From Takakia lepidozioides (taxonomy: Eukaryota > Plantae > Bryophyta), in assembly GCA_030704615.1 (NCBI GenBank), contig CM060734.1, positions 14,880,001 to 14,944,000 on the forward strand: a DNA stretch of 64,000 bases. The letters are read 5' to 3'. The notes under the pieces were generated by a model. The model was not told the DNA's origin. It saw only the letters and a program-made list of their open reading frames with translations, and did no database searches. A program made the translations under genes and the position numbers. This document shows, in pieces, positions 1 through 64,000 of this stretch; positions within the stretch are counted from its first letter, which is position 1; every line of letters begins with the position of its first letter.

Positions 1-206
1 ATGGCGTAAACAAGCAAACCTAACAAGCATAACCAAAACAACTTCGAATTTCTGCAACATGGCAAGTAGATGGCAACTATGCCATCCCGCTTCTTTAAGA
101 TATGTTTCTTATAGATAAGAAATAGGGCAGTGGCCGAGACTGCCAATGCTGCCAACACTGTCCTTGCGATAGCCATTGTGAAGGGGCAATATTCACCGGT
201 GCTCAT
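1..206 (-). CDS. Candidate small single-pass membrane peptide ORF, open at the window edge
   Basis: Manual translation from ATG at 206: MSTGEYCPFTMAIARTVLAALAVSATALFLIYKKHILKKRDG... Hydrophobic helix plus basic tail, similar to the ORF at 11337-11453. Confidence 0.3.
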   Translation of the reverse strand, partial: MSTGEYCPFTMAIARTVLAALAVSATALFLIYKKHILKKRDGIVAIYLPCCRNSKLFWLCLLGLLVYA

Positions 207-1321
207 TGTCTGTTCTGGAACCGCTTTCGTGGCAGCTTATTTAGATTGATGTCGATTTAGCCTAAGGGCCCCCGGAATGAGGACAGAACAGAGCTGATCC
301 AACCATATGGTAGGCCAACCACACCCCGATATAGATAAAACCTTTTCTGGGGAGGGAGTTTAGGTAAAGGGTTGACAGCCACACCTTAGTAAAGGGGGGA
401 GTACACCTAAAAAATAACCTTGTGGAAGCTGGAAAGAAGCTAGATTTTTGACGGCTTAACCAGGTTTGTCTCGGATGAGGTAGTCGCAGCTTTTGAGTGT
501 CTTGCTATGACCAACCCTGAGCTATTCGTAACGCCGCGCCCTGAGTCTCTCGCGTCAGTCCTTCCCCCCGGGAATCCTTCATTTCACGCAAGAGGAAGGA
601 AGATAGCTCCCTATCTTTGGCAGCTTTGAAGAAAGTGATCTAATCAAAGTCCAGAAGCTGAATATGAATTAAAGCTGTGGCTCTGACAGATCTGAGGTGC
701 AAGAAGAAAGGAGGCTTGTCTCCACTCCATGCTCAGCTGCTGATATTCGATGCTGGCGTGAAGGTCTGCGTTCAAAATACAATTGCGGGTGATTGCATGC
801 TTTTGCGGTCCCCTGCTTGCAAATCATGATTGTGACGGTGCCAGTTCTGGAACTAGCCATAATTTATGTTCCCATCCTCCAGGTACTTCTTCTTTGAACC
901 CTCGTCGGTTGTAACTTGTAACTAGCAAGAAATGCTTAAACCCATCACTGCAAGCAACGCTCTCCTCTCATTGTCGAGAGATTTCCCGTTTCCTTCCTTC
1001 ACATTCGTTTGGTAACACATAACCTTCTTTAACCCGCAAGGATCTCATCTTCTTTGAACCATAGCAACGCTCTCTTGCTCAGATCAACCTGGCTTTGTAT
1101 ATCACAGAGGAGTATGCCAGGCGAGGGGGCGCGCCTCAGCACTATGTCCCAGACACAATGAGGCATAGTGTCGGGGATGCCCGGGCAAAAACTGCCCGCC
1201 CTGCCACGTTGGCGCACAGCCCTCGGCCCTCCTCCCCGTTGACTCCCTGCTCCCCAGCGCCACGAGGGCACAAGCCTGCCTGTGGGACCCGCCTGCCCCC
1301 TAGCCGTCCTCGCCCAGGCCC

Positions 1322-1445
1322 TAACTTATGGTGTCACTTCACCACAAGGACTACTGCCTTCCAGCTGAAAGGACATACCAGACCGTGGTTTGAACCCACA
1401 ACCACATCCAACGTGGTATGTGCCCATTACCACTGGGCTACATGC
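1322..1445 (-). mobile_element. tRNA-derived SINE-like repeat, copy 1
   Basis: Reverse complement of 25682-25820. Pol III box A TAGCCCAGTGG (1440-1430) and box B GGTTCAAACC (1396-1387). Confidence 0.65.
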
Positions 1446-1555
1446 TGGTTGTCTATGGAAAATAACATAACACTACTCCCATATATCATTTTAGGAAAAT
1501 ATGAAAGTGTTTTCTCTGTTTTTATTTGGGGGACTGTATTTTTAATATGAAAATA

Positions 1556-2193
1556 GGAATAATGTAAGAACTTAATGCACACGGCAACCTCTGATAGGAT
1601 GGTACGCCGCTTTTCGGCATGTCAAATCTTCCCCACCCTCTTTTGAGAGTGACATGGAACTGAAGGAGTGTAAACTCGAGTCGGGGTTACATGGGGTTAC
1701 ACGACGAAGTGTGTAACTCCACTTGGGGTTACATTGGGTTACACGATGAGGTGTGTAACTCCACTCGGGGTTACACAAAATGGAATGTAACTCCTCTCGG
1801 TGTAACTCATACTTGGTCTCGAAATTTGACTAAGTCCAAATTTGGTGAAGTATAAAATGGACTAACCAGAGTTACATGAGAAACCAGGGTTACAGAGGGT
1901 TACACCAATTGAAGGGTTACACTACCGAGGTTACGCCGACCAGGGTTACACTATAAGCGCCTCCCATCAAGAATTGAACCCTGATCCTTGCCTCCTGCAC
2001 CGCTATCACCTTACCATCATGCTACCCACCACAGCTTGTAACCTACTTGGATTATTAAGTATTTAACAGTGAAACCCAGATAAGAGGGGGTGGGGAGGAT
2101 TTGACAGGGGCCCCGCCGGAGGAGCCCAGTCTTCCGGAATCCGGCGAAAGTACCGCCAAATCACAGGCGTCCATTAAGTTCTTACATTATTCC
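1556..2193. mobile_element. MITE with perfect terminal inverted repeats, probably TA-flanked
   Basis: aataggaataatgtaagaacttaatg (1552-1577) is exactly inverted at 2172-2197, readable as TA|GGAATAATG...CATTATTCC|TA. Internal gggttacac/gtgtaact repeats at 1668-1950. Confidence 0.75.
1957..2035 (-). other. Degenerate tRNA-like Pol III internal promoter (SINE head or tRNA pseudogene) inside the MITE
   Basis: Minus strand reads ...TAGCATGATGG (box A-like, 2024-2014)...GGTTCAATTC (box B-like, 1980-1971). No convincing cloverleaf. Confidence 0.4.
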
Positions 2194-2339
2194 TATTGTC
2201 TTCCTTTTTAATATAAGTGGATGGTTGGGTTTAAGAGTATGGTGCAATATATTATTTGAAAAATTAATGATAAAACATATAAAAATTAAAATATATATTC
2301 TGGTATATTAAGCTATGCACATATACAAATAGTGGGTTT

Positions 2340-2780
2340 AGAAGTGTCATTTAAGTGGACTAGTACTATAAAAGATCCTCATATTTCGCACATCTCAAAC
2401 ATTAATCCATACACATATGCAAATATATGCAAAATATGATTGGGGAGTGTCATGTAAGTAGGCTAGTGTTGTATTACATGATGATATTGCATACACATTG
2501 ACAAAAGTATATAACACATTGTCAAGCATTGAGCCATATACATTTAAGACAATGTGCAAAAATTGCCTTATAAGTGTCATTTAAGTAGGCTAGTAGAACA
2601 CTACATGTTGATATTTCATACATAATGTCAAAAAGTGTATAACACATTTGCACACATTTAGCCATACACATAAGTGGAAGTAGGAAAAAATTGCTTTAGG
2701 AATGTCATCTAAGTGGGGATATGTATGGAATGTCAATATTCCATACATACATCATAAAAGTGTATGACATAGTTTAGTGG
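2340..2780. repeat. AT-rich degenerate tandem repeat, ~105-130 bp unit
   Basis: Motif (a/g)gtgtcat(t/g/c)taagt(g/a)g recurs near 2342, 2446, 2572 and 2701. Confidence 0.55.
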
Positions 2781-4569
2781 ATGTTACGAGTACATCTATA
2801 AGTTCATAATGGATAGACATTTTGTGTAAGTGTATAGCTTATGTTGAATATAGATTACTGTAATAATGTGCAAGAATACATATATTACACAGTGAATGCC
2901 TCATTTGAAAAGTCGTCGTCATCCTCCATATTCAGATCTTATACACCCATAAATCCCACATTCACCCTACATGTATATTAAAGCGGGACTCTATGATGTA
3001 AAGAACTTGTTAGTCTAAGTACTTAGACTTGTTAGTCTAAGTATGTAAGTGAGAATGTAACTTTGACATGATAATGTTTGACAAATGTGTCAAAGCAAAT
3101 TGTGAATCGAAGTTCAAATGCATCAAGATCAAGAAGAAGACACAAAGACAAATGAAGGTTCTCTTAGGGTTAAGGTACATATGTATCAAGTTCATATCCC
3201 AATAACATGTATGAATGATATTTTAAAATGGATGAATGTAGTGCAATCTATCCATATATTAATTTTTATACCTCCAATTGCTATTGCAACTTGGCAATGG
3301 ATGGGTTTAAGCACTTGTACCTTCATTATTAAGCACTTGTACCTTGAGGTTCGAACCCTTGACTCTTGAGGCTTGAACCCTTCAATACTAAACTTAGACT
3401 TTCATTTGCAAGTTTTTTTTTTCTTAGCCCTTCATGATGAAAGGTTCAGATTGTATCTCGTCTTTCTTTTGAAGGGTCCTGATTTTTTTGCCCTTCATAT
3501 GGAGCATTTTTTTTTGCATTTTTACAAGTTGAAGGGCGTTGCATTCTTCAAAAATAAACACCGTGGATAGGAGAGCCCGTCGTGCAGCAGGCTCTGGGAG
3601 GGCGACTTCGGGTAGGGAGGCCCTCACGTGGCAAGACCTGGGCGAGGAAGGCTAGGGGGCAGGTAGGTCCCACAGGCAGGCTTGTGCCCGTGTGGCGCTG
3701 GAGAGCAGGGAGTCAACGGGAGGGAGGGCAAGGGTTGTGCGCCAACATGGCGTGGAGTACGTGGCAGGGCGGGCAGTTTTTGCCCGGGCATACCGGGCAC
3801 TATCCCTCATAGTGTCTGAACATAGTGCCGAGGGGGGGTGCGACTGTGGGGAGGGGAAGAAGCGTCAACCGGAGAGAGCTTGGAAGGAGCCACCTGTGGT
3901 CACCACCAATGAGCACGCGACATGGTGGCATTCGGCGTGCCTATTAGGCATGTGACAGTGGTTCAACATGCTTTTCAAATTTCCACCTGTTTACTCGTAC
4001 AACTCTCCGTTGGAGAAAACAGTCATTCACATCTCAACTAGGTCTTGATGCAACTTATCTGTACATTAAAAGATACAGAATTGAAATCGTTGTGCAGGAT
4101 GTTAAAAGCAAATGATCCCAATGTGTTATTTGTTTGGATGGATAATTTAGCACTCACCTCTTTAGCTACAACTTAAATGGGCCTACATATCCCTCTCTAA
4201 GTGTAAAATTGAAAGTGTAAGTGCAAGTACAAAGTTGTGTTGCGAACCAATTGGTTTACCCGAAAAGACGGTGTATATACATGCCCAAGAGGTTGGGCTA
4301 GAAAATAGGCAACCAACAACAAGGTCCTAAAAATCAATTGCAGCTTTCTGACTTAGTATCTAGATTCCAACTTGCTCCTTTGCCCCTCAAGAATGAATGC
4401 ATAGGCAGCTCACAACCAAAAACTCTTGGATGTTTCCGGTTTCCATGCCTCATTGGGAGTTATGTCCTTTAGGGTCCTTCTAGGCTTGCGTGGGACTCCA
4501 ATTTCTAAGGTGCTTTTCTGGTATGGCTAGTCATGATGCATGTGGGTATTGTAATCCTTAACAATGAGA

Positions 4570-4890
4570 AGTTCCCACACCTTGAGAAGTTCCTTTGTAA
4601 ATGGAAAAAAGACTTCATAACTGTTTCCTTCCAATTCGTGGATCACCCAACCTGTCAACTGTAAAGACTTCTACATGGTCACCATACTTCCACAAGATCA
4701 CCTTCACATGCATCCAGTGGGCGAGGCCTGATATCCAATATATTGGCCCACTCCTGAAGTAAACCTCCAATGGTTCATAACGCACCATGCACCTCATGCT
4801 TTCCTCTTGGTATGAAACAATTTGAACCTCAAACCAAGCTCCTTCACATCATGACATGTTGGATCTCACCTCAACTCTAGTACTTGATGA
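4570..4890 (-). pseudogene. Tandem Agenet/Tudor-domain fragment
   Basis: Manual translation RVEVRSNMS*CEGAWFEVQIVSY...VRYE, frameshift to LQEWANILDIRPRP, then WKYGDHVEVF. Matches Agenet motifs VEV...GAWF...IRP.P; contains a stop and frameshifts. Confidence 0.6.
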
Positions 4891-5253
4891 GTATTGTAAA
4901 GTAGCATTTAAAGAAGTTGCAATCGGATGCTTAGTAGGTCTTTTCTCTACTCTCAAGTTTCTTTATCACTCCCCCCCCTTGCCTTCAAGCACGTTGATGC
5001 AACCATCTCGAGGGTAGCTGTTGAGGCATAGACAATTCAAATACTGAATATGGTTTAGTTGGAAATCTGACAACCATTACATAGTGCGTTAGCGACCGGA
5101 TTCACTTCGTATGACCAGTTCACCAGTGTGTTGTTTTCCCTTCCGTCTCGCATCTGTACATAGCATGTCGTTAAAAAGAAGAAGACTAGTTGAATATCTT
5201 CTATATTTATAGTATTTTAGTAGAAATACTACCGACAAGGTAGCTCAGTAGAT

Positions 5254-6773
5254 CAGGGTTGCTATTCCGTGAGCCTGGAGGCATGAGCATGTGAGCCCAG
5301 GAGCCCGTGAGCCCAACATAGGCTCACGCCACGTCAGCATGGAATTCCGAACTTGCAGGGCCTATTTCCGCGGGAGGCGCCTATTTCTGCGGATTGATTA
5401 ACCCTTTTCAGTCATTGCAGATGACATCTGTTACATCCATTTCATCCATCTGTTTCATCCATTTAGACGTGGTTTACATACCAATTCCTTGCATGCTAGG
5501 AAATGGATAAATGTCGTTGTGTTTGAATGGAACATTATCCGGGATGTCCGGGATGAAATAGTGGATGTGGATACATAGTTCTCTGCGTAGATGAATGTGA
5601 CTATGTTGTGTGTGTACGTACGTATGCAATCCCGCCACATGTATGCACCCAATAATGCATATGCAATCATAGAGAAAATCCGATATAGGCAGGGAGGTGG
5701 ACAGACAGGGAGGGAGGGATGACGGATGCTAGAGGGATGGAGTGGGCAGTGTCTCTAGAGGTTGATAGTTTGAGAGGATTGGATGGAGTTAGCAGAAAGG
5801 TAAAGTCGTGGAGCTTCTATGCAGCATGTCATCTTCAGCAGGAATGAATCTCAGAGCAGTTTCCTCGGGTTTTTCTTTTTTTTACAAAATAGGGGACAGT
5901 GGCCTTCATATTTCGTATGCGCCGGCGCATATCAGACAACAGTGTTTTATTTTTATTTATTTTTTAAAACGTTAATTGTTTTATTTTTGTTTTTTGTTTT
6001 TTAATTGTTTTTTATTTTTATCTTACAAAACAGGGGACAGTGGCCCTCATATTTCGTATGCGTCGGCGCATACTAGACAACAGTGTTTTGTTTTAAGAAA
6101 CAAAATTAATTTTTTTTTAGTTTTTAATTTTTGTTTTACAAAACAGGGGACAGTGGCCCTCATATTTCGTATGTGCCAGCGCATAGCAGCCAATAGTTGT
6201 TTTTAAAAAACTATTACTTATTATTATTTATTATTATTATTATTAACAAAATAGGGGACAATGGCTCTCATATTTCGTATGCGCGGGTGCATACCAGATA
6301 ACAGTGTTTTCTTCAAAAACAATTATTTTCTTAAAATTCATTATAACTATATATATATATATATATATATTCCAAAACAGGGGAGAGGCCCTCATATTTC
6401 GAATGCACTGGCACATACCAGACAACAATGTTTTTCTTTTAAAAACAAAATATTTCTTAAATATTTTTATTTTATTTTTTATTTTTTACAAACCAGGGGA
6501 CGGTGGCCCTCATATTTCGTATGCGCCGCGTGCATACCAGACAACAGTGTTTTTTTTATTTCATATATTTAATTTTTGTTTTTACAAAACAGGGATAGTG
6601 ACTTTCATATTGTCATTTTTTTGCTTCCTCGGATATAGGGTCGTTATGCAGTAATCCGCGGAAATACGTCCCATTTCTTAATGTTTTGACAACCCATCCA
6701 TGTTCATAATCATATATAATTTATATTATGGGCTCACGATTCACCGCTCACCGCTCACGGTTTAGCGTCCCTG
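5254..6773. mobile_element. Non-autonomous Mutator-like element in the intron of the START-like pseudogene
   Basis: TIRs cagggttgctattccgtgagc / gctcacggtttagcgtccctg. 10-bp TSD ctcagtagat at 5244-5253 and 6774-6783. Confidence 0.85.
5883..6600. repeat. Internal array: ~6 copies (plus one partial) of a ~60-bp conserved block separated by variable AT-rich spacers
   Basis: Block acaaaa(c/t)aggggacagtggccctcatatttcgtatgcgccggcgcataccagacaacagtgtttt near 5883, 6024, 6137, 6245, 6373, 6487 (partial at 6582). Confidence 0.85.
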
Positions 6774-8099
6774 CTCAGTAGATGGAGGATAGAGCACACA
6801 AGCATACAGTGGATTATTTATTTAGATAAGAGGGACGGAGGCCTCACATCTTTATATATGAGGACATGGAATTTATTCTAACTGCTGATGCATTCGTGAT
6901 AATGTTAATCATAATTTCAAGGGGAAACGAAAAGCATCTGTAACGTATGCTATGAATGACAACACTTTCATAGAACCATTCAACAGATTCGCCAAAAACT
7001 TGAAGTTAAGAAGACTCTGAAATTACCTCGACAGGGAAATGTAGCCATGCAAACCCTGTTCAAACACAAAGTGGTTATCCTCCATGGTGTATGACATGCA
7101 ATGCCTCTCACTGTCGATGGTCAGCCTTTCATACACCCAAAACTCTTGACTCTCATCGAAGCGCAACAACCATGGGCGACCATCCTCACCTTCCACCTTC
7201 TCACATTTAGTTACTCCTGGAGCCCACTTCTCTAAGCCGCAAAAATCAGACTGTATGGCCCATACTCTACTAAGAGGAGCAGCAAGATATTCCTAGACCG
7301 AGCCACACCACTTAGCAGGTGGAGAAACCAACTCTGCCATTGCTTAAATTCTTGCAAATCTCCTTGCTTGTTTATGCCACTTGGTTTTTTTTTCGCCTAT
7401 TCTTCTAAAATTAAGCCTCTTATCGCTTCGCTTCTCCACCTCTTCTACATTGTCGTTGGTTGCGGTTTATTCTGTAAGGGAAGACTTTCACGAATTAGGG
7501 TTACCGTTATGGGTTTGTGGCTTCCGTTTATGCTTTGGGGTTTGAGGTTTGGGGTTTATCATTGCGGGCATGGGTTTTCGGCTTATGGGTTGCCTTGGGG
7601 GTTTGAAATTTGGGTTGCGGGATCAGTGTTTGTGGTTAGGGTTTCCCGTGTTTCCCCGGGTTTAGAATTTGTCGTGTTTGCGTGAACCACCTTATTGAAC
7701 TTGGTGAACCTATTGGATTATGATAGGTATTTTGGCCACTCATTTGCTAAGACAAAGTATTTTAGGCACTGGGTAGGAAGCGTTGGCCCTTCCATCAGAT
7801 ATGACTTGAATTTAAGCACTCAGTGAAGGAGGGGCATTGGGAGAGGAAGATTTTCCCTCTTTTTCCTAGGCTCGGTAGTGCTGTACAATCAATCTTATTT
7901 CAGTCCATGCATGCTCGATTCTTCAGGGCGGCTTTTTATCCCACATTCATCCACCATTCATCCCTTCACTTCATTCATTCATCCATGCTTCTTTCATCCG
8001 ACAAATTTTCATTACATATTCATCCCACATTGCATGCATGGAGCACGACATCTTTGGTCCCTGGCCGCCTACGTGAATTTCCATTGAGAAGAGTTTGTG

Positions 8100-8254
8100 T
8101 CCACGGCAATAGGCCCTGTATTACCTCGGTTGTAGGCTCCGCTTCCCTAATCTGCTCACGCTTACAATCTGCTCACGTTTAAGGGATTCTGCTCACGCTT
8201 AGTGTGCACAGCGTGAGTGTGCTCACGTGAGCTGCTCACGCGGTAGCTACCCTC
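8100..8254. mobile_element. Orphan right-hand terminus of the same Mutator-like family
   Basis: Clustered gctcacg repeats ending gctcacgcggtagctaccctc; reverse complement gagggtagctac resembles the terminus at 57800. No partner with a TSD found. Confidence 0.5.
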
Positions 8255-8269
8255 AATGACAGCCTAGAT

Positions 8270-9010
8270 TTGTTCCAGCAAACATCCCAACCCTACTTAT
8301 CACATTAGTTCTTATACTGACTTGCGTCTGCTTCCAACAGACATTCACTTTTTTGTGCCTCGATTGTCTACCATTGACTGGGGAAACGTATTCATTCCAG
8401 AGCTTCTCCTCATCTCTGTTATCTGTTTTTCAATACTTTCTTGTTGCCACACTAGCAGTAACATGTCAAAATCACTCCAAAACCACCATAGATCCCCCAA
8501 CGAATTAACTTGCAGAATTCAACATGAAAATTTTGGGACGACTCTGATAACAGGGAAAACAGGCTGAAATGTGTTGAAAAATGTGCCTTCATTAGCAGTG
8601 CCTTGTTCTATGAATTGTGCTGTTGCCGCTGCTGTTTCCAGTTGACCATCTACCCACGTAGATTTCTTGTAGCCATTGATCCACAGGAAATCGGAAGTAA
8701 TCTTGTGTTTGAAATCCGGCCCTCTTGTATACATCCTCAGCTGTGCTGCTAGCAGCTGACACTGACGGCATGAAGTTCTTCCAGCAAACACCCTAACCCT
8801 ACTTATTACAGTAGTTCCAATTCTGAATTGCATCTCCTTCTCTCTGTAGTCCAACAGGCATCACTTTTTTGTCTCCATTGTCCCACCATTGACTCGGGTC
8901 AAAAAAGTGTTCATTCCAAAGTTTCTCCTCATCTCTATTATCTGTTTTTGTATACTTAACTTGTCAAAGTCACTCCAAACCGTCACATATCCACCTAACG
9001 AGAAGGACCT
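8270..9010. repeat. Diverged local duplication (~240 bp; 8270-8505 vs 8777-9005)
   Basis: Shared blocks ttccagcaaaca..aaccctacttat, tcacttttttgt, ttcattcca..ttctcctcatctct, tcactccaaa. Confidence 0.6.
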
Positions 9011-9079
9011 CTTGTGTGTGTTGATTGTGTCTGTAGTCAGGTCATGTCGGATTGGTGCAACTGAGCAAGCAGATATTGA

Positions 9080-9830
9080 AACACGGCCTGCTAAGACCAA
9101 ACTGACTCTCCCAAGAACCTTGTAAACATCAGGAAGAATACCAAATCATGGTACTAACAGTACGAGTGAGACCATGATCTTGATTCATGGAATCAAAGTA
9201 GTGACATCATTTATCCACTATGCCCACATGGCTACATGCAGAGAGAAGAGCTACGAACGTGATATTGTTGGGCTTCCAGCTTTGCTGTTGCATTCTTTTA
9301 AATAATTGCACATCCTCCCTACCACAGCCATGCTGGCCATGCTGGGCACATGCTACTATCATCCCACTCCATGAGACCAAATCTCTTTTAGCCATGTTGT
9401 TGACCACTAGACGAGCATCATTCCTGCCCCCCGCATTTGACATACATGTCCCCAAGGACATTCTCCAAATTAATGTATGGGACAATTCCAGCTTCAGCAT
9501 GGACCTCTTTGCCTTTCTCCAGGGCTCCTAGGCTGGCACAAGCATTGAGAACACATATGAACGTGAACCCTCAAAGCTTCCCTACCACACCCATGCTGGG
9601 CATATCCTGAAATCACTGCACTCCATGAAACCACATTATGTTTAGCAATCCTGTCAAACACTTGTCGTGCATTCATGCTCCTACATTTAGCATATATATC
9701 GATAAGGGTATTCTCCAAAATGATATCTGTCGCAAATCCACTCTTGTGACGACAACATAGACCTGCTTGCCCATTTCTAGGGCTTGTAGGCTGGCACATG
9801 CATTGAGAATGCAGTGAATGTGACCCTGTC
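9080..9830 (-). pseudogene. PLS-class pentatricopeptide repeat (PPR) pseudogene
   Basis: NTLIDIYAKC..ARQVFDRIAKHNVVSWSAVISGYAQHGCGREAL and RDLVSWSGMIVACAQHG...PNNITFVALLSACSHVGIVD. Broken by frameshifts and stops. Confidence 0.85.
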
Positions 9831-11336
9831 AGGTGTCACCCGCTCCCGCTGTATTCGCTCATAGATCTTGCAAGCCTCCCCACCACACCCATAACGTTGC
9901 AATCCTTAGTCAATTTCTTGCCCTCTTTCGCAGGGAACGGGGTACAGCCTCGCCTACAAAATGTGTACTCCTTCTCTGTTTCTATAGAGACGCCCTCCAA
10001 TTCGATGCTCATTTGCGAGAATGCCCCCTCCATAGAAGATGCTTCACTGGGATGTAATTGCCAGCTGAAGTACACCTGAGACATTAAAATTGTTCTTCGA
10101 ACCTCTTGCATTATTATTCAACTGCACATCTGGAAGCGAGAAGGTTGTCAGCTGCACCGGTGTCGTTGCATCCGATTCATTCAAAGTGGGGTATCTGGGA
10201 ATTGATCTCTCCTTGACGAATTTGCTTCTGGGAGTGGATTGTAGAGCATAATGGGCTTGGAATCCTCAGACTACAGCCAGTCCCCATTTTGAAATGAAAA
10301 TAAGTTGTGCAGCATCCACCATGTAGGATCTCCCTCTGAGATCGCTATGTGAAACCCCTCCGCACACGGGGGCATCCTCATCCCTTCCCCGCACTGCAAC
10401 ACACCTCCCCATTTCGGGCATTTGGGGCAGGTTCCAAAAAATTTGACGACGATGATGTGGACGACGATGATGATGAGGCACTATGGCACCCTATATCTGC
10501 TCTACGCTAAACTAGTTTCCGACCTTCTGTCATCGCTAGAATATAGCTATCCAGCTGTGTGCACCCCTTTCCATGTTTCCTCTCTTTTGCTCCCTGGGTC
10601 ATCAGCCACACATGGTAGAAAATGTTTGGCTCAACTGTGAGCTTTCCCTTTCAGCCACCACTCTCATTCTTTGGTTGGCTCCCTCGCTACCACTCCTGGG
10701 GTGAGGTTCTTTGGAGCAGGTATCAGAAGCAACGGTTCCTCTCGCCTTCCCACTCTCTGCCTCTTTCCCAGCAATCAATCTCACATATCTCTCTCCTCCC
10801 CCCTTTAAACTCTCTTAGCAGGCCAAGGATGAGCTATGGTGATGACGCTAGGACTTGTTGTTCAATCATGCTGGACTCTTTCATTGTTTCTCATGGACGT
10901 TTAATGTACAAATAATGAAGGGATGGGGCACTTCCAGTCCTCACACACCACGCATGTAATAGTTGGGTGGGGGAAAGACATGCTTTCTTTCTTGTTCTTT
11001 TTGTCAACAGGAAAAAAAGCTGAACAGCACTTAGAAAACCCTACCAAGCCTGAGAATTTACCCTCTGTTTTGCAGATGAGACCATCCTTGTAATCTCACT
11101 AATCAAGTGCCAAATTCCCTTGTCAGTTCCTTTACCACACCTAGCTTTTTCCTTGTAAGGGAGTCTGCAAGGAGGTGGTAGTCAAAATCTAAGAGAAAAC
11201 CTATCCCTGTGCCACCCTTTCGCAAAAGGTGCAATGAAACCCACCCTTGTCCCTTCTTCATCTCTGTCTGCCACCCTCTCTCATATGAATTTTGGTGGTT
11301 TCACTCTAAATCAACAGCCAGTGTGAAAGGAAGAAG

Positions 11337-11453
11337 ATGGCTGAAGGCAACTTTCTGTGTAACTTGACACTCTCAAAGACTCTGTTTGTTGCACTGGTGG
11401 TCTCAGCCACCGCCGTGTACCTCATTTATAAGAGGACTAAAAAGAACCACTGA
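11337..11453 (+). CDS. Candidate 38-aa single-pass membrane peptide
   Basis: MAEGNFLCNLTLSKTLFVALVVSATAVYLIYKRTKKNH*. Good start context (aagATGG); similar to the ORF at 206-1. Confidence 0.35.
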   Translation: MAEGNFLCNLTLSKTLFVALVVSATAVYLIYKRTKKNH

Positions 11454-12431
11454 ACTTGTCCTTTGATATGTAACCATGGTTACGATGATGGTAAAACCTC
11501 AGGGAGTGCTGAAAGCTCCTGCAGCAACTGTGACCATTGTGGCTCATTCACTGCCTCAGGTCCATGTTGTGAAGCAGGGGTAGCTTGAGAATGTCTGAAT
11601 ATTCTGCACTAAATTTCCATTTAAAGTTGCGCAAGGAAGTCCCCTCACACTTGGTCATCTCAAAGGCATGGCTTATGTTAAATTAACTATCTACAGTGTC
11701 AACCATGGTTAGCAATGAGTCACAAAAGAACCGCCTACCTCTATAGCAAGATGGAAGAGACTTTTATTGAACTCTGTAAGTAGAGACACTTGGTTATAAC
11801 TGAGTTATGTACCTGAAGAATTTGCTCGTTCTAGAGCAATCACCGTTACCACACCTCCGCACCACACAAAATTGTATCCTGATTGGTAACTTGTGCCCAT
11901 CTCTGAAGTCTGGTTGTCAGCCATTCAAGTCAGAACCCACTGCAAATTGGATGTAGCTGAGTCTCTGCCAATGATTGATATCTGAAGTGGTTTGATGTCA
12001 TCATTTTATGAATCACATGGCCTGGTAAGGAATCTTTGAGGTCAGATAATCCTGCCGCATGCTTCTGGACCTTCTGATGCTCCAGTGCATCAGTGACCAA
12101 CATCTTGGATACTCCGCTCTCGTACTTCAATGCATCAGACTTCTTCAAATGGTCTTCTTTCAGTTGAGCGCAGGTCATTCCAGCACTTCAGTGACAGATG
12201 CAGGTCCTGTGTTAGGTGATAGAAAGAAAAGTCACTCCAGAAAAACAGATGGGCACCCTTGCTTCTCATTCTGTCTCATGGAGACGGCATCCAGCTCTTG
12301 TAAACTCCCTTCCTTTCCACATTGGCTATACTCTTGGAAGGAGAGAGTTTCTCCTTGCAACACAGCAAAACATCGGATACCAAAGCTGAATTAATCAAGT
12401 ACTTCCCTGATAAATGCTTTTCTGACCTGCC

Positions 12432-15400
12432 CTAAGCTGCAGGATGACCAGTGGGTTCTGCCCTAACATCTGCAACCTTGGCATATGCTCGTGCATCACC
12501 CTCCCACAGCATCCACCACAAACCCTGTGAGTTTGCTCTAACTTTCCACATTGCCTCAACCTCCTGGAAGGAGAGCCCTTTGGTTTCAGGCACAGCCACC
12601 ACAATGAAGACTAATGCTACAGTTGAAACACATGCAAACAGCAAGAATGTCATGGATGTGCCCAATGCCGCAGTCAGAGATAAGAAGGTCTGTGCCACCA
12701 AAAAGTTAGAAATCCAGTTCGTCGTGGCCGCAATTCCGCCACAGAGACCTCGGTATTCCAAGGGGTAAATCTCAGAGTTGACAGTCCATGGTACAGGCCC
12801 CATCCCAGGTGAGAAGGCCAGCAGATAGAGCGCCAATCCAGAGAGTGCCAGCCAGCCATATGGGCTTGGGCAACCCCGAGTGAACCATGAACGAAGTTCA
12901 ATACTGCAGAAACTGGCTGTGACGTTGTCATATACTAAGCAGCTTCCTGGTTGCATCTGCAAGGTACACGCCACCCATTTAAGTCCATTTCTGTCACCAT
13001 TCATATAGTGCACTATCCCACCTTAATGAACGGATCCTCATAAAATTGATAATACGGACCTCCCAATCACCCACCAGCCCATTACATAGCACATTCCCCA
13101 TGGAAAGGACAAGTGGATAATTTGAAGTCAGTATATTTCCTGAGGCCACAATCAAGGGTACATTTAGAGCATGTCACCACCTGTGGTTGAATGTATCTTG
13201 CAAGCTCACTTCTCAATGAAGCCTTTAAATTTGAGACAATCCATACCCTTACTCCCACCCCGATAATGAAATGTCTTGTACTCTCTTCTACTTTCACCCC
13301 TAACTGGGTGGGAGAGACCAAGTTAGCCTAAAAGCATAGTTCAAGGTGTGACCTTCTATTACAAGTGCAAGTTGACCAGTATAGCTCGATCATACATCAC
13401 TGCATGATGGAAGCATATCGACATGCTAACTTACTAGCCTGGATCAAGACAAAATATCTTTGCTTACAGTCCTCTCCCTCCCCCTTCCTGGGCCCCCAAG
13501 AACCTTACTGAACGAGTTGCAGAGGTGGGACAGGTGACTGCCCAGAGAGAACTGCCCAGAGAGGCAACCCAGGTTCAAAAGCTTTACTGGTCAAGATCTG
13601 GAAGGTGACAAAAGCCAGGGCTGCAAAATACCTCATCCCCTTTAGCAGCACAGAATCCACACCCTGCCTGCAAGCAGCCAGTGCAAGATGCCGGATAGGA
13701 GGATGCTGTTCTGTTGCCTGGTGGTGGAAAAGCAGGGCAAACCATGGATGCAATATCAGGGTTGGGCTCCCAACCGATTGGGGATGAATTCAGGGTGGTG
13801 AGGTGGAAAGCAGCTGACAAGAAGCACAAGGCCACAATCACTCCAGACAAGCTGAAAAGTGCAAGCCTTTTTCTTCCAGAGCGGTCTATCAAGAAGATGC
13901 CAGCAATTGTACCGATTGCATTCACACCAGCTACCACTGTGGAGAGTAACAAGGCCATTTCGTGTGAGGCATATCCCGCAAGCTCCACAATAGAGGGACT
14001 GTAGTACATCACTGTATTGATACCAACCAGCTGCTGAAATATCTGCAGAGTATGAGATAAATACAACTTCCACTAAGACACAGGACGGTCAAGAAAATCT
14101 CACCCCAGAAGTAAGAGAAAATGACAGCATGAACATGTCAAGATATCTGATGCGAGAACAATGTTCAACTCAAGTTCCTCCTCCACTCTATGAGTAAGGG
14201 AGTGGAGGCATGACCCGCCTAATAGAACGTGGTGCAGCCAAACCAAAGACCAAGCAAGTCTCAGCATACATATGGCTGCATCATTTCCTTGCATGATTTT
14301 ACCTGCAAGCCAACACCTGCTGTGAGGGCCATACGTCTCTCCTTGGTTGCGAAAACATTCCAAAACCTGGGTGCTGTAGCCACCGTACCCTCCTGCTGCC
14401 ACTCGGCCTCGGCAGCTGCTACCTCATCAAGCTCTGCTTCACCTGTGCCTGTCGGATAGATTCTTTTCAAGACAGCAACTGCCTTGTCAAACCTTTTCTG
14501 CCAAGAGCAATACACAATTTTTGGGAAACCACATACACATCTGTGTGAGTCAGAGAGGGAAAACAGAGAGAGTGCACAAAGGGAAACCAGTGTTGGCTCC
14601 TTCATTTACTGCTAACTCCTAAAATACTAGACAGATTTTGCAAATGGAAATTTACAAATGTTCTTTAACTTGCACTGCCAAGAAATGGCACACAGCAGCT
14701 GCTCTTGAGAATGAACTGCAGATCCCGCAGTCAGGTTGAAGAGAGCATCTACAAGCACAACCCACCCACCAGGAACTCAATTGGGGTACTTTGTTCAATT
14801 TAGGGAGAGGACTGGCAAATGTACCTGACGCAATAGCCAGCGTGGGGATTCTGGCAAAAAAACAAACAAAAGTGCTTGCAGAATGGCTGGGAGGCCTGCA
14901 ATCCCCAACATCCAACGCCAATTGCCTGGAACCTGAACATTAACAGAGATCAAGTTGAAATGGGCCACTTCATTATGCTACAATTTGTTTCTAGTGTTGA
15001 GGTTTTCAGATGTATATCAGCTTTTAGTTTGCAAATGGAAGTTTACAATAACTGTCTGATTGCGTTTATTTAACAAATTAGAAAATGTTCTCAGTGCTCT
15101 CACCATCTACAGGGGAGTTGAGTGTACATCGTACATGGACTTGAACAAGGTCAGTGTGGACATCAATGCTCTGCATCAAATTCTTGTAATCCTTTTCTTA
15201 TTGGTTACTGTCCTGATGAGGATTGAAATTGGTTTCAGAAATAAACATTGACTGTGCATCTCAACCTCAGGTCTAACTGCTCAAGCCATGACACCATATG
15301 TCCACACAACCCAAACCCGTCACTATTAGATGTTTTAAGATGCTTGAGGACCTATAGAGGTTCAGGAAAATGACTAACCTTCGTGAATGCAAGATTGACG

Positions 15401-16646
15401 ATATATGACAGGAACTGGCCAGTTGTGACCATCAACACATTTAAGGTCACCAGAGATCCCCTTCTATGGGATGGTGAAGCTTCTGCTATGTAGAGCGGTA
15501 CAGTCATGGATGCTACACCAATGCCTAGTCCAACCACAAACCGGCCACTAATCAGCATATACGGGTCACTGGCCACCGCCATGAGACCAGCACCAAGTGC
15601 AAAGACACAATCTGAGACCAAAATGGAAAATTTTCTGCCGAAAGAGTCATTCATTCTGCCTCCCAGTGCGGCACCTACTATTGCTCCCGCAATTGCCATG
15701 CTCACAATTGTCTCCTGCCACCGACCAACAGAATAACACACATAGTAATTTAGGATCATGAATAAATTTATTGCTTACAAATAAAGCTGAAATCCAGTGA
15801 CATTTCTGGCTCAGGTGAAATTATCTGTCATCACTCAAGAGCACTATCATCCAAGAATGTGTTGGTCGTTGCAGCAGACCTCTCCTGACAATTATCCCAG
15901 AAATGTCTGGTCACAGATCTAGTGCTAAATATGGAGAATTGAGGACAGAAGGGGGGCACCATTGATGAGCAGAAGAGAGAACATTGTCACACACATGTCA
16001 AATACCTGCAAGAAGGTGCTCTTGTCTACTTCCTCGAAGTCATCTCGAATGTAGAGAAGAGCCCCGGATATAACCCCTGGTTCCGGCAACACCCGGTACA
16101 TTTTCTCACTTTTGTGCAGCATATAACTCCACCATAATAAGTTATCCATTTTGAAATCAACTTCCAATTCCATACCCTGTATCAAAGGGCGCCGACCTTC
16201 TGTTTTTGCTAAGCAATTCCACCGCACTGTCTGTCAGGAGGAGATGTCTTTGTCTCATACCTCCACGGGACATGTCTATCAGCAAGCTAGTATGAAATGT
16301 GAGTATCATACTGTTTAGGAACATCTAAATGGTGACAGCTTGAAAACCAGACCCCCCAAAGAAGAGATATGTTACCTGTATCGTAGCCAAATACGAAACC
16401 CCCAATTCCAGCTGCAAGTGCGAGCAGGAGCACATAATACTTGGAGGCTGACGGTGAAAACTCGCCACCTTCATTGGGTAGCGATAGTGAGGCCAATGGG
16501 AACAGATGAATCTTTTCGTTTTGGGTGGTTCCCGCTCCAGCTTCTTGAGCTTCGTTACTCGAACTCATTTTGCGCTTCTCAACTGCCATAGATATAGATA
16601 AATTCACAAGGGGAATTTCAGTTTGACAGCCAACAAGATCTTCCAT
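12432..16646 (-). CDS. INT: MFS sugar porter, H+/inositol symporter (INT family). Exons 16646(or 16589)-16376, 16076-16006, 15714-15379, 14932-14825, 14497-14303, 14042-13632, 12956-12432; ~638 aa (619 from the second ATG)
   Basis: [62 protein letters not shown], Cys-rich loop ([22 protein letters not shown]), [23 protein letters not shown]. All six introns are GT-AG and in phase. Confidence 0.95.
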
Positions 16647-17579
16647 ATGTTTCTTATGAACAGATCGAACATATACCCAGACCCTTCTTATTGCATACCT
16701 CCTCCGTATACTTCATGACCAATTTGTAGTCAAAGAACTACCCTCTGTAAACACAAACCCTAATAAAAGCTTACTAGTGTGAGGCAATCCTTTGTGGGGC
16801 AAAGGGAAGAAAGTGGAGGGCAGAGCCAGAAATCACTGTACATTTAGATACTGGGCTCCATCCATGATCCATGACTCACACGATTCCGGTGACGAGGCGT
16901 GTGAGAATAGCTATTATAACTTATTTCAGCAGTGAAGTGGTCAAGTTTTCAGTTGCCATAGGGAGAGCCAGTCACCACGTTTTTCATACTCAGAGGGGTA
17001 GTCCTTTGTGCCGTGAGAGCAAACTGTTAGAGTGGATGTATTCGATCAAAAATATGGAATACTTTTCGGGCACAAACCCTGTCCCTGTTTCGCCCCCTCG
17101 CTGTCCCTGTCACACCCCCTAACAAACCCTGTCACAACCCTTACAACATCAACGCGATGTTCTTCACAAGTTGTTGTTAGGGTTGTAGATGTGCCCAAAA
17201 AGTATGCACTTAACAACATCAACATGATGTGCAAAAAGATGCTTCAAACCAAAGCATCTTCTCAAATATGCTTCTCTTTAAAGCATCTTCCAAATATGCT
17301 TTCATACTTGTACTTGTTCCAGACAACTACTTGTTTGGAACAACCCACTTGTTAACAACTAGTTGTTCCCAACATCCTACTTGTTATTAACCTACTTGTT
17401 CCCAACAACCCACTTGTTCCCAACCTACTCTTCATTTCCAGGGGGCTTTCATATTCATTACATGGTCATGCCACACATATCATGTCATATTATCAGATCC
17501 ATGAATTCAGATGCCTATGTATATGTCATGCCATACATAATTATTTTATTGCCCCGCATATCCAATTGCGACTCTGCAT

Positions 17580-18270
17580 GAAGTGGGGCCCATGGGGCCG
17601 CTCAGGCGACCGCTGCTACTGCCGGTCACCCAGCACTCTCATTCTAAGCATGGGCGACCGGTTCAGGCGGTCGCCCCGTGCTGTGTTTAAACCGCGGCTA
17701 GCTACAACTGTCGCCCAGTATTTTTCTGCATAGAGGCGACCGACTAAGCCGTCGCCCACGATTTACCCTGTCCTTTCTCGGTGGGCGACCGCCTCGCCGG
17801 TCGCCCATTATCTTGTCGAACCGGCCGACCCGTGAGCCCGACCGCGGACCGCCGACGTGGACCGCCCAATGGCGGCGGTCCGCCTCGGCAGCATTGTGAG
17901 TGTCTCGAGGACTGATACTCGCAGCGCACACCCTTGCAGAGGTATCACCTGCAAATCGATGCCCTGTTGCATACACCAGTAGAGGTAGTCTGCCATCCAA
18001 TGTCTACATCACTCTAGAGGTATCACCGGTAAGTCCATGCCCTGTTTCAAGGACACATTGGAGATATAGTCTTTCATTGAATATGTACATCACTTTAGAG
18101 GTATTACCTTAACTTTAGATTCGGTGTTTCATGCACACAGTAGAGGCATAGTCCGTGACTAACAGCGCACACCCTTTCAGAGGTATCACCTGGAAGTCCA
18201 ACCCTCCATTTTCCGAAACACATCGGCGACCGCTTCGCCGGTCGCCGCTTATTTGTAAAAAGTGCGGAGC
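17580..18270. repeat. GC-rich DNA-transposon-like relic with many ggcgaccg/cggtcgcc motifs and internal agaggtatcacc repeats
   Basis: Direct and inverted GGCGACCG copies at 17605-17810 and 18225-18248; aga(g)gtatcacc recurs at 17938, 18016, 18097 and 18179. It truncates the adjacent Gypsy element. Confidence 0.5.
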
Positions 18271-18284
18271 CCGCCATGTCATAC

Positions 18285-21200
18285 TCAGTTGAGTAAGTCA
18301 GCTCCTTCCTCATTTCTTAACTCAATCTGCTGCTGTGCTAGGCTTGCAATCACCCCTGGTGCTTCCCTCACCTCTTCAGTGGGCCTCTCATGATCCAAGT
18401 TGCTCAGCGATATATTCATCATGTCGTTTGTTGTATGAACCAACTCTGTGTTCACACTTGCAGCTAATTCTGCTGGTTGCTTCATGAATCCATTGTGTTC
18501 ACTGGGGGTCTGGTCCATACCTTTTGATTTCGTTTCTGGTTGTTGTCTTGGCAGGGGGTTTTCTTCATCACGTCCCTCCTTCTGCGTTTCTTTCGACGTT
18601 CTGAGTGGATCATCCCAGTCTCTCTGCTTCCCTTTGTTCATCTCTTCTGTTGAGCTGGAACATCCATCACTCAGTACATTCAGTTAATACGGTGACAGTT
18701 CACCAAACATGAGTTTCCCCACCTTGTTTTGCTTCTTCTGTGGCTTTCTCTCTATTTGCTTTTCTGGAGTGCTAACCACCTCTTGGTTTTCCAGGGCTGC
18801 CAGTTCATTTGCAAACTGATCCCAAGGCTCTTCCTCCAGTGTATACTCCTCAAGGTACCCTTCCTTTGGCGTTGATATCTCGATGACAAGGGGTTGGCTC
18901 CCTTGCCTTTGGTATGACTCAGCTAGGGTTTTGTGAAAACAATCATCATCCTGGCACTGCTCCACCTGTATGTTTGTTTCATTGTACACATCCTGTTGGG
19001 TGTTGTTCAAATTTTCTAGGCTGTCAGTAGCTTGAACCTCTGTGTGTTCCTCTTTTTCTTGTTGTACTGAGTCCACACAATTCATTGTTACCATTTCTCT
19101 TCTCATATGAGTTGTAACCTCAGTGATGTAGGTTGATGACTGTCCATCTTCATCCATTGGATACTGTCTGTCCTTTTGCTGATCAATCTCCCTCGTGCAT
19201 GATCTTTCTTCCTGCAGCATGCTCAGCTTGTCTTCCAGCACTTCGCAAAAGATAAGCTCTTTCTTACTTCGCTTTCTGGCTCTACTCTGTATTTTTCCTT
19301 TGATGATGACATCTGCAATCCCTTCATGAAATGTCATGTCTTGAGCTTGATCCCAACTTGTAATATCCCATCTTTCATCTCTGATGTTCTCCTCTTTGCA
19401 TGGATTGCCCTGTGCAGAGCCTTCTTGTACTGCTGCCATTTTTGCATGCAGCACCTTTTCATCATCATTGACTTGGATTATTTCAAACCCCTCCAGCGCT
19501 TTCAGGGTAAGTGACCTTGTCAGCTCCTTCTCTACAGCTATTTCTGGATGTACTTTGTTGTCTTGTCTTTGACTCATGGATTCACGACTTTTTACTGGGA
19601 AGTAAACCATCCACAGCAAATTCCCTTCGAGATGGAGCATTCTGCATATTTTTTCCACATTTCTGACTACTATACATGTGGCTCTCACAATCTTTTGTAT
19701 GCCCCTGATCTCAATACCCCCGTCAGTGACCATGATCTGAAAAGCATTGTGAACTTTTCTGTTGCCCACCCGACCATCATTAGAAATAAAACCACTACCT
19801 TACTCAGGTTATGTTCTACCCATAACTTGAACTGTCTCCCCCTTTTTTTTGACAATGGCAGCAATTCGGACTTGCTGGTCCATCCTTGCCTTTTTTCTCT
19901 TAGTAGTAGTTACCACATCCAAGTGTGTCCCAGTTTTCCCATCTCCTTGTTCTATCTTGACTTGGTTAACACCTGGAAAAAGCTGGAACCTGACTTTCTG
20001 TTGTGATGCCCTATCACCTGGACCTACTCCTGGGTGAATGGACTATTCATGACTTGTATCACTATCACAGTGGTGACACTTGGTTTGTTCTACACTGTCA
20101 ACACAAAGACCCTTGTTTTGCAGAAAACCAAAGGTGTAATCTTTTCTCATATCTGTACCTTTGACTTTTCCACTTTGTGACCACTTGAGAGGATCCATAT
20201 TGGTATCCACCCAAAACTTTCTACTCAAGAGTTCTCTTCTGTAGTTCCACAATGCCCAAACAAACACCCCGTAATGTACTTCTTCCACAGATTTCTCTTT
20301 TGCCCTTATCAAGGTCTTTGCAATGTTTGAGATTACCTCCAGACTGTGTCAGTGTTGCAAAGACTTCTTCACCATCTAAGTTCAATGTTAGAACCCATAC
20401 ATCCTCCCTTGCTACCCTAGGGTCCACATTATGAACTTGTATTTTTCCTTTTGCCATGTTGATCTCATATTGTTCTTCTCCACTAGCCTCTCCCACTGGG
20501 TAGCGACTTAAAGCATCTACATTAGCATGCTTCACTCCTGGTCTATGCACAATTTTGAAATCATAGTCTTGTAACATCATGATCCATCTGCCTCTTCTTC
20601 CATAGGCATCACTGACCGTAGCTAACCATTCTAGAGGCTTATGGTCAGTTCTTACCATGAAGGGTGTTCCATAGAGATACTGTCGGAAGTGCAGGATGCC
20701 CCACACTAGTGCATAGCACTCACCCTCCATGGGATGATATCTCTTCTGAACATCTGTCAATGCCTTACTTGCGTACGCTATGACATGTTCTTTACGATGA
20801 TCCTTCTGTGATAATATTGCCCCTACACCCTTAGTGCTCCAATCCACATCTAGTATGAATGGTTTTGTGAAATTGGGCCTTACCAGTATAGGTGCTTGCT
20901 GCAGCTTAAGAATCAATGCCTCAAAGGCATTCTGAGCTTCAGCATTCCAGACGAATGTCTGCTCTTTCTTTGTCAGTGCAAACAGTGGTACTCCAGTGCT
21001 CGCATATCCTCTTATGTAGTCTCGATAGTAGTTTGTAACTGCAATGAAACTTTTGACTGCTGTCGGATTTGTTGGTACTGGGAAGCTTTGGATTGCTGCC
21101 ACTTTGTCAGGGTCTGGTCTCACATCCTCCTTGGATACCACATGACCCAGGAAAAACTAGCTCTTGTCTCCCAAGCTCACACTTGGTGGGATTTAGCTTG

Positions 21201-24200
21201 AGATTGTGTTGTCTGAGCCTTTGGAGTATGATCTCCAGATGTTGTAAATGTTCTTCCCATGTTGCACTGTGCACATTGATGTCATCCACAAAGACTTTGG
21301 CAAAGGTCTTCAGTTCATCATGGAGTATGATGTTCATGGCCCTTTGGAATGTTGCTGTTGCATTTTTTAATCCAAAAGGCATCACCATCCATTCGAACAG
21401 TCCCCTTTTTGTGATGACACGTCATCCCTCATCTTGATTTGCCAAAATCCAGATTGTAGATCAAGTGCAGAAAACCATTGTGATTTTCCAAGTTGTTGCA
21501 ACACGTCTTGTATCAAAGGCATGGGATATGCATCCTTGAATGTGTGTAGATTGAGTTGCCGGTAGTCACCACAAAATCTCTTACTGCCATCTTTCTTTGG
21601 TGGCAGTGCAATAGGGCATGCATACTCTGACCTGCTGATTCGCATCTTCCCTTGTTGAATAAGTGCTTCAATTTGTTCTTGTACAAGGTTCTCCTCAGAT
21701 TCTGACAGCCTGTTTGCGGGTGTTCTGGTGGCAGGAAACCCTTGGGTGTTGATCTCATGTTCAACATCAGCACAATGCCCCAGATCTGATTTGTTGAGGG
21801 CAAAACTGCCAGGAAAAACTGATTCTGTTAGTTAGTTTTCCTACTGTAACCTTCAGATTGTCGATTACACCTATTGATGTTTCTACAGCACCTAAGCTAC
21901 CCTATATGACATATCTTGATCTGTCAATACACAACCCATGAGTCCCAAATCCCTCACCGTGGTTGCTGCTATCACAGATATCATTGCGCCCGTGTCTATC
22001 TGGCCCATCACTTGGAAGTTTCCAATGGTGACCAATGCATGTAAAACCTTCACTTTGCCATTGAAAGCATAAGATATGGCCTCAAGTTCCTTGTTGCTAG
22101 TTTCAGGTGTCAGTTTTACCTCTCGTTGAACACGATTGGCTGGAAAAGCACTCATCTTGCTCTTAGCTCTTCAGTTTCTCAAATTCTCCTGGCACTTGCA
22201 TGATGACCTCCATTGTTGACATAGATATGCGTCCCTTGTAGAAATGATTCAAATATTTTTGATCTTCCTGTCTCTGGCTCTGGGTATTTCTCAGACCGTC
22301 TTGGGAAGAGGAATTGCCCCGAAGCTCTTGTTTGTTCCTCCGGTAGCTCCTCTTGTGATGAAGCCATTTCTTCGCCTGGTGAACTAGGTCCTCCTTTCGC
22401 ATTGGGTGTAGGCACCGGTGTTCTCACTCTGGGGAGCTGACGTATCTCTTTGATTTCATGATGTGCCATCAGTTGATTCAACTGTTCCAGGACTGCCAAC
22501 TCATCATCACACATAATTTCAAGCAGATTGTTAGAAAGTAATGCATTACCACCTTGTTCCTTTTTCAACCTACAGTCTGGTTCGAAATGTCCTAGAACCT
22601 TTCAAAAGGTACATTTGATTCCACAAGTTTCTGTCCGGTGACCATAGTGATTGCATTTTGCACATTTCACTGGAGTCTTCTGTGTTGGACAGTATGCAGC
22701 CACATGACCCTCCTGCTGGCAGAGGTTACACAAACGAATTCCACCAACTGGAGTTTGACTACCAGAACCTTCAGTGTACACATTCTTCTTTTCAAAGAAC
22801 TTGCTTAGTGTTAGATTTAAAGCATCTAGGCGTTTATCAACGGGCCCAATCACTAAAACCTCTCCTACGTCCTCTCCTTCCATGGGTTCGAAGGGTGTTT
22901 CTCCAATCTTAGATAAGCCACGTTCCACTTGTATGGCAGTCTCCACTGCTTCATCAACACTTTGAAATATGTTTCCTAGCATAAGCTTCATTATCTCATG
23001 CCTAAGACCCCCCACAAACCTTTGACGTTGTTCTAACTCAGGAATTTGTCCTTTAACAAATAGTCGGCTCAAACCTGAACCCTTTGTTTTGGCTCCTGCC
23101 TTGCCTCATCCAACTTCGCCATATCCACGTGTCCAAACTTTGCCAACATGGCCATTTGTAAATTATCCTAGTCTACTGGCTTCGGGTTCTGATGCCTATA
23201 CTAGTCATCTGCTTTACCTTTGAGGTTCAACCTTGCCACCTTGAATATCTTGTCATCTAATAAATCTCTTACATCTCCTACCATTTGTAATTTTTCTATC
23301 CAATCTGCCACATCCTCTGATTCCCTACCATAGTAGGGAGCCTCGACCCCTGATGGACTAGACATCTTTCTACGTATTCTTACTTCAAGTCACTGTTAGT
23401 CTTTCTTCATCCTTACTTCACACTACATCCTAGTTTCTCGTGTTAGCTGTCCAGATCCCATCCTGGATCACTTGTTCTCTTCCACTCATTGTCACTCTTC
23501 TCCACATAGCGGACACCATTACCCATGCATATTTTAGTCCATAATACCACTGTAACCCTATTTCCAGCATGTATGACTCGTACACAAAGGTCTCCATTAT
23601 GCGCTCTTGACGATTGATGGTAAAATGCTGGCCTCGGATTAGTGTATGTGTTTGATCTATACTATATGAAATTAAAACATCTCATATTTCTGGATGAACA
23701 GGTACTATTGCCCGATCGGAACCTGGCATGTTTCTCCAGCTCGATCAGTGCCTAATAATGCCTCTCAATGGGTTCTTGTATGACAAGATCTCACGTTATG
23801 TGACCATCCACTCTCTACCTCTACCGATCGTGTCTATCATTTCCCACACTAGCATCCTAGACTTGTAACCTTGGTGCTCCAAACGGATAAGCACGTCTCC
23901 TTCCTTGAATTCTACGGCTTGTCCCGTGGTCCACAAACTATATCTAATATTAACCGTTGGCCTAAGATCTACGAAGATGTCCCCGGGTTCTGGAAGCCTA
24001 TGAAGTGCTGCTAGTTCGGGATCCACATCTTCTAGTGTATGCTCTATTGGCTGATTCATAAGTTCAGATTCGTCGTCCGAAATGGACTGATCGGACATGA
24101 CTGGTATGATTTATCACGTCATATCCAGCATCTGCCCAAGTGTTACGGTCATGACAAAGTATCCATGCCTTAGCATAGGTTCCTTGTGTGCACGATACGA

Positions 24201-25600
24201 ATTGCTATGTCCCCTGGCATACAGTAAAAGGATAGCGGATTCAAACCTGCAAGAGAGATGCGACCAAAACTCTCTATACGTACAACCAAATCACCAATAT
24301 CAGGCCCTTGAGTTGTGTAATTAGAATTGTGCATCCATTGTGCTACCAAATTGCCAGCTCTTTCTTCCGCCAGCTTGTACTTGTGATGGCCGCGATTGTA
24401 GCTCTGATACCAAAAATGGGGGCCCTGTAACAACCCACCAGTATAACTCTTCCCGTTCCCTCTTGATCTCATACAACGGGGTGTGGGAGCCGGGTCAAGA
24501 TATCTTTACTGAACATCGGCCAGTGGCTGGGGAAAGAATAGAGATTGAAGGGAATAAGTAAGAGGAAGACCAAGTATAAGATAGTCTAGTCTAGGTGTCA
24601 TGATGTTTTCCTGCTTCCGCTGCGGCTTCATGTAGCATCGAAACCAGATATGGATCACCGCTATCACGATTCATTATCAATGACATATGCCTTGTATCCT
24701 AGCATGGTTACGCCTCACTAAGCTCCTTAACTAATCCATGTCGTGTTCTCTCGGTACAGATTGTGTGCACTGCAGTGTTCCTCTCTTAGTTTTCCTCTAT
24801 CTCTTCAGCCTCCCTCTATGAGTTCGGCCCGTCGTCATCACTCCATTGCATCCCTCATCCTACAGTTAAGTTTCCCGTTCGTGTGGCTCACTCACTGCGT
24901 ATCAGCATCACAGTAGGCTAAAACCAAGTTGGCACGATGGCCTTCAGTCAAACATGAGTTCTCACACTTCACTTCCATGATATGAACTTCCATTCTCTCT
25001 CTTAACAGTGGATCGTAAATGATCGAGACATGAGCTTTGTACTTTTGCTGAATCTCTTTATATCAACAAGACGGCCGGATGGTCGCCATGCATCAACAGA
25101 ATGCCTTCACTTGCCATCATTCTTCACTAATCTACTCACCAACCCCAAACATAGTTTCTCCGTGCTAAGTATTCTTCCCTTGTCGTCATAACTCAGATCG
25201 CTACTACATCTCCTCCTCTCTTCTTTCTCTCTTGTCTGTAATCTCTCTAAGACTGACTACTTCTTTTTACTACTCTCTCATTACCAGGCCTTATACCCTT
25301 CTGCAATCCTAGATTAGGCTTGCTTCTCGTAACTGATCTGATTCTAATCACCGCCCAACAATTATAATAGTACTAAGTGCACATCCTTCCCTGGATGTGC
25401 CTGCACGCAAAACACTTAAATATTAGGACATCCGGCCTTCAAAGTCTGGATAATGTTAGAAGGACCCAAAACTTGATTATAATCTCCTGCTTAGTCACGT
25501 ATCATACGGTCTAAGGCGGCGGTGTGCCAACCGTTGATCGAAGTCTCATCAACGCTCTGCATGCTGCTATTCCGTCCGCTCTTCGTTTATCATTCATCCG
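18285..25600 (-). mobile_element. Degenerate Ty3/Gypsy LTR retrotransposon (family A): 5' LTR region, Met PBS, extra ORF, gag, PR, RT, RNase H; integrase and 3' LTR absent
   Basis: Gag zinc knuckles CNLCQQEGHVAAYC and CAKCNHYGHRTETC (22602-23072), protease IDTGA (21892-22155), RT LDLQSGFWQ / MPFGLKNA / FVDD, RNase H DVDWS..GAIL..ECYALVW..TDHKPL..HANVDALSR (20221-21141). Right boundary approximate. Confidence 0.9.
24401..24412 (-). promoter_or_regulatory. Primer-binding site for initiator tRNA-Met (family A)
   Basis: TGGTATCAGAGC on the minus strand, next to an LTR end near 24417-24426. Confidence 0.85.
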
Positions 25601-25681
25601 GATCCTCATCCTTTGTACATTGGCAAAATACCAGCTTCCCGCTCCCTTGAACGCGCGTCGCCAGTGCTGACTGTTCACTTC

Positions 25682-25820
25682 GCATGTAGCCTAGTGGTAA
25701 TGGGCACATACCACGTTGGATGTGGTTGTGGGTTCAAACCACCGTCTGGTGTGTCATCAAGGTGTCCACCTTCCTGCTAGAAGGCAGTAGACCTTCGGGG
25801 TCAAGTGACACCATAAGTTA
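25682..25820 (+). mobile_element. tRNA-derived SINE-like repeat, copy 2
   Basis: Box A TAGCCTAGTGG (25687-25697) and box B GGTTCAAACC (25731-25740). Body shared with 1322-1445. Confidence 0.65.
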
Positions 25821-26124
25821 CGCTCCCTTCGGGAGGCGTCATACTTCACTTCTCATCCATCCATTCCCAGTCAAAGTATCTACTTCACATCCTTATCTTC
25901 ATTCATCACTTAACACGTGCTTCCATCTTTGCTTATCTTCATCACTCCTTCATCAACTGGCTAATCATTCATCCAGTTTACCCTAAGTTCTCTCTCACTG
26001 TTTTAAGTGCTACGCACCTTCGCCAAAATACAAGTGCGCAACCCGTCACCAGTTTTACCCTTACAATATTTCATGAATTTTTGTAGGTCCATGTAAAGAC
26101 TCAAATTCCATAATTTTACACTTT

Positions 26125-26520
26125 TCTAAACCCTAAACCCTTAAACCTAACTCCAATGTTTGATGCACATTTTTCATAGATTGGGTACAATAGAACTGTG
26201 GTTGGGATATTTCATTCACAAATTTCATAGGTGACAAGTCATCTGTACAGTTTCCCATATTTTCTTTTCCTTTCATACCCAGCGTACTATGGTTAGTACC
26301 CTAGCAAATTCTATACCCTAAAACCTAATTCCAATGTTTGATGCTTATTTTATTTTATTTTCCAGTTTTGTGGTACGAAAGAATCGAGTTGGGATATGTG
26401 GTTCAAAGACTTTATAGGTGAATCTAGAGTACACTTTTCCACAATATTTGGTTGTCATATGAATCTTTATGAATGAACTCTAAATATTTTGAAACATAAT
26501 TCCAATGTTTGATTGACATC
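26125..26520. repeat. Degenerate ~175-bp tandem repeat with telomere-like AAACCCT motifs
   Basis: aaac(c/a)taa(c/t)tccaatgtttgat near 26144, 26321 and 26492; aaaccctaaaccc at ~26128. Confidence 0.5.
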
Positions 26521-26859
26521 CAACTTTATTCCATTCAACGTTTCAATCCAGCAATTGAAAACTTGCAATACATTGGTTCATGGTGCTACTATACTTTAAG
26601 TATGGTATGGATGTTTGTATATTATCTTCTTGAATATTTTGTTTGGGTCATATATCTACCAATTTATTAATAACTTGACTCAATTGATCTTATATTTATC
26701 ATTTTATGACACAAAGTACGTCATTCGACTTAAAGTTTGATGTTACATATCTGAATTAATTTTAATTATGTAATTTATTAAATTTGGTCTGGATTTAAGC
26801 CAAAAGTCCGGAATTACTTAAAATTACGTTTAATGCTCATATTTCCTGGTACAGCTCAC

Positions 26860-28657
26860 AAGTGTAGTTGCCTACCTTGCAAGTTTGGGCGACCACCGCC
26901 TCCACCAAACGGTTGATGGAGTCTTTCGACAGCTCCTGGGTCATATTTAGATGTCTTGGGTCTGGGCACTTTTTTGTCATGTGCCCAGTCTTCTTGCAAT
27001 TAAAGCACACTCATTCAAATGACACATTTTGTCCGCCATGTGCCGTCGAGCCTGATTTTCTTTTCGGAGCACCAGGTGTCGCCTTGGCGTGCAAAGACCA
27101 TCCCTTCGCTTTCTAAGAACCACTGTCGTTGCGTGGCTTATCATACTTCTTTTGATCCGACCGGGAGGAGTCACCCTCCCGCCGAACCTTCTTATGGTTC
27201 AGCTCTTTGCTGCTCTGTCTTTCGTCCCTAGGGACATCCGAGAAGCACTCAGCTCTCTCAATTACCTCGTTCAAAATCTTTGGTGGCTTCTCCTCCAACT
27301 TTCGCCTGGCCCATGGAACCAGTCCCGCCACAAAGTTGAAGACCATTTCTGGTTCCGCCATATCTGCAACTTCGAGCAATAGCACATTCATTTGTTTAAG
27401 GAAGCTTCTCCATCAAGAAACATTTGTTTAATCTTGGAAACTTCTCCAGCAAGAAACCTCCATAGGGGAAGCTTCTTAGTAGCCAGTATATATAGGAGAC
27501 GAGACTGGACACTCTTCAGTCTCGCCAACACAAGTTCAAGCTACTCTTGTTTCCAGTCCCAGTATTCCAGTCCAGCTTCCAGTATACGAACTGCTTCTTC
27601 ATGAGTTCCTCAAACCCGCTCCAGCTTATGGCCTCAGGACTTGGCCCCTGGTCCTGAAGGCGCTTCTGCCACCATTGTTGAGTATTGCCCCTCAAATAGG
27701 TGGGAGCCACCTCCGCTTAGTCCTGGTCATTCAACTTGGCCGCTCGGAAGTACTGCTCCAACTCCAAGAGCCAAATATTGAGCGCCTTCCGATTCTGAAC
27801 ACCCTCAAGAGTTCCAGGCTCCTTAGGTTTCACCTTGAACTTGGCTCTTGTGGATCAAGTGACATGGGCGGTCTCCATCACCACTTTTAGGGTCCACCAA
27901 ATTGCGCCAACAGCCCTTCCCAAAAAGCTGGTGGCATTTGAGGCATCTATTGGTCCAACGGAGCCTTCGGAAGGTCCTTAGGCTCCGGCTCCTCAAATGT
28001 CTTTTGTTCTTGAGCGGCTTTGCGGCCTTCAGAAGAGTAGATTGTCTCTTCCGCTTGCCGCTCCGGCGTCACGTCGCCCCCTCCGGGCTCACTAGGTTCG
28101 TCAGCTTTCGGGTCGTTCCGCTTTTGCTTGGCCTTGTCTGACCCCATGGTGAGGCCGATCTCAAGGACAATTGCGTACTTAACTCTAGGCTCTGATACCA
28201 AATGTCGCGCACCTCACTTTGATAAACTCCCCTTTAAGTCATAGTTACTCACTTTGATGCGCCCGCCTAACTCTCAAACTGGCCGCCGGACCAACTCGGA
28301 GCTTCGGCTGCTCACCGGGGCATAACGGCCCCCGGTTGCCCCACTTCCCTCGACAACGCGGGCTCAGTGGAAATATATTCCATTTGGTTATAGGTTGTCC
28401 GGAATAGCTCCTCACACTTTGGTCGCTTTCTAGCACGCTTGTTTGCTCACTATTTTTTGGTAGCTTAACGGGCTTGCACCATTCTCGGGGTTACATATAT
28501 ACTTCTGTAGGTGTTGGTGGGGGGTCTCACAAACAGCCCATGTCTTTTTCGGCGCACCACCACGGTGACCCTTGACTCCCTATGATGGGTCGTGGTGAGT
28601 CTTGGCCCACCCACCACGGCCCCATGTGGACCGCGGTGAGCCCCAAGACTCCCCAAA
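26860..28657 (-). mobile_element. Truncated Ty3/Gypsy (family B): partial 5' LTR (from 28203), Met PBS (28189-28200), broken gag
   Basis: TGGTATCAGAGC next to ...CGACA LTR end; gag motifs YLRGNTQQWW, VFNFVAGLVPW and a degenerate CFNCKKTGHMTKKC knuckle near 26970-27010. Confidence 0.8.
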
Positions 28658-28659
28658 GT

Positions 28660-31405
28660 ATGCTTGCCCCAAGTGGGAGGTTGAAAATTCCATTGTGTAG
28701 GTTGGTTTCCATGCCCATCGTTCGTCCACCCCTCATCAAGGACATCCTGAAGCTGGAGGCCGAGTTTGTTCATGGGTATTTGGATGGATCCGTAGTCTTT
28801 TACGTTTCTACAAGGGATTCCAGAGGCAATGAGCTCCTTGTGGATGAGTCAATCGTGGAATCCTGGGATCCCATTTGGAGACAGGTGAACGAATCCTTCG
28901 AACTTCTTCTCTCCAGGAAAGTTTCCACCCAGGCATTCTCAGGGAAGATGTTTCACGTTTGGGATGGCAACCACCGGTTGCTTGCATGGATGGCTGTCAT
29001 TGGGAGGCTGCACTCACATGAGGAAGAGTGGCATTACTATGTTCGATCGATGGTGCTGGATTGTGACGGGAACATGATGGGTCTTCTGACGACAATGAAT
29101 GATGTGAACAGGTTGGTTTCTCATTCTACATGTTCCACTTGTGGTTCCGTGGTTCTTTGGTTCCAGTCCTCTGTTGACGGTCCTTGAATTTCATTCTGAC
29201 TTTCAGACATCATTCTGTAGAGGAACGGAGACATCGCATGTCAAAACGAGTATGGTTCACACACTGTACATGATACAAAGGATCGGGCAGATGCCCTTGA
29301 CCAACTTCAAGACCATCCTTTCAGCAGAGACGTACAAGAAGTGCGAAAGCTCCAAGACATCAGAAACGTGGTACTCGTTGACCCGTGAGGCTTTCATGGA
29401 GTATATGTACGCGGTGAGATACATCTTCCATCATCTGGCCTTTCGATATTTCTGCTTCCACATGTTTGTTTCTGTTTGTTTCCCTTGCCCTTGGGTTGAT
29501 GCAACTCTCGTGCATTCCCTTGCAGCAAAACATTGCAGATGCAGGAGAGCGTGGCAAACTGGAATACTACAGCTCTACCCCTGAGGAGAGAAGGACAACA
29601 AAGGGTGTTGAGAGTCACATCCAGAAAGAGATGACCGCCACAAGAAGGACTATTATGAGTGCTTTTGTGAAACAACTGAGAATTGCAGACCCAACCTTCG
29701 GACCAGAGTTCCTTCAAGAGGTGAAAAACCATTACAACAAGCTGAAGTGGCTACAGATATGGAACTCCGATCCCAATGTTAGGGATACCCACATGTTCCC
29801 CAGGCCGGAGAAAGAGAATAAGACCCAGCATGTCATTCCTGTCAGTGACAATGTGCTAGACACATGGCTTCACAAGGCCACTTACTGGAGCCAGGTATGA
29901 TGTCTTTTGCTGTGACACTTTCTTTTCGCTTTTTCTGTCATTATCTTTCCATGTTACATTGGTTGTGATTGTTTTTGGGTTCATTTTTTTTTTTGTATTG
30001 GTCTGCAGTTGAAGGAAAGGGCCCGGTCGGTTCTACATACGCAGCTGGCTGACTGTGGGATCACCATGACAGAACCGAAGGTCTCCTTCCAAGCATACAT
30101 GAGGAAATGGAGAGCCACAGTGTGGCAATCTTGTTTCTTCAGAGAGTTCAGCAAGGATGTTGGCATCAGTCGAACAAATGAGCTTGACCAGCAAGAGAAA
30201 GGAGAGGAAGCTTGGAAACGATGCCTTTACATGTGTGAAATGGACTGTGCTTCTTTGTTTTGCATAGACACACCCTCCTCCATCCAACTTGTTTTTGGCT
30301 GGCTCATATGAGTTTGTGGTGGAGTGTACTGTGTCGCATACTCTTTTACGGGGTCTTCGTGATGGGGTGGAAAAGCTGGGAGACAATATTTGCATTGCAT
30401 AATGAGGCCGTCTTTGTTCCTGTAGGTACATAAAGTATGTTCTCATGGCAGAGAACTGCTTGGACAAACATCCTGATTCGTGGACCTTTGGCTTGTCCCT
30501 GCTAGCAACCAGACCATGTTTACTACGGGGATCTTGCATGACTGGGGCCCAGACCATCTTTCTGCTTGTGGTTGGTATTTGGATTGCCCTGCTTCTGAGA
30601 CCCCAGCTCAGGAGGTGTCTTTGAGGAGAGAGAATGAGCGTATAGTAGCCAGCGCCGCAGCAGCCGACCTCGAAATTCATGATAGAAATTTGAGGACTCT
30701 TGCAGAGAAGGAGCCTCCCGCTCAGGATACACCGGGTAAAGGTAGAAAGGCAAAGGGAAAGGATGTTGCTGGTGGTGTGGGGAAAGGAAGGGGTAGGGGG
30801 AAGGGGCACAAGGGCAGGTAGGTGGGCAGGGAAGTGTTGCAGATACTGGCCCTCTGGTGGAGGTCCAGCAGACTCCACCGCATGGTAGGGGATCCGGGAG
30901 AAAGAACAAGGGGGTGGTTGATCCCATGGACCCGTACCATGCAGTGGAGCATCCCATGAGGGTCATTCGCCCTACCAGGTTGGAGATGGCCAACGTCGGG
31001 TTCCTTGCCATGATGGAGTCCAATAAATCTGATTACAAGGGCGAACCATCACCAGTGTGGGAGAGGATTGTGGAGTTCCTCGGCACAGTGCGTGTTGTCT
31101 TTTCATTCTTGTCTGTTGTGGGCATGGATCGTTTCAATCCTCTTGAGCATTCCATTGCATGCTTGTTTGCAGGCTAAAATTACCAAATCCTGGGTCAACG
31201 GGAAGGAGAAGCCATATGCAGCCGAACTCATCATCTTGGACATCCCTGATGGGTTGTCAGTCCCGGATGTCCCTCCATCGGGTGCTTGTCCACGTTGGAA
31301 TGCTTTTGATGAGCGCTACTGGCGGTGGATTTTCTCCTTTTGCAATTTCTTTCTGTCCAATGCAAGTGTTTTGGTGCTCATCCAGTCCGAGGGCAACACC
31401 TCTTG
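28660..31405 (+). pseudogene. Spliced, decayed gene: ParB/sulfiredoxin-like N-terminal domain, with a possible N6/N4 amino-methyltransferase start at the C-terminus; 3' end cut by the DNMT-Gypsy
   Basis: FHVWDGNHRLLAW (DGNHR at 28963-28977). In-phase GT-AG introns 29112-29220, 29414-29525, 29895-30008 and 31088-31172. Last exon AELIILDIPDG...WNAFDERYWRWIFSFCNFFLSNASVLVL. Frameshift/stop in the 30300-30860 region. Confidence 0.6.
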
Positions 31406-32400
31406 AACCCTCAGAATAACACGCCCTGCAGTAACATCCAGAGTCGTAGGAGCAGTCTGCTGCAAATAAACATAGTCACCAGGGCTAAACCTCCGAACCC
31501 CAGGACGATATCCTCCACCACGTATAGTGGCATACCTCAACGTATCACGGTGTTGTGCAATGGCAAGGTTCTCAAAAGCCATGGGCATGACTTTCTTGAA
31601 CAACTCTGCACGCTGATCACATGCACATACCCACACGTCCGGATCGTCAAGGTTAAGGACTTGAGCAGTGTCCCTACGAATGGCTGCAGGCAAATCTGGC
31701 TCTCGGCCAAAGAGAAGGAAATATGGTGAGAAGGAGGCAAGTGATGCTTGTTTGCTGAACCTGTAGCCCATGGCTAACCAAGGAACCTGAAGATCCCAAT
31801 CTCCTAGGTGTCCCTTCTGCAAGCCATACTTGCGCAAATCCCTTTTCACCGTCTGAACAACTCTCTCTGCCAAGCCATCGGTCTCAGGATGATCCCGAGA
31901 AGTGGTGCGGTGGTCTATCAAGGCTTTATCACACAAAGCTTGAAACTCCCCCAAGAACTCTCTCCCTTGGTCCGTGAGTACCTTAGCTGGAGCACCAAAT
32001 CGGCTAAGCACACGATCCAAGAATGCATACGCAGCCCCCTCACTAGCCTTGTCAGGCAATGGAACCAACTCAATCCACTTGGAGAAGTGCTCCACCATCA
32101 CCAATACATATCTGTGGTGGCGCATAGTCAGTGGCACCGGTCCTGCGAAGTCAAGACTCCACCTGTAGCCCAATCCCATGATTGGTAGGGGCGTTGAATG
32201 AAGCACGCACCCTGTCACACACCATGCACCTAGCCACGAACTATTGCACCTCTGTATGCATACCATGCCACCAATACTGCCCCTGCAGTAAACTGTGAGT
32301 GCGTCGCACTCCAAAATGCCCCAACTCCTCATGGGCATGCCGCACTAACCGTGCATGCTGTGTGGGATGAGGCACAATCCTCACCCGACCATCCTCCCAC
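31400..32400 (-). pseudogene. Gypsy integrase (HHCC remnant, rve core, GPY/F-adjacent region), truncated
   Basis: HEELGHFG..WWHGM; WSLDFAGP..VMVEHFSKW..VLTDQGREF..HPETDGLAERVVQT..SPYFLLFGR..FSPGDYVYL. Confidence 0.92.
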
Positions 32401-32714
32401 ACTCAAAGTAGGTGTATCCCCTCCCACTTGAACCTCTTGGCTCGCTGCAGGATTCGATCCCTCTCCCTGGCAGTCACAGTGGCTGCCGTGTCTCCCGTGC
32501 GGAGGTAGCCCAACACAGCCGAATCCTCGTGTATATCTCTGGCACCACCTGGCTCATCACTAGCCTCAGGGTCCTCAGACACTTCGTCTACAGTCATCCC
32601 TGTTGTAGGTCCAACCTGACCTCCCGATGCCAAGATACACAAAAATGCAGATGCGTGCCATCCCAGCACCATCTCCTCGTCCGTCTCACCATGCCACCGA
32701 GCTCCAGTGTCATC

Positions 32715-34065
32715 CTATTGGCTCGTGCATGGATTGCGACTCAATCCATCCGCATCCCGATTGACCAAACCCGGTCGATGCACCACCTGAAAGTCATACT
32801 CTTGAAGGATGAGTGCCCACTGTGCAAGCTTCCCCGTAAGCTTGTCTGACTCCATCAACCACTTGAGTGGTTGGTGATCCGTGACAAGGGTGAAGAGATT
32901 GCCGTATAGATAGCACCTGAAGTGTGCCACGGCCCACACTGCAGCTAAGCATTCTCCCTCATATGAGCTATACTTAGACTCTGCAGCATTGTTCGAGCGG
33001 CTAGCATAAGCCACTACGAACTCTCTTCTCTCATCATCCACCTGTGTGAGCACCGCTCCAAGCCCCAGCATGCTCCAATCTGTATGCAGCTGAAAAGGAC
33101 GCCCCCTGATAGGTCGTCTCAAGATGGGCGCCGAGGTCAACCTCGCCTTGAGCTCTTGAAAAGCTTGTTCTTGCTCATCTTCCCACTGCCACTCCTGGTC
33201 CACCTTGGTCAGCTTGGTTAGAGCCTCTGCAATGGCACTGAATCCCTTAACAAACCGTCTGTAATAGTTTGCTAACCCCATGAAAGCTCGAACTCGGCTC
33301 ACATCCGTGGGGCGTGGAACCTGTACAATGGACTCTACCTTAGTCTGCTGTACCCCCAATCCTCCAGGATATATCATGTGACCCAGATACTCAATCTGGT
33401 TGTGGAAAAACTTGCACTTGCCCGGATGTAACTTCAATCCGTGCGTCCTTAATCGCTCAAATACCCCCTGAAGGTGTCTCTCATGCTCCTCCACCGTAGC
33501 ACTAAAGATGATGATGTCATCTATATAGCACCGAGCAAACTCCACCCCTGCTAGAATCCTGTCCATGACTCTTTGAAACTCAGCGGGAGCGTTTTAAGCC
33601 CAAATGGTAAGAACCGCCACTGGTATAGGCAATCCTTCCCGTGCTCATTGATCCCCCAGAATGCCGTCTTTTGCTTATCCGCCTCCTTGATCGGCAACTG
33701 GTGATATCCGGATCGTAAATCCAACATGCTAAAGACCTTGGAATGCCCAATGGCATCAAAGATCTCCTCTGGTGTTGGCATGGCATACCTATCGGACTTG
33801 GTCTGACGATTTACAGGCCGGTAATCACCGCACATACTCTCTCCGTCCAATTGCCATAGACATCCTTCTTAGCTGGCATCACTGTGGCTGAAGCATACTC
33901 TCCACCAGAGAGCTCCACCAAACCTGCCTCCCAGAGATCTTGAGTCCTCATCTGAATCAAAGACCTCTCCATGTCACTGTATCTATAGGGTCTCCGAAAG
34001 ATTGGCGTGTCAGTGGCCAACTCAATACGGATCTCTTGACCCTTCAGTGCTCCCAAGTCCTTCAA
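32715..34065 (-). pseudogene. Gypsy reverse transcriptase and RNase H (frameshifted)
   Basis: PIFRRPYR, CGDYRPVN, LDLRSGYHQ, LPFGLK, YIDDIIIFS, TDWS..GLGAVL, YEGECLAAVWA, TDHQPLKWL, DADGLSR. Confidence 0.95.
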
Positions 34066-34509
34066 ACTGAAGGCAAAGCAATTCCTGTAAGCCCTCAGGA
34101 ACCGCCGTATACGTCGTCTCTCTCCTCCGGTGACAATGGGTCCAATGTCAGGCTCCCATTGTCCTCCGTAACTGCAACCTTAAGTCCAGTGGGCTTAGAG
34201 GTAGAGGACGCGTCCCGTGGTTGTTATGCTGCAACCTCTTGAGCAGTACCCCCTTCTTGCTTAGTCAATGACAAGGCCTCATCCTGCCCCATCATCTCAT
34301 CATTGAGAACCTCCTCAACCCGAGAAAAATCCCCAACCTCATCCATCACAGCTGCCTTGGCTGCCAACTCCCTTTGGACCTCGAGCACCTCCCACGTGTG
34401 CCATGGATGTCTACACCCGTGGTCCTCACCGGCTCGCCCCCACTCGCTGCCTGTACCGTCTCGGTAGGCAGAGAGACCATAAAGGGGAGTGCACTCCGCA
34501 CTCTACGTT

Positions 34510-35475
34510 GCTCAGCCATAGCCAAGCTGATAATCCAAGTCAAGCAATTGAGATCCATTGCTTGCCCCAACACCTGACGCCGTGATGCCTCAGAAAGAGA
34601 AGGCACCACCGTGGTCCCAGTGGAAAACCCCATAGCCCGCTCTCGCTCGTCGGCATTAGGCTCCACTAACTGCTGCAACTGAGCATCCCACAGGAGGCCA
34701 GGTCCACCATCCCGAAAAGCATGGGATCCTGGGAAGCTGAGCAGTGTAGGTAATGCTGCTCGTGGTTGACCCACCCTGTTGACCACTGCCAAAGGCAAAC
34801 GGTCATCGTGTCTCACACGTTGAGACTGCCTCCCTGTGTCCAAAATGCCATCCACGGTAAGGTGTGCTGGCCGCTGCACCCCATCAAATGCACGCTTGAG
34901 TAGTGCGGGTGGCATCAAGTTAGTCCACCAAAGCCGTGGACGATGAGCCCGTGACCCCACTGCAGCTGCATCCAGCAACACTGCTGACCCAAGCCACGAC
35001 CGGACTTGATGCACACTGGCCATCACCCTGGCCCGAGAATCACCCATCAGTGGTACATTCTCCAAGATATATGCTGGAGATACAGCTTGATGAAGCTGCA
35101 AGCAGCGCAAAATCCGCACCATCTCCCAAAACAGACCCGTCCTCGAGTCTCGCAATCCATTGCCATGCCCGGCTGATGAATGCCCTTGGCAGGGCCAACC
35201 TGCCACTACCAGATCAATGGATCCAACCTGCTCCAAATCCTGCGCCCCCAGCAAAGAAATGTCTGCTGGCAAGGCTTGTTGGTATCCACGAACTGCAGAC
35301 ACTGGCAACAAGTCAGGGTATTGCTGTACCAACTGAGCAACATGGCGCAGTGAGACGCGTCGTGCAGTCTCATCCCTCTCCACATACAGGTAACGTCAAA
35401 CTCGTACACCTGCCTGTAGCACAGCAGCCAATCCGGTGCTGATCCCGCCAAACAAGTCCAGAAGGCAAATGTCTT
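34510..35475 (-). pseudogene. DNMT3-like C5 cytosine DNA methyltransferase domain inside Gypsy pol (one in-frame TGA at 35398-35396)
   Basis: Motif I LLDLFGGISTG (F at 35452), II YLYVERD, III ADI, IV IDLVVAGWPCQGHS (catalytic C at 35191-35189), VI YILENV, VIII AHRPRLWWTNL, IX ERERAMGF..GTT, X RRQVLGQAMD. Canonical, non-permuted order. Confidence 0.93.
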
Positions 35476-35899
35476 CATCCGGATACTGCCACACAATAGG
35501 TGTGGAATCCAATGGTGACAACTGAGGTGGTCCTGGTGCAATACCCGCACTCTCCTCCTCTCCTGACGGAACAAAAGCCTCTACCCAGGCTTGTTGCACC
35601 CGCTGATCAGCAACCTGCTGCAAATCCTTGCTCGTACCCCACAATGGAGTGTGAGCAACCATGGCAGGCAACTCCGCCATACCATGCATGTCATCTTGCT
35701 TTGCTTGAGGTGGCACATCCTCTGCATGGGCATTGCCTTCCAACAACTCTCCAGGCCAACTAACTGCAGCTGTAAAGGCGGCTAGTGTTGGCATCTTGCC
35801 CCGCTGGGCAGCCGCTATACCCCCAATGAATGTCACAGGGAGCTGTGCACGGCGACCATCGCCTGACTGCCATGCAGGCCTGTAGGATGCTGACTCCTC

Positions 35900-36250
35900 C
35901 CAAAAGTCCAGGGTGAAGCCCATGGGGTATAACACTGCCCCACCAACGAGGACATCGTAAGAGACTACGTCTGTCACAATGGCCTTGGCTCGCATTACTG
36001 AGCCATCGATAGGATGATCCGGCTGCAGTCTAATGGCCAACTGATGCCGTGTCATGCCCGAGCCTGCTCTGATCCTCCCAGAGATGTCTGTATCTGGAAA
36101 GGACAAGGCTCCATATCCGCCTCCATGAGGCCCAAACCTGCAATAGCAGCTCTGCCTAACATCAGTGGCTGAGCTCCCGAGTCCAACAAGACCCGCAGTG
36201 GCCGGTACTTCTTGCCTGCCGGTCCACTCAAAGTGAAAATGCCTCCCTGG
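35900..36250 (-). pseudogene. Gypsy aspartic protease (frameshifted)
   Basis: RVLLDSGAQPLMLG, then YDVLVGGAVL in the next frame, which runs on into DNMT motif I. Confidence 0.85.
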
Positions 36251-36499
36251 TTGTCTAACAAGACAACTCCAGGTGTCACCATGGCGCGCTCAAAGGCTGG
36301 CCTAGCTGGCAGCTCCGTCAATCTGACAGCTGTAGCTTGCCAGGGCGCAGCCGTGGCAGTCTTGACCCTCAAATCCGAGGATCCCTCTGCCACTACACCT
36401 TCCACTAACTCCGCAGAAGATGAAGTGACCTCCCCACTCTCACAGAGTGTTGCTGCTAGTCTGAACACTGCAGCTGGTCTCACCCCCGGCGTCGCAATC

Positions 36500-38420
36500 A
36501 TTGTTGCCGAGAACAGTGGGGCCTGACACACAGAGGTGGCTGCCCCAATAACACACCGGCTGCACTAGCCTTGGCAGCAGGTGTCAGTGCTGCACGTGTA
36601 GCTCTCCCCAATGGCATAGTAACCTCCGCCTCGGTAACAGTCGGGCGAGAACTAGGTGCCATGGATGGCGTCGACACAGTCTCCGCCAATGTGAATGACT
36701 GAGGAAGCCTCGCCTGACGGCTTGCCTCCCCACGCTGTGGATCCAATTCCACCTCTGCACCTCGTGGCTCAGGAACTCGTGCTGCTCCTCGAGTCACGGC
36801 TGCAGCAGACTCCACCTGCTCTAGTGGTAGTGCTGCTCCGCACATGAATCCCATGCCTCCCATATCTCCTCCCTCAGGAGCAGGAGGTGGACCATCCCGC
36901 CTGGGAGCCGGTACCGCCTGAGCTATAGCCATGGCAGCGAGCCTCTGCTCTAGCTGCTGAAGCCGATTGGCCATGCCTTGGTCAACACCCTGACCTCCGC
37001 GTCCTTGGCCATGTGGAGCTTGCCCTTGGCCTGCACCTCGTGCCCGACCACCTCGTCCTCTTTGGGCTGGTCCACCTCGCCCCGGCCACCATTATTCCCT
37101 TGGAACTGGCCTGGGCGCAACTCAGGATGCAAGTCATAACACTGGGCATCTCCATGCCCATACTTGCCGCAATGCCCACACTGCAACTATGCAGGCTGTG
37201 CTTGTGCCGGCCTTTTGCCACTCTCTGGGCAATCTCTCTGGACATGGGGTCCTCCACATGTCCAACATATCACCCCTGGTTGCTGTTGGCCTGCAAAAGA
37301 TGCCACGGGCCTTTGCACCTGAGGTCCCCTGTAAGCTCCATGGAACTTGGGCTGGGCAACCTTGCCCCCCTGACCACGCTGTTGGGCAGTCCCTTGTGCC
37401 TGTGGCTCACAGCTGTGCCTCGTGCAGGCATGTCTTTGCCAAATCCAATTGTAACAACTCGCTCCTCCACCATGTTGAGCTCAATCCGCTCAGCCAGCAG
37501 AAACACATCTGCTAATGTGGGTTGGGCTGCTTGTAACAGGGTTGCATCTCGCACCCTTCTCTTGAGCTCCTTGTCCAGAATTCCATACCAAAACTGGATT
37601 GCCTGAGCTTCAGTAACCCCTTGGGTCACACTTATCAAGCGCCTCATACGAGTGTACGCCTCTCGCAGGCTCTCACTGGGTTTGCGCTGGAAGTCTTGCA
37701 AACTTCGCAGCTTCTCTGTCCGTACACCTTGGTAGTTCCTCCGCAACTCCTGGAAGAACTCCACCACCGGGTTGAATCTAGGCACATGTGTTGTAGTCGT
37801 GGCAGGAGGAGTAGTAGCACCTTTTGAACTGGTACCACCTACAGAAGTACCAGCACTACTTGCTCCACTACTAGTGCTGGCAGTGGAGCTATTGGTACTG
37901 ATGCAGCTACTGGTCGCGTCGTGCCTCGAGTAATGGAGACGTAGTCAGGTGACCAATACATCCTCCACTCCTCAATCTCTGCTTCATGTCCTTGCCTGAA
38001 CTCGTGGTAATCGTCCATAGGCGGGCCTTCCAAATGCTGGAACAGTCCCTTCCACGCCATGAATGGGGTGAATAGCTGTGGATTGCGCATCTGCTGCAAA
38101 TCACACCAGCTGTCAAACTCCTGGATAAAGTCATCCAACTCGATTGTGCCCACAGCTCCAGAGTACCTACGAGGCCCCTTCGTAGCTCCATACATCTCCT
38201 CCATGTCGTCCCACAACAATGGCGAATGAAAGTGCACACCTGTTGATGAAGCCTCCGAGTCTGTGTCTGACTCTACAGTAATTGAGGGTGGCGGTGAAGG
38301 TGGTCTGAACCGAATACCTCGTCTTGTGAACCCACTCTCACTGTTACTGCCTGTAGCCGTACTCCCCTCAAAACCCTTGGGTAACTCCGTAATGACACTC
38401 ACAATGTGCACCTCCTCCAC
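36500..38420 (-). pseudogene. Gypsy gag with two zinc knuckles (frameshifted)
   Basis: DDFIQEFDSW; LQDFQRKPSESLREAYTRMRRL..FWYGIL; CWTCGGPHVQRDC (~37270-37230) and CGHCGKYGHGDAQC (~37180). Confidence 0.85.
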
Positions 38421-38939
38421 GTGACACTATAAGGCTCTAGTACTAATCTAATAGTGACACGGGTGGGCACCTGTTGCAGTCTAAGGGTCATATCCCAATG
38501 GCTCAGGGCACCTGCACCTGCATCCACCGCAAGAACTCCTATGGTTGGCTGGTCATCAACCCAGCCTCACCATAGAAGAAACACTGGTGGTCTTGCTGGT
38601 CATCACTCTAGCCTCACCACCGACAGCATACTCTAGGATTGACCGGTGATCAAATCCGGCCTAATCCCTATGAAAGCAAGCGCCCACACAAAACCAACAT
38701 GGCGCACAGTCAAGCATGCAGGTGTTGGGGGGGATCCAAACACAAGAAATCAAAACATCAACACCCCCACACCAAAATCCAGCTGCAATGCTGATCCTGC
38801 AGAATATCCCAGCCCAAAACCCCGGACTGACTGGCCTCCACCAAGAGAGGCTTTGGCAACTACGAGTACAAGGTAATGAAAATAGTACAGAGATGGAGGG
38901 GAAGAATAGAAGCCCGCCCAAGCAAGATCTAATCCTGAT

Positions 38940-39485
38940 CTATGCTATCAACTTCCAGACTTCTCTCAAAGTGCCTCGCTCTGCGTGATGGTAAGGTGTA
39001 GGAGGTATATCTATGTCCAGAAACCTGCCACTAACCTTGTCCCAAGCTACAGTAGCTCGCTCTAACCAACCCTCCTCCTCTTTCTGCCAGGTAGAGACAA
39101 AGCAATACTCCCCTATCTCCCGCTCACTGAACACTAAAGAAAACAAAGGTAGGGTCTGATAGTCTCTCAACTCGAAAGCTTTGAGACGGTTGCGGGTGTC
39201 CTCATTGCGAATGACTGCATCTCCTTCACGCACAACAAACATGTCATTGCTGATGAACCCCCGCTCGTGGTTGCCCTGTGCAGAGCGTATCCGGCTGCAA
39301 CCATGTCTGATTGCACAAACTTGTGTAGCTCCTGCTCCTCTGCTCCAGTACACCACGGCCTTGTGGCTGAACACCTTGGTCCCCGGGGTTGTCTTTGGCT
39401 GTGTTCCAAGCCTAGCTTTCACCCACTTTGGTATTTCACCTACAGCTGCAGAACTGCTGGCTCCAACAGAGTTCTGACTGTCCAA
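38940..39485 (-). CDS. Uncharacterised extra ORF upstream of gag in family C copy 1
   Basis: 181-codon open frame with globular-looking composition, same strand as gag. No recognisable motif. Confidence 0.35.
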   Translation of the reverse strand: MDSQNSVGASSSAAVGEIPKWVKARLGTQPKTTPGTKVFSHKAVVYWSRGAGATQVCAIRHGCSRIRSAQGNHERGFISNDMFVVREGDAVIRNEDTRNRLKAFELRDYQTLPLFSLVFSEREIGEYCFVSTWQKEEEGWLERATVAWDKVSGRFLDIDIPPTPYHHAERGTLREVWKLIA

Positions 39486-40214
39486 GGCGATATTGAGGCC
39501 CTCAATGCCAACTACAGCAGTCTATTGTCTACTGCTAATGCCTGACTCCCAGTATACAATCAACTCGTCCAACTGTTCTCCACTCAAATCAGTCTGAGTT
39601 CCTTGGGAAACATAAATCTTGTCCCCTTGTGTGCACAGGCTAAGAGAAGAGACCTGCCCTTCAATTACGTCCTCATTTCCCCCAGCCATGCAAGGAGTAC
39701 ATCCACAAATTTGTCTCTCATATAGACCAGCACAGGTTCTAGAGACAGGATTGTGGATCTTTCATGGCACACTCACACTCTAAAAATTCCATAGATTTTT
39801 AGCAGAGTCCCAAAAACAAAAACCAGGTCTAGATAGGTAGATTTCCCCTTTCTGCAGCTATCCCCTCAAGAACTGAGTCAAACGGAGCTCATTTGACAAA
39901 GATATGACCAACAGGCTCTAAATCATTTAAATTAGATCAAAATGGCTTTTTTTTTTAAAATTATTTTTTTTTAACACCAAAACTTTCTCGCCATTAAAAA
40001 CTGCTCCCTTCTCCATTGGTTTTCTGCAGTGCACGGGTGCCGGCATGTTTTTTTTTTTTTTTTTTTTTGAGGTCTTCACGGAGCCCACTCACCTGTATGG
40101 CGAATACCTGTGACAGCCCACCTCGGCCTTTTTCCATCAGTTTCTAAGCTATCCTTCTACACTCATCAACATCTTTTGTCTTCTTCGCTTCGCTTCCTGG
40201 CTGTAGCTGTTTCG

Positions 40215-40643
40215 ATGGCGTTTGTAGCAGGTTACTCGAAGGCTTTGAAAACTGGTTTGGCGGTAGATGCCATCTCCAACAGAGAGGCATCGTCAGCAAA
40301 GGCTTCGTCGAGCTGAGCTCCAGTAGATGCAGTTCACTTGACGGAGGGCTTACTTGGGAGAGCCAGCTTCATCATCCACAAGAAGTCGTCTTTCTCGCTT
40401 TCCTTTTGTAGAGCCGTCACTGACGGGAACCTCTGTCTGTTTTTCTAAACCTGCCAGGCACAGTCTAAAACCTTCATGTGCGATTGCCAAGGCTTTTGCC
40501 GTGGGAGAAGACCCGGACTGGAATGACGATGACTATATTGTGTTAGGCTTGGCTCACTGCTTTCAAAAGATGATGATGGAAAGCTCAAGGACGCATTGAT
40601 TGTGGAGCCCGTTACTGCTGGGACCTTTGAGTGTATGGAGAAT
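40215..40643 (+). pseudogene. First-exon fragment of a probable plastid-targeted protein of cyanobacterial-type unknown function
   Basis: Ser-rich transit-peptide-like start, then DDDYIVLGLAHCFQK[-1 nt]DDDGKLKDALIVEPVTAGTFECMEN|gt. From memory it resembles a cyanobacterial hypothetical family (DY.V.GLA.CF...EP). Contains a stop and frameshifts. Confidence 0.5.
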
Positions 40644-41799
40644 GTGGGTAGAGCCCCCAATGGCCGCATTCAACCGGCTCTTCACCTCAGCTACAAGCCA
40701 GTTGCCCCCTAAGCCAGGTTGGCACCAATTACAGACTAGGTTGCACACAAAAACATCGGAGGAGTGAACTTCGTTCCTTTACTCAACTGAGCATCACCAG
40801 TCGCAATCCATAGCAACAGCCCTTTCATAAGGAACAGAGACACAAGTCTCCAAGAGCACATGAAACCACATGCAGGTGAAGGTGATCTGCCTACAATTTG
40901 CTTGTCACAGCTTTGCTGCAACAGACACAGCATACCCATTAGACGGAGTAGAAATGGTCCTGTGCATTTCAGAGCTTTCCTGGAGAACTCGTCTGACCAT
41001 CCTTCTGCTACAATTGTGCATGTTGTTTGTACTAGATTGTTGCAAAAGCTACCTGCAAGTGAACAGAGTGGCATTTAGCATTTGCAGCTGACCCCTACAA
41101 CCTCGCAAGCATCTTGTCCAGAAAGCTGCTGTATTCGGTAAAGCCACGTTGCTAATGTGAACTGCCTCCACAGCTGAGCCTCTGTTGCCGTCTCAATGTC
41201 ATCCCCTCCACGCTCCCGGCATGCCCACCAAATGAAGACCTGGAAACAATATCGATCACCCGGCAACGTAACCCTGCAGCTTAAGCGACTGTCGACCATA
41301 TAATGGCTAGCCAGTCAACGCAACGAGCTCCGCCCTGCTCTGATCTGCCAAAGAATCTTCACCTATTCATCCTTTGCACTCCCAGGGTAAGACGAGACGA
41401 GCTAGTCCGTGGCCTGGGCTCCCTCCGCTTCAGGATTGTTGATCAAATGTAGCACCTTGGTTGTTGACCGGTCATATTCCCCGTGTCCTAGTTTGGACTC
41501 CAAGACTGCAAGAGTGCAGGTATCAGCGTTCACAGCTTGCCAGCGCTGCTCCATGCTGCACGGTAGAGCTTCTCTACAAGCTTACTGGGGAAACAATCAT
41601 CCAGCTTCAAGGATCACGCATAGGTGCCAACTAGCTGCTGTTTTAAGTCTCTCCTCGTGTACTCCAAAGCCTCTGGTGACTTGGTAGCTTTAGCGACTGC
41701 AATAACAGTGGCGGCTCCGGCATCGTCATCCTCCAGGCGTTTCAGGGCACGCTGAATCTTGTGATCACATTCAATGATATGCTTCTCAAACTAAGCACT

Positions 41800-42226
41800 A
41801 CTTACACACATGTTATCTTGCAAGTGCTAACCCTCAACTCCTACCTTGCACTCACAGGTAAGAGTCATCTTTCTCGAGTGATAGAAAACCAACGAACACA
41901 CTGTTTACACAAAACATGAAAACCAAACCATCACTCTTAGAAATAGTAGTCGAGCCAGGGGCACCCCAAGCTATGGGGACTCCACCCCACAACAACCTGT
42001 ACCCCTACATAAGCACACTCAAATCTAACCGCATGTAGGAGCTTGGTCGCGCAGGCTCAACTCGAGAAAGATGAGCCGCGCGACTGCCGCTCTCGTGAAG
42101 ATAAGACGGACCAGGTGTCAAACTAAACTTGACATCTGATTTAACACTTGACCTAAATCCAAGTGTTAAATACAAATAACTAGTTTTATTCTAGCTGTTT
42201 TCACACTGTGCTTATTTAACTTGACA
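41800..42226 (-). repeat. LTR-like 5' terminal segment, family C copy 1
   Basis: Begins TGTCAAG on the minus strand; collinear with 45850-46247 (tctttctcgagtgata, ggctcaactcgagaaagatgagcc, tttcacact..aacttgaca). Confidence 0.65.
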
Positions 42227-43599
42227 GGCACCGCCACTGGTGCTGGTGCAGCAGTAGCTTGGGTGGACGTCGTAGCTATGGTATCACCAGTCCCACTAGT
42301 CCCACTGCTGCTTGCTGAAGCTGCCGGTGCAGCGGCAGGTGTAGCCACTGCCCTCGTGGCTCTAGTGCCCCTAGTGATGGAGACATAGTCGGGGGACCAG
42401 TACATCCTCCACTCCTCGATCTCAACCTCATGCCCCCGTTTTAACTCATGGTAATCATCCATAGGCGGCCCCTCAAGGTGCTGAAACAGCCCCTTCCATG
42501 CCATGAAAGGCGTAAATAGTTGTGGATTGCGCATTTGCTGCAAATCACACCAACTATCAAACTCTTGGATGAAATCATCCAACTCGATTGTGCCCACTGC
42601 CCGAGAGTACCTTCGTGGCCCCTTGGTAGCTCCATACATCTCCTCCATTGTGTCCCACAACAATGGCAAGGAAACAACTTGCACCGCCGGTATGAGTCTT
42701 CCTGATTCACAATCCGAATCAGAACCTTCCGTAGAAGACACAGGAGGTGAAGGTGGCCTAATCCGCACACCTTGTCTCGTGTACCCACTAGTATCGCTAG
42801 TGCTTGAACCGGCACTCTCCCCAGCAACTAGTGGCACCTCCGTGTTGACAAACTGTCACTCAACCAGTCATGAACATGTCTCTAACCCCCTCTCCACAAG
42901 GTAACAGGGTAGAGAACCTGTTGCGGCTTATGGTTTGGAATACTAGGTTCCTAACATAGCCCACACCTGCACCTGCATCCACCGCAAGCACTCCTATGGT
43001 TGGCTGGTCATCACCTCCAACCTCACCACAGGAGAAACAATGATGGTCTGACTGGTCATCACTCCAGCCGCACCACCGACAGCATACTCTAGGATTGGCC
43101 GGTGATCAAATCCGGCCTAATCCCTATGAAAGCAAGCGCCCACACAAAACTAACATGGCGCACAATCAAGCATGCAGGTATGGAGGGGATCCAAACACAA
43201 GACATCAGAACGACAACTCCCCCACACCAAAAACAACTCCACGGTGTTGCTCCTGCAAGGACACCCCAGCCCAAACCCGGACTGACTCTTGCCTCCACCT
43301 ACGGAAAGGTCTTGGCCTAATGAGAGGGTGGAAAACTACGAGGAAGAGAAGCTAAAGCAATGCCTAACCCCAGCATGCTCTCATCCCAACACTCTTCCTC
43401 TCCTCTCTTTCCTCACTTGCATAACCATGGGAATATCATGAAGATATTCCTCAAACCGCCCTCCACGAGCGTCAGAAATTTGGCCTTCAAGACCACATGC
43501 CAGTCCTTAGGCAGTCCACCAATGCCTCCACGAGTCAGCACTGGCCCTCCACAGGTCAACACGGGCCACCACAAACCAGCCCAGGCCTACACAAATCAC

Positions 43600-44480
43600 T
43601 GGTCACAGCCGTCACAGCCCCACATAGGCCCCAGCCCCAAAGGCCACAGGCGCAGCCCGTCACAGCCCCTCACGGCCTGTCACAGCCCCAAAGGCCACGG
43701 GCGCAGCCCCTCACAGCCTGGCACAGCCCCGAAGGCCACCGGCGCAGCCCCTCACGGCCCGTCACAACCCCGAAGGCCACCGGCCCAGCCCGGCACAGCC
43801 CCAAAGGCCACCGGCGCAGCCCGTCACAGCCTGTCACAGCCCCAAAGGCCACGGGCACAGCCTGTCACAGCCCGTCACAGCCCCAAAGGCCACGGGCCCA
43901 GCCTGTCACAGACCCTCACAGGCCATCACAGCCCCCAAGGCCACCGGCACAGGCCCTCACAGGCCCTTACAGCCCCGAAGGCCACCGGCGCAGCCCGTCA
44001 CAGCCCCGAAGGCCACCGGCGCAGCCCGTCACAGCCTCGGAGGCCACCGGCGCAGCCCGTCACAGCCCCGAAGGCCACCAGCGCAGCCCCTCACAGCCCC
44101 TCACAGCCCCTCACAGCCTCGGAGGCCACTGGCGCAGCCCGGCACAGCCCCTCACAGCCCCGAAGGCCACTGGCGCAGCCCGGCACAGCCCCTCACGGCC
44201 CGTCACAGCCCCGAAGGCCACCGGCACAGCCCGGCACAGCCCCAAAGGCCACGGGCACAGCCTGTCACAGCCCCAAAGGCCACGGGCCCAGCCTGTCACA
44301 GCCCCTCACAGCCCGTCACAGCCCCGAAGGCCACTGGCGCAGCCCATCACAGCCCATCACAGCCTCGGAGGCCACCGGCGCAGCCCGTCACAGCCCGTCA
44401 CAGCCTCGGAGGCCACCGGCGCAGCCCGACACAGCCCCTCACAGCCCCCAAGGCCACAGGGACAGCCCGTCACAGCCCCA
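43600..44480. repeat. GC-rich compound minisatellite (cacagccc / gaaggccaccggcgcagccc modules)
   Basis: Dozens of 10-30 bp modules; gives stop-free frames (400 and 335 aa) of repetitive peptide. Confidence 0.95.
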
Positions 44481-44899
44481 TCCATGGCCGCTCTGGCAGT
44501 TTAGCCATTTCTCCAAGGGGTTTAGCCACGCCAAGCTAGGGTTTGTGTCTCTTGGACTCTAGGCTTCTTTGCACCGAGCTATGGTGGCTGTGAGGAAATC
44601 AGCAAGGTATTCTTGCTCTTTCGGCTCCCACACACCACCAATAGTAGCCCTAAGCCATGAGGTGGTTGCCACAAACCAAGCCTTCTTTTTCACTTAGCCT
44701 CCCCAACCACGCCACTAAACTCAATGGCAAACAACCAAGCCTTGCTGGTTTCTTGCCCTTGTGAGCACTCATTCAAGCACTCTCCTTGGCCATAGCATCT
44801 GTCTTAGAGCCTATTCCAGCCCCCTGCACCTGCCACTTCAAGAGCCATGCTCTATCTAGGCTCGGGGTTGAAACCCCAACTCACATATGCCCTACAAGT

Positions 44900-45350
44900 G
44901 TTTTTCTTTCACCCAAGTGGGAACCAGCCCTAGCCCTTCCATTCTAGCTCTCTAAAGCTTGAAAACAAAAGCCCAATGGACTGAAGGCATGCTCCACACA
45001 TGCCCCACTCTCACCACAAGAGAATCAGCCCTTTTGCTTCCTTTCTTGCACCTACCATCTTGAAAATACAAGCTTCAGCGGGCTGAAAGCATGCTCCACA
45101 CATGCCCTACGGGGAAACCAGCCCCTTCCTTCCTTTCTTGCACTCCCAAACCTGAAAGTACAAGCCTTCACCAGGCTGATAGCATGCTCTACACATGCAT
45201 TGCCCTCACATAAGGGAAGTCAGCCCTTCCCTCTTCTTTGCTTGCCCTCCAAGCTTGAAGATAGAAGCTTCAATGAGCTGAATACATGCTCCACACATGC
45301 AACCTCTTCACACAAGAGGAATCAGCCCCCTATCTTGGCTCCTTGGCTCC
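44900..45350. repeat. ~100-115 bp tandem repeat, ~4 copies
   Basis: ctga..gcatgctc(c/t)acacatgc and cagccc..cttgaaa/cttgaag recur near 44980, 45083, 45175 and 45277. Confidence 0.7.
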
Positions 45351-46247
45351 TTGATGCTCTCTAAGACAAGACTAAGCACTCCACAGCCTTTGCCAAGCTC
45401 TTGAAACCCTAAGGCTTACATTTCCAGCCACAAGACACTCCTCTTGTGGTGCAAGAGCTTTTCTTCCAAGCTCTGAAACCCTAGGTGCACATTCCATGGC
45501 CTTGCCACACCTCTTAGCTCCTGTTCCAACCCCGCTCTTGCCATGGCAAGAGCCCTCATACCGCTGGAGTTTCAGATTGAAACCCCCAACTCAACATAGC
45601 CACAAATGCATTGGCTTGCATACAAGAGAAATCAGCCATCTCTCTTCACTCATACCTCCTTATGAGCTTGAAGTTGGAGCTCCTGATAACTGTGACTTAC
45701 ATCTAACACCCTCGCAGCTCCACATTGCTGCAGCTCCTTAGCTCGGCTTGCAGCTAAAGAAGACGACCACCAGTTCGCCTTTGCACTCTATCCACTTTGG
45801 ATAGGCTAATGTACGGATCCCTGCACTCTAGGCTGAACCGCTTCTCATGAAAACACAAGTGCTACAAAACAACTCGAACCTAGCACTCACAGACTCGAGC
45901 TGATCTTTCTCGAGTGATAAAGAAGAAGAAGAAGAATACAAGCACAAGCTCATGCGAGCTCACAAAGCTGAAGCATCAACTCATGCATATATAAACTCAT
46001 TACTCAAATACAAGTCAAGCCAAGTGCACCCCACGCCATGGGGAATCCACACTACGGCGCCATAGCTAGGCGCGGTGAGGCTCAACTCGAGAAAGATGAG
46101 CCTCTCGCGCTTGCTGTGAAGATAACCACTCCAGGGCCTAAATCTGCCTTGACCCCTGGATTGACACTTGGGCCAATCCCAAATGTCAATATGTAAAAGC
46201 TAGCTATTTCCTAGCTAGTTTCACACTAGTGGTAAAATAACTTGACA

Positions 46248-47030
46248 CGTCTTTCAACGTCCCGCCAAACTGCGCCAACAACCCTTCCCAAAAGGCTGCT
46301 GGCATGGGAGGCATCTGTTGGTCCGTCGAAGCTCTCAGGGATTCCTCGGGCTCCGACTCCTCAGATTCCTCCCGTTCTTGAGCGGCCTCGCTTTCAAAAG
46401 CATGCATCGCTTCCTCAAATGGCCGCTTCGGTGACACGTCGCCCCCATCGGGCTCACCAGGATCATCATCTTTCGGGCCGTTCCGCTTTCGCTTTGGCTT
46501 GCCCGACCCCATGATGAGGCCGATCCCAAGGACGATCGCGTACTGAACTCTAAGCTCTGATACCAAGTGTCGCGTACCTCACTTCGGTAAGCTCCCCTTC
46601 AAGTCATAGTTACTCACTTTGATGCGCGCGCCTAACTCCCAACCTGGCCGCCGGGCCAACTCAGAGCTTCGGCTGCTCACCGGGACATAACGGTCCCCCT
46701 TTTCTCCCCCAACAGACCCTCCACCAGTTTGGGCCTAGTGGAAATTCCCTTTGGTAGATGGCAGTCCGGAATAGCTCCCCACTTCTTGGTCGCTTTCCGG
46801 CTCGCTCGCTTACTTACTAGTTTTTTGTTACTAACGGGCTTGCACCATTCTCGGGGTTACTACTCCCTATATATACTTCTGTGACTGTCCGCGGGGGTTT
46901 CACAAACAACCATGCCATTTTATGGCGAACCACCACGAAGACCCTCGATTCCCGGTGATGAGTCGCGGTGAGTCTTGGCCCACCCACCACGGCCCCATTG
47001 GACTGTGATGAGTCCCAAGACTCCCCACGA
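46248..47030 (-). mobile_element. Family B Gypsy fragment, copy 2: partial LTR (from 46568), Met PBS (46554-46565), gag start
   Basis: Collinear with 27890-28657; MGSGKPKRKRNGPKDDDPGEPDGGDV vs MGSDKAKQKRNDPKADEPSEPGGGDV. Confidence 0.85.
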
Positions 47031-49864
47031 CTCCCACCACAAGGTCTCCGCCCCATGGTGAGTCCTATGCCACCCCCACTAAGTCCCACTAAGCTACCGC
47101 CACCGCAACTCGGTGTGCGGGCCTCCACCTAGTGAGTGCCTCCACCTCCTTGAGTGCCTTGGGCACTCAAGGGTGCTTCAACCCCCGCATCTATTGTTGC
47201 CACTGCCCCCACCACAGGGGCAGCCCCTCTCGTGTCCCGACCCCCTACCCTCAAGGCAAAGGGCCGTGACACCATGTATTCCTCTGGCTGCATCCCACAA
47301 CAAGTTTTTGCCCCAATGCACGCAATTGAGAAATGTAAATGGTTGCCCATCCAATGGGAGGTTGTGCCGATTGTATTCAAAAACTATCGGCATAATATCC
47401 TCCAAGCCCACCAGCTCATAGAAACGGCGATTGGTGCACGACATTCTGGGCAAACACCCATCCGCAAGGATTTCTGGATAAGACACGTGGGATGGAACAT
47501 ATGTCCACATGATCAAAGCACATGACATCCCTCTGGGCCGTAAGGATTCATGCACATCGAACAAAGTGTGTCATCTGATATCTATGACGGCAAAATGCCT
47601 CGTGGTATCTCCTCCCTCTCGGCCGTGTCGATATGGCTGCTCATCCTTGTTGTGGTGTCCCACTCCTCCTCTATCTCTAATTCCCAATTTATGCTTCTCT
47701 TCGATTTCGAAATTTTGTGCTCACATCGATCGAACATAGATTCACATCTACCCAGTTGGTATACCCGGCGAACATGCTTGATGCGTTGCGGAGATCATTA
47801 TACCTTTGGATAGTTGCAGGGTAAGGTGGACCAAAAACGGCAAATGCTACCTTCCATGGAAATCCATGACCAAATTTAAAATTGACGATATTTCCCCCAA
47901 ATAATTCAAATGGTGATAGACAATGGTATATTTAACATATTTAGTAAAGGGTCTTACCCCAAATATCAAAGATATGTTTTACTATAATTTTTAGTATTTA
48001 ATTTGAATAACATCTGATATATCAAAAATTAGATTACATCGATTTGTCTATAAACAACCAAGCCATTGTAGAATATATTTTTGTATCATTTGCAGTAAAA
48101 TATGACACCTCAAAAGCCCAAAACACAAGATGTACTAAACTAGAACAAATCCACCTATATATAACACTCATATTAATCCATAGGTAGTAAATAACAGCTG
48201 ATATTGTCATTTTAAATTGAAATTTAGAGTGTTCTCTAAATTTTCCCCCTTATCTCAAAAGTTCAAAGCAATACATCAAAGGCACAATGGCTTATTTTGA
48301 GTCCATGTATTTTCATATGCAGCGGTGACAGTCCACAGTTGTCGTGTTCAAAAGTCCATACCTCTTGGACATTTTATTTGATTAACAATTTGACGGTTCG
48401 CAATTTGACGGGTAACAATCCGCAATTCGTTGTTCCTCAACCATGGTTTCATCGGCCGCAGGGTCAAGGAAGTCCGTAATTCCGTGAATGATGCGGTCAA
48501 TACTGCAATCGAGCATTGTAAACTCCGCGGCCTGGTCCACGTCGTTCGTTCCAACCTCATTATGGACAGTGCCTTCATTGTTTGGAGGCGTGTTTTGAAA
48601 TCTACACTCCAACTCGGCTATGCACAGTCTCTGTCATTCCATAAGGTCCTCCAGGGTCCTGATTCGCTGATCTCTCGCCAGTTGTTCTTCTAATGTTCCG
48701 GATACTTGTTGCACCGGTGCCTCGGGGACGCCCAATATCACAGCCTGGGGTGGACAAACGTGTCCAGGATGTTGACGAAATGGTATTGCATCGTTGCGTT
48801 CCCCCTACTAGTAGTTTGTCAATTCACTGGACGCAAGTATCACCTCCACGTACAACATGGCTGCCAAGGTGTATGGGAATTGGCCCATTAAGAGTGGTTG
48901 ACCCCACAATGTACAATGCACCTCATTCGCCCTATACCGGAAATGCAAGTTCGTGCGAGACCTGGACTCTGCGTAATTGTTTCTGGTTTGCACGTCATGC
49001 CTATGTCTAGGCCACAATCGATTGATATGGTACCATTTAACAAATATTTTGTCCACCATCGTCCACCTTAACTCTTCCGAAAAATCCTCCCAGCCCTCTT
49101 CTGCTAGTATACTAGGGTCATCATATACTTCCCAATTCAAGTCATGCCTTGATCCTTTGATTTTCTTAGGGGGCGGTCTATGTTCATTGGGGTCATCTCT
49201 TCCATGACGTTCATCGTCGTGGCTCTCTGCCATTTTGTAACAATCAGAGCAACCCTAAACGAGGTTTACTAAGAAGTAACAGACAGTTAAACACTACTCA
49301 AGCAAACGTGAAAATGGCTAAGAACTAAACGACAGGTAAACACATGGCGATCTGGAGGGAGACAATACTATTGACCCTAAGTACCTTTGGGTACCCAGGG
49401 GTACCACTCTTCCCCCCATTTTCAAAGGTCACCGGGTGCCCGCAGGGCATCCTTTTTTTTTATAGGGCCCACCCCTGGCAGTAGCCGTAAGGCAAAGTGA
49501 CTATTAGTTACGCCGGTTTCAGCCGGAGTCTTCTCTTTCTCTCTATTGATCCTAAACCCTTAACCCTAAACGGGTTTGAATAAGTGCCAGAATGGTTATT
49601 AAAAACTAATTTTGTAAAATGAAATGATCCTGGAAGCCAGAGGACCTATGGGAGCATTCTGCAACGACATCACAGAAATCGCGGCAAAAAATACCCCCCA
49701 CCCAACCAATGGCCTCATTCTCCACGTGACTACATGTCGTGGAATAGTTACATGCCACGCACACTGAAGTTATGTGGAGAGGAAGTGAGGGGAGAATGAG
49801 CCTCCCTTGGCTTATATGCCCCCCCCCCCCCCGCCTCATTCCTCGGGCCACGCGCAGGGGCCAC

Positions 49865-50620
49865 CTTCTAGAAGCGACTGCCTCATGTTTCAAAAATAAA
49901 AAAATTTGAAACGACCGCCAGTAATGGCGATCGCCTTAAAAAACATTATAAGCGACCGCCATTTCTGGCGGTCGTTTCATTTAAAGAATAAAATATTTAT
50001 ATGGTGGTCGCCTAATTAAAATAGAACATTTAGAAGCGAGGTCGCTTAATTTTTAAAAAAACAATTAAAAAGACCGCCAATGGTGGTCGCTTCATTTAAA
50101 AATAAAAATAATTAGAAGAGACCGCCAATGGCGGTCTCCTCATTTAAAAAAAAATAGAAGCGAGATCGCTTCATTTAAAAATAAAAAAATAGAAGCGACC
50201 TCCAAGGGCAGTCGCGTCATTTAAAAAACAAATGAATTAGAAGATATTGCCAATGGTGGTATCCTCATTTTAAAAAATAAATTAGAAGCGAGGTCGCTTC
50301 ATTTAAATATATATATATATATAAGCGACCGCCAATGGCGATCGCGTCATTTAAAAAATAAATAAATTAGAATAGACCGCCAATGGCGGTCTCCTCATTT
50401 AAAATACGTGGTCACTTCATTTAAGGAAAAAAAAAAATCAACCACCATTGGCAGTCGCCTCATTTTGTTTTTAAAAATGTAAGTGAAGTCGCTTCATCTA
50501 AAAGAACAAAAGTAGAAACAACCGCCAATGGCGGTCGCTTCATTTAAAAAATTAATTAATTAGAAGAGACTGCCAATGGCGGTCTCCTCATTGCCGAGGT
50601 CAATTCGATGCGACCGCCAT
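49865..50620. repeat. Array of palindromic GACCGCCAATGGCGGTC-type units with A-rich spacers
   Basis: Roughly 15 full or half units of the form agaagcgaccgccaatggcggtcgcttcatttaaaa. Confidence 0.85.
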
Positions 50621-51189
50621 GAGGACCGACAACCGACAACCAACAACTGACAATTTTGTGCAGAGTTGGAAGCATTGGCGCAATTGTTTTTCATTACACA
50701 AACAAATCACCGAACACAAACATGAGCAAGTGACCTCGCCTTGGCCGGCATTTTGGGTGGTATACACATGGGCAACATCTTTTATTTCCCAAGACATACA
50801 CAACAGCAATACAATAGTCATAGTGACAACGAACACACAAGTATTACTTCACTACAGAAATGTAAACATGTCCACAAAAATGTGCTGCTGGATGCCTAAA
50901 GTTGTTTTGCTTCAATTCCTTCTGCTACTTCGACGACGGGACGAAAAAAATCCTAATCTTGATGCTCCGATGGGCTGAAAATCTGAGTCACCTTCGACTG
51001 CCACTACAATTCCAACTTAACCGACGTGTTGCGCAACAAACCCGTGGTTCCTCACATGCCAGACCATCTAATGTTGGTCCTCTCAGGCACACCCCCCTCC
51101 GAGACCTCATTCGAGACCACCTTCGAATGCGTCCCAACTCCATAAACGATAGAGAACAGCCCAGTCTTTTGTAGGCGATCGGCCCTCTG

Positions 51190-52187
51190 ATAGGCCAGCT
51201 ATTGGTTGGCCACAAGTGAGGATTTGCCGGGGGGACCCGAGAGGACGCAGAAGTAGAAACACATGTATGCGGTAGGGGTTGTCTCGCAAGGGAAAAGCCT
51301 GCCTCCTCCAGCATTGCAATCTCCTGACTTGTGAGATGTGTTCCCACCTTGACGGGCCAAACGGTTGGAGGAGCTGGCTTCATCACCACGGAAGGACGCA
51401 CGGTTCCATGCACACATCTACCATAATCGTCTGCGCAGAACCAGAACTTGTGGTTCTTTGCTTCTGGTTGGCCGTATGGACGCATCAAACCCGTGAAAGT
51501 CGGAGTAGGAGTCCGGGCACTGCCTCTGGATATAGATGAAGTGCACTTCTCGAAATTAGTTGCCCTGATCGCTGTACATTTCACACAAGACCCTGCACTT
51601 GTGCGTTCTATGTGCCAAACATGGTCGGGGCATGCGGACTCCACCACATCAAGGGGGTAGTTTCTCTCCTGCACTATTTCAGAGGCACTGTTAGATGCTG
51701 GAGCCTGCCGTCGAATCGGAGGTTCCTCAAGAATGGAGGTTCCGGACATGGATCTGTCATGCAGGGGAACACGAGGCTTCGAGAAGTTATCACGGTCTAC
51801 CCTGTGCGAATCGGAATCCGAACAAGGTGGGGTGTTCAATTTCCTCTTACATGAGCCGAATCTCTCATCCCCTTCAAGATGTGGAACTCTAGAAACAAGT
51901 GGCGTTCCCTGGGCATACATGCTCACCACCCGTGCTATCTTGCTTGGATCCCCAGATCTGTTTGCAGCACGCAACATCAACTCGTGTTTGTCCGGACCCT
52001 TGCCACCAGCCCCTCCTCGCAAGAAATCAAGGTATCTGGTTTGTTGTTGCAAGGCACGTATCAGATCATCTGTTGTTGCCACATACAAATCCCGACCTCG
52101 TTTCCCAAACTGTTGCAACCATGCATTGTGCGCAGTCTCTGCCAAATTGCAAGATGGCATGTCCGTCATTTCCTCAATGGACATGTT
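51190..52187 (-). pseudogene. Diverged second copy of the Mutator-like transposase 3' exon
   Basis: DMPSCNLAETAH..RDLYVATTDD..RVPHLEGDERFG..WHIER..KFWFC..VWPVKVGT aligns with 59637-58700. Same upstream AG acceptor. Confidence 0.85.
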
Positions 52188-52442
52188 CTGCAAAGAGCAG
52201 AACCACACTTCAGAACAGTGCACGGGTACAACATAAAGAAAGCAAGGAGAGCAAAATTTGGAAAGTAAATGTATGAATAAAGCTAGCAATACAAGCCTCG
52301 CACCATTGTCATTATAAACATGTATGTAAATATTTTTAGCTTATGACCAGCATAGTGTATCCAGGCGTGGTTTTGTGGAGGGAAAGAATGTGAATAATTT
52401 ATCAGATCAAACTATCATAGGCACTCTCAAAGATTGCTCGCC

Positions 52443-52660
52443 TTGGAAGGCTCATATGGCCAACATGGAAGGTCGACATAAGCAGGTCTAGACGTCGTGA
52501 GAGCGAATGTTGTTTCGCGGTTCTAGGCTGGAGGGAGTTTGCATTCGACAACGACTTCAAAATCGGAGACCAGCTTGTATTCATTCTCGTTTCACACTCT
52601 TGTTTTACTGTTCGAGTGTTTGACAAGTTTGGCAAACGAAGGCAAGCAACCATCACCTAG
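52443..52660 (+). pseudogene. B3 DNA-binding domain fragment (REM-like), frameshifted
   Basis: Manual translation LEGSYG[fs]TWKVDI...CFAVLGWREFAFDNDFKIGDQLVFILVSHSCFTVRVFDKFG matches the B3 consensus GW..F..DN.L..GD.LVF...F.V.VFD. Confidence 0.8.
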
Positions 52661-52949
52661 GGAGTATCCTTGGAGCCATACTAGGGTGGATTCATGGCTC
52701 CGTGGGATTGGGATTCGTATCCACCGCCGGGCCAAAAGCTTGCCAAAGCGCAAGTACACAGTTGAGATTGAATCCGGCCTGAGAACACTGCCGAAGCCAG
52801 ACTAATGTTCCACACAATGTCCCGGACATGATGAAGTCATTCCCAACGAATGTTTCCAGCAACTTTGAGCAACACGAGTTATGTACAAGAGTTGATTAAG
52901 AAAACAATGGATGTGGGCATATTGAAGAAGGAGTCTCATTTCTTCCTAA

Positions 52950-53584
52950 AGACGGTTTTTCAAAGCTCGATGGCCTAGCGCCCCCACCAGGAAGGGAGAA
53001 AGGGGGAGAGAGAGGGAGAGGGACAAAGGGAGAGAGAGGGAGAGAGAGAGGAACAGAGGGAGAGGGACAAGGGGAGAGAAAGAAAGGGGCAAAAAAAAAT
53101 AAAAAATGTGGGGGAAACCCCCCCAATGTCCTATCCCCCATCCCCACCCCCTCTCCCTGCCCTTTAAAGTTCAAACAAAAAGGCAATGTTAACTAGCGAC
53201 CCCCATCCGTCGCAAGGGTGGGCTGCCTTTTTGCCCTTCATTGTACTTTGCGACGCCTGGGCGTCGCAGCCTGGCCCCGGCGCTGGGCCCTTTAACTCAA
53301 ACGAAAAGATAGCGTTGACTAGCGACCCCCATCCATTGCAAGAAAAAAAACCCGTCGCAAGAGTGGGCTGCTTTTTTGCCCTTTGTTGCACATTGCGACG
53401 CCCGGGCGTCGCAGCCTGGCCCCGACGCTGGGTCCAACCCACCTGGTGACGCGCGGGCATCGCAAGATGGCACGTCGCACTGGATGGCGACGCCAGGGCG
53501 TTGCAAAACGGGGCCGCGAGGCTGGCACCGCACCGCGCGTGGGGATGCGGCCGGCGTCGCTAACCCCCCCTATTTGCAGTAGTG
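52950..53584. mobile_element. One end of a CACTA/En-Spm element with GC-rich subterminal repeats
   Basis: Ends ...tatttgcagtagtg (reverse complement CACTACTGCAAA). Repeated gcgacgcc/ggcgtcgc and tagcgacccc motifs at 53190-53560. Confidence 0.65.
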
Positions 53585-53669
53585 AGTTCTTTGTTGGTGC
53601 TGGGCCCCAAGTCAATGGTGCGGTCTTCTTCATATGCTGCCAGCCCCTTTTGCTTCTGCAGGCTCATGA

Positions 53670-55160
53670 GCTCAGCTACCATCTTGAATCTTCCGACCTT
53701 CCTCCATAATAAGGGAACTGGGAGCCCAGGTGCTTGGGTCAGTGACCCTGCAAGACAACCCAAAACTGTCCACCCACAGCCATTTGTTAGCAGCTCCAGA
53801 GGTGTCTAGATCTTTGGAGGAAAAGATCAGCAGGACATGAATAATCGCCAAGTTCACCAGGGCTGCATTATTCTCCACCATAAAGCCTATATGCTTTAAG
53901 TGAGAATGCAAGAGGGAGGTGCGAGGAAAAAACTCCCTGAGGATCTGCCTAGCCAAGTGCAAGGTGATCTCTCTTGGATTCCGGATATCAAGCTCTGAGG
54001 GTAACGAGTCATTGACCCAGGCAGAGCGGAAGCCTTCTCCAGTAGAGGGGATACAAAAATTCGTGTACTCGTCAAAAAATGTGAAGACGAGTGGAGTAAC
54101 ACAAATAGCAGCTTTGTCCCTAGCATAAGTAGTCCCTGGAGCCCAGCCTATAAGAGGCTTCCTGGAAAAAGAATGTAGTTCCAGAAAGGAGACAGCTGGG
54201 CTGGTGCTGTCAAGCTGCTGAAGTTCCTCCTCAGAAAACGGAAAAGAGGTTCTAGCATCCCTGATTCTGACAGGGTTGAGGTCGTATGGCCGGTTGGGAT
54301 GGATCTGTCTCGGCATGCCCCCGTTTCTTTTCCTCTTTTTGGAGAGTCGTCCCTTTTGAAGGACCTCCATGTCCATTTCTTGAGATGCCTCAACAGTAGT
54401 GCTTGGAGCTGCAGATTTGGCAAGTTTAGGGCAGTTTGATTTTATGTGCCCCTCCCCGTTGCAAGCAAAACAGATGGTGGAAATCAGCTCCACGGATAGA
54501 GACCACAATAAAGGAGTCATCTAATGTAGGGAGCTTGATTGTGGACCCAAATGGGGGCCGATTCTGGCATGAGAACAACGAGTTTCGGCACTCCATTATC
54601 CCTGTTGTAATCAAAGAAGGCAGCCTCAGTGTCCAGCTTATGATGGTGTCCTGAACTGGCTCGAAGACGTTGAGGGAGCCTATGAACGTGCCAAAACTTG
54701 CTCTTATCTCAGGGAGTGAAGTTAGGTAAGTGGCAAGGAGGAAAGGGATTGCAATCACCCTGGGCTTACATATTATTCTTTTTTTGTGACCCCAATCATG
54801 CGTCCAAGGGAACAAGAAGACTTTTGCGGCTGACAATTGGGGGTTGAATCTCAATGCTGATTATGCTTCCTTCGGAGAACAAAAGAGAACGAGATAGAAG
54901 CCTCTGCCCATGGAGAGGCAAAAATGTTGAGCGAGGCCGCCTTCTGCTCCAAAGTGCTCAACGATCCACCTACGCACCCAAAGCTCCCTGGGTCTCAGCT
55001 TTCCCGGGAAATAAAGAAGAATTCCTCTATGTGACAACTTTTTTGCTTGTGACTTAAGTTTCGCTTTGCCCACGGCTAGGACAAGCTGCTCAGCATCTCC
55101 CTGTGGTATCGAGTCTTCCCAAATTCCATCATCTGAGTGAGGGGACTACGCATTATTTGT
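53670..55160 (-). pseudogene. LINE (L1-like) ORF1 relic: DUF4283-like RRM region and CCHC knuckle
   Basis: LLYFPGK..WVRRW..SMGRGFYLVLF..FLFPW; CFACNGEGHIKSNC. Contains stops and frameshifts; no ORF2. Confidence 0.65.
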
Positions 55161-55549
55161 GGAGCTCGGTCATTTGCCCATGATAAAGTCCTTTGAGCCA
55201 TTTGAGGCGGAGTTGGGTTTGAGGATCCACTTCGTTTTACCACCTCTGATTGCTAGCACCGAATTATCACCAATCTTCGAACCAGTATGCATGGTCGAGC
55301 CACCCCGGCTCCCGTGTTTGCTTGTGGTACCTCGAGCACTCATGGTTGAGCGAGGGGAGCGGCCTACTGTCACCTGCAACATGCAGCACACACCAGCACA
55401 AAGAACTTCGCCCTCCCAGAGTGTGACAGTGAGAGACCTTGAACAGGAGATAAGTAGCAAATTAAAATGAGACACAACAGCTGAGTAGAGCAATCAGGCA
55501 CAAAAAAGGCACGACTGCACGATTTTCAAGCATGGAGGTGCTTGAAAAT

Positions 55550-56719
55550 TAGCGACGTTACGGCGTGAGCGGTGAGCGTACGCTCACGCGGGGCTGATGT
55601 GGCGTGAGCCCACGCTCAGGCCACATCAGCGCGAGCAGCAAATGCCACAAGACGGGCGATCAAAGAAAAAGAGTACATTTTCCCGTTGGACCTATAACCG
55701 TGGGAATAGGCATGTATAGTATGATCAAATTAAACCCCATAATGAAAGAAGAGCACATGGCTTCAATGCATAGGTAGGACTGTCAACTGTCGACCTATGT
55801 TGCATATTGCAAACAAGACGACACCATTTTGAGTGGCAATTGCCAATATATATATATATATATCTATCTATCTATCTATATCTATATATATCTATCTATA
55901 TATATCCTCTGAAAGTACTACTTTCAGTGGCATCTGCGGGCAAAAAACCCCCCAAAAAAACCTATAAAAACCCCTGAAAGTGGTGTGCGGCACCGCACAC
56001 CACTTTCAATGGCATCTGCCGGGGGGGGGGGGGGGGAACCCCTAAAAAAACCCCTAAAAAGAAAAGAAAACCCCTAAAAAGGGGTGTGCGGCACTGCACA
56101 CCTCTTTCTGTGGCACCGCACACTAAGAAAAAACCTTAAAAAAAAACCCTAAAAACCCTTTAAACACCTAGAAAACCCCCCCCCAAAAAAAAACCCTAAA
56201 AAGGGGTGTGCGGCACCGCACACCTCTTTCAGTGGCACCGCACACTAAAAGAAACCCTAAGAAAACCCTAAAAACCCTTAAAATCCCCAAAAAGAAAATC
56301 CCCTAAAAGTGGTGTGCGGCACCGCACACCACTTCCAGTAGTATCTGCGGGGAAAATAAAACCCCCCTAAAAACCCCCTAAAAAAACCCTAAAAATCCGA
56401 AAAAACCCAAAAAAACAAGAAAAAAAATCAGTGGCATCTGCGGGAAAAAACCCTAAAAAAAACCCTAATTACCCATCCACTATATCACCTTCCCCTTAAT
56501 TACAATTTTTATTGTGCCCACTGTCAATATCGCAGCAATTGGTTGGATCCTTGGCAATTGTGCTCTTCATATAACCTTGTCATTGGCATGCCTATAGGGA
56601 TATCCTGCCCACGGTTATGGGTGCCATCTGCGGAATTGCGTACAGTACCTTTTTGCAAAATCTTGGGGCAGCACCGCTCACGTGAGCAGAGGCTCACCGC
56701 TCACGATCTAGCATCCCTG
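55550..56719. mobile_element. Non-autonomous Mutator-like element with an internal palindrome/AAACCCT array
   Basis: TIRs tagcgacgttacggcgtgagcggtgagc / gctcaccgctcacgatctagcatccctg. 9-bp TSD cttgaaaat (55541-55549; 56720-56728). Repeated gtgtgcggcaccgcacac. Confidence 0.8.
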
Positions 56720-57601
56720 CTTGAAAATCATCAATACTCAAAATTGTGGGGGTCAAGCAACTCGCCAGGGAGGAATTGATGTAGGACTGGCGTAGCTAAG
56801 TAACGTAGAGTCCTTCGATGTCTGGCGCATTGCTGCCGAATATTTAATTATTTCAGAGAAAGTAGGTCGGGCACCTAAATTTGGATTTTTATAATTTTTG
56901 AACAAGTTGGTGGGAAAGTTATGAAGCTTTATGATAGTACCCGTATTTATTTCTCAGATTTCGGCTAGGTAGTGGTACCTAATTAAGTAAGATTCCAACA
57001 TTAACCTTCCCACCAAAATTATGAATCGGTTGTAATGAAGTCACCTACAAGTAGTTAAGTAATTCGGCGGTGACAGCTGCTGGACTTTAGAGCTGAAACA
57101 TGCTTCCAACAAATATCGCGGCGTAGTAATATTGCTACACGGTAGAGGTCTACGTGTTTGCTGCGATGGTGGATAAGTGGCAACCCGTCTCTTCTCTCTT
57201 CTCTCGTCTCTATCTATCGTCTCTCTTCTCTCTTCTTTCGTATAGTGGATGGTGGATAGACTATGACTCAAAGCCTAGAGCCTTACAAGATATTAATTCT
57301 GAAGAAATTTAGGAATCACAGTCCTGTTTGCTATTGTACTTGCAAGAATTGCTTTACATTGAGATGGTTAAGATTACCAGCAAAATGCACATGTCCTTTA
57401 AAGTTGAAAGAAAGCTTTGATCTAGATTTTGCTGTGAGAAATAAAAGAATGAAGTGTCACTGTTTTAGAAAGTTCAGATTGCTTCCAAACTGGATGTGTA
57501 GGTGTAAATTAGTTGATTAGCATGATAATTTTTGGAAGCCTACCGACTAAGGTATTGTCTCCGTTGCTACAAATCAAAATGGCAGACAAACAAACATTGA
57601 T

Positions 57602-57691
57602 CAGCATCTGGATGATTTCATGCAGGTGTTCTTGGATGATTTCAGTGTGTACAGCTCTAAGAATGAGCACTTTCATCTTTTTCTGAAATAG
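57602..57691 (+). pseudogene. Isolated Gypsy RT fragment
   Basis: QHLDDFMQVFLDDFSVYSSKNEH. Confidence 0.65.
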
Positions 57692-57799
57692 GCCGGGAAC
57701 AGTATGAGCTTGCTCAAGCTCAAGCAGCAGAGGAGATCTCACACCAAGTTGCTGCTAGCAGGTTGGTGATTGCACAAAGTCAGAAGAGGCCTGTAGGAC

Positions 57800-60700
57800 G
57801 AGGGCAGCTAGGTCATGAGCCCAGCCCCATGAGCCTGGGAGCTGGGCTCACGTTTCAGGCACTAAGCGTGAACCTAGGCTCACGCTTGGTAAGCATGAGC
57901 CTAGGGTTTAGGGTCTATTAGAAACAACACCTATTCCCGTGGAACAAGGGCCTATTCCCGCTGGAACAGACAACATCTTGAACTGCACAGCGCAATATGA
58001 GAATGCAGGAGCACTTTTGCGACAGGATCGACAGCACAATCCATGCATATGCAATGAAAGGAGATGACCATGCAATACATGAGTTGCATAGGACCGGCAC
58101 AAGAGTGAGTGATTGAATGAAGACATGCACTGAATTACGAGTATGTTTTTGCTTCATTGTTACTCAATTTCCGCGCAAAGTATGACATGCAAACAAGCAC
58201 CAAGGGGCATTGCACCAAACACTCTCCATGATTCTACTTAACCGATCTCGGACCTGTCACGTTGCAGAAGAGTACGGACTTCACCAGGTGATAGCGTGGC
58301 CTGGTGAATGTATTGGTCTCTTTTGGGGTCACAACACATCTTGCGCACAAAAATGTAGTATAGGTGCTTGCATGGAACCCACTTCCCCTTCCTTCTCAGG
58401 CTGCCCTCACGCATGAAAACAAAATCCGGACAAGTGCATTCCGGGCAGGTGCCAATCGTAACCTGATACGCCTTATCCTGAAGAAGCGAGCCCGAAGTGA
58501 CCATTGTGTAGACACGACCAAATCTGGGGGGTGGGGGACTTCCATGGTAGATGTCACCCTTGCCTGCAAGATTCTGGCTGACTCAACCTTGCAGTCGTGT
58601 TCCGCACCTGACTGCACACGCCGCACAGTCTTCCCATTCTTTTTGGTGGGGTGAGAATCAACTGAAGGTGGGACCTCTGCAAACGAAGTGACAGTGGATG
58701 CAGGGCCAGTTGCAGGAAGAATTGGACAGCGTGCCAGTCGGAATCCATGGTCCTCCAACATGACAATCTCCAGTGTTGAGAGGGAGGTTCCCGTCTTCAC
58801 TGGCCAGACAGTTGGTGGGGGCGGCTTCATTATCACGGACTCCCGCACGGTTCCCTTCACACAGATCTCAATATCATCGGGGCAGAACCAGAATTTATGA
58901 ACTTTGGACTCTTTTGCCATATAAGGTATAATCAAACCTGTGAATGCAGGAGCAGGAGTTCCACGAGAGCCTTTGCTGATTTGGATTTTGCATTTTGCAT
59001 AAGTCTTTGCCCGGATTGTAGTACATTTCACCCTCGAACCACTCGGAGCACGCTCGATGTGCCAGTCGCTATCATCATAGTCAGTCTCCTGCACAGGCGG
59101 ATCCACGTCCGAGGAACCACCTAGAACCGGCAAGTTGGCAAGCGATTGGGAGGGCTCCCAGGAAGAAGACGCTGCACCAAATGTCTCACCGCTTGAACCT
59201 CCCTGCATTGGAGACAACCGGGGCATGGAGAAATTCATTCTGTCGTGGCGATGGGAATCCCCATCTGCACCTGGAGGGGTGTCAAGCTTGTGTTTACATG
59301 TTCCAAACCTCTCCTCCCCTTCCAAGTGAGGAACCCTTGATTGCAGTGGAGACCCCTCTGTGCACTTGTTGAGTGTCTGTGCCATCTTACTCGGATCACC
59401 CGATCTCTTGGCGGCCCTCAGCATCAATTCAGTGGTGTCTGGGCCTTTCCCTCCTGCCCGTCCCCTTAGAAAATCCTGATATCTGGTTTGTTGGCAAAGT
59501 GCTTGAACCATATCGTCCGTTGAGGCAGCATACAAATCTCTGCCTGTTTTCCCGAACTGCGCCTTCCAGTCACTGTGTACCGATTCCGCCAAATTGCAGG
59601 ATGGCATGTCCGCCATATCTTCAAGTGACATGTCCTGCAAAACAACACCAAAAAATGAATGTATGGAAGTGGAACTGCTGTACAGAAGCAGAAGGTGAAG
59701 AATTGCAACAACAACAATCTTTCAATGTGGTTGAAGAGAGCTCACCGTTGTCATGAAAGCTCCCCATTGTCTGTAGCGGAAATGCCAGAAGACAATCCAA
59801 TTCTTTCTGGAAGTCTTCACTTGCAGCCCCAGATGACACCCACCAAGCCCTGATCCCGGCGTACCTGCTATCAGCCTCAGCCAGAGTTTTGGCGTTCTTG
59901 TACAGATGACACAGCCTCCTATGCTCCGCTTGCAGATCAGGTTATATGCACCTCTTTGTGTGCTTCTCCAGAGATTGAGTCCAGTGGAAAAGGCAAGTGC
60001 GCTCCATGTTGGCCATTGGCACCTTCGGATCCCCCGAACCGAAAACTTGCCTAACCGCATTCCAGTTTGCCTGTGCACTATCAGCCATGAACCTTGCGAA
60101 ATTTGTGTCCGCAACACCATTGGCCCTCATGACAGATTTCAAGCAGTTCCACATTATCATTTGAGACTCCGTGTCCTCATACTGCATGTCACATATGGCA
60201 ATGGACATGAGGCGCTGATAAACTGGATCGTAGACATGGCATGCCATGGTCGTCCAATTCTTTACTCGTTTGCAGTGGTCAAACATCAACCACGCCTTCG
60301 CCAAATCTCCACCAGGCTGCATACGCTCGACAAGGGTGACACCGCTCCCCTGACCGACTGTAGACATTTTGAACAAGTGCACTTTGGTCGATCCTTGTCC
60401 TAGGAAGACACTATCCTAAATGAAGTCGTACCGACTTCGACGTTTCAGGTCCAGAATGTTGTCCATGCAACCTCTGTTACCCAGACCCATTCTCAACGCA
60501 TTCACCTGGTTTAGGATATTTGGAGAGCTAAGAATGGAGAAGTGGTCCATCACTGCTTCAAGCGAACTCCCCTCCAGTTTCACACAGGACTGATCTTCCC
60601 CCGCTAGGATGTGCTTGACAAGAAATGTTTTGCTGGCGGCAAGCGCAATCGCAGACGGTTTTGCAGAGGGAGTGTTGTAGAATTCCTCCTTTAGAAGGGC

Positions 60701-63700
60701 CTTTGAAACGTCGATGCTTTCTCTACATCCCCCTTTCGACAGTGGATGTTCATGACTTCCAATATGTATGTAGGCACGGGTCATCGTCTTGCAGCGGTGT
60801 GTCACATAATACATACGGGCAGGGCACAGTGCTACACACGATGGGGCGACCTTGCAATACATGCAGACGAAGGTGTTGTTGACTGGAGGGGCACAACCTG
60901 GCATGAAAAGATTGTCCGCAACATCCTCCCACTCAGTCTCATTTGAAGAGCTTTGGCCACGCCTCCATGGGCAATTGCCATTGAGGCACTGAACGTGACC
61001 GATGCAGACCGACCTCCGGAACAACAAATCATCGTCATTATGAATATTTGTAGTTTTTGTTTTGCACCATGGGTGTCCATCATACTTCTTGTCCATTCCC
61101 TGCAAGAGACCCGCAAGCCCACCCGATGAGGTTGGTGGATCGAGTTCAAACAAAACATCCCCGTTGAAGGCCCTGGGCAGGTATCGAATTTGCTGGATTG
61201 GGAAACCATCCCAATCAATTAGCCGTAGCTCACTTTTCCTCCCACCAACGCCACAGAGAGCTTTGAGTTTCGGAATGGCACTTTTGATCTCCTCAACGTC
61301 ACTGTCCCTCCCAGGAGCAGGTGCTGGGCCACCAGGAATCTCCGACACATTGTTCTCCGAGGAATCGGACAATGTCACGAACGTCGTGGAGGGTGTTGCC
61401 TTGTCCTTTACGACCACAAACCTTCGATCGAGAAAAACAAAAGCCGCAGTGCCAGGTGTGACCATGGAGGCACCGGTCTCTTTTCTTTGAGCCCCATGCA
61501 CCCGGTATCTACCGGCACGAACTTTCCATTCCTTACATGCTCCCGATTTAGTGGGAAGGCGAAGGTGAGTCCGGGCCATACCTCTGTCAGCAAAATAAAT
61601 CTCCTCCAGAACATTGCATGTGCCGATTTCAAATTTGAATTGCGATGCGAGAACATCTTCCCCAACCACAGCGAAGCCCTCGTCGTCCACGGACGCACTC
61701 AAGGGAACACAGTGCTGGTCCCCATAGAAACATGCTTCAGAATCCAAGGAGGAGGCCATTCATTTCCGGCAGGGACGAAGTGGCAACACACCAATATTTG
61801 AAGAACAGGAAGTGGCTCAATGACACACTACGCACAATGCTTGTGTGTTGTCTCACAACAATCGACCCCCTAAACTTGCTGAATTCCATTACAACCTTGT
61901 TCATTAGAGTCCATCCGGCCACATCCAATTCCGAATCAGACCAGAGGAAACCGTGGAGAACAAGTCCATGATCCATGAAACCATGCATTAACCATCAAAA
62001 CATGGATTATGCCATGGCGCCCGACAAGTGGAGGGAACATTGGATCGATGGCGGCGCATTTACTCCAGCCCTCCCAACCACATCGGGAGCCACGTACGAA
62101 ATGTGGGGTGGCTTGCATGTCTTACAACAACTGAATCTGTTGTTTGCAAACCGTCAAACTGGAGAGCTCGAGAGGCAGTGAGGAGAGTGTTTGTTTTCAG
62201 AGGAAAAAGAGAATGAAGTCATTGTACTTCACAAGCAGCAAGGCTAGGAAGAGAGCACGAGAGAGGATGAGACTGCAAACCATAAACGAAGAGGAAAAGG
62301 AGGAAGAAGAGATGATGGAGGGAGGACAAGGCATTGAGGAGAGACTGGCAATGCAAACGATCTCCAAATAGATGAACAGCCGCCTATCATGCGCAGAAAG
62401 GGTGAGGAAGAGACAGCATTGGAGGGCGACTCGGACCCCGAATACGACGTTGATGCTCGCCTCATGCAGAAGCACATTCTTGACAAGAGGATGGAAGAGA
62501 GGTTCCAGAAAATGATCGGCGTTGAAAGCACTGTCAAGCGGAAAGTGGACCTGACGATTGGAGAGACTTTGCCTGCAGCACAAAGGATGGTAGAAGTGTT
62601 GTCGTGTTTCTCCTTTTCTTCTTGTGATAAGTTATGCTAGGAGAGTGTGCGGCACCGCACACTCTCGCAGCTGTCTGGCCGTGTTTGTTTTCGGTTCGCC
62701 TTTTGATTTGGGAGAAGCAGGAAACAATCTCTTTCATGTTTCTAAGTAGCTTGCAGGGTGATATTGCAAGTCTCCCAGAGATATAGATAATTAGTTTTCA
62801 AGTAACTTTCTCTTTTCGCTGAATATCTGTGGAGTCTAGCTTCCCTTTCATCACTCATGTCCCATGTCTTTCATATCTTTAATGAGGCAATAGCCAAAAC
62901 TCTCTTCTGTAGTATCTCTCGTATATGCCTGGATTTCTTTCAAGCTTTAATGCACCCTTGGCTATAGTAGAAGGCTCCGTTACCATATAACCATATGGCA
63001 AGCATGTCTGAAAAGCTGTTCTTGGTGTAAGTTTGATCCACAAAATATCCTTAGGAATCCAATTCTTTACCAGTACAAGTTCTTCATGCATATGAGTAAA
63101 AACATTCACTTTCCATTCCTCCCAGCTTTCAAACTCCACTCGTTTAATGGATAGCAATGCTATCACATAAACCAGTGTTGGTAACCAACTTGCTCTCCCT
63201 CTACAGGCCACTTGATAAATCTTTATCACTCTTTTCTCCAGACCCCACTCACTAGAAGAGAAACCGGCTTTTTCCACGGCTTTTTCCACACTTTTTGCTG
63301 TGGAATCAGCCGCAATCCACACCTGTCGTGGGTGTAAGAAACGACTAGTGCTTTCGGACACCTCGTGGACGGCCTGGCTCTCGGGTGGCCCTGTGGAAAA
63401 GTCCACGGGTGGCTGAATCCAGAGGTGGTTTTTTTCACGGGGTGAATGGCTTTTTCCACGGGCGATGTGTGCTTTGGCGAACACCGCCACGTGGATCCTA
63501 GACGTACAAAGGGTGTGGACTTGTCCATACCTACGGGAAAATTATGCGACAGCCCTGTCACCATGGCTTGACGACATCTGGGCAACAGTATGGGCACCAC
63601 GTGTATTTTTGTCAGGGCAACACGTGGCGTATTTTGGAGCAACTCTTGGTGTGGGTGTGGAGTATTTTACTGCCTATACTGTAGGTCATTCCACATAACT

Positions 63701-64000
63701 GTGGAGAAGACCATAGCGGGTGTGAAATATACTACGACCTACGTTGTAGGACATTCCACATAAATGTGAAGGATACCACAGTTCACCGTAGGTTGCTTGT
63801 GGTCAGTATCACGATCTAAAGACACCTAAACACAATTCCAAAGCATCACGGCAACAACCTGCTCATGACATGAAGAACTGACTAAGCATGGCCAGAACAA
63901 CAGATAGAATGAGCAGATGCAACGATAATTCAAAATTACATAAGTGCTTCAGTGCCCAAATACACTTCAGTCTGACATCAAAGAGTCTGAGTCTGAGTCT
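57800..64000 (-). mobile_element. Large Mutator-like (MULE) element; one terminus at ~57800, other end not seen
   Basis: Terminus gagggcagctaggtcatgagc with gagc/gctcacg repeats like those of the two TSD-flanked small elements. Transposase inside; palindrome gtgtgcggcaccgcacac at ~62645. Confidence 0.65.
58238..61759 (-). pseudogene. MULE transposase: GCM-like Zn domain, DDE core and SWIM finger; disrupted
   Basis: WLMFDH (D1), FMADSAQANWNAVRQVF (D2), CLFHW (CxxH), SCNLAESVHS (E), SWIM CTCPDF..PCKHL. In-frame TAG at 60418-60416, TAA at 59944-59942, frameshifts, intron ~59745-59638. Confidence 0.88.

Follow-up and report, generated by a model that had tools for sequence, protein, structure and literature searches.

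A decayed Ty3/Gypsy-type retrotransposon with a DNMT3-like cytosine methyltransferase, probably encoded together with Gag, in a moss-like land plant

Some retrotransposons encode the very enzyme with which their hosts silence them. The reason has been an open question since 2018, and the carriers known so far are algae with limited genetics. SymbioDIRS-Dnmt3 is a retrotransposon-borne Dnmt3 for which de novo CG methylation has been demonstrated in yeast, and KnitGypsy-Dnmt3 from Klebsormidium nitens gave no methylation in yeast, a result that its authors call inconclusive (PMC5890265, cited here and below from the accessible part of the paper). Seven embryophytes were included in the survey in that part, and neither liverworts nor Sphagnum were among them. 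According to the available part of a recent preprint, streptophyte Gypsy-DNMT3 represents a separate acquisition (bioRxiv 10.64898/2026.05.21.726589). In the literature that we have searched (mostly open-access journals, without Repbase), no description of DNMT-carrying retrotransposons in land plants, bryophytes included, was found.

Here we have analysed one such element in the window, i.e., the whole 64,000-nucleotide stretch of DNA. Our best explanation, to which we give a probability of roughly 0.6, is that the copy in the window is a dead member of a Ty3/Gypsy-type family of bryophytes with a Gag-protease-DNMT3-like ORF1, and that this family likely loads the enzyme into particles at the Gag level, where it would methylate newly made cDNA of the element. 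A land-plant host had been proposed in the first-pass annotation, and a quick tree of a single gene (the inositol transporter) does place the host as moss-like. As for the flanks from which that proposal came, both the inositol transporter gene, which is spliced and was recovered in 7 exon pieces, and the PPR fragments (9210-9835) stand, while B3 and Agenet were not found in the flank ORFs of at least 85 aa (91 of the 165 in the main flank scan, the others in separate scans).

All features of the element lie on the minus strand. Every motif of the C5-MTase set annotated between protease and reverse transcriptase (RT) is found there in the stated order: after LDSG of the protease (36186-36175) come LDLFGG (35461-35444), YVERD (35386-35372), AGWPCQG (35203-35183), LENV (35065-35054), RAHRPRLWW (34951-34925), ERAMGF (34642-34625) and LGQAMD (34570-34553), followed by YIDD of the RT (33527-33516). 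The DNMT3-like domain (34514..35480) thus shows motifs I, II, IV (PC), VI (ENV), VIII (RxR), IX and X in canonical order, as in DNMT3, with no intron required, and motif I is indeed in frame with the C-terminal half of the protease. The profiles PF00145 (E 7e-13), RVT_1 and rve, which the first-pass annotation had suggested running, are all over the Pfam cut-off, as is RT_RNaseH. On the 5' side, the frameshifted gag (37150..38204, ATG at 38204) is under the cut-off (PF03732, Retrotrans_gag, E 7e-4), shows 75-77% identity to Marchantia Mp4g09160 and contains two zinc-knuckle-like motifs (37267-37154); the aspartic protease (35860..36330, with a frameshift near 36056) is also under the cut-off (Asp_protease_2, E 0.05). 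On the 3' side are the RT (33354..34158, frameshifts near 34157, 33837 and 33591), RNase H (32700..33248; PF17917, E 2e-35) and the integrase with its HHCC and DDE core (31397..32378; rve, E 3e-14), which ends before the C-terminal PHD finger known from relatives.

The extent had been given as 31400..38420. The element extends past these coordinates on its 5' side. A probable 5' end (39776..40115, with TGTCA at 40115) matches the start of repeat A in relatives at sequence level, and at this boundary the depth of run X1 drops from ~96,000 (39776-40142) to ~790 (40143-40500); beyond its start, repeat A is unrecognisable in the window copy. The 3' end, with PHD and terminal repeats, is missing after ~31397. 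The 5' leader (38430..39775) includes a block at ~38500-38860 that is common to the window copy and a second copy (91% over 38561-38732). The latter is a diverged fragment of the same family (42227..43316, 77% at nucleotide level over 970), consisting of the leader block and the gag N-terminus, and it terminates in LTR-like sequence at 42227. Inside the leader there is also an unexplained stop-free frame of 193 codons (38943-39521), for which we found no Pfam match and no counterpart in related loci.

The annotated decay is evident from several frameshifts and stops, and the copy is nested among other elements. No LTR pair, PHD finger or target duplication was found in it, nor any self-priming pairing at its 5' end. 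A TGA between motifs I and II (35398-35396) is specific to the window copy, and position 35398 carries another letter in ~90% of the run X1 depth.

A decayed and nested copy would suit the explanation that the DNMT is a passenger, i.e., a one-off capture or an assembly chimera. However, dozens of loci have the DNMT at this position, as do named proteins of Marchantia and Sphagnum: the same domain order is observed in records of these two genera and in 80 metagenome loci, and DNMT homologues also occur in Calypogeia and Riccia. This spread takes in both mosses and liverworts. In addition, the depth over the DNMT equals that over the RT in the host's runs, and a contig of a different organism (X11) runs unbroken from the DNMT core to the beginning of the RT (34100-35500). 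The trees are congruent as well. For 28 matched elements, the DNMT and RT-RNase H trees return the same four groups (support 99-100), and bryophyte elements group with L050/L052 in both; the DNMT trees take in only TE DNMTs and one viral DNMT, and for the placement of the RT two DNMT-less neighbours served as outgroup. Both forms of the passenger explanation, which the first-pass annotation had itself raised, therefore have practically no chance, and the trees show that DNMT and RT have been co-inherited over a long time.

The family looks highly repeated in the host, as judged from read depth in the host runs, which is a rough sign of repetition only. Its annotated genes in Marchantia polymorpha include Mp4g09160 and Mp8g17980. 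No named match from Physcomitrium, Ceratodon, hornworts or vascular plants appears among the best 120 of 275 and the best 150 of 3,448 matches, and the scan of viral contigs gave a single distant match.

We have further compared the DNMT with known methyltransferases. Its structure model has a pLDDT of 95.5, and the top 36 rows of the structure comparison (VIA) are all DNMT3 chains (best Z 22.9 for DNMT3A, rmsd 2.6, 243 aligned), with M.HhaI at Z 18.6. DNMT3A was also ranked first by Foldseek and phmmer, and at sequence level DRM2 and DNMT2 reach only E 0.13 and E 0.3, respectively. By its sequence and predicted fold, the domain is thus closer to DNMT3 than to HhaI, DRM or DNMT2. The catalytic Cys is present in 71/71 loci covering that position and the Glu of ENV in 69/74 (duplicates included in both counts). 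Between the window copy and the metagenome clade, pN and pS are 0.21 and 0.74 for the DNMT, close to those of the RT (0.19 and 0.76) and the integrase (0.18 and 0.72). The decayed metagenome clade, taken by itself, gives dN/dS values of 0.52 (DNMT), 0.37 (RT) and 0.94 (PHD). As judged from these substitution rates, the DNMT is apparently under purifying selection across subfamilies (with pS, at 0.74, saturated), and the signal is weaker (0.52) among dead copies.

The domain might have been kept for another job: it could bind nucleic acid or protect it, or it could methylate RNA of the element. RNA methylation has been proposed for another TE DNMT, and no activity on yeast DNA was seen for the Klebsormidium relative (PMC5890265). 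On the other hand, the catalytic residues are conserved, and the fold is nearest to the DNA-acting DNMT3, with DNMT2 distant by sequence, so that we regard such a job as distinctly unlikely. The decay pattern itself tells little about the enzyme: C-to-T changes are as frequent at CHG (0.23-0.25) as at CG (0.20), for which host silencing alone suffices, and neither CpG/CHG composition nor the mutation spectrum sets the element apart from its neighbours or reveals the enzyme's context.

The DNMT had been annotated as lying inside pol. It does lie between protease and RT, but upstream of a conserved in-frame stop (34218..34226; TAA in the window copy, then CAA-CCA), and hence in a Gag-PR-DNMT ORF1 and not in the pol part. 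A stop in a readthrough-type context, TAR-CAR-YY, is present between DNMT and RT in 47/50 distinct loci, against a background of 0.8% (201/24,740) for a stop followed by CAR-YY. In the host runs, ~99% of the depth at this site shows TAG, and CAA-CCC, which is not A-ending, follows in 38 of the 47 motif-bearing loci. Marchantia Mp4g09160 and Mp8g17980 both stop 88 aa past the DNMT. Since the TMV-type plant readthrough signal is CAA UYA (PMC2754532), CAA-CCA in the window is an inexact match; nevertheless, its sequence context makes the stop likely a readthrough signal.

Alternatively, the stop could be bypassed by splicing or reinitiation, in which case the RT would be translated from its own message and the stop would not determine the DNMT:RT ratio. 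In the Sphagnum-like clade, a T-rich tract before the TAG could mean a 3' splice site, and an ATG stands two codons after the stop. But the stop is in the RT frame in 45 of the 47 motif-bearing loci, L050 forms a single frame of 2,418 codons with this stop as its sole internal one, and CAR-YY, unlike the ATG, is kept across divergent subfamilies. We consider this bypass unlikely. The conserved stop means that ORF1 is Gag-PR-DNMT and predicts an unusual stoichiometry, in which the enzyme would be made at the Gag level. Such expression is not required everywhere, as DNMT and RT lie in one called frame in the Klebsormidium-like clade.

Since the ends are lost in the window copy, we turn to its relatives. 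The paired LTRs expected by the first-pass annotation are not what they show: in complete relatives, the ends are split (A…B or A…BAB) and do not form two complete LTRs, and these elements have TG…CA ends, a DDE integrase and a C-terminal PHD finger. Target duplications of exactly 4 bp flank 6 of the 8 complete elements, and the other 2 show one mismatch. The split ends and the 4-bp duplications point to an integrase acting on a circular intermediate. Pairing of the self-priming type is found with differing sequences at equivalent positions in two clades; the complement is kept at the expected place in only 10/16 loci, and the fold of L046 is no better than shuffles (z -1.0). Taken together, a self-priming site in the relatives is likely.

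According to our preferred reading, the enzyme, being joined to the capsid protein, is likely packed into particles. Low-frequency ribosomal readthrough of the stop would add RT-RNase H-integrase-PHD, and its rarity would put the DNMT many-fold over the RT. The protease would free the DNMT inside the particle, where it would methylate the cDNA, so that a new copy could arrive marked like host heterochromatin. Reverse transcription is likely self-primed, as suggested by relatives, and the plus strand likely begins at a purine tract before repeat B, which would make B+A the functional LTR. The integrase likely cuts circular cDNA at the CA-NN-TG junction of B and A, and the resulting insertions would have the form A…B or A…BAB and be flanked by 4-bp duplications. 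Target sites may be selected with the help of the PHD finger.

The enzyme could also work outside the particle. Free Gag-PR-DNMT or cleaved DNMT would then enter the nucleus and methylate either copies already integrated or the chromatin at targets, which would act as a self-limiting brake or, with the PHD finger, shape insertion sites. Gag-level output would be far more enzyme than one cDNA requires, a PHD reader accompanies the DNMT in both architectures, and self-restraint has been raised before (PMC5890265). The family looks, however, very abundant by host-run depth, as would hardly be expected under a brake. Proteins usually reach the particles, moreover, through fusion to Gag and protease, and we regard the nuclear role as rather unlikely.

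Because annotated genes of the family exist in Marchantia polymorpha, the question of why retrotransposons carry this enzyme can now be tested in a model land plant. Family loci can presumably also inflate DNMT counts in bryophyte annotations, and tools requiring paired LTRs would probably miss them. More tentatively, and with somewhat less than an even chance, Gypsy-type elements with a PHD finger may form an old clade of the green lineage that has kept one DNMT3 through chlorophytes and charophytes into land plants, in two positions (the RNase H/integrase gap in the Scenedesmus-type, after the protease in the streptophyte-type); in the branch with the bryophyte elements, a leaky stop would have turned the DNMT into a stoichiometric capsid cargo that pre-methylates circular cDNA before integration. 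In that case, the transposon itself would set the epigenetic state in which its new insertions arrive.

Among known systems, the filing under Ty3/Gypsy rests on the enzymes (the order of gag, PR, RT, RNase H and integrase), and the ends are atypical. A DIRS/PAT tyrosine-recombinase identity is ruled out by the rve integrase and the 4-bp duplications. Troyka, with CG…CG ends, a 3-bp duplication and animal hosts (PMC12440569), is ruled out by the TG…CA ends and the 4-bp duplication. In Chlamyvir (REXdb), too, the polyprotein is mostly interrupted by a stop (GAG:s:PROT-RT-RH-INT), and self-priming is predicted for Tcn1 of mosses, as for the relatives here; compared with these chromoviruses, the bryophyte family has its stop after PR-DNMT, a PHD instead of a chromodomain, and split ends, and its duplication is 4 bp against 5 bp in Chlamyvir (PMC6317226, accessible part). 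EpiLTRs and DAM-LTRs are likewise LTR elements with DNA methyltransferases and a chromatin reader, but their DNMTs are sister to DNMT4 and occur with DAM and a chromodomain, in Cymbomonas and Euglena (bioRxiv 10.64898/2026.05.21.726589, available part). The host DNMT3 of bryophytes shares the DNMT3-type fold and canonical motif order, whereas the element's DNMT, unlike host DNMT3/DRM, has no introns and is embedded in a retroelement, with DRM2 as distant as given above. By analogy, SymbioDIRS-Dnmt3 is the best functional analogue, although it belongs to a tyrosine-recombinase DIRS element of dinoflagellates and the bryophyte family encodes a DDE integrase and shows 4-bp duplications (PMC5890265).

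The closest known element is KnitGypsy-Dnmt3. The first-pass annotation was right to see here a Ty3/Gypsy-type element of which a DNMT3-like domain is an integral part, and this element is related to the one of Klebsormidium. Both have Gypsy domains and an intronless, unpermuted Dnmt3-like domain between PR and RT, and DIRS-like split repeats are common to KnitGypsy-Dnmt3 and the relatives of the window copy (PMC5890265). The K. nitens protein KFL_009030040 (PR-DNMT-RT-RH-INT; DNMT 45% identity over 260 aa) is, judging from its architecture, probably a member of the KnitGypsy-Dnmt3 family; its ID was not found in the supplements of PMC5890265, and neither a PHD finger nor a 4-bp duplication, nor self-priming or readthrough, comes up in the accessible part of that paper. 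The hosts differ, a land plant against an alga, and a conserved stop splits Gag-PR-DNMT from RT in the bryophyte family, in contrast to the single called frame of the Klebsormidium-like clade. Overall, this stop makes the bryophyte family a variant of KnitGypsy-Dnmt3, and not the same element.

On the minus strand of the window, we have found a complete C5 cytosine methyltransferase (DNMT; 35480–34514, Pfam PF00145, E 7e-13) between the protease and the reverse transcriptase (RT) of a Gypsy element, as the first-pass annotation had claimed. The gag ATG lies at 38204, the protease LDSG at 36186 and the RT YIDD at 33527, with two zinc-knuckle-like motifs between gag and protease in the domain listing, and RNase H and integrase complete the minus-strand series. 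Gag and protease score below the Pfam cut-off and match Marchantia relatives at 50–77%, while RVT_1, RT_RNaseH and rve are above it. The copy is indeed decayed: a TGA separates motif I from motif II, and there are eight frameshifts (near 37884, 37079, 36542, 36056, 34415, 34157, 33837 and 33591), sites at which other contigs of the host's runs differ from it, and the PHD finger of its relatives is missing, the integrase breaking off at ~31397. The element probably starts at TGTCA (40115), where read depth falls about 100-fold in the host's runs. Its decay spectrum (CG 0.20, CHG 0.23–0.25, CHH 0.07) is uninformative on the element's own enzyme. A 193-codon stop-free leader frame (38943–39521, minus strand), covered about half as deeply as the coding region, gave no match in Pfam or in the related-locus comparison.

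Two of the claimed flanking features are also present, namely a spliced inositol transporter gene (12432–16712), whose closest relative is only 72% identical, and PPR fragments (9210–9835, minus strand). In a quick single-gene tree of 42 rows, the transporter clustered with sequences from Ceratodon and from two unnamed records (SH-aLRT 97), adjoining liverwort genes. By this one gene, the host is most probably a moss that is only distantly related to Ceratodon. A polyketide cyclase/START-like exon lies at 7026–7292 (minus strand) and a second gag fragment at 42227–43316. A repeated, apparently intron-containing gene with a WDGNHR motif (28576–31396, plus strand) adjoins the truncated integrase and is probably another transposon; its Atlas matches are DUF3723 clusters (score 0.96, the family on 31% of top-cluster members). 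In a second decayed Gypsy element (20221–23105, minus strand), RT and RNase H lie far from those of the DNMT-carrying family, and no DNMT match was found in it. Nested pieces resembling LTRs, a duplicated segment carrying a tRNA-Met-type primer site, and a tandem array of 10/31/41 nt occupy 41821–42227, 45856–46249, 27894–28655 / 46262–47027 and 43562–44525. Two related long ORF sets (50988–52340 and 58396–61759, minus strand), without Pfam match and with a weak SWIM match nearby, are likely DNA transposon remnants.

The structure predicted for motifs II–X (pLDDT 95.5) has DNMT3A as its top Foldseek match (E 7e-15). In VIA-align, rows 1–36 are all DNMT3 chains (best Z 22.9, rmsd 2.6, 243 residues) versus Z 18.6 for M.HhaI, and phmmer places DNMT3A (1.6e-7) ahead of DNMT3B, HhaI, DRM2 (0.13) and DNMT2 (0.32). 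On these three rankings, drawn from sequence and a predicted model, the enzyme is classed as DNMT3-like.

The DNMT search gave 275 proteins of similar length and 68 longer ones; the matches named here come from 120 listed of the 275, plus the longer ones. Among them are at least 20 M. polymorpha records (several assemblies, partly redundant), M. paleacea, Calypogeia fissa, Riccia sorocarpa, Sphagnum troendelagicum and S. fallax. The Marchantia and Sphagnum records, which show the same domain order, bear out the proposal that DNMT-carrying Gypsy elements reach land plants; Calypogeia and Riccia have DNMT homologues. Identity to the window DNMT is mostly 55–74% for the bryophyte proteins and 45% for K. 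nitens KFL_009030040. The family was also found in 80 metagenome loci (the best 80 of 101); 58 are distinct among the 77 with mapped DNMT codons. Wherever these loci are long enough they keep the order gag-zf-PR-DNMT-RT-RH-INT-PHD, the few exceptions being internal deletions. Three sampled loci (L003, L018, L023) cluster with or adjoining Sphagnum proteins in the DNMT tree, from which we infer a Sphagnum-like host.

DNMT and RT have long been inherited together. Between the window and the metagenome clade, DNMT pN is 0.21 and pS 0.74, with RT and integrase alike, and constraint is weaker inside the decayed metagenome clade (DNMT dN/dS = 0.52). DNMT and RT-RH trees of the same 28 elements recover identical four groups, and DNMT depth equals RT depth in the host's runs; in one of them (X2) depth is 14,000–39,000 over the element versus 9 in the flank, which is not a copy number. 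In a run labelled as another organism (X11), one 5,009-nt contig covers 34100–35500 unbroken, differing at 104 of 1,401 bases; this may reflect a close relative, contamination or transfer. A one-off capture or assembly chimera is excluded by the many loci, the equal depth, the unbroken contig and the congruent trees.

The DNMT had been described as lying inside pol. Its position between protease and RT holds, but it is not part of the pol frame, since a stop ends ORF1 (Gag-PR-DNMT). In the window this is an in-frame TAA (34226–34224) followed by CAA-CCA; the host's run X1 has TAG there in ~99% of depth. At the equivalent site, 47/50 distinct loci have TAG/TAA followed by CAR-YY, a context carried by 0.8% of stop triplets in those same loci. 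CAA-CCC makes up 38 of the 47, and CAA-CCA, CAG-TTA, CAA-TCA and CAA-CTA also occur. The broader wording of the readthrough signal is CAR-YYA. L050:976-8229, a seemingly intact sister-clade element with 2,418 codons in a single frame, has TAG-CAG-TTA between DNMT and RT as its sole internal stop, and Marchantia ORF1 proteins terminate 82–88 residues past the DNMT. TMV-type readthrough in plants is described, in the available text of PMC2754532, as using CAA UYA with a C required after the stop. The best reading of these contexts is that the stop is passed by readthrough, with splicing or reinitiation as the rival ways around it; under readthrough, Gag, protease and DNMT would be made together and RT-integrase would be a minor product.

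We consider most likely, with a probability of about 0.6, a putative mechanism in which Gag-PR-DNMT would assemble the particle, the element's protease would set the DNMT free, and the freed enzyme would methylate the cDNA ahead of integration. Alternatively, the DNMT may act in the nucleus on chromatin, or the domain may have a non-catalytic or RNA role. The inactivity of the Klebsormidium domain in yeast, which its authors hold inconclusive (PMC5890265, available part), counts against the cDNA-methylation model, and the catalytic Cys is present in 71/71 loci that cover the position.

The ends are known from relatives alone, the window copy being truncated. Eight relatives have both ends, built from terminal repeat parts A and B as A…BAB in three and with a single 3' B in five. 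They start with TG (one decayed to TA), end with CA, and show 4-bp target duplications, six exact and two with one mismatch. The first B is immediately preceded by a purine tract. Where B meets A the sequence is invariably CA-NN-TG, and this holds even for the distant L050 and L052. The A/B junction is variable: in two insertions (L041:10800-10870; L055:13200-13260 = L058:5660-5720) it contains additional bases, among them remnants of the purine tract or of the post-A sequence, as expected if the ends of a 2-LTR circle were joined imprecisely. Read most simply, B+A would be the LTR that reverse transcription produces, and integrase would cut a circle of one or two LTRs internally, where B joins A; the A…B form could also arise afterwards through B-B recombination. 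No tRNA-type primer site was found after A in the loci examined. In 10/16 loci (two being one insertion), 12 nt after A are complementary to A position 166–169, and at the corresponding positions L050 carries a 16-nt pair of unrelated sequence. Predicted folds contain this self-priming pairing, with z of -1.0 in L046 (no better than shuffles) and -4.8 in L050. Self-priming is known for Tf1/Sushi and moss Tcn1 elements (PMC6317226, available part).

Another order, RT-RH-DNMT-INT-PHD, occurs in 31/346 proteins examined, including chlorophyte pol proteins of Scenedesmus sp. PABB004 (P0321 / P0465, KAF8056149.1, KAF8057711.1), and forms one group in both DNMT and RT-RH trees; we found no paper on it. 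We also found no published bryophyte report of DNMT-carrying retrotransposons, within incomplete literature coverage. In the portions available, PMC12344493 and the 2026 EpiLTR preprint (10.64898/2026.05.21.726589) mention streptophyte elements without naming land plants, PMC6338049 assumes loss of transposon-encoded methylases in land plants, and 10.1101/2021.11.30.470311, 10.1101/363937 and PMC11982613 do not treat the family. Against the literature covered, the land-plant range and the second, chlorophyte architecture appear new, as does the Gag-level DNMT predicted from the conserved stop.

The closest known system is KnitGypsy-Dnmt3 of Klebsormidium nitens, described with DIRS-like repeats by de Mendoza et al. 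2018 (PMC5890265), whose survey, in the text available, covers seven embryophytes, liverworts and Sphagnum being absent. In the Klebsormidium-like clade, DNMT and RT share one called frame, whereas the bryophyte-type family has a stop between them; the arrangement of the window family thus differs from that of the published element.
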